Translations under genes and position numbers: made by a program
Shown here: positions 1 to 64,000 of the stretch, piece by piece
How the letters are laid out: each line of letters starts with the position of its first letter
Position numbering within the stretch: the first letter of the stretch is position 1
The notes under the pieces: model-generated
What the model was told of the DNA's origin: nothing
Databases searched by the model: none
The model's input: only the letters and a program-made list of their open reading frames with translations
Source of the DNA: an uncultured Acidobacteriota bacterium
GTDB taxonomy: Bacteria; Acidobacteriota; Thermoanaerobaculia; Multivoradales; UBA5704
Direction of reading: 5' to 3'
Assembly: GCA_963770895.1 (NCBI GenBank)
Contig: CAVYRF010000002.1
Coordinates: 3,392,001 to 3,456,000, forward strand
DNA: 64,000 nt

Positions 1-1122
1 GCAGCTGACGAGACTCGCGAGTTCCTGGCGCGCGGGGCGACGAGCCTCTCAGCGCAGGGCGGAACGGCCTCCGGCTGTGGAATCCCGGACGACGCTGCTG
101 TCCTGTCGGTGTCGCTTCGCGTCGCCAATGCGGCGGGCGCCGGGCAGCTCAAGGCGTGGGCGAGCGATCAGGCGGAGCCACCAACGGTCCTGGTGGATTA
201 CGCCTCCGGGGGCACCGGGATCAGCATTCCTGCGACCGTCGAATTGTGTTCGGCAAGCTGTGCGGCAGATTTCGAGATCAAGACCGTGAAGAGCGGCGCC
301 CAGGTGCGCGTGGATGTCGTTGGGTACTTCGCCCCCGGCGCGACCGGCGCACAAGGGCCACCCGGCCTTCCGGGCACGACCGGTCCGCAGGGTCCCCCGG
401 GTTCGCCAGGCCTCCCTGGTGCGCCAGGTCTCCAGGGACCGCCGGGGCCGATGGGACCCGTCGGCCCGCAAGGCCCACAGGGACCGCAAGGCGTCTCTGC
501 GCCGGGTGGCGTGCGAGTGTTCACCGCTTCCCAATGCAGCAGCGGCTGCACGCTTGTGGTCCCCGCCGGAGTCGGCCAGGTGGTCGTCGAGGCCTGGGGA
601 GCCGGTGGTGGAGGTGGTGGCGCCATCACCAGCAGCGGTAGTGGCGATGGCGGCGGGGGCGGCCAGGGCGCGCATCTGCGCGGAACGCTGACCGTACAGC
701 CCGGTGACTCGCTCCAGGTCGTGGTCGGGGCTCACGGTGGCGGCGGAGTGGGCTACAGCGGCGGCACGACGTTCACCCTGGCAAACGGCACCGACGGAGG
801 TAGCACCACCTTGTCCGTGAACGGCGGCTCGGCGCTCAACGCGGGCGGCGGTAAGGCTGGAACTGCGGCATCGGTCCAGGGCTTGAGCGTCGTCGACGGT
901 GCCGGCGGACTCGGGGGCTCCCCGAACCAGGTGCTGGGTCTCGCTTTGGTGCAAGATATCGGCGCGGAGGGTGGAACCATTATCGTTTTCCTCCCGGGCG
1001 GCAATCCGGGGCTGGCGGGAAGCGGCGGAGCAGGAGGCTTCATCGAGACCTTTCTGGGACTGACCGTTGTCAACGGCGGCGACGGCGTCGACGGCCTGTT
1101 CATCGTCGCGATGTCGCCGTAG
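1..1122 (+). CDS. Collagen-like, glycine-rich surface protein (5' truncated by window edge)
   Basis: Frame +1 is open from base 1 ([12 protein letters not shown]...[17 protein letters not shown]). It contains 18 Gly-X-Y triplets, then a Gly-rich C-terminal domain ([12 protein letters not shown]...GGGGGQGA). Stop TAG at 1120-1122. Confidence 0.8.
337..498 (+). repeat. Collagen triple-helix repeat, 18 x Gly-X-Y
   Basis: [54 protein letters not shown], read directly from the translation. Confidence 0.9.
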
Positions 1123-1251
1123 CACGATGCAGAAACAACCCCTGAGGTCGCGGCGATCTCGCCGATGGGCGTGGAGGGCATCGCGGACGGGACGGCCAGG
1201 AGCGTATCGTCGGGCTCAGCGCCATGCGCGTTTGAGAAAGGGAGAATTGCC

Positions 1252-1398
1252 ATGAAGAAGCCCGTAAGGATGCTGTCTCTGCGCCGCGAAGTCGTACAAC
1301 TTCTCACCCGTCCGGAGGTGCTCCGGTTGCCGATCGGGGGCATGGGCAGCACGGTCCATACGGCCACCGGCTACCTATACAGCTGCGGGTGCCCGTAG
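1252..1398 (+). CDS. Small 48-aa peptide, candidate RiPP (lanthipeptide-like) precursor
   Basis: RBS AAGGGAG precedes ATG 1252. Sequence MKKPVRMLSLRREVVQLLTRPEVLRLPIGG|MGSTVHTATGYLYSCGCP has an LxLxxExxxxL leader, a Gly-Gly site and a Ser/Thr/Cys-rich core. A strong hairpin follows. Confidence 0.65.
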   Translation: MKKPVRMLSLRREVVQLLTRPEVLRLPIGGMGSTVHTATGYLYSCGCP

Positions 1399-1456
1399 AG
1401 CAGTGAGCTGCGCCGCGGCGGCGGCCGGAAGTGCGGCGGCGGGCCGCCGGGCTGCT

Positions 1457-1496
1457 GGCGGCCACCTCGCTGTCTTGGTTACGCGAGGTGGCCGCC
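1457..1496 (+). terminator. Perfect 14-bp stem hairpin, probable terminator
   Basis: GGCGGCCACCTCGC (1457-1470) and GCGAGGTGGCCGCC (1483-1496) with a 12-nt loop, followed by a weak U-tract (CCTTTC). Confidence 0.6.
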
Positions 1497-1544
1497 CGTC
1501 ACCTTTCATAACTCCGGCTGCGGCGGCGAGGCTCATTGATCGCC

Positions 1545-1803
1545 ATGGGAACGGTCGCCTTGGGGGTGGCCGTCGCGGCGGCGCTGGTCGCGGCGGCGGT
1601 GCCGGTGCTCTGCGCCCAGCCTCTGCCGGCGGCGATTTGGCTACCACTGGGGCGGCGTCAGCTCGCTCGTCAGGGGACGGCTCACCAGTTGGCCGCCGGG
1701 GGACGCGCTGCCCAGCGGCACGGTCACCGGGCTCGCTCGCGACGGCAGGGGGGAGATCTGGGCGTCGACGACGACCGGCCTTGCGCGGTTCCGCGGCGGG
1801 CGC
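1545..1803 (+). pseudogene. Frameshifted remnant of a signal peptide plus two-component regulator beta-propeller (Reg_prop-like) protein
   Basis: Frame +3 gives the signal-like MGTVALGVAVAAALVAAAVPVLCAQ...IW. Frame +1 from 1639 gives GYHWGGVSSLVRGRLTSWPPGDALPSGTVTGLARDGRGEIWASTTTGLARFRGGR, which matches the LP...V..L.RD..G.IW..T..GL.RF propeller blade pattern. Confidence 0.55.
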
Positions 1804-1852
1804 GCTTATCGGCGGCGCGCGTCCGCGCATGGTGGAGCGGCCTTTTGCCCGT

Positions 1853-3394
1853 TCAGCGCTTCAAGGTCTGGTCGTAGAACTGCGCCAGGTCGGCCTTCAG
1901 CTGGGTGAGCGCCTCGGGATGAAGGTAAATCATGTGGCCGGACTGGTAGTAGCCCCAATGGAGATTCTTCGCAAGGCTCGGATCGAGTCCCATGTGACCG
2001 ACGGTGTACTCCGTCTCGAAAAACGGCGTGGCGAAATCGAAGTAGCCGTTGGCGAAGAAGACATGGAGCCCCGGGTTGCGGCTCAGCGCCTGGCGCAGGT
2101 CCTCGGCCACATCCGGCATTGCGGCGCGTCCCATATCAGTGCGGTGACGGTCGTCCCAGTTGCCGCCAATCTCCTGAAAGTTGTTCTCGCGGTAGAGATC
2201 CTCGGTCTCGAACTTGAGATCGCCTCGCAGATAGGCGTTGAAGGCGCCCACGAAGGCCGGGGCGATGGACTGGTCGGCGGCATCGTACTCCGTGGCCTCG
2301 CCCGCGGCGTCGTGGTCGATGCCCTTGAACCGTGCGTCGAGCTGGCCGATCGTGCGCCGCTCGCTGCGCAGCAGCTCCTTCTCGAAGCGAGCAGGACTGA
2401 TGCGCAGGTTGGCGTTGCGGAGAAACGCGATCGGCAGGCCGGTGTAGCGGTGGAGCTTCTCCGCGGTCGCGGCAGCCACGCTCTCGCTGATGTGATCCCC
2501 GGCGGCGAGAGCCTGGAGGTACTCGCCGAGCGCAAAGCCGCGGACTTCGGCCAGGAAGGCCGGCAGATCGGCGGGCTGCGGGTCGAGCCGCTTGTGGTAC
2601 CAGGCGGCCGCGGCCATGGTGGGTAGATAGAGCGCATACGGAGTGTCGCTCGAGAACGGTGGGCCGTTGAAGTCGTCCCACGCGTTGAGGTACGACGAGA
2701 CCATCACCACGCCGTTGAACGCGACGCCGGAATCGAGCAGACGGTTGAGCAGGCCAGCGGCGCGGGTCGTTCCGTAGGATTCGCCGAGCAGGAACTTCGG
2801 CGAATTCCAGCGGCCGTTCTGGCTCACCCAGCGCTGGATGAACTGGGCAAACGCCGCGATGTCCGCGTCCGTGCCGTAGAAGTCCTTGCCCTCCCCTTTG
2901 CCGATGATGCGCGAGAAGCCGGTGCCCATGGCGTCGATGAACACCAGATCCGTCTTGTCGAGCAGGGTCGAGGCATTCTCGGCCACGGTGTAGGGCGGCG
3001 GCGGCGAAGGCGCGCCGTCGGTCGTCACCACGCGCACCGGACTGAACGAGCCCATGTGAAGCCAGATCGACGAGGAACCCGGTCCGCCATTGAAGCAGAA
3101 GGTCACGGGCCGCGCTTTCGCGTCCCGGCCGTCTGCCGTGTAGGCGACCGAGAACATCCGTCCGATCGGCTCATCCTTGTCGTTCTTGAGCTCGATGGTG
3201 CCCGCCGTCGCCGTGTAGTTGATCGCGGTTCCGCCGACGGAAATGTGGTGATGGGTCTGCGATGGCTTCGGGGCCTCCGACTTTTTCTCATCCGCGGCCT
3301 TGTCGTCTTTCTTTTCGGGCTCCGCGGCCGTCGCCACGGCCGCCACGATCAGCCACGCTCCACACGCCAGCGCCCAACGCTTGTCGATCCTCAC
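1853..3394 (-). CDS. Secreted serine carboxypeptidase, peptidase S10 family
   Basis: FNGGPGSSS, GESYG nucleophile and terminal SGHMIY motifs. N-terminal signal peptide. GTG 3394 preceded by GAGGAGG. Confidence 0.9.
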   Translation of the reverse strand: MRIDKRWALACGAWLIVAAVATAAEPEKKDDKAADEKKSEAPKPSQTHHHISVGGTAINYTATAGTIELKNDKDEPIGRMFSVAYTADGRDAKARPVTFCFNGGPGSSSIWLHMGSFSPVRVVTTDGAPSPPPPYTVAENASTLLDKTDLVFIDAMGTGFSRIIGKGEGKDFYGTDADIAAFAQFIQRWVSQNGRWNSPKFLLGESYGTTRAAGLLNRLLDSGVAFNGVVMVSSYLNAWDDFNGPPFSSDTPYALYLPTMAAAAWYHKRLDPQPADLPAFLAEVRGFALGEYLQALAAGDHISESVAAATAEKLHRYTGLPIAFLRNANLRISPARFEKELLRSERRTIGQLDARFKGIDHDAAGEATEYDAADQSIAPAFVGAFNAYLRGDLKFETEDLYRENNFQEIGGNWDDRHRTDMGRAAMPDVAEDLRQALSRNPGLHVFFANGYFDFATPFFETEYTVGHMGLDPSLAKNLHWGYYQSGHMIYLHPEALTQLKADLAQFYDQTLKR

Positions 3395-3697
3395 GCTCGT
3401 GCCTCCTCGATCTGTGTCCGTGCGACCGGAGAGGCCGCAGCGGTCCTGCCCGCGCCAAGTCCCACCGATCCGGGTTCCTGCCGAGTCAGGAACGATATCT
3501 CGTGCTGCCTGCTTCGGGGGTCGGGACACAGCTGCAGCCTGCACGATATACGACCGGCCACGCTGACGGGTTGCAGCCGCGAGCCGCCCGCTGTCCGCCT
3601 GCGCCGATTGGGCACCGCGGCGGGTGGCCCCGCAAACCGTTCGCTGTCGCCGGCCGAGCGGCAGAAGATGGCGGCGCTGCTGGCGGTGCCGGTTCCG

Positions 3698-4717
3698 TCA
3701 GGCGGCTGAGGCTGGCGCAGCTGGGCAGGGGGATTTGCGGCCGATCACCAGGCCGAAAATGTCGGCGCGCCTTTCGAGGTCGAGGAAGCCGGCGGCGGTG
3801 AGAAGTTCCTCCACGTCGCCGTAGCTGGGCTGCCAGGTGTCGCGCCCCATGAAAAAGGCGTGGAAGACCGGTTCGATGTTGCCGGTCCAGTCGTCTTCGA
3901 AATAGGTCTCCTTGACCAGGATGGTGCCCCCCGGCTCAAGCGCCTGGTGGATCTTGGTCAGGATGGCCAGGTCCTGCTCCGGCGTCCAATTGTGGATGAT
4001 GTTTGACAGCAGCGCCACGTCGGCGCCCCGCGGCAGGTCGTCGATGAAGAAATCGCCGGCCACGAAGCGGACGTCGTCGCCGTCGCCGGCTTCCCGTATG
4101 CAGCGCCAGGCGAACTCTTCGGCCTTGGGCTGGTCGAAGAGGATGCAGCGCAGGTGCGGGTTATGGCGGCGCACGCCGAGCGAGATGCCGCCCGACGCGC
4201 CGGCGACGTCGAGCAGCACGCGGTGCCCCTTGAACGAATAGAGCTGCGCCAGCTGCTCGCCCCAGATGATGCGGCGGACGTTGACGTCGATGAAGTGATC
4301 TTCGTCGGACAACCGTTCGTAGCCATCGGTGGTCGGCGGATCGAGCAGCAGCGCCAGCAACTTCTCGCGCGACAGGTTGAACTTGAAGACCGCCTGCAGC
4401 TCTTCGAAATCGCGATCGTCGGCGAGCAGGAATGGGCCGATCTGCGGCGCGTTGGCCAGCTGCTTGTCGCGATAGACGAGCAGCCCTTCGCGGCACAGGA
4501 ACTGCGCCATGACGCGCGCCGACCAGACCGGCAGCGCGAGCATGGCGGCCAGCTCTTCCACGGTGGCGCGGCGGCCGGCCGGCTTTTGGAATACGCCCAT
4601 GTCGATGGCTACGGCCAGCATCGTGCTGGTCATCTTGCCGGCGGCCAGCGCCCGCACGCGATCCATGAAAAGCGCTTGGTCCAGGTTTCGCGCCAGCTTG
4701 TTGGAGTCGATGGTCAT
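3698..4717 (-). CDS. Class I SAM-dependent methyltransferase, O-methyltransferase (dimerisation + Methyltransf_2) type
   Basis: LLDVAGASG SAM motif, FVAGDFF and LSNIIHNW motifs, plus an N-terminal dimerisation region. Divergent from the NRPS operon. Confidence 0.85.
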   Translation of the reverse strand: MTIDSNKLARNLDQALFMDRVRALAAGKMTSTMLAVAIDMGVFQKPAGRRATVEELAAMLALPVWSARVMAQFLCREGLLVYRDKQLANAPQIGPFLLADDRDFEELQAVFKFNLSREKLLALLLDPPTTDGYERLSDEDHFIDVNVRRIIWGEQLAQLYSFKGHRVLLDVAGASGGISLGVRRHNPHLRCILFDQPKAEEFAWRCIREAGDGDDVRFVAGDFFIDDLPRGADVALLSNIIHNWTPEQDLAILTKIHQALEPGGTILVKETYFEDDWTGNIEPVFHAFFMGRDTWQPSYGDVEELLTAAGFLDLERRADIFGLVIGRKSPCPAAPASAA

Positions 4718-5021
4718 GGACGGATCGCCTTTTCTTGCGCACCCTGCGTCCTCGGCCTGCCGGGCACGCACCGGTTGTTGGAGCTCAGCACGGGGGCGCG
4801 ACCGCGCCGGGCTGGACGGATCGCATCGTTGGTCCTCAGGCACATGTGTGCGCCGGCCACACCCGCGCCTTGCGGCGAGACCGCAAGCGCCAGGCATAGC
4901 CCGCCCGTTAATGAGTGTGCTCTAGCTTAAGGAAAAGAGACAGGCGGCGATGAATCTCCGGGCGCCCCTGCCGTGGCCATACGGGGTTGGGGCATTCGCA
5001 GCATCTCATTAATAGACATAC

Positions 5022-5049
5022 TTGACAAACAACAAAATGTAACTATATT
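5022..5049 (+). promoter_or_regulatory. sigma70-type promoter for the desaturase-NRPS-PKS operon
   Basis: TTGACA (5022-5027), 16 nt, TATATT (5044-5049), in an AT-rich island upstream of GGAGGTG RBS and ATG 5097. Confidence 0.75.
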
Positions 5050-5096
5050 TAGATGCGTAAGTGAGAATAGAAGTTAGAAAGTTGGAGGTGACTTCG

Positions 5097-6029
5097 ATGC
5101 TGACCATAGGCAAGCCGCTCGCCGATATGAACTTGAGCGAGTTGGGCCACGTGAGAATCGCTCCTTTCCTGCTGCGCCTGGCGATCTGCATCGCTCTTGC
5201 GGCCGGAGCCATGGCGCTGATCCTGACCTCGCACGGCTGGCTGACCGCCGTCGGGATCGTCGCGCTGGGGCTGATCTATGCGCATGCCGTCGAGCTGCAG
5301 CACCAGGCCCTGCACAACACCGCCCTGCCCAGCAAGAGCTGGAATCGCATCGTCGGCTTCCTCCTCGGCCTGCCGATGCTGGTCTCGTATTCGGACTATC
5401 AATACAGCCATCTGCGCCATCACCGGCTGTTGGGCACCAAAGACGATCGTGAGTTCTTCAACTACGGTTACGACCATCTGACGTCGCTGAAACCGCTGGT
5501 CCTGCACCTGCTGATGGCGCGCCACTACCGCGACGTCACCGTGTTCATCGCCCAATCGCTGGTCGGTCGCACCAAGCAGTCGATCACCAAGCGCGACTCC
5601 GCCGAACACGTGCGCGCCGAATACCAGTTGATGGCCGTCTTTCTTGCCACCATGGCGGCGATCACGATCTATGCCCACACCGGGCTGTTCCTCAAGGTCT
5701 GGCTGCTCCCCCTGCTGATCGCGGTGCCGGCGCACGCCTTGATCGAGCTGCCGGAGCACTGGGGGCGCGATCACGGCACGCTCGACGTGGTGACCAACAC
5801 CCGCACCATCCGCGCCAGCTGGCTCGGCTACTGGTTTACCAACGGCAACAACTACCACATCGAGCACCACTGGCTGCCGGCGGTGCCCAACGACCGCTTC
5901 CCCGAGGTGCACGGCAGGATCGCCGACCAGATCCAGGTCGACACCTATCCGGGGTTCTATTGGCGCTTCCTCCAGGAGCTGTTCCGCAACACTTTCTCAA
6001 GCCGCGGCGAAGCGGAAAAGCTCGCCTGA
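5097..6029 (+). CDS. Membrane His-box desaturase/hydroxylase (fatty acid desaturase superfamily, MocD/RtxC/SylB-like)
   Basis: Three His boxes (HQALH, HLRHH, NYHIEHH) and hydrophobic TM segments. RBS GGAGG. Confidence 0.85.
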   Translation: MLTIGKPLADMNLSELGHVRIAPFLLRLAICIALAAGAMALILTSHGWLTAVGIVALGLIYAHAVELQHQALHNTALPSKSWNRIVGFLLGLPMLVSYSDYQYSHLRHHRLLGTKDDREFFNYGYDHLTSLKPLVLHLLMARHYRDVTVFIAQSLVGRTKQSITKRDSAEHVRAEYQLMAVFLATMAAITIYAHTGLFLKVWLLPLLIAVPAHALIELPEHWGRDHGTLDVVTNTRTIRASWLGYWFTNGNNYHIEHHWLPAVPNDRFPEVHGRIADQIQVDTYPGFYWRFLQELFRNTFSSRGEAEKLA

Positions 6030-6044
6030 CGGCGGGTCTTGATC

Positions 6045-31519
<25,475 letters not shown>

Positions 31520-31539
31520 CGGCCCGCGCTGGAGGAACC

Positions 31540-33987
31540 ATGGAGACTCTCTGGCAGGACATCCGGTTCACCCTCAGGACCCTGGCACGCAATCTCGGCT
31601 TTGCATGCATTGCGGTCTTCACTCTCGCGGTGGGAGTCGGCGCCACGACCACCGTCGCCACCGTCGCCGGCGCCGTGCTGCTGCACAGCCTGCCCTACCC
31701 CGATCCCCAGCACCTGCTGGTGCTGCAGGGCTACAAGAACGAAAAGGGGACGTTGGAAACCTTTCTCACCTCCTATCTCGACTACCGCGACTGGAAGAAC
31801 CGGCTGACCTCGTTTTCCGCACTGGGCGCCTACAACGGCCCCAAGAGCATGAACCTGCTGAGCGCCGGCGAGCCGGACCGGGTCAACGCCGAGATCGCCG
31901 ATTCCGACTACTTCCGCCTGCTGGGGGCGCAGCCGGCGCTCGGCCGCACGCTCACCCGCCAGGACGACGCCAACCCAGGTGCGTCGCGCGTTGCGGTGCT
32001 GTCCCACGCCATGTGGCAGCGCCGCTTCGGCGGCGATCGCGCCGCGATCGGCAAGAGCCTGGTGCTGGACGGCGAGAGCTACGAAGTGGTGGGTGTGATG
32101 CAGGCTGGCTTCAAGGGCCTGTCCGACGCGACCGACGTATGGCTGCCGCTGTCGCTGACCAAGGAGCTGATGGGCGCCCGCTTTTACGAAAGGCGCGGCG
32201 CACGCTGGCTGAACGTCATCGGGCGGCCGCGGCCGGGGGTCACCATGGCGGCGGCGCAGCACCAAATGGACGCCTTGAACGCCGCCTTGGCGCGGGACTT
32301 TCCCACCACCAATGAAGACATGGTCGCCAAGCTGGAGACGCTCGAGAAGTCGCTGTTCGGCGACCTGCGCTTCCCTCTGCTCACCCTGCTCGGCGCGTCG
32401 CTCTTCGTCCTGCAGATCGCCTGGGCTACGGTCGCCAACCTGCTGCTGGCCCGCGCCACGGCGCGGCGGCGCGAGATCGCCGTGCGCGGCGCGGTGGGCG
32501 CGACCCGCCTGCGTCTCATCCGCCAGCTGCTCACCGAAAGCATCGTGCTGGCGGGGGGCAGCTGCATCGTCGGGCTGCTCATCGCGCGCAGCGCCACGGC
32601 GCCCCTGGTGGCGCTCAGCGGGGTGCAATTCCCCAGCTTCGTGGACCTCGGTCTGAACCTGCCGGTGGTGCTGGCGGTCGCGGCGCTGTCGCTGCTGTGC
32701 GGCACGGCGTTCGGCTTGACGCCGGCCTGGCTGGGCGTACGCGGCAGCATCGGCACCCTGCGCGAAGGCAGCAGCTCGCTGGGTGTTGCGGGGCAGCGCT
32801 TTCAAAGCTCGCTGGTGGTCGCCGAAGTGGCCATCGCGCTCTTTCTGCTGACCGGCGCCGGGCTCATGGTGCGGGGCTTCCAGCACTTCAGCCAGGCGGA
32901 CCTGGGGTTCGCCCCCAAGGACCTCCTGGAGGTGCGCGTCGAGCTCAAGGGCAAACGCTACGCCGACAAGAAGATCATGATCCTCAAGGCGCGCGAATAC
33001 CGCGACCGGCTGCAGGCCATACCCGGCGTGCGGTCGGCGTCGCTGGTGGCCCCCTTCGGCCCGGGCGATCCCTTTCTGAGCAGTACCTTCATCGTCGAGG
33101 ATCTGCTGCCCAAGACCAAGGACGGCGCGGTGTTCCTGGTCTTCCACCACGTCTCCACCGGCTTTTTCGAGAACTTGAGGATGCCGCTTCTGGAAGGGCG
33201 CAGCTTCACCGAAAGTGACAGCGACACCAGCCTGCCGGTCATCGTCATCAGCCAGGCGATGAAGCGCAAGGTGTGGCCGAACGAAAGCCCGCTCGGCAAA
33301 CGCATGCGGTTCGGCAGGACCGATCCCACCTGGTTCACCGTCGTGGGGGTGGTGGGCGACCTCAACGAGCAGGCCATGCAGCAGCTCGAATGGCCCGGAC
33401 CGGACGTGTACTTTGACGCCTTTCAGTTTCCTTCAGCGATCATGCCGGTGTACAACTTCCTGGTTCGCGCCGCGCCCGGCCGGGCGCTCGCCCTGGCGCC
33501 CGCGGTGGAACGCGAGATTCGCGCCGTCAGCCCCGACCTGCCGCCCTACGACGTGGAAACCATGGAAGAGCGGCTGGCCGATTTCACCGCCAAGGGGCGT
33601 TTCCTGGTGGTGTTGATGACGCTGTTCGCCGCCCTGGCGCTGGTGATCGCGGCGGTCGGCCTGTACGGCGTGCTCTTCTACTCGGTCACCCGGCGCACGC
33701 GCGAGCTGGGCATCCGGGTGGCGTTGGGCGCCCAGACGCGCGACGTGGCCCACCTGGTGATGGGGCAGGCGGCGCTGCTGACGGCGATCGGCCTGGTCAT
33801 CGGCCTCGCCGGCGCGCTCAGCCTCAGCCGGCTGTTCGCAAGCCTGTTCTACGGGGTGAGCGCGACCGACCTGGCGACGTTCGCCGAAACCTCGTTGGTG
33901 CTGATGGGGGTGGCGATGGCGGCGGCCTGGTTCCCGGTGCGGCGCGCGGTGCGCATCCCGCCCACCATCGCCCTGCGCACCGAGTGA
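31540..33987 (+). CDS. ABC permease, MacB/FtsX duplicated type (acidobacterial duplicated orphan permease-like)
   Basis: METLWQDIRFTLRTL start, ANLLLARATARRREIAVR and RRTRELGIRVALGAQ motifs, C-terminal IPPTIALRTE. RBS GGAGG. 815 aa. Confidence 0.9.
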   Translation: METLWQDIRFTLRTLARNLGFACIAVFTLAVGVGATTTVATVAGAVLLHSLPYPDPQHLLVLQGYKNEKGTLETFLTSYLDYRDWKNRLTSFSALGAYNGPKSMNLLSAGEPDRVNAEIADSDYFRLLGAQPALGRTLTRQDDANPGASRVAVLSHAMWQRRFGGDRAAIGKSLVLDGESYEVVGVMQAGFKGLSDATDVWLPLSLTKELMGARFYERRGARWLNVIGRPRPGVTMAAAQHQMDALNAALARDFPTTNEDMVAKLETLEKSLFGDLRFPLLTLLGASLFVLQIAWATVANLLLARATARRREIAVRGAVGATRLRLIRQLLTESIVLAGGSCIVGLLIARSATAPLVALSGVQFPSFVDLGLNLPVVLAVAALSLLCGTAFGLTPAWLGVRGSIGTLREGSSSLGVAGQRFQSSLVVAEVAIALFLLTGAGLMVRGFQHFSQADLGFAPKDLLEVRVELKGKRYADKKIMILKAREYRDRLQAIPGVRSASLVAPFGPGDPFLSSTFIVEDLLPKTKDGAVFLVFHHVSTGFFENLRMPLLEGRSFTESDSDTSLPVIVISQAMKRKVWPNESPLGKRMRFGRTDPTWFTVVGVVGDLNEQAMQQLEWPGPDVYFDAFQFPSAIMPVYNFLVRAAPGRALALAPAVEREIRAVSPDLPPYDVETMEERLADFTAKGRFLVVLMTLFAALALVIAAVGLYGVLFYSVTRRTRELGIRVALGAQTRDVAHLVMGQAALLTAIGLVIGLAGALSLSRLFASLFYGVSATDLATFAETSLVLMGVAMAAAWFPVRRAVRIPPTIALRTE

Positions 33988-34053
33988 GCGCGGTGGCCCC
34001 GGCGGCGGCCATCCGGCGGCCGCCCGCCGGCGGGGCCGCCGGGCCGCCGGCGC

Positions 34054-35346
34054 TCACCAGTTGTGCGACAGCAGCTCCGCTTCGCCCAGCAGCTTCTTGC
34101 CGTAGCGGCGTTCGATCTGGGCGTTGATTTCGCCGCCCAGCGGACCGAACATCACCTCCTGCGAGATGCGCTCCATCGGGTGGGTGCCCGAAAAGATGCG
34201 CCCACCGATGATGCGGCGCGCTTCGACGACGATCTCTTCGGCGCACTTGCTGGCGTAGTGCTTGGCGGCGCAGGCCAGGTGGTAGGCGTCGGTGAGCTTT
34301 TCGGCGCTGGGGTGCACCGCCACCTCTTCGATGGCCAGCCCCGCCTGGCAGGCGAACGAACAAGCGCTGCGATAGCGGATCGCCAGGCGGCCGAGGTCGG
34401 TCACCATGCCGTCCAGCTCGGCCAGCGGCTTGTCGTCCGTCCCGCGCACCGAGCGCAGGAACTTGCGCGTCTCTTCCAGGGCGCGCGCCGCGGCGCCCAG
34501 AAACGGCGCGACAAAGAGCGCCTGGTGCCAGGCTACCTGGAACGCGATGATGCTCTTGTCCACCTCCAGCATGTTCTCGGGGGTGATGAAGGTGTTGAAC
34601 GTGATGCGCCGGGTGTCCGAGTCCACCATCGCGGTGGGGAACAGGAACGGCCCGATCTCAACTCCGGGGTTGTCGACCAGCGGGACCATGAACAGCGCCA
34701 CGCCTTCGTTTTCGATGCCGGTGAAGATGAAGGCGAGCTCGCTTTCGGTGGCCAGCGACATGTAGGCGGCGGTGCCGCGCAGGCGAAAGCCGCCGTCCTC
34801 GCGAGTGGCCAGCGAGCCGTAGCTTTCGATCTTGTCGGCATGGATGCGCGAAGTGGTGTTGGCGACCAGCATGTTGGTGGCGGAGAGGGTTTCGAGCAGC
34901 TGGCGCCGGCGGCTCGCGAGCGCCGGATTGTCCACGACGGGGAAGGTGGACAGCGAGCAGGTCACCGCATAGTGGTTGTAGATCGCCAGGCCCACCGCCG
35001 GCGATTCGGCGCCCAGACGGCGCAGCAGGTCGAAGCAGGCGCGGTGCAGGCCGCGCGGATTCTGGTTGTAAGGCAGCGGCAGCTTGGGCAGCTCTTCGGC
35101 GCGAAAGGCGCGATAGAAGATCGTCAGGTCCTTGGCGGCGATGGCCTCGGCCAGGGCGGCTTCGACGCGCGCGGCCTTGGCCGCAAGCTGGGCCGCCGTC
35201 GGCCTGGCGTCGCGGCCCGCCGGGGGCGGCCCGGCCGGCGCCGGGACGGCGGCGAGCACGGGCGCGGCCGGGACGGCGGCGGCGGCGGGAGCCGCCCCCA
35301 GCTCTGCGACCGCCGATTGGTGAGCTCTGCTGCTGTCGTCTGCCAT
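34054..35346 (-). CDS. Acyl-CoA/acyl-ACP dehydrogenase family protein (divergent)
   Basis: GGFRLRGTAAYMS, FLGAAARALEE, ACAAKHYA and IIGGRIF...PMERI match ACAD middle and C-terminal patterns. GGAGG RBS before ATG 35346. Confidence 0.8.
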   Translation of the reverse strand: MADDSSRAHQSAVAELGAAPAAAAVPAAPVLAAVPAPAGPPPAGRDARPTAAQLAAKAARVEAALAEAIAAKDLTIFYRAFRAEELPKLPLPYNQNPRGLHRACFDLLRRLGAESPAVGLAIYNHYAVTCSLSTFPVVDNPALASRRRQLLETLSATNMLVANTTSRIHADKIESYGSLATREDGGFRLRGTAAYMSLATESELAFIFTGIENEGVALFMVPLVDNPGVEIGPFLFPTAMVDSDTRRITFNTFITPENMLEVDKSIIAFQVAWHQALFVAPFLGAAARALEETRKFLRSVRGTDDKPLAELDGMVTDLGRLAIRYRSACSFACQAGLAIEEVAVHPSAEKLTDAYHLACAAKHYASKCAEEIVVEARRIIGGRIFSGTHPMERISQEVMFGPLGGEINAQIERRYGKKLLGEAELLSHNW

Positions 35347-35372
35347 GAGTTCCTCCAACGTTGCAACGCGCG

Positions 35373-37055
35373 TTAATGCCGTGCTCCGGCGGCCACCTGG
35401 GCGGCGCCCTGCACTGCGGAGCGATCCCATTCGATCAGGCCGTCCTTCATCTTGATCAGGCGGTCGGCCAGCGTGTAGTACTGATCGTCGTGGCTGATGA
35501 CAAAGACGGTCTTGCCCATGGCCTTGAGCTCCGGCAAGACCTCAAAATAGAAGATCGCCTTGAACTGCGGGTCCTGGTCCGCCGCCCATTCGTCGAAGAA
35601 GAAGATGGGCCGGTCCTCCAGGTAGGCGGTGAGCAGGGCCAGCCGCTTGCGCTGGCCCTGGGAGAGGTCCAGGGTCGAGATGACGCCGTCTTCGATGGTG
35701 ACCTTCCTGTCGAGCTGGAGGCGCTTGAGGTAGCCGCGCGCCGCTTCGTCCAGATTGACGCGTTCGAGCCCCATGAGGCTGTCGAACAGGTAGAAGTCGG
35801 TAAACACCGCGGCGAACATCTGGCGGTAGCCTTCGCGGTTGTCGCTGGTGATCGGCCGGCCGTCCACCAGGATCTCGCCGCCGTCCGGGATGTAGAGGCC
35901 GGCCAGCAGCTTGGCAAAGGTGGATTTGCCGCTGCCGTTGCCGCCGGTGACGAAGATCAGCTGGCCGGCCTCGAACTCCAGGTCGAGCGGTCCGATGTGA
36001 AAACGCTCGCCGGCGTCGTCGCCGGAGTATTGATAGAAGAGCTGTCTGAGCTCGAGCCGCTGCCAGGCCGGCGCGTCGCCGCGGTCGTCGGCCGAGGTTT
36101 CGACCGCCCTTTCGCTCAGGTCGATGCCCAGCCGATCGAGCTTGCGGACGGCGACGGCGGCGCGGCTGAAGTTGGGCAGCAGCTGGAAGATCGCCTCCAT
36201 CGGGCCGAGCATGTATAGCAGGCAGACGGTGAAGCCGGCGATCACGCGGGCGCCGACGTGCGAGCTGTCGCGGAAGCCGAAGATGATCAGACCGATGGCG
36301 ATGAAAAACAGCTGGTTGCCCCAGATCGTGGTGGCGATCAGCAGGTTGTTGCCGACGGCGGTCGAGCGGCGGATCTTTTCGCCGGTGGGGATCAACGCCG
36401 CGTCGATGAACGCCTGGCGGCGGCGGCGGTGGAGCTTCAGCTCCTTGGCGCCGTGGATCAGGCCGCGGAAGTGGGCAAACAGCTGGTCGGTGTGCTCACG
36501 CAGCTCGCGAAAGTGCTTTTGCGCGAGCCCCATGGCAAAGCTGTAGGTCAGGCTGCCGGCCACCATGAAGCCGAGCACCACAAGGAGCATGCGCCACGAC
36601 AGCCAGCCCATGTAGGCCAGGCAGGTCAGTACGATCGCCGACTGCATGAGCAGCACCGGGATCTGGGTCAGGGCGTTGGACAGTACGGTGATGTCGTCGG
36701 TCAGCGAGGCGAGCAGGCGGTGGCTGCCGATCTCTTCCATGCGGCGCAGCGGCGAAGCCAGGATGCGGCGGCACGACTGCAGGCGGGTTTCGAACATGGC
36801 GCGGGTTGCCAGGTAGTTGAAGATGCTCTGCGTCACCAGGCGGCTGACCGGCACCAGCACGGCGAGCGCGACAAAGCCGTAGAGCAGCCGAGGGTCGCGG
36901 TTGCCGGCGATCACGCTGCTGATGATGGCCAGCCAGGCGGTCAGGCCCAGGCCGCTGATCAGGCCGGTGCACAGCGCGGCGGCGATCTGCGCCCGCGACC
37001 GGCTGACGTTGCGCGACATGCGCAGCAGGTAGGAAATGAGCTTGGCGATCTCCAT
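35373..37055 (-). CDS. Cyclic peptide export ABC transporter (SyrD/PvdE/YojI family)
   Basis: Six TM segments, HGAKELKLH, Walker A GGNGSGKST, LSQGQRKRLAL signature and FDEWAADQDP. Confidence 0.92.
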   Translation of the reverse strand: MEIAKLISYLLRMSRNVSRSRAQIAAALCTGLISGLGLTAWLAIISSVIAGNRDPRLLYGFVALAVLVPVSRLVTQSIFNYLATRAMFETRLQSCRRILASPLRRMEEIGSHRLLASLTDDITVLSNALTQIPVLLMQSAIVLTCLAYMGWLSWRMLLVVLGFMVAGSLTYSFAMGLAQKHFRELREHTDQLFAHFRGLIHGAKELKLHRRRRQAFIDAALIPTGEKIRRSTAVGNNLLIATTIWGNQLFFIAIGLIIFGFRDSSHVGARVIAGFTVCLLYMLGPMEAIFQLLPNFSRAAVAVRKLDRLGIDLSERAVETSADDRGDAPAWQRLELRQLFYQYSGDDAGERFHIGPLDLEFEAGQLIFVTGGNGSGKSTFAKLLAGLYIPDGGEILVDGRPITSDNREGYRQMFAAVFTDFYLFDSLMGLERVNLDEAARGYLKRLQLDRKVTIEDGVISTLDLSQGQRKRLALLTAYLEDRPIFFFDEWAADQDPQFKAIFYFEVLPELKAMGKTVFVISHDDQYYTLADRLIKMKDGLIEWDRSAVQGAAQVAAGARH

Positions 37056-37108
37056 CGGTTCTCCTGGCGGCGAGCGCTGGCTGTCTGACGCGGCGGCCGC
37101 ACGTCACC

Positions 37109-38557
37109 TCACGTTTCCATGAGCACGGTCGAGGAATGGCGGCTGCGCTGCATCGTGTCGCGGAACACCCGGTCGTAGTTGTGCGACAACGCCAGGTACA
37201 GGTCGGCCACCGCGTTACCCGGTCCGGGGTTGCCGAAGAGCACCTCGGCGCCCCAGATGAGCCGCTGCTTCGCGCTGGCCCTCAAATAGCGCAGGCCGTG
37301 GCGGACGAACGCGAAGCGATCGCGCAGCCCTGCCCACTGGATGTTCTTCCACAGGAAGCTGGGGCTGGCGTAGGATTCGTGGTCCAGATTCGCCAGGTAG
37401 AACAGGTAAACCAGCATCGAGTTGATGCGGTAGTAGCGGTCGAGCGCCTTGCCGTAGTCGGCGAGCGGCGCGAGCCCTCCGGATTCGTCCTGGAGCAGGC
37501 GATCGAGGGGCTCGACCAGGGCGAAGGCGCTGTTGAAGGCGACCTGGAGGCCGGTGGAGAACACCGGGTCGATGAAGCCGGCGCTGTCGCCGACGATGAT
37601 CCAGCCGTTGCCGGAGTAGCGCTTGGAACGGTACGAGTAGTCCTTGACGCAGCGGAAGCGTTCGATGCGCCGCATGGTGGGGTTTTGCAGCAGATCGCCG
37701 ATGTAAGGGATGTCCTGTGCGTAGTCGTTGAAGATGGCTTCAAGGCTCTTTTCCTTGGCTGCGTCCTTGACCGTCTGCTGGCTGAGCACCACCCCCAGCG
37801 ACAGCACGTTCCTGGCGATCGGGATGTACCAGGCCCAGTCGCGGTGGTTGCGGTGGACGCACAGCTTGAAGTTGAGATCGCGGTCGGTGTTGGTGATTTC
37901 GATGTCGCCCTGCCAGTGGCTGAACACCGCCATCTTGTTCTCAAGCAGGGGGTCCGGGTACCAATTGTCCTTGAGCTGGTGGTTGATCACCGCTCCCTGT
38001 CCCGAGGCGTCGATGATCCAGCGGCCGTACGCGCGGTGGGTCGCTTCGGGGTCGTCGCCTGCCAGGTTCTTGTATTCGACGCCCACCGCGCGGTCGCCCT
38101 GGAAGAGCACGCGCTTGACCAGATGCTCTTCGCGCACGTCGACGCCGTGGCGGCGGGTGTTGCGCAGCAGCACTTCGTCGAGCGTGGCGCGCGCCATCTG
38201 GAAGGCGTAGGGCCGTTCGCCCGGCTCGTTGACCAGCTGGGACGAGAAATAGATTTTGCTGCTCTTGTCGTGGCGGACGAATTCGAGCCCCTTCTTCTTT
38301 ACAAAGTTTGCCGCCTTCAGCTCGTCGTAGACGCCCAGCTCGCGAAAGGCGGTCAACCCGAAGGCGGTGATCGATTCGCCGATGTGGAAGCGCGGAAAGA
38401 GCGCGCGCTCCAGCATCAGTACGCGATGCCCGCGCTTTGCCAGCATGGTGCCGCAGGTGGTGCCGGACGGACCGCCGCCGATGATCACCACGTCGAAGTG
38501 CTCGGCGGAATTACCGTTCGGGGACGGTAACGGAGATGGGTTGTCTGCCGTGGTCAT
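37109..38557 (-). CDS. FAD-dependent halogenase (carrier-protein/phenol-type flavin halogenase family)
   Basis: GGGPSG FAD motif, FPRFHIGES, WAWYIP (WxWxIP) and GDSAGFIDPVFSTG. Confidence 0.8.
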   Translation of the reverse strand: MTTADNPSPLPSPNGNSAEHFDVVIIGGGPSGTTCGTMLAKRGHRVLMLERALFPRFHIGESITAFGLTAFRELGVYDELKAANFVKKKGLEFVRHDKSSKIYFSSQLVNEPGERPYAFQMARATLDEVLLRNTRRHGVDVREEHLVKRVLFQGDRAVGVEYKNLAGDDPEATHRAYGRWIIDASGQGAVINHQLKDNWYPDPLLENKMAVFSHWQGDIEITNTDRDLNFKLCVHRNHRDWAWYIPIARNVLSLGVVLSQQTVKDAAKEKSLEAIFNDYAQDIPYIGDLLQNPTMRRIERFRCVKDYSYRSKRYSGNGWIIVGDSAGFIDPVFSTGLQVAFNSAFALVEPLDRLLQDESGGLAPLADYGKALDRYYRINSMLVYLFYLANLDHESYASPSFLWKNIQWAGLRDRFAFVRHGLRYLRASAKQRLIWGAEVLFGNPGPGNAVADLYLALSHNYDRVFRDTMQRSRHSSTVLMET

Positions 38558-38647
38558 CTTGAATCTCCAGCTGCGGCGCGCCGAGGGCGAAAGCCCGGAG
38601 CTTGGAACGGGCGCCGCGGCAGCCCTTGGCGCAGCAAATCCAACAAA

Positions 38648-38676
38648 ACTATATCAAGTAATGATGACTATGTCAA
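38648..38676 (-). promoter_or_regulatory. sigma70 promoter for the halogenase-exporter-ACAD operon
   Basis: Minus strand reads TTGACA, 17 nt, TATAGT, with TG of an extended -10. Confidence 0.8.
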
Positions 38677-38758
38677 TACACTCATATGCGCCTGAGTCTT
38701 GGCGCGGGCTGCCCGCAAGCTGCCGTCCGCAGGCATACCCCTGTATGTATATGTGAAG

Positions 38759-38787
38759 TTGCAAAATTATTTAGGATTGAATATGAT
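38759..38787 (+). promoter_or_regulatory. sigma70 promoter for the hypothetical gene at 38862
   Basis: TTGCAA, 17 nt, TATGAT in an AT-rich divergent region. Confidence 0.7.
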
Positions 38788-38861
38788 TTGTTCATGCGGT
38801 GCGCGCTGGCGCGGGCGGCGGTCGGAATGGGCAGCAGGGACACGCTGACCGGTGCGCCGCC

Positions 38862-40418
38862 ATGACCCAACCCATCCAGGAAACCGTGCAGCGCGGCGTC
38901 GGGAGCGAGCCGCCGAGCGTGGACGAAGATCTGGTGCGCCACGGCCTCGCCATGCGGCCGGTGCTCGCGGCCCTGCTGCGCGAATCCGGCGAGCTGCCGC
39001 TGCTCGACTACGCGGCGGGCTTTTTCACCCGCGGCGGGCCGCCGGTCTCACCGGTGGGCCTGGCCGTGGTCGAGCGCGCGGCGGGGCGGCTTTTCGGCGC
39101 CCGCGCCGGCGCCGAAATCGCCGCCCAGCTGCGCTGCCAGCCGGCGATCAACACCGCCGAGCACCTGGCGCCGATGTTCCATCCGCGGCGCTTCCAGAGC
39201 AACCTGCTGGGCGCCTATGCCGCCGCCGAACAGGGAGCGGCCTGCATGCCGGTGTTGGCCTGCTCGAACATCTCGCTGTCCAATTCGTCCCATCCGCGCG
39301 GCATCTTCTGGAATCAGCAGCCGCTGCAACTCATCCCCCGCAACCCCCATGGAACCGTCCACACCTGGCCTGCCGTCGAGCGCCAGGTCTTCCTGGACCT
39401 GCCCGCGGCGGCCCGCGTCGCCGCCGGCATGGCGTACCTGACGGCGGCCGTGCCGCAGCTCGCGGCCCTACCGGTCGGTGAGCAGCGCAACCGGGTGCGC
39501 AAGCGGCTCGCCGGGGCGCTCAAGGAGCTGTCCGGCAACCCGGCCAAACGGCTGCCCAGCACCGAGCTGCCCGAGCAGGTGCAGGCGCTGCTGCGCGCGG
39601 CGCTGCCTGGGGCGCGCGCGACGGGCGCCGCCCAAGAGATCGAGGTGCGGACCTGCCTGGTCGAGGCGCTGCCTCCTGAGCTCTTTGCCGAGCCGCGCTA
39701 CATCCACCAGGTCTGCCGCTTGAACGGCGCGCTGTGGGAGCGCGCCATGGGCGGCCGCCTGCCGCGGCTCATCTATCTGCCGATGGAAGAGATCTCCACG
39801 GCTCTGCTGCGCTACGCGCTGCGCGATCCACACGACCCGCTCCATGCGATGCTGCTGAATGCGGACGCCCGTGCTCTCGCCTTGGACCTGTTTGCCGATC
39901 TGCCCTACGCCTGGTCCGAGTCCGGAGGTACGCATTTCTTCTGGCAGCTGGGGCCCAAGGGGCAGAGGTTCCCAATGCGCCACGACGGCGCCGCCCTCTG
40001 CGGACAGGGCTGTCGCATCGAGTTGCGGCAAAACGGCCTGCTGGACGCCCTGGACGCCCTCGCGATCGTACCGGCGACCCTGCTGCAAATGCTGCTGCTG
40101 GTCCACCACGGCTTCCGCTGCCTGGGCGGCTTCAATCAGATCCAATTTCTGCCGGCGATGCGCCGACAGATGCGCGAGTTCTGCCGTCAGACCGGCCGCG
40201 CCGCGGTCGCCGACGAACGCTACGATGCCGAGCTGCCGAGCGACTTTCTGGCCGGTCCCCTCTTCTGGTGGCGCGGCGCACCCGAGGCCCCGGCCTCGCT
40301 GGACACCTTCCTGCGCCAACCCGAGCGCAGCCGCGAAGAAGCGGCCTGCGCCGTCCGCCGTCTGAGCCTGCGCAGCGCCACCCTGCTGGGTCTGCCCGAC
40401 CTGATCCAGCTGCTCTGA
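38862..40418 (+). CDS. Hypothetical protein with enzyme-like motifs, about 518 aa
   Basis: Long ORF with GC3-biased codons and its own promoter. Motif-like blocks INTAEHLAPMFHP, CSNISLSNSSHPRG, GGTHFFW and CLGGFNQIQFL. Confidence 0.75.
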   Translation: MTQPIQETVQRGVGSEPPSVDEDLVRHGLAMRPVLAALLRESGELPLLDYAAGFFTRGGPPVSPVGLAVVERAAGRLFGARAGAEIAAQLRCQPAINTAEHLAPMFHPRRFQSNLLGAYAAAEQGAACMPVLACSNISLSNSSHPRGIFWNQQPLQLIPRNPHGTVHTWPAVERQVFLDLPAAARVAAGMAYLTAAVPQLAALPVGEQRNRVRKRLAGALKELSGNPAKRLPSTELPEQVQALLRAALPGARATGAAQEIEVRTCLVEALPPELFAEPRYIHQVCRLNGALWERAMGGRLPRLIYLPMEEISTALLRYALRDPHDPLHAMLLNADARALALDLFADLPYAWSESGGTHFFWQLGPKGQRFPMRHDGAALCGQGCRIELRQNGLLDALDALAIVPATLLQMLLLVHHGFRCLGGFNQIQFLPAMRRQMREFCRQTGRAAVADERYDAELPSDFLAGPLFWWRGAPEAPASLDTFLRQPERSREEAACAVRRLSLRSATLLGLPDLIQLL

Positions 40419-40538
40419 CGGCGTGCCGGTTGGCGCTGCACAGTGGAGATCTGCAGCTGGGTCACCGGCGTGCCGGGGGTATGCCTGCGAGTGTCCGCTT
40501 GCCTGGTGTCTGCGTTCTATATAAAATCCGCGTTATCC

Positions 40539-42155
40539 ATGATGGTGACGAGTTCCCAGACTGAGTGGGAACGGCAGCTGACCGCTTCCACCGCGTCCGC
40601 TGCGGACCGCCCGGTCCGCCTTCCGGAGCTGCTGGTTCCGGCGCTGACGGTCCTGGCGCACCCCGACCTGCGGCGGGTGGGGGAGCGCGTCCTGCTGCCG
40701 GCCCTGGGATCTGGGCGGACGGTACCGCTGTCGCGCCTGTCGCCGCTGTTCGCGCAACCCGGAAACCAGGTGGCGAGGCCGCTTGCCGAGCCCCACTTGA
40801 GCAGGCGCCCGATCCATCTGTCCCCTTCGGACGGCCAGCCGGGCTCGCTCCGCCTGGTGGTGCCGGGCGGAGGCCGGCCGATTGAGGTCCTGGGTGCCCC
40901 GTCGCCGGACGAAATTGCGCCCGCCGACCTCCACCGCGGCGTTGTGCTCCTGTGGGCCGATCGCGTGGCGCTGCTCCTCCACCTGCTGCCGTCGGGCGTG
41001 CCCCGCGAAGTCGAGCGCTTCGGCATGATCGGCGAAAGTGCCGCCCTGAACCGCCTGTGCGCCGAGATCCGGCGAGTCGCGGCAGCCGCGACTCCCGTCC
41101 TGCTGTGCGGCGAAACCGGCACCGGCAAGGAGCTGGTGGCCCACGCGATCCACGCCGCCGGGCCGCGCCGCGCCGGCCCCTATGTCACCCTCAACCTGGG
41201 CGCGATCCCACCGGCCCTTGCCGCCGCGGAGCTCTTCGGCGCTGCCCGCGGCGCCTTCACCGGCGCAGACCGGAGGCGAGCCGGCCACTTCGAGCGTGCC
41301 GCGAGCGGCACGCTGTTCCTGGACGAGATCGGCGAGGCGCCGCCGGAGGTCCAGGTGCTGCTGCTGCGGGCGCTGGAGTGCGGCGAGATCCAGCCTGTCG
41401 GGTCCGAGGCGCCGCTGCGCGTCGAAGTGCGCTGCGTTGCCGCCACCGACGCCGACCTCGAGGCGGCCGCCGCCCGCGGTGGGTTCCGCGCTCCCTTGCT
41501 GCATCGCCTGCGCGGCTTCGAGATCCGCATGCCGGCGCTGCGCCAACGCCGGGACGACGTCGGCCGGCTCCTGGTGAGCTTCCTGCGCCAGGAGCTTGCG
41601 GCACTGGGCCGCGACGGCCTGCTCGTCACCGCGAGCCCGCACGGCCGGCCGTGGTTGCCCGCGGGCCTGGTGGCGCGCCTGGCCGTCCACGAATGGCCCG
41701 GCAACGTGCGCGAGCTCAGAAACGTCGCGCGCCACCTGGCGGTGAGCTGCCGCGACGCCGATCAGGCCGAGCTGCCGGAAGGATTGCTCCAGGCACCCGC
41801 CGCCGCCAACAACGAGGAGCTTTCCCAGCCGGCGGCGCCCACCGGCTGGCGCCCGCCCCGGCGGCGCGCGGAGTACCGCCCCGGCTCCGAGATCGCGCAC
41901 CCCGAACTGCTGGCGGCGCTGCGCGCCTGCCGCTTCAACCTGGCGGCCGCCGCGGCAGCGTTGCGCATCTCGCGCTCTTCGCTCTATGCCCTGCTCGCGC
42001 GCCATGGCGGGGTCCGCAAGGCCGGAGACCTGACCCGGGTCGAGATCGCCGCCGCCTTGGAGCGTTCGGGCGGCGACCTCGACGCGGCCGCGGACGCGCT
42101 GGCGGTTTCGCCGCACGGACTCAAGATTCGCTGTACCGAGCTGGGGAGAAACTGA
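40539..42155 (+). CDS. sigma54-dependent enhancer-binding protein (FHA-like N-terminus, AAA+, two Fis-type HTHs)
   Basis: GETGTGKE, ELFG..RGAFTGA, LFLDEIG and WPGNVRELRN. Two C-terminal HTH-like segments. Start codon uncertain. Confidence 0.9.
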   Translation: MMVTSSQTEWERQLTASTASAADRPVRLPELLVPALTVLAHPDLRRVGERVLLPALGSGRTVPLSRLSPLFAQPGNQVARPLAEPHLSRRPIHLSPSDGQPGSLRLVVPGGGRPIEVLGAPSPDEIAPADLHRGVVLLWADRVALLLHLLPSGVPREVERFGMIGESAALNRLCAEIRRVAAAATPVLLCGETGTGKELVAHAIHAAGPRRAGPYVTLNLGAIPPALAAAELFGAARGAFTGADRRRAGHFERAASGTLFLDEIGEAPPEVQVLLLRALECGEIQPVGSEAPLRVEVRCVAATDADLEAAAARGGFRAPLLHRLRGFEIRMPALRQRRDDVGRLLVSFLRQELAALGRDGLLVTASPHGRPWLPAGLVARLAVHEWPGNVRELRNVARHLAVSCRDADQAELPEGLLQAPAAANNEELSQPAAPTGWRPPRRRAEYRPGSEIAHPELLAALRACRFNLAAAAAALRISRSSLYALLARHGGVRKAGDLTRVEIAAALERSGGDLDAAADALAVSPHGLKIRCTELGRN

Positions 42156-42158
42156 GCC

Positions 42159-44801
42159 ATGCTGCCCCGCCGGGTGGGTCCTTACCGGCTGGAGCAACTG
42201 CTGGGCAAGGGCGGCATGGGTGTCGTCTACGCCGCCTGGGACGAGCGGCTCGACCGGCGCGTCGCCCTCAAACAGATCCGGCCCGAGGTGGCCGCGGACT
42301 CGCTGCGACGCGAGCGCTTCCGGCGCGAGGCTCGCGCCCTGGCCCGGCTCGACCACCCCGCCATCGTCCGCATCCACGACCTGCTCGAGACCGCGGAGGG
42401 CGATTGGCTGGTGCTGCAGTACGTCGAGGGCCCGACGCTCGCAGAGCTCCTGCGCCGGGGACCGCTGCCCGGCAGCCAGGTGGTTGGCCTGGCGCGGGAC
42501 ATCCTGGGAGCCCTGGAGGCGGCGCACTCGCGCGGCCTGCTCCACCGCGACCTCAAGACCGAGAACGTGATGCTCGCGCCGACCGGTCATGCGATGGTCC
42601 TGGACTTCGGCCTCGCCAAGCTCCTTGCCCCCGAAACCGGCGCAGCGGCCGGCGAGACCCTCGCCGGCACCGGCGGCGTCGTCGGCACCTATCGCGCCAT
42701 GTCGCCCGAGCAGGCCAACGGGCGCGCGCTCGATGCCCGGTCGGACCTGTTTTCTCTGGGTGTCCTGCTCTACGAGGCGGCGACCGGCACCTCGCCGTTC
42801 CAGGCCGCGACGCCGGTCGCCACCCTGACCCTGGTCTGCACTCACCTCCAGGCGCCCACCAGCGAGCTGATCCCCACGCTCCCCGAGCCGCTTGCGACGC
42901 TGATCGACTCGCTGCTCGAGAAGGACCTTGAGCGGCGGCCGCGCAGCGCAGCCGCGGCGCTGGCGCGTCTCGACGATTCGCCCACCACCGCCGCGTACCC
43001 GCAAGCTCCTGCCGCCGCGACCCTGGCGCCGGCGCCTCAGCGCTTGCACGCTCGCCCGTGGCTTCCCACCCTGCCGCGGGCCTTGGATGGCAGGCCGTCG
43101 TACGCCGCTCTCGGCGGCTGGCGCACCCGCCGGTGGCCGTGGGCCGCAGGCCTGCTGCTGCTGGTGGCGGCCGGCCTGCTGCTGGCCTGGTGGTTGCGTG
43201 TTCCGGGCGCGCGGCGCGAACCGCTCTACGTCGCCGTTGCCAGGCCGGAAATCGGGCTCGGCGCCGCCCGGGAGGAGGTGGTGCTGGCCGGCGCCGCGCT
43301 CCAGGCGGCTTGCCTGCGGGCGCTCGCTTCGCTGAAAGGGGTCGCGGCGCTACCTCCCGGCGCCGTGGATCCCGGCGAGCGGCCCTTGACTCCCCGGCGG
43401 CTGGCGCAAATCCTGGCCGCGGACCAGGTTGTCACCGCGACCCTCAATTGTCAGTCTCACCAGTGCCAAGCCGTGCTCCGCCGGCAGCAGGGCAGCGACG
43501 GCAGGATCGTTGCGAGCACGATGCCTTTCGAGGTGCCTCTGGACGACCCGCACCTGCTCGACGCCGCCGTATCGACCTATCTGAAACCGCTCTTCCCCGA
43601 ACATCGCTTGCGGCCGGAGTCTTCGCCGCTCCAGGTGCGCGGCGAGGACTACCAGCGCTTCCTGCGCGTCCAGCGACTTTGGAACGAGCAGCGGCCGGCC
43701 GATCTGCAACCGCTCCTGGCCGACCTGGACCGGGTGCGATCCGGCTCGCCCCTGTTCATCGACGCCTACGTGCTGGAAGCGAGCCTCGAGGGCTATCGCG
43801 CCTTCCAGACCCGCGACCCACTGTACGTCGAACAGGCGTTCAACCTGATTGCCCAGGCGCGGCGGCTGGCGCCCGCCGACGCGCAGACGTTGGTCAGCTG
43901 GTTCGGCGTCGCGATGAACACCGGGCGCTTCGACGAGGCAGAAAAGGCGCTGCACGAAATCGAGCTGCGCCTGCCCGGGGACGTGCGGACCCTGCAGCGC
44001 CGGGCGCTGCTGCGCGAGCACCAGGGCGATCGACGGCATGCCCTGGAGCTGCTGCGCACCGCGGTGTGGCGCCACCCCAGCGCCGCATATCTGACCGATC
44101 TGGCCAACATGGAAATGCGGCAAGGAGAGATCCCGGCGGCCCGCGCCACGATGGAGGAGCTGCTGCGGCGTGTTCCCGAGGACCACGCCGGCCAGAACCT
44201 CCTGGCCGGGCTCGAGCTGAAAGCGGGCAACATGGAACGAGCTACCACGCTGTACGCCCGCATGGCCGGCAGCCGGCCGAGCTTCGGCGTGCTATCCAAC
44301 CTGGCTTTCGCCCAGCTGCTGCTGGGCCGCTACGGCGAGGCGGCCACGAACTATCGGGCCGCCTATGCCTTGGCCCCCACCAGCTATGCCGCCAGCCTCA
44401 ACCTGGGCGATGCCGAGCTGCTCCGGGGCCAGCCGGCGGCGGCCCGCGCGCTCTACCGGCAGGCGCTCGCCCAGGCGGCACAGGATCCGGGGCGAGACGC
44501 ACCGCCCGCGCTCGTCGCCGCGGCGCAGGCGGAGGCGCACCTCGGACGCGGGTTCGAGGCGGCCGCCACCATCGAGCGAGCGGTGGTCGCAGCGCCCAAC
44601 GATCCCGAGATCGCCTTTTACGCCGCCCTGGTCTACGCCTTGATCGGCGAAACCGCCTCCGCCACCGCCAGTGCCGGCCGCTCCCTGGCCGGAGGCATCA
44701 ACGCCGGCTGGTTTTCCTTGCCTTGGTTTGACGAGCTACGGAAGTCGCCGGAGTTTCTTCGCCTCCTGGGCAAGGCGGCGGCTGCACCGGCCCCTCGTTG
44801 A
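42159..44801 (+). CDS. Membrane Ser/Thr protein kinase with extracytoplasmic TPR region
   Basis: GKGGMGVV, VALK, HRDLKTEN, DFG and MSPE motifs. TM segment WAAGLLLLVAAGLLLAWWL, then TPR-like helical repeats. Starts 3 nt after the activator stop. Confidence 0.92.
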   Translation: MLPRRVGPYRLEQLLGKGGMGVVYAAWDERLDRRVALKQIRPEVAADSLRRERFRREARALARLDHPAIVRIHDLLETAEGDWLVLQYVEGPTLAELLRRGPLPGSQVVGLARDILGALEAAHSRGLLHRDLKTENVMLAPTGHAMVLDFGLAKLLAPETGAAAGETLAGTGGVVGTYRAMSPEQANGRALDARSDLFSLGVLLYEAATGTSPFQAATPVATLTLVCTHLQAPTSELIPTLPEPLATLIDSLLEKDLERRPRSAAAALARLDDSPTTAAYPQAPAAATLAPAPQRLHARPWLPTLPRALDGRPSYAALGGWRTRRWPWAAGLLLLVAAGLLLAWWLRVPGARREPLYVAVARPEIGLGAAREEVVLAGAALQAACLRALASLKGVAALPPGAVDPGERPLTPRRLAQILAADQVVTATLNCQSHQCQAVLRRQQGSDGRIVASTMPFEVPLDDPHLLDAAVSTYLKPLFPEHRLRPESSPLQVRGEDYQRFLRVQRLWNEQRPADLQPLLADLDRVRSGSPLFIDAYVLEASLEGYRAFQTRDPLYVEQAFNLIAQARRLAPADAQTLVSWFGVAMNTGRFDEAEKALHEIELRLPGDVRTLQRRALLREHQGDRRHALELLRTAVWRHPSAAYLTDLANMEMRQGEIPAARATMEELLRRVPEDHAGQNLLAGLELKAGNMERATTLYARMAGSRPSFGVLSNLAFAQLLLGRYGEAATNYRAAYALAPTSYAASLNLGDAELLRGQPAAARALYRQALAQAAQDPGRDAPPALVAAAQAEAHLGRGFEAAATIERAVVAAPNDPEIAFYAALVYALIGETASATASAGRSLAGGINAGWFSLPWFDELRKSPEFLRLLGKAAAAPAPR

Positions 44802-45165
44802 TGAAGACCGGGTCCGGTGAGGAGATGAGCGCGCCGCCAAACGCCACGGTGAGCTTGAACCCGTGCGTCATGTCCTGCGGCGAGGAGTTGAAGTCCCAGA
44901 GCGAGAAATTCGAGCTGTTGACCTGGTGGCACAGAAACCAGGGCGGCGGCATGACCGGCTCCTCGCTGGTGACGTCGAACCATTGCATCGGATAGCTCGG
45001 AAAGGTCGCCCCGGCGTCGGTCGATGCCTCGTCGAGGGTGAACGTGATCAAACTGATGTCTTGGCCCGGCAGGCTGATGGGGAACGGCGCCGGCGCGTCG
45101 TCGAGCGTAATGGTGATCGTTAATGCGGTGGTGTCTAACGTCACCGTCAAAGGCCAGATCTCCAT
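44698..45165 (-). CDS. Small acidic beta-rich protein, DP-EP family-like
   Basis: Strong RBS AAAGGAGGAGAGG before ATG 45165. C-terminal ISSPDPVFINEGP motif. A sigma54 promoter lies directly upstream. The 3' tail overlaps the kinase gene convergently. Confidence 0.7.
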   Translation of the reverse strand: MEIWPLTVTLDTTALTITITLDDAPAPFPISLPGQDISLITFTLDEASTDAGATFPSYPMQWFDVTSEEPVMPPPWFLCHQVNSSNFSLWDFNSSPQDMTHGFKLTVAFGGALISSPDPVFINEGPVQPPPCPGGEETPATSVARQTKARKTSRR

Positions 45166-45210
45166 GTCCTCTCCTCCTTTTGATTGGTTGTTGGCTGCGC
45201 TTGCGCTACG

Positions 45211-45227
45211 AGCATAGGGCGTGCCAG
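45211..45227 (-). promoter_or_regulatory. sigma54 (-24/-12) promoter for the DP-EP-like gene
   Basis: Minus strand CTGGCACGCCCTATGCT, with GG-N10-GC spacing. Confidence 0.75.
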
Positions 45228-45280
45228 GTGTGCGCCGCTGGGCGCTGCGCACCGGGATCTACCACTTTCTAATCGAGCGA

Positions 45281-45308
45281 GACCGTCGGACGGTACCGTC
45301 CGACGGTC
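45281..45308. promoter_or_regulatory. Perfect 28-bp palindrome, candidate enhancer (UAS) for the adjacent sigma54 activator
   Basis: GACCGTCGGACGGTACCGTCCGACGGTC is its own reverse complement and consists of two tandem ACCGTC-N-GACGGT inverted repeats. Confidence 0.7.
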
Positions 45309-45368
45309 GAAAGCAGCGTAACGGTCGATCGCAGCGCGGCGAGAGAGTCCCTCCGCTCTGGCGCACCG

Positions 45369-45384
45369 TGGCACGCCTCTTGCC
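45369..45384 (+). promoter_or_regulatory. sigma54 (-24/-12) promoter for the thaumatin-like gene
   Basis: TGGCACGCCTCTTGCC matches the TGGCACG-N4-TTGC consensus. Confidence 0.8.
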
Positions 45385-45504
45385 CTGGGAGTCGCCGCCG
45401 GCAAGCAAGGCAGCACCCGATCGATCGCAGGCTCGCGTTCCATCCGCATGGCGCGGGCGGGGCGCGGGGAACCGCTACCTCAACCGACAAGGAGCTCGAA
45501 ACTC

Positions 45505-46800
45505 ATGATCCCTCAATGTCCACCGATTCCGCGCCCAAGCATCCGCCGGACCCAGTGCTCAGTTGGCAGCATGATCGTGATCACGCTGCTTTTGACTGCA
45601 GCGGCTCGGGCGCAGGCAAACCGCGTGTTGCGGTTCGACAACCAATGTTCGCAGGCGGTCTGGATCGGAGCGACCGGCGGATTCACGCAGCCCTGTGGCG
45701 CCGGCAACTCCTGCCCGAGCGGCCAGGCGTGTCTCACCACCCGCAGCACTCCCGGCTGTTTTTGGGTGCTGCCGTTGCCGGCGAGCGGCTCGCTGCTGCT
45801 CGCGGCCGGCACGAGCACCAAGGTGACTCTGGCGACGCCGCCACAAAGCAATGTCAAATGGAGCGGCAATATCTACGGCAGCACCGGCTGCAACAGCGGC
45901 GGTCAGAGCTGCCAGACCGGAGCTTGCGTGGGTGGCTCCTGCCCGGCCGGCACGGGACCGGTCGGACCGACCACGCTTGCCGAGCTCACGCTGCTGACCA
46001 ATGGACCGGACACCTACGACGTCTCGATGATCAACGGTGTCAATCTCCCCTTGTCGATCGCGCCCACCCCGGGACAGAAGTTTGGCACGCCGCCCGCGGG
46101 TGCGGCGGCCGACTATTTCTGCGGCGCTCCCGGCAAACCTCGGCCTCTCAACTCCGCTCTGCAGGGCTGTACCTGGCAGTTCAATCCGACGATCAAGCAA
46201 ATCGATCAGTCGCCGTTCCTGCGCATGGTCGGCCCCGGCGGCAACGCGTGCACGCAGGACAGCGATTGCACGTCGCCCCAGCTGTGCGGCCTGGCGATGA
46301 CGGTCGGTCTGACGACGGTGAGCCAGGTCTGCGGCACGCAGATCGGTTGGTGGACCGCCGACGAGGTGTGCACGTTTACCGGCTCCGCCTTCGGTGCGCC
46401 GTTCAACTGCTCCGCCGGTGTTTACGGTCAGGGGACCAACACCAACCTCTACCTCTGCAGCGGCGTCAACGCCAGCACCTGCTACGGCTCCAGCTCGACG
46501 GCGACCTGCTGCGGCTGCCCGCAGTGGACGTTCGATGGCAAGGCCCTGGCGGCGGCCATGAGCTGCGGCGCGAACAACCAGACGACCAATCCGTCATGGA
46601 ACCAGATCGCTCAGCCGTGGGCGCAGTTTGCCAAGCAGGCGTGCCCGACGGCATACAGCTTCCCGTTCGACGACGCCACCAGCACGTTTACCTGCGCCGG
46701 CAGCAACTCCGCTGCCAATGCCGTCGACTACACGATCACCTACTGCCCGGGAGGCAAGAGCGGAGTGCCGCCGCAAGTTGCGTCCAGTCCGCGGAAGTGA
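45505..46800 (+). CDS. Secreted Cys-rich thaumatin-like (PR-5 / beta-1,3-glucanase-like) protein
   Basis: NQCSQAVW, GPTTLAELTL, DTYDVSMINGVNLP, KQACPTAYSFPFDDATSTFTC and YTITYCP. Signal peptide ending AARAQA. Alternative start at 45571. Confidence 0.88.
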   Translation: MIPQCPPIPRPSIRRTQCSVGSMIVITLLLTAAARAQANRVLRFDNQCSQAVWIGATGGFTQPCGAGNSCPSGQACLTTRSTPGCFWVLPLPASGSLLLAAGTSTKVTLATPPQSNVKWSGNIYGSTGCNSGGQSCQTGACVGGSCPAGTGPVGPTTLAELTLLTNGPDTYDVSMINGVNLPLSIAPTPGQKFGTPPAGAAADYFCGAPGKPRPLNSALQGCTWQFNPTIKQIDQSPFLRMVGPGGNACTQDSDCTSPQLCGLAMTVGLTTVSQVCGTQIGWWTADEVCTFTGSAFGAPFNCSAGVYGQGTNTNLYLCSGVNASTCYGSSSTATCCGCPQWTFDGKALAAAMSCGANNQTTNPSWNQIAQPWAQFAKQACPTAYSFPFDDATSTFTCAGSNSAANAVDYTITYCPGGKSGVPPQVASSPRK

Positions 46801-46831
46801 TTGGGGACCTGCCTGAGGATCACCGGTCGAG

Positions 46832-46859
46832 CGGCGCGGGGGATCTCACCCCCGCGCCG
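46832..46859. terminator. Hairpin between the convergent thaumatin-like gene and katG
   Basis: CGGCGCGGGGG, loop ATCTCA, CCCCCGCGCCG (11-bp stem). Confidence 0.6.
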
Positions 46860-46891
46860 TCAGGCTTTCAGAATGCTGAAGCTGCCGCAGC

Positions 46892-49113
<2,222 letters not shown>

Positions 49114-49410
49114 GTATGTGCCTCTGAGATTGAGCAAGTTCCTCAGTCGCCTGCGCGGACACCTGGACGGCGTCGCGAATTCGACGGTTGCCAGGGAATC
49201 TATCAAACGCGCGTGGCCTGGCGCCCGGCGCCCGGACGCCGAGGCCAATTGTACCGGCGCCGCGGGTCCCGGCGGGCGGCTGCCGCACGGCTCCATCGGG
49301 CGGCGGGAACCGCCGGGACCCTGCGATATCATGCCTGGCGCTGACGAAGAACTGGACTCTGGCGGGCGCGGTGCTCCGGCGGATGGACCGGCACGGCGCA
49401 GGAGACGTTT

Positions 49411-52400
49411 GTGATCGAAGACCATGCCGCGGCGCACCAGCACGGAATCGACAGCCTGTTTCCGGGCGACGGTGAAATGGCCACCTTGATGCGGCAGCGG
49501 GACTGGTCGCGAAGCCCGCTCGGTCCGCCGGAACAGTGGCCGCAGACCCTGCGCGCCATCGTGCGCATCATGCTCACCTCGCGCTTTGCCATCTGGCTGG
49601 GGTGGGGGCGCGAGCTGACCTTCCTTTACAACGACGCCTACCGCGCCATGACGCTGGGGGCGAAGCACCCCGGGGTGCTCGGCCGGCCGACGCGCGAGGT
49701 GTGGGCGGAGATCTGGCCGCAGATCGGACCGCGGATCGAAAAGGTCCTGGCGACGGGCGACGCCACCTGGGACAGGGCGTTGATGCTGTTCCTCGAGCGC
49801 AGCGGCTACCCCGAGGAGACGTATCACACCTTCTCCTACAGCCCCATCCACGACGACCAGGGAATCATCCGCGGCAACCTCTGCATCGTCTCCGAGGAGA
49901 CCGAGCAGGTGATCGGCGAGCGCCGCCTGGCGTTGCTGCGCGAGCTTGCCGCCCAGCTCGCCTCGGTCAACACGACGGAGGACGTGCTCGCGGCGACCGA
50001 GCGCGCGCTCGGCACGGGCAATCGCGACGTGCCGTTTTTCCTGCTCTACCGGTTCGACGAAGAGTGCCGCCATGCACAGTTGGTATCGAGCAGCCCGATG
50101 CCAGGCGGGGCTGCGGGTCTGCATGCGACCCTCGACTGCGCGGCCGACTCACCCTGGCCGGTGGCGGCGCTGCTGGCTCGGCTGGAGCCGATCCTGGTGG
50201 AGACGCTCCCCGGCAGCGGCGAGTGGCCGCGAGGGCCGTGGGACCGCGCGCCCCAGAGCGCCGTCATGATGCCCGTCGCGCAGCAGGGGCAGGCGCGGCC
50301 GGCCGGTTTCCTCATCGCCGGCCTCAATCCGCACCGGCGCTTCGACGAGAACTACCAGAGCTTCGTCGGCCTCCTGGTCGGCCAGATCTCGGCCGGCCTC
50401 AGCGGCGCCTGGGCGTATGAGGCGGAGCGGCGGCGCGCCGAGGCCCTGGCCGAGTTGGATCGGGCCAAGACGGTCTTCTTTTCCAACGTCAGCCATGAGT
50501 TCCGCACGCCGCTGACGCTGATCCTGGGGTCGCTGGAGGACCTGCGCGACGGCGGCCAGCTGGCGGCGGAGGCCCACTACCCGCTCGCCATCGCGCAGCG
50601 CAACGGCCAGCGCCTGCTGCGGCTGGTCAACTCGCTGCTCGACTTCTCCCGCATCGAGGCTGGGCGGGTGCAGGCCAGCTACGAGCCGGTCGACCTGGCG
50701 GAGACCACGGCCGACCTGGTGAGCGTCTTCCGGTCGACGACCGAGCGCGCCGGCCTGCGGCTGGTGGTCGCCTGTCCGCCGGTCGGCGAGCCCGTCTACC
50801 TCGACCGCGGGATGTGGGAAAAGGTGGTGCTGAACCTCCTGTCCAACGCCTTCAAATTCACCCTCGAAGGGGAGATCGAGGTGCGCCTGGAGCGCCTCGC
50901 AGGGGCTGGGACCGTCCAGGTCGTGGTGCGCGACACCGGCATCGGAATACCGGAGCAGGAGCTGCCTCACCTGTTCGAGCGCTTCCGCCGGGTCGAGGGG
51001 GCCAAGGGGCGCACCCAGGAGGGGAGCGGCATCGGTCTCGCCCTGGTTCAGGAGCTGGTCAAGCTGCAGGGCGGCAGCGTGACGGTCGAAAGCGTTGTGG
51101 GGCGCGGGACCACGTTCACCGTGACGTTGCAGCTGGGCACGGACCATCTGCCCGCGGACCGCATCGCGCGGCGCGCCGCGGAGACGGTCGCAGCCGCCGG
51201 TGCGACGAGCGGCGGCGGCGCCTCCGCCGTGGTCGAAGAGGCGCTGCGCTGGCTCCCGCAAGAGGCCGAGTCCGCGCCGCTCCTGGCGCTGGACGACCGG
51301 ATGCCGATGGACGGCCCGGCGCGGCCGCGCGGCAGCGAGGTGATCCTGCTTGCCGACGACAATGCCGACATGCGCGCCTACATCCGCCGCCTGCTCGAGC
51401 CGCGCTGGCACGTCGAGACGGTGTCCAACGGCCAGCAGGCGCTGGCCGCGTCCCGCCTGCGGCGTCCCGACCTGGTGATCTCCGACGTCATGATGCCCGA
51501 GCTGGACGGCTTCGGGCTGCTGCAGGCGCTGCGCGCCAACCCCGCGACGCGCGATCTGCCGGTGATGCTGCTCTCCGCCCGCGCCGGTGAGGAAGCCAGG
51601 ATCGAAGGGATCGCGGCGGGCGCCGAGGACTACCTGGTCAAGCCGTTTTCGGCGCGCGAGCTGCTGGCGCGCATCGAGGCGCAGCTCCTGCGGACGCGGC
51701 TGCGCGCCCTGGAAGACGCCAGCGCCCGGCGGCTGGCCTCGGTCTTCGCGCAGGCCCCGGTGGCGATCGCGCTGCTGCGCGGCCCGGAGCACGTTTTCGA
51801 GGTGGCCAACCCCTTCTACCTGAAGCTGGTCAACGACCGGCCGCTGCTCGGCATGCGGCTGCGCGACGCGTTGCCGGAGGTGGTCGCCCAGGGCATCGTC
51901 GATCTGCTCGACGGGGTCTTTCGCAGCGGCCAGCCCCACCTGGGCAAGTCGCTGCCGGTGATGCTCAACCGCGGGCCGGAAGGCGCGCCCGAAGAGTGCT
52001 TTTTCGACTTCGTGTACCAGCCGTTGTTCGATGGGAGCGGCACGGTCGAGGGCATCGCGGTCGTCGCCTACGACGTGAGCGGCCTGGCGCGGGCGCGCCG
52101 CGAGGCCGAGGTGGCCAATCGCGCCAAGGACGAGTTCCTGGCCATGCTGGGACACGAGCTGCGCAACCCGCTGGCGCCGATCAGTACCGCGCTGCAGCTG
52201 CTCAAGATGCGCGGGGTGGAGGCGGCGGAGGTCGAGCGGCGGGTGATCGAGCGCCAGGTCAAGCACCTGGTGACCCTGGTCGACGATCTGCTCGACGTGT
52301 CGCGCCTGACTCGCGGCAAGCTGCAGCTCGAAGTCAGCCGGGTCGAGCTTTCCAGCGTCGTCGGCCAGGCGATCGAGACGGTGGCGCCGGCCCTCGAACA

Positions 52401-53241
52401 GCGCCGGCTCGCGCTGACGGTGGCGGTTCCGGCGACCGGCCTGGCGGTGGACGGCGACGAGCACCGGCTGGTCCAGGTGGTGGCCAATCTCCTGGGCAAC
52501 GCCGCCAAGTACACCGATCCAGGCGGCAGCATCACGATCACCGGCGCGCGCGAGCAGGGCGACGCGGTGCTGCGCATCCGCGACAACGGCATCGGGATCA
52601 CGCCGGAGATGTTGTCGCGCATCTTCGACCTCTTCGTGCAGACTCCGCAGGCGCTCGACCGCTCGCATGGTGGCCTCGGTCTCGGCCTCGCCCTTTCCCG
52701 CGGCCTGCTGGCGCTGCACCATGGCTCCATAGCAGCGCGCAGCGACGGCCCCGGTCGCGGCGCCGAGTTCACCGTGCGGCTGCCGCTGCCGACCACCCCC
52801 CAGGCGCGCCCCGCCGGCGGCGCCGCAGCGGCGGAGCCGGACCTGGCGGCCGCTCAAGGCCTGCGGATCCTGATCGTCGACGACAACCGCGACGCCGTCC
52901 AGATGCTCGCCAGCGCCCTGGCCATGCAAGGCCACAGCGTGCAGTGCGCCTACGACGGCCCCCAGGCCCTGGCGATGGCGGAGAAGCTGCCGCCGCAGGT
53001 GGCGATCCTGGACCTGGGCCTGCCCCTGATGGACGGCTTCGAGCTGGCAAGCCGCTTTGCCGCCGACCCCGCCCTGCGGCGCGCCAGGCTCATCGCCGTC
53101 ACCGGCTACGGCCAGAAGGACGACCGCCGCCGCACCACCGCAGCCTCCTTTGCCGCCCACTTCGTGAAGCCCGTCGACCTCGCCCAGCTGAGCGCCGCCA
53201 TCCACGATCTTGCCGCGCCCGACCGCAGCGCACAGCCCTGA
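49411..53241 (+). CDS. Hybrid sensor histidine kinase (PAS-GAF-HisKA-HATPase-REC-PAS-HisKA-HATPase-REC)
   Basis: [15 protein letters not shown]-terminus. Two H-boxes ([16 protein letters not shown]) with N/G boxes. Two receivers (SDVMMP, LDLGLP). GGAG RBS before GTG. Confidence 0.93.
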
Positions 53242-53508
53242 CCCGCGAGCGGCGATCGCCTGCCGCGACACCTTACGATCGTTTCGCAAGCCCGATCAGG
53301 TTGCAGAATCGGCCGGTTGCATCAGCCCAGCCGGCTGACGGCTGGTGGCTGAGGGCTGCCGAAGGGGGCGCTGCGCAGGCATTGCGGCACTGTATTTGAT
53401 CAAAGCCTCCCGCCGCCATCCCGCGGCGGTCGTCCGGAGCCGAGCAAGGGAGAAGCCAGAGAAACGCCGTCGAAAGGCTCAGGTCCCGGGGGGCGGCCCG
53501 CCGACCCT

Positions 53509-56500
53509 TCACCGAGCAGGTAGCGGCCACGCGCGGTGATCAATCACAAACGGGGTGAAGGCCAACTCCTTGCCGCAGTGCTGACAGTTGCCCCCATTCA
53601 AGTTCCTCCGGCTCCGCCGACCGCGACGGCCCGCTAGCGGCTTGAGCGGGCTACGTTCTCCGCACCAGGCGCACACAAAGGTAATCTCACGCGCCCAGCT
53701 CTCCTCGGGCCGAGGATGCCACAATCGTACTCCGGTTACGATCGGCACCCCGAGATCAACGTTCCTGAGGCGCACGACGTGCACCTCTCCTGTATCGGTG
53801 CCGATCGCGAATCGACCGCTCGGTCCGAGATCGAGCACCTTGTGAACAGGCGCCGACATCGCATGGACGCCAAGGCACTCGCCCTCCCGAACATCCCACA
53901 AGCGGGCCGTGGCGTCGCGGGATCCCGAAATGAGCCTGCGCCCGTCGCTCGAAGCGCTCAGGGAGCCGACCCGCGCCGTGTGCCCCAAAAGCTGTCTGCC
54001 CGCTTCGCCGCCGGCCGGTGGGAAGGGAAAGACCTGGATCAGGCCGGCGTCAGTGCCAACGGCGATCCAGCGGGCGTCGGGGGAGAAACAGAATGAGACG
54101 CCTGGAACATTTGCGATGGTCTCGCCAGTCATCACGTCCACGAGCACGCCAGCCAGGCCCGTCTGGCAGAGAAGCATCCGGCCGTCCGGCGAAAACTCGA
54201 GCTGTAACGATGTCTCGTTCAGCGTCAGCTTCGTGGTCCCATAAGCCAGGTCGTAAATGCAAACCCACTCGTCCTCGAGCGCCGCGGCCACGAACCGGGA
54301 ATCCGGCGTCACTGCGAGGGCCGTACACCCCTCTCCATCTTGGTTCCACTGCAGGACCGCGACAGGTTCCTTGATGCCGCGCCGCCACACGCAGACTGCG
54401 CTCTGGCTGAGGTCGTCGCCCGCCACAACGATCGCCGGGTCCGCCGTGTATAGCGCGCGACTTTCGTTTGCCCCAGCCTTTTTCTGGAACACCTCAACCA
54501 AACTACCGGTTGCAAGCTCCCAAATGCAGAGCTGATCGTCCTGGCTGGCCGAGATCGCGTGCAGGCTATCCGGAGAGATGCTCACCGACAGCACTTTGTC
54601 GTGATGACCCTTACGTGTGATCGGTAGGCGCTCGGGATCGAGCAGATCAAGGATTTGGATGGTCGAGTCTCCGTTGGCCGACACGAGCCAGCGCCGGTCC
54701 GGTGACACCGCGAGGTCGAAGACGTACCAGGTGTGACCCCGCGGTATGGCTCCGGCAGCGATCTGGTTCGCGTCCCACACCGCAAGCCGTCCGTTTGCAA
54801 GACCTGTGGCAGCGATGCGTCCGTCAGCTGACATGCCCACGGTGATAGCTTCAGGAACATACCACTCCGCGGTGCTGGACCGCGCAACGAGGTCCCAGGT
54901 CCGGACCGTGTCATCGTGGTGAACGGAGATCGAGCGGCGCCCGTCAGCAGTGATGTCGATCGCCTCGATCCAGGCGTTTCCACCACCACTCATGCTGGGA
55001 ACCGAATAAGTTTCGTAGTCGATCGTCTCCAGGAGCCCCGCAGCGACCTCGAGCACGTGAACCCCTCGCCAGCCGCCGATGACCGCCCTCCGCCCGCCAG
55101 GATCCATCGCTATGCTATGGGCGGGCAGCGCCAGCGACAGGTCATGGACCCGCTCCCCTGACGTCCCATCAAACACCCGTACGAAGTGCTTTTCTACGAG
55201 AAGGAACACAGTCGTGCCACCGGGAGCAGGGGAGATACAAGAGACCCAGTTGTCACCGAGGTCCGACTGCCTCTGCGTCCCCGCCAGGATGTCCGCAACA
55301 ATGACGTGATCGTGATTGCCGACGAACGCCAGTTCGCCGTGGCCGGCCGCGACTTCTCCCGTGACATGGCTGTCGCCGAAGTGCATCAGCTGGCGCACCT
55401 CCCCACGATCGATGCTCCATTCGTCGATGCGGTATTCGAGAGATTCCTCGGCAGCGGGACGATTGGAGGACAGCACGCAGATCGTCGGAGAAGTCCAAAG
55501 CAGGGCGTACACGAGTCCTTCGTAATGCTGATGCGCCGACTCCCGGCCAGCGCCCACCGCGTCGTAAACCACAAGAGAATCGCCGTGGTGCACCGCGACT
55601 CGCGATCCATCCGGCGAGAGCGCACTGGCGGTCAAAAATGGTCCTGAGAGACTCGCTTGCCATACAGAGGCAGCTGAGTCAAGATTGATAAGCTCGATGG
55701 ACGGCGGCTCCGCCCTTGCTACAACGACACGAGAACCCTGATCGTCAACGGTAGCATGATCGAACGTCTCTGCTAATCTGATGCCCCTGGGTGGGTCTCC
55801 GGCGAGGGGGCCGCTCAACCAGAACCAAGCGAGAGAGCGACTGCTGAGCGCGACCACCTTCCGATCGTCGGCGGTGAAAAGCACCTGGCGAATCTCTTCG
55901 GAGCCGCAGTCCACGGTCCTCATCAGGCTCCTGCTCCCTACGTCCCACAGGCAGACCTTCCCACAGAGGTGGCCGGAAAGAAGCTGCTCGCCGCTCGCCG
56001 AGACTGCGAGGCAGGTCGGCGTTGACGGCGGCCAGAGAAAGCCGATGGGACGGTGGCGCTCAAGGTCCCAATGACTGATCACGAGGTCGGTACCGCAGCA
56101 TACGATCCGGGAACCGTCGGCAGACATGCAAGCGTGAGATCCGCTGGGCCTGTGCGTCGCCGCAGGAAGCACGACGCGAGTCCGGCGCCGGGAAACATCC
56201 CATGACGTAACGGTCTCGTCGCCAACGCTCAGAGCGAAATCGCCACTGGGCGTGAGAGCGACGCATTGCACCCACCCCGTAGTTCCGAGGACCGTCTGAC
56301 CGCCGGTTTCGAGGTTGAGAAGACGCAGCTCGGAGCCGGCGCCAAAGATGGCCACGCGAGCGTCGCCGTTCATCGCCAGGCAGCCAATATGTTCCCCCAG
56401 CGACATCTCCCGCGTGCAGACGGCGCGTTCGAGATTCCACAGACGCACGAAGCCAGTCCGGTCCTCGCGACTGCCCATCAGCGCCTGCTTGCCATCCAAG

Positions 56501-58653
56501 CTCACGCACAAAAGATCGACTCTGTCCAGCTGTGCGTCGAAGAGCAACTTCTGGAAAGAAGGTCCACTCCCTGCGATATTGGATCGGTCGACCAGGAGTG
56601 GACCACGCCGCAGCCGCTGCTCGATCCAGCGCATGGCATCGGCGCGCACGGTCTCGGGTCCGGTGTTGGCGCCGTGCTGCGCGAAGAAACCATGACGATC
56701 TCCCAGTTTCTGCAACCAGGGCAGCTGCGCGGCGACAAACGACGCATAGTCCCGAAGCCGCGCGCTGCCAGGCGGGCGAGCCGTGAGACGAAGACCCGTT
56801 CTGCGACCGGGTCCGTACGACTCCGGAGGCTCCGGCAGAGCCTCAGCGCTATCCCAGCTCGTGATCTGGGCTGCATAGGCCGCCAGCTCTCGCTCGGCCG
56901 CCTGCTCCTCTTGTGATACACCCGGGCGAGCGCAGTGCCACTCGGCCGCCAGCGAGAAGTCGGCAAGGACGCCGTGGAGCTCGCCCGTCGCAAGCAGCTT
57001 TGCCTGCAGGAAGTCGAAATCCGTGAGCGAGATGTCCAACTCATCGCTCAGGTCCGCTGCGGTGAGATGCCGCGCCAGGTGCTGCCAGAGGTACAAGTGT
57101 TCCAATGGCAATGCCGCCCATCCACCGCTCAGCGGGCGGCAGGCCGCGAGCAGCTCGCGGTGCAGAGCAGGTGGCGCTTCAGCGGCAGCGCCCAGGAGGT
57201 ACTGGCGGATGACCGCATGGACGCTGAACCGACCTGGCTCCGGCTGCCAGCCGCCAAGCAACGACAGGTCATGGAGGCGCCCGCAGAGATCCTCAGCCGC
57301 GGCCAGGCTCAGGCCCCAGAGCGCGGCCGCAGGGGCCAGCGGGATCTCGAGATCGCTCGGAAAGACCGCGAGCTTCACGAAGCGTTCGCGCTCGCCAGGG
57401 GCCAGGGCATCCAGGCTGGCCGCCATCGTCAAGCTCACGGCTTCGCTGCGCGCCTCAGGGTCTCGGCGATCGAAAGCCGTGAGGCCCCCAGCCGCGAGGC
57501 GCTGGTGAACCCTCCTCAGGGCCGCCGTGGGATTCAGCCCGTCTCGCCGGGCGGTGCGCAGCTGGGCATTGACCAGACCGAGGAGCAGCGGCCAGTGGCT
57601 TAGCCGCTGCGCGAGCCGATAGAGCGCAGGCTCGGCAAAACCGGAGAGTCCTCGACCTAAGATGGCTGCCCCTTCCGCACCGCTCATGGCTCCGATCGCC
57701 TCCAAGTCGCAGTCGGCGGGTAACGCGTCCCGATCGCGGGTCGTCGCCAGGATCGCAGCGCCGCCGCCGAGGCCGCGGAACGGCTCGAGATCGGCTCGCC
57801 TCCAAATGTCATCCACCACCAACAGAACCCGTTGACCGCGCAACCTGTCGCGCAGGTCGGCCGCCGTGGCGGCCAGGGTCTCGAAGGGCGCCGGCCGTTC
57901 TCCAGTCCACCAGTGACCGAGATCCCGGATGCGGGCCATGCGGTCAGCGTCGCTTAGGCTGCTACTCATCGTAGTCCATAGGATGCCGTCATCGAAGCGT
58001 GCGCGGACGCGCTCGTCATAGCAGGCGGCGCGAGCGAGCGTGGTCTTACCGAAACCGCCGGCGCCATGGAGGGCGGTTAGCACCTCGCCATCGCCACTCG
58101 TTGGAGCGGTCAACCGAGAAACGAGAGTTTCAAGCTCCCGCCGCGGCACGAAGCCGGCAGGGCGCTGGGCCATGCTCCGCTCAAGCGCAGGGGGCAGAAT
58201 TGCAGGAGGCAGGAGGAAGAACTCGCGGAGCAGATCCGGGTACCGCTTCACCCGCTCGTCTAGCTCTGCGCCCGTCCAGAAATGGCAGCCTCGCTCCGAG
58301 CCCCAGCTGCTCCATGCAGTGCGCCGCGTCTTTGCAGAGACCGGGCTCACGACCACGAACACCACCTCATCCGGCCACTCGCTGGCAGGCAGGGATCGCA
58401 GCTTCGCGATCTCCTGCGTCGCCTCCCTGGGGCCAAACCGAGCGACGCGTTTGCATTGGAAGGCGTAGCGCTGTCCGCCGCGGTAGGCGACGAGGTCGCG
58501 ACCCTGGTCGCTTCCAGCCTCACCCAAGTACTGGACGCTAGTGAAGCCTTCACGCTTCACCAGCCAGAGGCAGAGCCTTTCAAAGGTTTCGGCCGAGAGC
58601 CGATTGAAAGGCAGAAGATGAGAGCTGGCTGTGACTGGCGGCTGCTGCGGCAT
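53509..58653 (-). CDS. STAND/NLR-like protein: Mrr-type restriction endonuclease - NB-ARC - Apaf-1-like helical domain - WD40 repeats - Zn ribbon
   Basis: FERLC...DQGRDLVA...AFQCKR nuclease motif. Walker A GAGGFGKTT, Walker B LLVVDDIW, WPLLL (GxP) and VHAVIR (MHD-like). Many GH...WD repeats. C-terminal CAWC and CQHC. About 1714 aa from ATG 58653. Confidence 0.88.
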   Translation of the reverse strand: MPQQPPVTASSHLLPFNRLSAETFERLCLWLVKREGFTSVQYLGEAGSDQGRDLVAYRGGQRYAFQCKRVARFGPREATQEIAKLRSLPASEWPDEVVFVVVSPVSAKTRRTAWSSWGSERGCHFWTGAELDERVKRYPDLLREFFLLPPAILPPALERSMAQRPAGFVPRRELETLVSRLTAPTSGDGEVLTALHGAGGFGKTTLARAACYDERVRARFDDGILWTTMSSSLSDADRMARIRDLGHWWTGERPAPFETLAATAADLRDRLRGQRVLLVVDDIWRRADLEPFRGLGGGAAILATTRDRDALPADCDLEAIGAMSGAEGAAILGRGLSGFAEPALYRLAQRLSHWPLLLGLVNAQLRTARRDGLNPTAALRRVHQRLAAGGLTAFDRRDPEARSEAVSLTMAASLDALAPGERERFVKLAVFPSDLEIPLAPAAALWGLSLAAAEDLCGRLHDLSLLGGWQPEPGRFSVHAVIRQYLLGAAAEAPPALHRELLAACRPLSGGWAALPLEHLYLWQHLARHLTAADLSDELDISLTDFDFLQAKLLATGELHGVLADFSLAAEWHCARPGVSQEEQAAERELAAYAAQITSWDSAEALPEPPESYGPGRRTGLRLTARPPGSARLRDYASFVAAQLPWLQKLGDRHGFFAQHGANTGPETVRADAMRWIEQRLRRGPLLVDRSNIAGSGPSFQKLLFDAQLDRVDLLCVSLDGKQALMGSREDRTGFVRLWNLERAVCTREMSLGEHIGCLAMNGDARVAIFGAGSELRLLNLETGGQTVLGTTGWVQCVALTPSGDFALSVGDETVTSWDVSRRRTRVVLPAATHRPSGSHACMSADGSRIVCCGTDLVISHWDLERHRPIGFLWPPSTPTCLAVSASGEQLLSGHLCGKVCLWDVGSRSLMRTVDCGSEEIRQVLFTADDRKVVALSSRSLAWFWLSGPLAGDPPRGIRLAETFDHATVDDQGSRVVVARAEPPSIELINLDSAASVWQASLSGPFLTASALSPDGSRVAVHHGDSLVVYDAVGAGRESAHQHYEGLVYALLWTSPTICVLSSNRPAAEESLEYRIDEWSIDRGEVRQLMHFGDSHVTGEVAAGHGELAFVGNHDHVIVADILAGTQRQSDLGDNWVSCISPAPGGTTVFLLVEKHFVRVFDGTSGERVHDLSLALPAHSIAMDPGGRRAVIGGWRGVHVLEVAAGLLETIDYETYSVPSMSGGGNAWIEAIDITADGRRSISVHHDDTVRTWDLVARSSTAEWYVPEAITVGMSADGRIAATGLANGRLAVWDANQIAAGAIPRGHTWYVFDLAVSPDRRWLVSANGDSTIQILDLLDPERLPITRKGHHDKVLSVSISPDSLHAISASQDDQLCIWELATGSLVEVFQKKAGANESRALYTADPAIVVAGDDLSQSAVCVWRRGIKEPVAVLQWNQDGEGCTALAVTPDSRFVAAALEDEWVCIYDLAYGTTKLTLNETSLQLEFSPDGRMLLCQTGLAGVLVDVMTGETIANVPGVSFCFSPDARWIAVGTDAGLIQVFPFPPAGGEAGRQLLGHTARVGSLSASSDGRRLISGSRDATARLWDVREGECLGVHAMSAPVHKVLDLGPSGRFAIGTDTGEVHVVRLRNVDLGVPIVTGVRLWHPRPEESWAREITFVCAWCGERSPLKPLAGRRGRRSRRNLNGGNCQHCGKELAFTPFVIDHRAWPLPAR

Positions 58654-58925
58654 GGCATTGAGAGGCTTCGTCCTGCTGAAGATACAGGAATGTGCTTCAT
58701 CGCGACCAGTGGGTACCGAACGACCGAGGACGGGCGAAAGCCAGCTCGGCTGACACCGCCTTTTATGGCACCGCAAGCAGATCTCCCAGCGCAGCTCGGG
58801 CCACGGACGCGCGCCGTAGTGCACAGGCCCTCGTATACCTGCTCGCTGTGGTCGGTGGCGGTGGCAGCGCTCGCGGCGCGCTCGAGCAGGTGAGCGCTAA
58901 GGCCCAGGCCGCAGAAACACGCCAG

Positions 58926-59531
58926 TTATTGGGAGAGTTGCGCTGCGAAATGCGAGAGCAGATGCTTCTGGCGGGCTGCCACCTTCTCGAAGAAGGCGCG
59001 ACCCGCAATGGTTAGGGAATGCCGCCCCTCATGGACCTCGGAGAAGTCGAGGTCCGCGAGTTGCGCTAGCACCTTTTCCACCTCTCTGGCCATGGCCAGA
59101 AGGACGAACGCCGCCTGGCGCGCCCGATCCATCTGTGGAGAGAAGGTTCTGAGGACGGTTTCCAGAAGATCATCCATAGTCAGCCCGTCGCGAGGAGCCT
59201 TCAACAGGCTCACACCGACGATATCGGCGAGAGGGTTATTTAGCTCGGGGATGGCCAGGGATATCCTGCCCGCCTTCTCCTTGGCAGCCTTGTCATCTGA
59301 AGACATTGCAAGAAGCTGCTGCTGTTCGACCTTGAGTTCCTTTGCCGTGCCCGAGAACTCGACCGCTCCACCAAATGCTCCAACCTTCACCGTCTCGGCG
59401 GATGCCAGCCGATCGCCAACGGCAGTCAGGATCCGCACGATGCTCGCGCGGAATCGGAACACGATCAGGAGCACAATCAGAGGCCAGGCAAGCGCCTTCA
59501 GATACTCGAGGACCAGCTTTGCCAGCTCCAT
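58926..59531 (-). CDS. Hypothetical protein with N-terminal TM helix and winged-helix-like C-terminus
   Basis: [17 protein letters not shown] segment, then a coiled region and a ...[10 protein letters not shown] wHTH-like end. Same strand and upstream of the NLR-like gene. Confidence 0.7.
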
Positions 59532-59663
59532 GGCTGGTACCCCTACCATGTTTGTCGGCACACCGCGCGGGTTCGCGGTGACGCCGCATGGGGCGCAGAA
59601 CACGAGCGGCCGGGCAGGCTGGACGTTCCCGCGGAAGAGGAGCGACTCGGCCAGCGGGTCAAT

Positions 59664-59854
59664 TCAGGTTGGCTCGCAGTCGGAGCTGACGACGTAGCCG
59701 ATCGCCTTGACGACCTCCCGCCATGCCATCTCGTCGAGCACACCGATCCGGCCGGCACCTGCCCGGCCTCGGGAAAGTCGGCAACCAGGCGCGGAGGGCC
59801 GCCATGCATCTCGTCGAGTGCCCGCTGCTGCCGCTCGGTCAAGCGAATGGACAT
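59664..59854 (-). pseudogene. Possible deleted toxin-antitoxin remnant
   Basis: [14 protein letters not shown]...PPRLV (antitoxin-like start) joins, in another frame, [22 protein letters not shown] (resembles the PemK/MazF terminal strand-helix). Resemblance only. Confidence 0.25.
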
Positions 59855-60221
59855 GGTCCATTATCGCTCGATCCAGGAAGCGCGGCGCATTGCGCCGGGC
59901 GGCCGAGAGAGCGCGCGGCCCGCGTGCCAGGCGATCTTGCAGGTTCCCTGCTCGCCGCCACCTCGGAACGGCAGAGTGGCAGAGTGCGGGCGAATCCCGG
60001 CGGGTCGTGGGCAGGGGGATCGAGTCTCATCGCTCCAAGGAGTCGAGCCATCGCTCGAAGGCCGCCTAGGTCCGCGACTACCCGGGGATCGTCGCGCCAC
60101 GCTCTGGGCGGCCACCGTACTCGGTCTCACTGGCAGCCCTGTTGGAAGCATAGTGCTCAACGATGAGCTCAACGTTTCAAACCAGCCCCGCACGGGCTCC
60201 TTTGCGCGGGTAGACGAGAGG

Positions 60222-61241
60222 ATGCGGCTTCGTGGTGCTACTGTCCTCCGTATGAGCTCACTCCAGCGTCTGGTCGGATCGGCGGTGGTGGCAGGCCTTC
60301 TCGCGCTCCCTCTCGATTCGCCGGCGCAGCCCACGGCGCCCCCTCGTCCCGCCGCTACTGCCACCGCCGGAGCGATTGCGCCGCCGCAACCCGGCACGAT
60401 GGCGGCGGTGCTCGGGGCGTCTCAGCCGAGTGACTGGCGCCCCCTTGACCCCGAGAACACTCTCTACCTTGACGTCGCCGCCGGCCGGGTCGTCATCGAG
60501 CTCGCGGCGGCGTTCGCTCCGCACTACGTCGCCAACGTCAAGGCACTGGTCCGCTCCGGCTACTTCGACGGTCTGGCGGTGGTCCGCTCTCAGGACAACT
60601 ACGTAGTCCAGTGGGCCGATCCCCACGCCGACGAGCCCGCCAAGGCTCGGGCTCTCGGAACTGCGCAACGGAGCTTACGCGCCGAGATGGACCGCCCGAT
60701 CACCGCCGATCTCCCGTTCACCCCTCTCGCCGATGGCGATGTCTACGCGTCGCAGGTCGGGCATTCGCTGGGCTTTCCAGTGGCGCGCGATCCCGGTGCG
60801 GGCAGGACCTGGCTCGCCCACTGCTACGGCATGGTCGGCGCCGGGCGCGGCGACACTCTTGACGCCAGCGGCACCGAGCTCTATGTCGTGATCGGGCACA
60901 GCCCGCGCCATCTCGACCGCAACGTGACCTTGCTCGGGCGAGTCGTCCAGGGCATGGAGCTCCTTTCGCCACTGCCTCGCGGTACCGGCCCCATGGGCTT
61001 CTACGCCGAGGGACAGGAGCTCCCGTCGATCCGGTCGGTGCGCGTCGCCGCAGACCTCCCCGAGGCGCAGCGCCTCCATCTGGAGGCCCTGAGGACCGAT
61101 ACACCCACCTTCCAAGCCCTGATCGAGGCCCGCCGCAACCGCCGCGAGAGCTGGTTCGTCAACAAGGCCGGGAAGATCGACTTGTGCAACGTGCCTTTGC
61201 CGGTGCGGCTGCAGCCAACTGCGTCCGCAGCGAGTCACTAG
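60222..61241 (+). CDS. Cyclophilin-type peptidyl-prolyl cis-trans isomerase, exported
   Basis: [41 protein letters not shown] and [19 protein letters not shown]. Signal peptide. Start at 60222 or 60252. Confidence 0.88.
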
Positions 61242-61376
61242 CACTCTAGAGGGTTCGTGTCGGATCTCACCCAGACCGCGAGCCATCGAGGAACGCTCTT
61301 TTCATCTCGCGAATGAGGCAGCTGCTAACGTTTCTCCGGATAATTTATCGCGGCGGTGGGGCGGTGGAGACTCACA

Positions 61377-61961
61377 ATGAGGAAGATCAGGATCGCGGAA
61401 CACATCTCGCTGGACGGTGTGATCCAGCCCGGCGGACCGAACGAAGACAGCGACTACGCGCATGGCGGGTGGACGGCACCGTATCGAAGTGCGGCCGGGG
61501 CAGAGGCCGTCGCCGAGGCACAGGGCACTGGCTTCGATCTGCTGCTCGGCCGCCGCACCTACGATCTCTGGGCCGGTTTCTGGCCGAAGGTCAAGGACGG
61601 CCCGTTCGCGGACAGTCTGAACGCCGCGACGAAATACGTCGCGACCCACAGGCCGGACAGCCTCGGATGGGGTCCGGTCGGGGACCTGGGCGCGGACGTC
61701 ATGGAGGGTATTCGCCGCGTCAAGTCACAGGACGGCCCTGACCTGATCGTCTGGGGGAGTGCGACGCTGACGTCCGTGCTGATCGAGCAGGGATTGGTCG
61801 ACGAGGTTGTGCTGGTGGTCTATCCGGTCTTGCTGGGCCGGGGCAAACGCTGCTTTTCGGACAGCGCTGACCCGCGCGAGCTCGCTCTCGTCAGCTCGAA
61901 GGCTACGCCTTCAGGCGTGCTCATCAACACGTATCGACACGTTGGATCGGTGCGAACCTAG
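61377..61961 (+). CDS. Dihydrofolate reductase / RibD C-terminal domain family protein
   Basis: MRKI...ISLDGVIQ, LLLGRRTY, VWGSATL and VYPVLLGRGKR. GGAG RBS. Confidence 0.9.
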   Translation: MRKIRIAEHISLDGVIQPGGPNEDSDYAHGGWTAPYRSAAGAEAVAEAQGTGFDLLLGRRTYDLWAGFWPKVKDGPFADSLNAATKYVATHRPDSLGWGPVGDLGADVMEGIRRVKSQDGPDLIVWGSATLTSVLIEQGLVDEVVLVVYPVLLGRGKRCFSDSADPRELALVSSKATPSGVLINTYRHVGSVRT

Positions 61962-61982
61962 GTCTTCGCCGCCGCGAGCGCC

Positions 61983-62324
61983 ATGGCGGCCGCCGCCGCG
62001 CCGCCGCCGCTCGCAGCCGGGACCGTCGCCGCCGCGCCTGCCACCGTTGCGCCCGCTGCAAACCAGGCGTGCGCTCCGGCCGCCGGCATCCTGGACCGCA
62101 TTGCCACCGTGGCGTTCACGGCCGAGTCCGGAGTGCCGGGCCTGCGCTCGCCCGCCGGCATGCAGCAACCCTCCTGGCTCCTGGGCGGCAACTGCATCGG
62201 CCAGTTCACCAGCTGCTGCGATGGGTGCGGCGGCAACACGCTGTGCGACCAGGGTTGCGAGTGCACGTACTGCGTCTGCGCCGGCCTGCTCTGCCCCAGC
62301 TACTGCGGCTCCGGGCAGAATTGA
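61983..62324 (+). CDS. Small Cys-rich peptide precursor (Ala/Pro-rich pro-region, 11-Cys C-terminal domain), possibly 5'-truncated
   Basis: WLLGG|NCIGQFTSCCDGCGGNTLCDQGCECTYCVCAGLLCPSYCGSGQN with strongly GC3-biased codons. No clear RBS. In-frame VFAAASA directly follows the upstream gene's stop. Confidence 0.65.
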   Translation: MAAAAAPPPLAAGTVAAAPATVAPAANQACAPAAGILDRIATVAFTAESGVPGLRSPAGMQQPSWLLGGNCIGQFTSCCDGCGGNTLCDQGCECTYCVCAGLLCPSYCGSGQN

Positions 62325-62448
62325 ACGCCTCGGGGGCTTGACGGAGCCGCGGCTGGTCTTGTTGTGCCGGTCGGGCCGGCCGTGGGTAGCATGAATCTGG
62401 CAGTGAACCCGGCGTGGGTCGGTTTTTCGATCCGGGGGGCTGCCAAGT

Positions 62449-63219
62449 ATGGCCGAAGAGCTTGAGGACCAGGTCCGCGACTACTACCGCTGTATCGCTC
62501 CGTTCCTCGATGGCGAGCTTGCGGACCGCGGGGACGAAGCATTCTGGGAGTGGGCGGCCAGCGAGCCGGCCGGCTGCAGGGTGCTGGAGGTGGGCGCCGG
62601 CACCGGGCGCGCCACCCGTTGCCTGGCGCGCTCGGCGGGCAGGGTTGGCGCTTTCGATCTGTCGCTGGACCTGATCGCGATCGCTCGCCGCCGGCTCGCC
62701 GGCGTGCCCCACGTCACGCTGTTCGTCGGCGACATGCGGCACCTCGCCTCGGCTGCGGCGTTCGACCTGGTGGTGGCGGTGGATGACCCGTTCGCGCACC
62801 TGCTGGCCGATGCCGAGCGCGACGCCGCGCTGGGCGCGATGGCCGCGTGCCTCGCTCCGGGGGGCAGGCTGATCCTGGATGCGGCGTGGCAGCCTTCTGC
62901 CCGGCGCGCCCTTGCCCGTCGTGCGGCAGGCCTGGTGTTCGAACGCTTTCGCGGCGGCGGCAGCGGGCAGCTCAGGGTGCGGGAGGAGCTCCACTGCCAC
63001 GCCGGAAGGCTCTGCGATACCAGGCTTGAATACGCTCGTGACGGTCAGATCCTGGCCACCGCCAGCTACCGCTCGCGCTTCTGGTCGCTCGCCGAGATCC
63101 ACCGGCGATGCCACGCCCGCGGGCTGACCATCACCCACCTCTGGGGCGACTACGACCGCCGCCCCTGGCACCGGACCACCTCGGCGCGCCTGCTGGTGGA
63201 AGCGCGCCGTCCGTCGTAG
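62449..63219 (+). CDS. Class I SAM-dependent methyltransferase
   Basis: RVLEVGAGTGR, FDLS, VGDMR and LAPGGRLILD motifs, ending LWGDYDRRP. Confidence 0.88.
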   Translation: MAEELEDQVRDYYRCIAPFLDGELADRGDEAFWEWAASEPAGCRVLEVGAGTGRATRCLARSAGRVGAFDLSLDLIAIARRRLAGVPHVTLFVGDMRHLASAAAFDLVVAVDDPFAHLLADAERDAALGAMAACLAPGGRLILDAAWQPSARRALARRAAGLVFERFRGGGSGQLRVREELHCHAGRLCDTRLEYARDGQILATASYRSRFWSLAEIHRRCHARGLTITHLWGDYDRRPWHRTTSARLLVEARRPS

Positions 63220-63361
63220 CGCCGGGCCACCGCGCCGGGCCGGGCTCCTGCGGTGGGAGTGGGGCGGGCGAGGATCTTGCTTGTGTCCATGCGGGGAGAC
63301 GGCCAGCCGCTCAGGCCAGAGGGGGCCCAGCGGCGATTGTCGGCCGGGGAGAGGACGCCGC

Positions 63362-64000
63362 ATGGCCTGGATACGCTCTTTCACCTTCGCTGCCGGTTGC
63401 TCCCTCGCTCGGGAATCGGGCGGGCTCGGGAAGCTGCTGCCGGCGGGCCGGGCGGGCCGGATGGTGGTCCTGGCGGCGCTCCTGGGTGTCCTCCCTGCCG
63501 CCGTGCGGGCGCAGAGCTGCGACCGGTCGGGGTGCGGCTTTGCGGCGTGTGCCACCCCGGCGGCGCCGGCACCGGTCAATCTGTGGGGGGCGATCCAGCC
63601 GGCTGACGCCGCGCTGGTGCTGTGCAGTACCAGCGGCCCGGCCTTCTGCCGCGACTCGACGGGGTTCAACGACGCCGTCGATCCCTATCGCGCCTTTCCC
63701 TGGTACATGGGCATCGACGTCCAGAACGGCTACGTGATCACCGGTCTTGCGTACGGGTTGCAGGTCTGGGATGCCCGCACCGCCCCGGCGAATCCGGCGC
63801 CGCTCGGGCAGCTGTCGCTGGCGGACTTCCCGGTGCAGCCCAACAACCCCGAGATCAAGCTGCCGCTGGTGAGCGTGTCGGCTCCCGCCGGCGTCGACAC
63901 CGTGGCTGCCTTGGCCGGTGAGGCCGGCATCGGCCTGGGGGTGATCGATCTTTCCGACAAGGCGCTGCCCCGGCTGGCCTATCAGAGCTACAGCAAGGAG
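63362..64000 (+). CDS. Secreted protein with LVIVD-like beta-propeller repeats (3' truncated; absent from ORF track)
   Basis: Frame is open from ATG 63362 (RBS GGAGAGG) to the window end. Signal VVLAALLGVLPAAVRA|QSC, then YGLQVWDARTAPANP and GLGVIDLSDKALP repeats. Confidence 0.75.
   Translation, partial: MAWIRSFTFAAGCSLARESGGLGKLLPAGRAGRMVVLAALLGVLPAAVRAQSCDRSGCGFAACATPAAPAPVNLWGAIQPADAALVLCSTSGPAFCRDSTGFNDAVDPYRAFPWYMGIDVQNGYVITGLAYGLQVWDARTAPANPAPLGQLSLADFPVQPNNPEIKLPLVSVSAPAGVDTVAALAGEAGIGLGVIDLSDKALPRLAYQSYSKE

Follow-up and report, generated by a model that had tools for sequence, protein, structure and literature searches.

The window analyzed here, a stretch of 64,000 nucleotides from an uncultured Acidobacteriota bacterium, contains a genuine biosynthetic gene cluster of 35 kb. 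It is composed of two convergent operons (3698–38557) and is flanked by two strong promoters directed inward (Table 1). The Pfam calls were Methyltransf_2, FA_desaturase, a first NRPS (NRPS1, with four AMP-binding domains, three C domains and four carriers), a split KS, AT-KR-DH-ACP, three C and two A domains, ACAD and flavin halogenase; the transporters were assigned to a MacB/FtsX (ADOP) permease and to the cyclic-peptide ABC family (TIGR01194). Pfam and NCBIfam thus confirmed all the parts that an earlier note on this DNA had listed, namely FAAL-ACP, five A modules, a reducing PKS, desaturase, methyltransferase, ACAD, halogenase and two exporters.

Table 1. Features of the cluster (positions in the window).
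Feature	Position	Strand	Basis
SAM methyltransferase (Methyltransf_2; O-, N- or C-type)	3698..4717	-	Pfam
Predicted sigma-70-type promoter, desaturase-NRPS operon	5022..5049	+	11/12 match
Membrane di-iron desaturase, AfcC-like; likely substrate, module-3 basic amino acid	5097..6029	+	Pfam, homology, co-occurrence
NRPS1: FAAL-ACP-C1-A1(Ala code)-T-C2-A2(atypical Gly/Ala-like code)-T-C3-A3(Lys/Arg-type)-T	6039..17948	+	Pfam, codes
A3 domain, Lys/Arg-type	~16056-17573	+	code, structure match
Hybrid PKS-NRPS2: KS-AT-KR-DH-ACP-C4-A4(Gly)-T-C5-A5(Ser)-T-C6; no TE	17941..31519	+	Pfam, motifs
+1 frameshift within KS, between its two catalytic His motifs	18960..18970 (near 18965)	+	assembled sequence
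Terminal C domain C6 (HHLIIDG), small clade	30089..31408	+	alignment, clade
ADOP (MacB-like) permease	31540..33987	+	Pfam/NCBIfam
Divergent ACAD-fold flavoenzyme (dehydrogenase or monooxygenase)	34054..35343	-	Pfam, Foldseek
Cyclic-peptide export ABC transporter (SyrD/PvdE type)	35373..37055	-	NCBIfam
Flavin-dependent halogenase, CndH type; catalytic Lys, WxWxIP, FIDPxFSxG intact	37109..38557	-	structure match, alignment
Predicted sigma-70-type promoter, halogenase-ABC-ACAD operon	38648..38676	-	11/12 match

The borders are marked by AT-rich gaps (26–36% GC per 50-base bin, compared with ~70% overall), each with a single 11/12 sigma-70 site directed into the cluster; the whole 8.16-Mb genome contains just 16 sites of this kind. 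The AT-rich borders proposed earlier are real; as to their divergent promoters, the sigma-70 site scan revealed none pointing outward for the methyltransferase. Similarly, the proposed span of 3698–40418 holds up to position 38557 and not further. The orf at 38862–40418 lies beyond the right promoter, has no counterpart in related clusters and shows no sign of a link to the cluster: it matched no Pfam or NCBIfam family and no metagenome contig, gave a single weak match (E 1.8e-4) among 60 relatives, had in the Atlas only unnamed look-alikes with recognition below the threshold, and did not match the profile (probability 0.6%) of the 450-aa partner family described below. On the other side, the S10 peptidase gene at 1853–3394 was rejected as a member, being a 99% copy of a gene located 29 kb upstream. 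MbtH and PPTase genes are indeed missing from the window, as had been observed; a pair of them is located ~900 kb away in the same genome (G000:C2:2497438 and 2498999). It should be added that the source genome carries 31 NRPS/PKS loci, and for this reason it is not surprising that the cluster had gone unrecognized. Literature searches with the A-domain code strings and for products of Thermoanaerobaculia or Acidobacteriota returned nothing about it, in agreement with the earlier statement that it matches no known compound.

The assembly-line machinery itself is of a familiar kind: collinear C-A-T and KS-AT modules come after a FAAL-ACP starter, as in FAAL-primed hybrid NRPS-PKS lipopeptide clusters. 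The A-domain codes extracted by alignment were, in order, DLFNNALTYK, DIFQMVLVYK, DIESVATIIK, DITQLGLVWK and DVWHISLIDK, and agree with those read by hand before. Codes of the kinds found in A1, A4 and A5 we take to specify Ala, Gly and Ser, respectively; the orthologues of A2 have a Gly code, from which its own has diverged. The closest solved match of A3 is ApnA A1 (pocket DVESIGVIAK), which is presumably specific for Arg; a literature search for the ApnA pocket residues found nothing. The backbone order predicted in the earlier note is supported by the domain order and the codes, and so is the malonate extension, reduction and dehydration of the basic residue, because all catalytic motifs of KS, AT, KR and DH are intact. 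The Pfam search matched neither an epimerase family, as had been predicted, nor a TE family in the cluster. A KS-AT-KR-DH set with intact active sites placed 3' of an NRPS module is the arrangement of hybrids producing vinylogous amino acids (the barnesin, syrbactin and thalassospiramide kind), and such residues are attributed to this arrangement in the barnesin account (PMC13096860).

The cluster is not a lone orphan and belongs to a family of related loci. The desaturase gene, the Lys/Arg-type A domain and KS-AT-KR-DH form a head that is present on one contig in eight other Acidobacteriota loci (G003 C5, G008 C205, G061 C59, G061 C33, G062 C8, G063 C12, G064 C113 and L105, the last one counted though only KR-DH of its PKS was seen), all with different tails. 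Co-conservation of the tailoring genes with the megasynthases, on which the earlier note made its reading depend, holds for the desaturase, which accompanies modules 3–4, while the ACAD-fold enzyme (3/8), the halogenase (2/8) and the methyltransferase (1/8) are optional. The desaturase gene was detected in nine of 91 other family genomes. When 30 candidates were scored per genome, desaturase-bearing genomes supplied 11 of the 12 strongest hits to A3 (E up to 1.6e-95), and eight of the 12 lay on the same contig as the desaturase gene, within 11 kb; one of the top matches (G118 C20) came from a genome without it. The enzyme shares 41% identity (E 1e-68) with the desaturase of an afc-type locus from Burkholderia (L125), which was placed as AfcC by gene order and whose neighbours fit the afc cluster. 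In a tree of 81 rows it falls outside the AfcC clade, together with Acidobacteriota and cyanobacterial proteins, and the neighbours of its sister homologues encode Orn/Lys/Arg decarboxylases, SET domains, ornithine cyclodeaminases, B3/4 editing domains and DapB. Judging from these sequence data, the most likely substrate of the desaturase is the amino acid of module 3, a point that had been missed. According to the afc reports, AfcC dehydrogenates L-Lys (PMC12186527), places the double bond at C4-C5 (PMC13614206) and is thought to act late, on the finished peptide with its C-terminal lysine (PMC12186527, PMC13614206); therefore, the timing may differ from that of the present enzyme.

Regarding the optional genes, the best solved match of the halogenase was CndH (PDB 3e1t; E 1e-56), and the enzyme keeps the catalytic Lys and the signature motifs (GxGxxG, WxWxIP, FxxPxxSxG). 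In the alignment, Lys and GxGxxG were conserved in 21/21 rows covering them, and WxWx[IL]P and FIDP[IV]FSTG in 22/22. CndH chlorinates carrier-bound Tyr, whereas none of the five A domains studied here has an aromatic code, nor was such a code common to the halogenase loci. Since no substrate is evident and the gene is found in so few head loci, the description of the product as halogenated is not supported as it was stated, despite the intact motifs. Foldseek placed DszC, TdsC and DnmZ just above the ACADs as matches of the ACAD-fold enzyme, all of them at most 20% identical; a Glu near the canonical ACAD catalytic site is kept in 46/47 sequences. This enzyme likely acts on the acyl starter. 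A diamino-acid substrate is weakened by locus G103 C13, with FAAL, two ACADs and a halogenase and no such code among those read (one frameshifted stretch excepted). The methyltransferase and the ACAD-fold enzyme co-occur in all eight other family genomes holding the former. Literature on the Sorangium ACAD match held nothing on this cluster.

The assembly line ends in a Ser-T-C cassette, with the terminal C domain in place of a TE. The clade of C6 is always found directly after A(Ser)-T, and three of the four other Ser-T-C6 loci encode a 450-aa partner protein, which is absent from the source genome and matched nothing in PDB or the Atlas. The closest copies of the ADOP permease are likewise located in other Ser-T-C6 loci or in loci with the methyltransferase and ACAD genes.

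Two other roles of the desaturase were considered, both of which we regard as improbable. In the manner of JamA, JamB, JamC and the halogenase JamD, which produce a haloalkyne or haloalkene tail, the desaturase could act on the fatty-acyl starter, with module 3 loading plain Lys or Arg. Its Pfam family is FA_desaturase, its gene stands directly 5' of FAAL here and in several relatives, and it adjoins the halogenase in G061 C59. However, its distribution tracks A3 and not FAAL: the source genome has one desaturase and four other full-length FAAL-like genes, FAAL clusters without A3 (G015 C3, G025 C8, G027 C49) lack the desaturase, and no FAAL adjoins it in G003, G008, L102 or L105; in the latter two the desaturase directly precedes the A3 module, and the DNA examined contains no FAAL. 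Moreover, six of the eight head loci have no halogenase in the DNA examined, and the sister homologues neighbour enzymes of basic amino acids. Alternatively, the enzyme could hydroxylate arginine at C4 like GntB, its best NCBIfam match (E 1e-15), giving a vinylogous hydroxy-arginine instead of dehydrolysine. A3 and ApnA A1 do share a Glu/Ser pocket pair, but the GntB match (58 bits, where the cut-off is 380) is far weaker than that to the afc-type desaturase, and the SET, cyclodeaminase and DapB neighbours favour lysine. Desaturation of the module-3 residue, probably lysine, thus remains our preferred reading.

A further question is whether the cluster of this strain is intact. The KS frameshift noted earlier is present in the assembled sequence and divides the domain over two frames; because of it and of the missing TE, calling the cluster complete was an overstatement. 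KS is intact in the six orthologues listed. We slightly favour an assembly error, and only then would the assembly line be functional in the source genome. A real lesion is plausible as well, since the assembly is clean (three frame breaks in ~500 NRPS/PKS domain matches genome-wide) and no homopolymer is visible at the site. A slippery heptamer was not seen there either. The cluster could then be a recently broken, recombined remnant, with the Gly-Ser-C tail left partnerless and at most a truncated acyl-tripeptide made, and the absent 450-aa partner and the drift of A2 point in the same direction. Against it, the 35 kb contain no second frameshift or stop, and the remaining catalytic motifs are preserved, as are the two strong promoters and a GC3 of 0.88–0.93. 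We consider this history a serious possibility that falls short of being probable; it is compatible with the chemistry proposed for the cluster family. A CCTG-N6-CAGG palindrome at the frameshift was discarded as evidence, because 1032 copies exist in the genome, most likely owing to codon use. Contigs of a public sequencing run (0.10 of words shared) came from other organisms and none spanned the site; no RNA data set was listed as sharing the words. In metagenome contigs, 17 loci were picked up by a 21-base scan, and in none did the relatedness extend past the seed.

Returning to module-3 desaturation, the observed domain order, the intact catalytic motifs and the joint travel of desaturase, A3 and KS-AT-KR-DH make it reasonably probable that this FAAL-primed NRPS-PKS specifies acyl-Ala-(Gly/Ala)-[vinylogous dehydrolysine]-Gly-Ser. 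A fatty acid would be loaded by FAAL-ACP and extended with Ala and (Gly/Ala); A3 would load probably Lys or, with lower probability, Arg, into which the desaturase would introduce a double bond, at C4-C5 if it acts as AfcC. From the basic residue, the KS-AT-KR-DH module would then form a reactive alpha,beta-unsaturated amide, the predicted unit being 4,8-diamino-octa-2,6-dienoyl, and Gly-Ser would be appended. The ACAD-fold enzyme, halogenase and methyltransferase may add optional decorations, most likely on the acyl starter, and chain release may fall to the terminal C domain, the simplest route being cyclization onto the amine of the side chain. The likely product is a Michael-acceptor peptide resembling barnesin or syringolin, which may be a covalent inhibitor of the protease type. 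Among the reactive groups found in inhibitors of proteases and the proteasome, vinylogous amino acids are rare; for vinylogous Arg, PMC13096860 names barnesin and miraziridine alone, and our literature searches found no vinylogous dehydrolysine product. Through the head cassette, the cluster is no longer an orphan but one of a family whose product structure is predicted concretely enough to be tested, and for which G061 C59 offers an intact orthologue. More tentatively, it can be hypothesized that an amino-acid desaturase, a dedicated A domain and KS-AT-KR-DH form a portable Acidobacteriota cassette for introducing a vinylogous dehydrolysine warhead that has not been described; this cassette would be grafted onto many tails and joined here to an equally mobile Ser-T-C release cassette. 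If this is true, the lipopeptides concerned would constitute a new family of covalent inhibitors.

Among known systems, AFC-BC11 of Burkholderia likewise combines a FAAL start with a homologous membrane desaturase (the 41% match), but the afc cluster (PMC12186527, PMC13614206) has neither C domains nor a modular PKS, and its C-terminal lysine is desaturated late. Barnesin A from Sulfurospirillum barnesii is also acyl-capped and has a basic residue extended by KS/KR/DH into a vinylogous amino acid, and its brn cluster also carries a cyclic-peptide exporter; the barnesin line, however, begins with a starter C domain, incorporates Tyr-Arg, relies on a trans-AT and has its TE immediately behind the PKS (PMC13096860). 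The present cluster has instead a FAAL-ACP start, a cis-AT, two more modules, a terminal C domain and the desaturase, halogenase, ACAD and methyltransferase genes; with five A modules and no TE, it lies outside the brn family (starter C, two NRPS modules, trans-AT PKS-TE). Syringolin and other syrbactins (PMC2773804) similarly combine a presumed lysine desaturase (SylB, likened by its reported role) with a reducing PKS to form a vinylogous amide. Syrbactin lines have a terminal PKS-TE after Lys-Val/Ala modules and give a 12-membered lactam, whereas the present PKS stands inside the line, behind the module of the basic residue, and no TE is present. In syringolin, which also bears a ureido cap, the dehydrolysine and the Val-derived vinylogous residue are separate, while in the present cluster desaturation and vinylogous extension would fall on one and the same internal residue.

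The cluster is real and of a known kind. It lies in a host genome of 8.16 Mb (71% GC, 3 contigs) that holds 31 NRPS/PKS loci, the window corresponding to G000:C2:3392001-3456000. Each gene listed in the earlier note was borne out by Pfam and NCBIfam, as was the absence of epimerase domains (no E family match in the cluster); likewise, no TE family was matched in the cluster. PPTase and MbtH genes are indeed missing from the window; they sit side by side some 900 kb from it. Two inward-facing sigma-70 sites, each with an 11/12 match (16 such sites genome-wide), define two convergent operons, desaturase-NRPS1-NRPS2-ADOP versus halogenase-ABC-ACAD; the methyltransferase gene is divergent, on the left side. 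The extent first proposed, 3698 to 40418, was retained at its left end but not at its right, the best boundaries being 3698-38557. Named homologues of ACAD and desaturase come mostly from Thermoanaerobaculia or other Acidobacteriota, so that the phylum assumed in the earlier note is probably correct.

Several other genes of the window were recorded. The ORF of 518 aa has a GC3 of 0.88, as expected of coding sequence, and is preceded by a weak promoter; it could be placed in no family, and the 60 related genomes searched contained no clear relative of it. The S10 carboxypeptidase has a 98.9% identical copy (1.8 kb) 29 kb upstream. The thaumatin-domain protein resembles the LegT model below the cut-off, and the 1771-aa protein has an NLR-like architecture and may be an anti-phage sensor.

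Features of the window and of related loci (plain coordinates, window positions; G, genome, G000 being the source; C, contig; L, fetched relative locus)
Feature	Location	Remarks
S10 carboxypeptidase	1853-3394	copy at G000:C2:3364448
Methyltransferase	3698-4717 (-)	
Desaturase	5097-6029 (+)	
NRPS1	6039-17948	FAAL-ACP-(C-A-T)3; Pfam + NCBIfam
Second megasynthase	17941-31519	KS-AT-KR-DH-ACP-C-A-T-C-A-T-C; +1 shift near 18965; Pfam + NCBIfam
ADOP	31540-33987 (+)	
ACAD	34054-35343 (-)	
ABC	35373-37055 (-)	
Halogenase	37109-38557 (-)	
518-aa ORF	38862-40418	
Bacterial thaumatin-domain protein	45448-46800	Pfam
1771-aa protein	53509-58824	Mrr-type nuclease + NB-ARC/NACHT-like ATPase + WD40 repeats (Pfam)
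Head loci	G003 C5; G008 C205; G061 C59; G061 C33; G062 C8; G063 C12; G064 C113; L105	KR-DH seen in L105
A3-T with fused 440-aa domain	L195:3-12494 (G115 C90); G063:C12:363262-373347	
450-aa partner family	L191:12692-14083; L192:11093-12403; L028:1122-2474	436-463 aa, 42-54% identical
Halogenase + lysine N-hydroxylase + MetRS-like operon	L064:11135-18993 (G008 C569); also L069, L075, L081, L066	
Halogenase paralogue	G000:C2:4129257-4136863	
ACAD-family clusters	L020:10140-14684 (G025 C8); L024:7710-14549 (G028 C3)	internal sulfotransferase domains
Desaturase homologue then SET-domain gene	L117:9902-13207; L113	

Searches of relatives with ACAD and desaturase led to eight other loci in which the desaturase, an A domain with the code DIES[VI]AT[IV][IV]K (A3, that of module 3) and a reducing PKS, together the head, stand on one contig; A3 is followed by KS also on three further short contigs. 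This family-wide cassette predicts an undescribed vinylogous dehydro-Lys/Arg unit. The tails of the head loci are all different where visible. In the closest locus, G061 C59 (identities: desaturase 75%, ABC 70%, halogenase 67%, ACAD 65%), the KS is intact and the tail has five modules with a TE at the end. Module 2 of G003 and G008 carries an inserted luciferase-like oxygenase and FkbM methyltransferase, both absent from the window cluster. The coupling of desaturase and A3 was tested by searching the A3 core in all 92 family genomes, a search not defined by the desaturase, which is present in 9 of the 91 others. Among the best 12 non-self matches (best 30 candidates scored per genome, the A3 of G003 being missed and related genomes not being independent) 11 were in desaturase genomes, eight of them sharing a contig with the desaturase at a distance of no more than 11 kb; the sole exception was G118 C20. 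At three G028 loci the desaturase is paired with A3-like domains and no PKS follows. The 440-aa domain fused after A3-T in two loci has no Pfam match, occurs as free-standing tandem copies in G003 and has two homologues in G000; judged by eye, it is a candidate ATP-grasp ligase.

The backbone earlier read by hand was supported: under the code-to-substrate key applied, the five codes read in order as Ala, an atypical pocket resembling those for Gly/Ala, a basic amino acid, Gly and Ser. Arg remains a possible A3 substrate beside Lys, since the best solved-structure match of A3 is ApnA A1, which activates Arg and Tyr. HHxxxD is kept in all six C domains, and the PKS active sites (KS Cys-His-His, AT GHSxG and HAFH of the malonyl type, and the motifs of KR and DH) are preserved and agree with orthologues. 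The KS frameshift reported before is present in the assembled sequence. The frame is open at this site in orthologues; frame breaks number 3 in about 500 domain matches in the assembly, a search for reads bridging the site found none, and the cluster otherwise appears maintained throughout. An assembly error is slightly favoured.

The terminal C domain (C6) belongs to a small clade with at least four other copies (E up to 1e-105; 91 genomes, 18 candidates scored per genome), 4/4 of them terminal and each after A(DVWHISLIDK)-T. In G118 C394 the C-A-T-C protein stands with no other NRPS in the 40 kb fetched out of 66 kb, and the terminal cassette is thus read as a mobile unit. Among terminal C domains there are some that close rings (RapP/FkbP) and some that attach amines. 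The simplest inference for release is cyclisation onto the side-chain amine of module 3; transfer of the chain to an acceptor outside the assembly line is about equally likely. In three of the four loci the C-A(Ser)-T-C cassette comes with a 450-aa partner, for which Pfam, PDB and Atlas gave no match and which the G000 genome lacks.

The expectation that tailoring genes are co-conserved with the megasynthases held for the desaturase and failed for ACAD (3/8 head loci), halogenase (2/8) and methyltransferase (1/8), as counted in the fetched DNA of 14-160 kb each; these three are optional tailoring. The halogenase, with intact motifs, belongs to a subfamily with 20 other matches in 61 genomes (58-66% identity). 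An acyl-type carrier opens the first NRPS at 7/9 halogenase loci checked and FAAL occurs at three besides the window cluster, which is weak evidence because such starters are common in this cluster family. Halogenation of the product is predicted with slightly better than even confidence, the acyl part being the most likely site. This subfamily often shares an operon, adjoining NRPS clusters, with lysine N-hydroxylase and a MetRS-like protein, in G008 C569 also with cupin and DAO-type genes, a combination characteristic of hydrazine (N-N bond) biosynthesis. The G000 paralogue has neighbouring genes of matching sizes, sizes alone being compared.

All eight other genomes with the methyltransferase fall among the 13/91 with ACAD (same contig in four), which suggests that it acts on the product of ACAD. 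In its predicted fold, ACAD resembles monooxygenases about as closely as it does dehydrogenases, and a conserved Glu lies close to the canonical position. Where enough DNA was covered, what ACAD loci have in common is an acyl starter, either FAAL or ACP. Two ACAD-family clusters (L020, L024), which also contain carbamoyltransferases, TauD and Dab/Dap-like A codes, are reminiscent of sulfated beta-lactam or ureido pathways.

Among known systems, GntB is a weak NCBIfam match of the desaturase. Many Burkholderia loci are found among the remoter homologues of the desaturase. At one of them, L125, the neighbours (AMP ligase, ABC subunits, LolA-like protein, carrier protein, AurF/acyl-ACP desaturase-like gene, LysR regulator) agree with afc gene functions (PMC12186527), and L125 is therefore read as an afc-type locus. 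Deletion of afcC leaves lysine unprocessed (PMC12186527) and the double bond in the afc lysine is at C4-C5 (PMC13614206). The window desaturase is 41% identical to that of L125 and falls in an Acidobacteriota clade separate from the Burkholderia group (tree of 81 rows), so it is better said to work like AfcC than to be an AfcC member. Among 42 selected neighbouring genes at 11 sister loci, a basic-amino-acid-type gene was close to the desaturase homologue in eight: Orn/Lys/Arg decarboxylase, SET domain, cyclodeaminase and B3/4 editing domain (two each), with DapB and an amino-acid permease in addition at L135; none was found among those scanned at L124 and L111. In L117 and L113, where a SET-domain gene comes after the desaturase homologue, the two form a small, putative lysine-modifying operon, and in Chlorogloeopsis a PLP decarboxylase accompanies the pair. 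No vinylogous dehydro-Lys/Arg product was found in the literature surveyed at listing level. Syringolin SylB offers a precedent for a lysine desaturase alongside a vinylogous module (PMC2773804), and barnesin (PMC13096860) is the nearest chemistry to the predicted unit.

Follow-up and report, generated by a model that had tools for sequence, protein, structure and literature searches.

A candidate sigma-54 signalling cassette linking an FHA-fold activator and a membrane Ser/Thr kinase to a DP-EP-like protein and a variable divergent gene in Acidobacteriota

The DNA analysed here is a 64-kb stretch (the window) from the genome of a soil acidobacterium. It contains one copy of a gene cassette; a paralogue of this locus is also present in the same genome and is one of 29 loci tabulated. 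The features of the cassette are listed below.

40499..40527, plus strand: sigma-70-like promoter match TTGCCT-17-TAAAAT, directly 5' of the activator ATG (consensus match only)
40539..42155, plus strand: predicted sigma-54 enhancer-binding protein (the activator), 538 aa, recognised by Pfam domains, motifs and a fold model
42159..44801, plus strand: predicted Hanks-type Ser/Thr kinase, 880 aa, recognised by Pkinase and TPR family matches and catalytic motifs
44698..45165, minus strand: DP-EP-like protein of 155 aa with the motif SPDP-VFINE-GP and without a signal peptide
45212..45226, minus strand: TGGCACGCCCTATGC, consensus match to a sigma-54 (-24/-12) promoter, predicted to serve the DP-EP gene
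45281..45308, no strand: perfect 28-bp palindrome (14+14 nt) in which two 13-bp sites, ACCGTCGGACGGT and ACCGTCCGACGGT, abut
45369..45383, plus strand: predicted sigma-54 promoter of the thaumatin-like gene, TGGCACGCCTCTTGC (exact consensus match)
45505..46800, plus strand: thaumatin-family protein of the bacterial long form (431 aa); signal-like segment at the N terminus; variable cargo here

The open reading frame of the activator spans 40443-42155, and its likely ATG at 40539 is the start given in the original prediction. The sigma-70-like consensus was matched once in the region, against 0.2 matches expected in shuffled sequence, which weakly suggests that 40499..40527 is a candidate constitutive promoter for the activator-kinase operon; the operon is probably expressed constitutively. 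From the N to the C terminus, the activator consists of a tail with a near-invariant Thr18, an FHA-like domain (approximately residues 30-155), an AAA+ domain with GAFTGA and two HTH_8-like motifs, the second of which emerged as a repeat in the alignment of relatives. Pfam matches were obtained for Sigma54_activat (PF00158, 1.5e-55), HTH_8 (2.3e-9) and AAA_lid_14, and the sequence contains GETGTGKE, GAFTGA and LFLDEIGE, corresponding to Walker A/B and the GAFTGA loop. By its domains, the protein is a bacterial NtrC-type sigma-54 enhancer-binding protein. The same genome encodes RpoN, recognised by its sigma-54 DNA-binding domain (3.7e-65).

The kinase gene starts at 42159, leaving the predicted 3 nt after the activator stop codon (42155), and the two genes also abut or overlap in related loci (L011/L014, L016 and L022-L025). 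Its product matched Pkinase (PF00069, 8.6e-46) and TPR families, and the VALK, HRDLKTEN and DFG motifs are invariant in the alignment of relatives; on these sequence features it is a Hanks-type Ser/Thr protein kinase. After the kinase domain (residues 9-263) come one hydrophobic segment, around residues 325-346, and then a periplasmic region that contains an invariant pair of cysteines (C431 and C436) and TPR repeats. The kinase domain matched the PADLOC models PD-T4-6 and mad6, and the activator matched RtcR-like models, as would be expected if the cassette were a kinase-based (Ser/Thr) anti-phage defence system like PD-T4-6 or MADS. We consider this extremely improbable: the PADLOC matches were limited to the generic kinase and AAA+/HTH domains, the DP-EP-like and thaumatin-like proteins had no PADLOC match, the kinase carries a large periplasmic sensor and no further defence genes were found nearby.

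The description of the activator as FHA-like held for the fold but not for the sequence. Pfam FHA (PF00498) gave no match in the window's activator at E<=0.01, the N-domain was absent from the 11 PF00498 matches of the genome, and hhalign against those 11 canonical FHA domains returned a probability of 2.7%. Structural comparison with the N-domain model (pLDDT 84) supports an FHA beta-sandwich fold: FHA domains headed the Foldseek listing and accounted for all of the best 50 VIA-align matches listed, the first being the ArnA FHA domain (Z 10.4, rmsd 3.9, 108 residues aligned). The alignment of relatives identified G48-x-R50, S65-R66 and S88-R89 as invariant or near-invariant in this domain, which thus keeps a G-x-R and two S-R pairs; neither the His of S-x-x-H nor N-G was seen. 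OdhI/GarA and Bdellovibrio DgcB (PDB 4qcj, 2kb3, 7rj3, 6hc1) were among the best structural matches. These FHA proteins are switched through a phosphorylated N-terminal tail, and the activator similarly has a flexible tail, modelled with low confidence, in which Thr18 is near-invariant among 38 activators and precedes the FHA-like fold. Unlike in OdhI/GarA and DgcB, the output would be an AAA+ sigma-54 activator rather than an inhibitor of a metabolic enzyme or a diguanylate cyclase.

The missing FHA sequence signal is in agreement with another explanation, in which the switch works but the kinase does not act through phospho-Thr. The FHA fold would then be a degenerate scaffold for phosphate-free binding of a partner or of the kinase, or for small-molecule sensing, and the kinase would act on other substrates, possibly the DP-EP-like protein. 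Locus L014 fits this idea, since its activator has a GAF domain instead of the FHA-like domain, while the kinase, the DP-EP-like gene and a weaker promoter match are retained. Its kinase is only 38% identical in the kinase domain and 61% in the sensor domain, indicating that DP-EP tracks the sensor-bearing kinase and not the activator N-domain. The scaffold explanation is nevertheless rather unlikely in our view, given the abutting or overlapping activator/kinase junctions in many loci, the FHA domains filling the structural matches listed, the conserved S-R and G-x-R, and a conserved tail Thr placed as in switches of the OdhI/GarA/DgcB type. The window's LSRR motif (S88-R89) was also paired by hhalign with the FHA motif VSR-H, at a non-significant probability.

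The DP-EP-like gene lies on the opposite strand, its 3' end overlapping the kinase gene by 104 nt. Its name was upheld by fold, motif and relatives but not by a Pfam match of the protein itself: Pfam DP-EP (PF08985/DUF1888) did not match the window protein even at E<=10 and had no match in the genome search, whereas 8 of 40 aligned relatives matched PF08985 (best 2.6e-8). The structure model (pLDDT 88.7) had SO1698 of Shewanella oneidensis (3njh) as its best Foldseek match (E 1.5e-5, TM 0.53-0.69). The PDB entries of SO1698 (3njf-3njm) are labelled aspartic peptidase. SO1698 cleaves itself at Asp116-Pro117. The SPDP motifs of the two proteins align, the window protein sharing a C-terminal S-P-D-P-x-I-I-N motif, and among its relatives D118 is near-invariant and P119 invariant. 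The two are only about 19% identical, and the window protein has a 30-residue Pro/Arg-rich tail. The model and the motif therefore support a remote member of the DP-EP family with an SO1698-type fold. No signal peptide was found in the protein by inspection, which makes a role as ligand of the periplasmic TPR domain, one of two roles originally suggested, unlikely.

Upstream of the DP-EP-like gene, the two divergent sigma-54 promoters expected beyond the kinase gene were present at 45212-45226 (minus strand) and 45369-45383 (plus strand). Sigma-54 promoters were defined by GG-N10-GC, a TGGCAC-N5-TTGC context and a sensible distance to the start codon, all of which were found at both sites. The predicted transcription starts lie near 45200 for DP-EP and near 45395 for the thaumatin gene, about 35 nt and 110 nt ahead of the respective ATG codons. 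TGGCACGCCCTATGC and TGGCACGCCTCTTGC were the only two sites with at most one mismatch in the window. This number is not above chance (2.1 expected), as would be the case if the promoter-like sites and the palindrome had arisen by chance in a GC-rich intergenic region and the four genes were unrelated neighbours. The placement of the two sites, unlike their number, is above chance: the 8.16-Mb genome contains 109 sites with at most one mismatch (6 of them exact, including the thaumatin promoter), and divergent pairs within 400 bp were observed twice versus 0.15 expected. The perfect palindrome midway between the promoters was also confirmed; 70 bp and 76 bp separate its centre from the GG elements on either side. 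The genome has three occurrences of ACCGTC-N1-2-GACGGT, two of them within this palindrome, and the paired palindrome is unique. We propose that it is a shared enhancer (UAS) for the activator. Since gene order, palindromes and promoters also recur upstream of DP-EP in most of the 28 other loci, the chance explanation is already disfavoured and has, to our judgement, hardly any probability left.

The 29 loci comprised the window, the same-genome paralogue, 13 genome loci and 14 metagenome loci. DP-EP queries and patterns of short conserved peptides were used to gather the loci, so that the sample is biased to this DP-EP subfamily, and related loci are not independent (the pairs L033/L038 and L035/L036 are near-identical). 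A kinase with the same sensor domain was found tail-to-tail with DP-EP in all 27 assessable loci (27/29 overall), the contigs of the remaining two ending within 47 nt of DP-EP; the genes overlapped or lay at most 56 nt apart in 25 of the 27. Sixteen loci had at least 3.6 kb of sequence available for an activator gene, and in 15 of them its AAA+ domain preceded the kinase. L026 has no activator, and the FHA-like N-domain was found in 12 loci. At least two [CT]GTC-N1-2-GAC[GA] palindromes occurred within 450 nt upstream of DP-EP in 20/29 loci (background 0.07 per 450 nt), and a GG-N10-GC site matching at least 9/12 positions was present on the DP-EP strand in 18/29 (background 0.09 per 450 nt per strand); many DP-EP-side promoters match only 8-9/12. 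Neither promoter nor enhancer pair was found in L016, L026 and L034. FHA-like activators also exist without DP-EP (G013). The second HTH motif of the activator differed with palindrome type, VSK-x-GL-x-RR accompanying TGTC-type and VS-x-HGL accompanying ACCGTC-type sites, in a small number of cases. The survey of gene neighbourhoods and promoters thus returned the linkage that had been anticipated, and supports the activator, kinase and DP-EP-like genes as a conserved linkage group. Activation of the -24/-12 promoters from upstream sites is predicted from the promoters, the palindromes and their recurrence.

Across the switch from DP-EP, the product of 45505..46800 belongs, by sequence, to the thaumatin family (PF00314, 83.1 bits versus a gathering cut-off of 27.4), and it matched 25 thaumatin-like chains in the PDB at E<=0.001 (best 3.6e-16). 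The conserved blocks TLAE-TL...D-YDVS..G-NLP and CP-AYS...DD-STFTC align with plant PR-5/thaumatin-like proteins (PDB 3zs3, zeamatin 1du5, osmotin 1pcv), compared with which the window protein is twice as long and has insertions. Its clade is a bacterial long form found in Polyangiaceae, Thermoanaerobaculia and others, with some members fused to ricin-type lectin domains. Equivalence to the Legionella effector LegT (NF045527) was rejected (200 bits versus a cut-off of 1200), the thaumatin domain alone being in common.

The divergent gene varied between loci, in agreement with the original prediction of a variable cargo. Of the 40 relatives searched, just one had a thaumatin gene; other loci have a 146-aa protein and, after it, a G8/CEMIP protein (L013), an Rv2525c-like hydrolase (L024), a Lipase_3 protein (L028) or small proteins of no assigned family (L036 and L040), and the contig ends before the divergent gene in L035, L041 and L044. 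PixA-like pairs adjoin the module in two further loci. The PixA-like proteins and the lipase have no obvious signal peptide, so that the cargo cannot be described as a secreted effector in general. No relation links the cargo families to one another, and a divergent sigma-54 site of at least 10/12 was present in just 9/29 loci. Four loci checked without such a promoter have ordinary or housekeeping neighbours: ValRS (L022), LeuRS (L025), a PurM-like AIR synthase-related protein (L027) and a metal-resistance protein (L023). These observations would suit a cassette whose sole designed output is DP-EP, for example as a self-cleaving stress or assembly protein, with divergent promoters that are recent, opportunistic and without a shared theme; the thaumatin gene and other neighbours would merely have landed beside a strong enhancer. 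This explanation appears quite improbable, because the divergent promoters are closer to consensus (10-11/12) than those on the DP-EP side, one being among the six exact genome sites, and the enhancer of the window sits symmetrically between its two promoters. Compared with our main reading, it shifts the emphasis more than the mechanism. We take the cassette, the proposed enhancer and the variable cargo arm to be real.

Collectively, we propose a conserved signalling cassette of Holophagales/Thermoanaerobaculia-type Acidobacteriota and give the mechanism as a whole a probability of roughly 0.6. The first product of the operon would be a sigma-54 activator whose N-domain has a divergent FHA fold, the second a membrane-bound Hanks kinase that carries a Cys-pair/TPR sensor in the periplasm. 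With its C-terminal HTH motifs, the activator would bind the following intergenic region at the tandem ACCGTC-N-GACGGT palindromes of 13 bp, and from there it would open the sigma-54 promoters about 70 bp to either side. The invariant arm would express the small cytoplasmic DP-EP protein, an SO1698-type beta-sandwich with a predicted SPD/P self-cleavage motif, and the optional arm whichever gene sits there, in this genome that of the secreted thaumatin-family protein. By analogy with OdhI/GarA and DgcB, we infer that the kinase may switch the activator, either by phosphorylating Thr18 in the tail or by offering its own phospho-Thr to the FHA-like domain. The interpretation made at the outset is thus sustained in part, with conserved linkage, recurring sigma-54 promoters and palindromes, a varying divergent gene and rpoN in its favour. 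In the remainder of that interpretation, the TPR domain would sense an extracellular cue and the thaumatin-like protein may be antifungal.

Among known systems, PspF is a sigma-54 activator on which a small induced target protein, PspA, feeds back. In the cassette, too, a small cytoplasmic protein is the conserved predicted sigma-54 target beside the activator gene, which suggests feedback; DP-EP has no sequence or fold relation to PspA. In our main reading DP-EP would not be cargo but an integral part of the cassette, with a feedback or accessory function, and the cargo may serve interactions with other organisms or their polymers. Jelsbak, Givskov and Kaiser reportedly described in 2005 FHA-domain sigma-54 enhancer-binding proteins of Myxococcus xanthus that may work together with Ser/Thr kinases. 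As a concept, the pairing of such a kinase with an FHA-bearing sigma-54 activator is already part of the Myxococcus literature, and the cassette is a variant of it. In both, an FHA fold replaces the receiver domain in the N-terminal regulatory module, the genome is rich in Hanks kinases and control by Thr phosphorylation is implied. The cassette differs in an N-domain that is not detectable as FHA by sequence, in an operon shared with one specific sensor kinase, in a target promoter, enhancer and invariant small target (DP-EP) that can be read from the DNA, and in its lineage, Acidobacteriota. We found no description of this particular cassette in the literature.

A further reading, which we regard as speculative and unlikely, is that of a portable sense-and-fire device: a sensor kinase and FHA-fold activator act on a two-way enhancer, the DP-EP arm being an autoproteolytic timer or feedback on the kinase-activator pair and the other arm a dock for horizontally acquired weapons or polymer degraders (thaumatin-like, G8/CEMIP, lipase, lysozyme-like). 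The pairs beside the module in two loci are PixA/AidA-like. If true, the device would provide the first biological role for the DP-EP/DUF1888 family, and mechanistic work would gain a kinase-to-FHA-activator pair that is genetically clean.

The control of bacterial transcription by Hanks-type kinases is poorly resolved. Genome surveys have revealed FHA-bearing sigma-54 activators, few of which, to our knowledge, have been assigned a cognate kinase, a binding site and a target. Here the activator and its candidate kinase, binding site and target are all readable from the DNA and recur across lineages, so that the kinase-activator relay is testable with a handful of constructs. We know of no genomic role described for SO1698; the uncharacterised DP-EP/DUF1888 family, represented only by the structure of one protein that cleaves itself, is now placed as the invariant predicted target of a sigma-54 regulatory cassette. 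The two-way enhancer would have picked up different genes in different genomes, here a bacterial long-form thaumatin, and the cassette offers a clean, testable example of how membrane Ser/Thr kinases may turn on genes.

The window region between 40.4 and 46.8 kb is occupied by four genes, in an 8.16-Mb host genome of 70.7% G+C that also encodes sigma-54. The genes and the candidate regulatory elements are as follows.

40539-42155, plus strand: sigma-54 activator (open reading frame from 40443, likely ATG at 40539; Pfam Sigma54_activat, 1.5e-55, with AAA_lid_14 and HTH_8)
Just ahead of the activator ATG, plus strand: sigma-70-like match (weak evidence)
42159-44801, plus strand: kinase (Pfam Pkinase, 8.6e-46, and several TPR families)
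44698-45165, minus strand: small DP-EP-like gene, 155 aa (no Pfam match)
45212-45226, minus strand: predicted sigma-54 promoter, DP-EP side (TGGCACG-N4-TTGC with at most one mismatch)
45281-45308: perfect palindrome of 14+14 nt, containing two abutting 13-mers, ACCGTCGGACGGT and ACCGTCCGACGGT
45369-45383, plus strand: predicted sigma-54 promoter, thaumatin side (TGGCACG-N4-TTGC, exact)
45505-46800, plus strand: thaumatin-family gene, 431 aa (Pfam Thaumatin, 83 bits against a cut-off of 27.4)

The original prediction placed the activator and kinase genes 3 nt apart and called the last gene thaumatin-like, and both statements agree with these results: the kinase start (42159) lies 3 nt past the activator stop (42155), an operon-like junction, and the thaumatin assignment is well above its cut-off. 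GAFTGA and the Walker A and B motifs are legible in the activator, and VALK, HRDLKTEN and DFG in the kinase. The sigma-54 activator gene is predicted to be competent and the sensor kinase gene is active-looking. Around 190 N-terminal residues of the activator fell into no Pfam family. A feature search with the kinase periplasmic residues 346-600 matched only unnamed and TPR-type clusters. The two cysteines of a C-x4-C motif (residues 431 and 436, window approximately 43449-43466) were invariant in the periplasmic part of 14 kinase homologues and could form a disulfide or a metal/redox site of the sensor.

The two divergent sigma-54 promoters proposed earlier, with a perfect palindrome between them, were both recovered as predicted elements. 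Allowing one mismatch, TGGCACG-N4-TTGC matched the 64-kb window only twice, both times in the 340-bp gap separating the small gene from the thaumatin gene and pointing outwards. Chance alone yields 2.1 sites per window, so the count by itself is no proof. Across the whole genome there were 109 such sites, six of them exact (the thaumatin promoter among these), and two divergent pairs within 400 bp were found versus 0.15 expected. Distances from the palindrome centre to the two GG dinucleotides are 70 and 76 bp. The genome holds three copies of ACCGTC-N1-2-GACGGT, two of them at the window palindrome, and this is the only place in the genome where the looser pattern CCGTC-N0-3-GACGG is found twice within 80 nt. 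The tandem palindrome, unique in the genome, lies between two outward-facing predicted sigma-54 promoters. The third genomic ACCGTCGGACGGT site (C2:1668977) was taken as a chance occurrence, since to judge from its translation it falls within apparent coding sequence and no sigma-54-like site is nearby. Good ribosome-binding sites precede both the small gene and the thaumatin gene.

Related loci were collected in several ways. A small-protein query matched 8 of 41 genomes (the host and 40 relatives), and a family-profile query matched 4 of 401 genomes in an even sample of the phylum. A peptide-pattern scan of one genome per species, based on 12 closer sequences, added 5 loci, JGI metagenome contigs added 14, and a second copy on contig C1 of the host genome was counted. 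Holophagales and Thermoanaerobaculia MAGs are named in the records of related loci. One uniform script scored 29 loci, window included, among them two near-identical pairs (L033/L038 and L035/L036). The DP-EP queries used to gather the loci represent a single subfamily, and kin are not independent.

The gene order is conserved across these loci, in line with the linkage that a neighbourhood survey had been expected to reveal. A homologue of the kinase periplasmic domain follows DP-EP directly and convergently in 27/29 loci; the contigs of the two remaining loci stop 0 and 47 nt past DP-EP. Sixteen loci have 3.6 kb or more of contig on the activator side, and in 15 of them the kinase is preceded by an activator AAA+ domain; in the exception, L026, the activator is absent. 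In several loci the activator gene runs up to or into the kinase gene. The FHA-like N-domain described below is present in 12 loci, and a GAF domain replaces it in L014. DP-EP was not found by a single-protein query in any of nine genomes of the same genus (G001-G009), nor the FHA-like N-domain in any of the three searched. Both occur in other genera of the family, and the cassette is thus patchily distributed.

In the window, the DP-EP and kinase genes overlap tail-to-tail by 104 nt (44698-44801). Elsewhere the arrangement ranges from an overlap of about 170 nt (L032) to a gap of 56 nt, 25 loci having a spacing of at most 56 nt or an overlap, except for two loci at 1.5-1.8 kb (L026 and L042). 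No terminator-like site was found between the two genes. Because the DP-EP gene ends inside or against the kinase gene without such a site, induced DP-EP transcription would probably run antisense into the kinase 3' end.

The regulatory elements recur in most loci as well. At least two [CT]GTC-N1-2-GAC[GA] palindromes fell within the 450 nt ahead of DP-EP in 20/29 loci, against a background of 0.07 per 450 nt elsewhere in these loci. The conserved sigma-54 promoters anticipated for homologous neighbourhoods were also seen: a GG-N10-GC site agreeing with the consensus at 9 or more of 12 positions lay on the DP-EP strand in 18/29 loci (background 0.09 per 450 nt per strand), and several of the remaining loci had 8/12 sites resembling TGG(C/T)A...TGCT. 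There were exceptions: in L016 the upstream gene is co-directional and leaves no intergenic region, in L034 neither promoter nor enhancer was detected, and L014, with its GAF activator, had an 8/12 promoter only and no palindrome.

Most loci carry two or three copies of ACCGTC-N-GACGGT, and four (L022, L025, L027 and L032) have (A/G/C)TGTC-N-GACA(C/T/G) in its place. The activator's second HTH has the sequence VS-x-HGL at ACCGTC-type loci, VSK-x-GL-x-RR at L022, L023, L029 and L030, and another form at L025. This apparent covariation of the second HTH with the palindrome type, in few and related sequences, is suggestive.

A divergent site matching at least 10 of 12 positions was found in 9/29 loci, and these sites were nearer to the consensus than those on the DP-EP side. 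The genes facing them differ between loci, as the prediction of a variable cargo gene implied:

Window: thaumatin-family protein
L013: 146-aa protein, then a 1384-aa G8/CEMIP beta-helix protein
L024: Rv2525c-like glycoside-hydrolase-like protein
L028: class-3 lipase
L036 and L040: small proteins without a family, by inspection only
L035, L041 and L044: contig stops ahead of the cargo gene

At the four checked loci that lack a divergent promoter, the adjacent genes are of an ordinary or housekeeping kind (ValRS, LeuRS, a PurM-like AIR synthase-related protein and a metal-resistance protein). At L015 the divergent genes are a pair encoding small proteins, one with a weak likeness to PixA, and no strong divergent promoter was scored there. 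Signal peptides were apparent in the thaumatin and G8/CEMIP proteins and not in the PixA-like proteins or the lipase. On the reverse strand of L024 (approximately 9478-9520), ATAGCTTGTCCGGA is present three times in tandem in the interval from the divergent sigma-54 promoter to the Rv2525c-like start codon.

The second copy in the host genome, L030 (G000:C1:818000-837999, positions approximately 7800-14840), consists of an FHA-like activator, a kinase that shares the sensor domain, and a DP-EP-like gene in convergent orientation. It also encodes two PixA/AidA-type inclusion-body proteins (PF12306, 3e-7). The PixA pair, an extra degenerate DP-EP-like ORF (no Pfam match) and, last, DP-EP appear to form one co-directional operon, preceded by GGCATG-N4-TTGC, which is sigma-54-like by eye and was not detected by the scoring scans. 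Here GGCATCGCG repeats take the place of the ACCGTC palindrome.

The thaumatin-like protein aligns with plant PR-5 proteins at conserved blocks (best 3.6e-16). It falls in a clade of long-form proteins comprising 182 clusters, some with ricin-type lectin domains, and the named members of the clade come from Polyangiaceae/Myxococcota, Thermoanaerobaculia/Acidobacteriota and a few Proteobacteria. A homologue was present in only 1 of 40 relatives, and first-codon-position G+C is low in the thaumatin gene, as it is in the DP-EP gene; the rarity and the composition fit a locally acquired thaumatin cargo.

The activator had been proposed to be FHA-like, and this held for the predicted fold but not for the sequence. 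Clustering at 90% gave 101 homologues of the N-domain, nearly all of them sigma-54 activators of about 535 aa, and no Pfam domain was assigned in the N-terminal part of any. An AlphaFold model based on a 38-sequence alignment had a pLDDT of 84, exceeding 90 across residues 30-150. The Foldseek list for this model was headed by FHA domains (ArnA, OdhI, GarA, DgcB and CT664), and all 50 matches listed by VIA-align were FHA domains (best Z 10.4, rmsd 3.9, 108 aligned residues). By sequence, the domain had no Pfam FHA match, lay outside the 11 PF00498 matches of the genome, aligned to those 11 domains with an hhalign probability of 2.7%, and its profile matched no solved structure. Conserved positions include G48-x-R50, S65-R66 and S88-R89; Thr18 is near-invariant and located in the low-confidence N-terminal tail of the model.

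A related genome, G013, encodes six activators with this FHA-like N-domain. No DP-EP was seen in the four regions examined (L045-L048). The kinase of one differs in its C-terminal part, a second lacks a kinase, a third is seemingly broken, and after the fourth comes a near-consensus sigma-54 promoter of its own. With such copies lacking DP-EP and having other partners, the activator family is wider than the DP-EP cassette.

A HMMER scan of 1.8 billion representatives returned about 45 small relatives of DP-EP, and a word-indexed homology search returned only the query itself. The relatives have in common ...W...FNS... and a C-terminal DPxI(I/V)NEPP. The likeness to DP-EP proteins stood in part: 8 of 40 relatives matched the Pfam family DP-EP (PF08985), whereas the window protein itself had no Pfam match. 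Its model (pLDDT 88.7) had SO1698 of Shewanella as the best fold match (E 1.5e-5), and a profile alignment placed its S-P-D-P onto S114-P115-D116-P117 of SO1698, the reported self-cleavage site of that protein. The PDB labels SO1698 an aspartic peptidase. The next fold matches were MakD and MakC of Vibrio cholerae (PDB 6tct and 8rqy), with E 4.5e-4 and 9% identity for MakD and 9-11% identity for the two, so the similarity is a lead only. PMC11484084 describes MakC/D as accessory proteins located in the cytosol and of unknown function; they are expressed together with a secreted toxin.

The small protein had also been proposed as a partner, either a ligand or a feedback inhibitor. No signal peptide was apparent in it by inspection, and a role as ligand of the periplasmic TPR domain was dropped for want of a visible export signal. 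As the sole invariant target, and a cytoplasmic one, DP-EP would be a component of the device, in a feedback or accessory role, and not cargo.

We propose that binding of the activator to the palindromes switches on both predicted sigma-54 promoters, and that the kinase controls the activator. Most economically, the kinase would phosphorylate Thr18 in the N-terminal tail; alternatively, the FHA-like domain would dock on a phospho-Thr of the kinase itself. Either event may relieve or promote assembly of the AAA+ ring; the analogy here is to OdhI/GarA and DgcB, which rank among the N-domain's best structural matches. We put the mechanism as a whole at roughly 60%. The part linking activator, enhancer and two promoters is the firmer one and appears quite likely, and for a phospho-relay from kinase to activator, argued by analogy, the odds are about even. 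A co-fold of activator residues 1-470, kinase 1-325 and DP-EP 1-135 scored 0.00 without controls and carries no weight either way.

The surroundings of the module were also inspected. Directly upstream of the activator lies a 539-aa ORF (38799-40418, plus strand) of coding-like composition and no Pfam family. The thaumatin gene is flanked by a two-domain haem peroxidase of the catalase-peroxidase type (46892-49099, minus strand) and by a large hybrid histidine kinase (49411-53241, plus strand) with GAF, HisKA, HATPase, receiver and PAS domains. Two giant plus-strand genes (6030-17948 and 18818-31519) encode NRPS modules (Condensation, AMP-binding, PP-binding) and a hybrid PKS-NRPS (KS-AT-KR-DH plus C-A-T), and downstream of them, within 32184-38557, are an acyl-CoA-dehydrogenase-like gene, an ABC exporter and a tryptophan-halogenase-like flavoenzyme. 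Taken together, these genes look like a halogenated lipopeptide/polyketide cluster adjoining the module; the activator's palindrome is absent from this region. The 539-aa ORF, the catalase-peroxidase and the halogenase were dropped as parts of the module, not being conserved with it in related loci, and a reading of the cassette as a defence system was considered and dropped.

Two-way sigma-54 regions with a common enhancer are known, for example at nif genes, and Hanks kinases paired with FHA-type sigma-54 activators are reportedly a known theme from the work of Jelsbak in 2005 on Myxococcus. Literature searches on the DP-EP family, on DUF1888/SO1698 and on bacterial thaumatin with sigma-54 gave no description of the cassette, and those on FHA, enhancer-binding proteins and kinases gave type VI secretion and Myxococcus work only. 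What appears to be new, in that we could not find it in print, is the combination of a divergent FHA-fold activator in an operon with a sensor kinase, a fixed DP-EP/DUF1888 target, an ACCGTC-N-GACGGT enhancer and a variable second arm. The cassette turns a vague class into a pair with readable parts.
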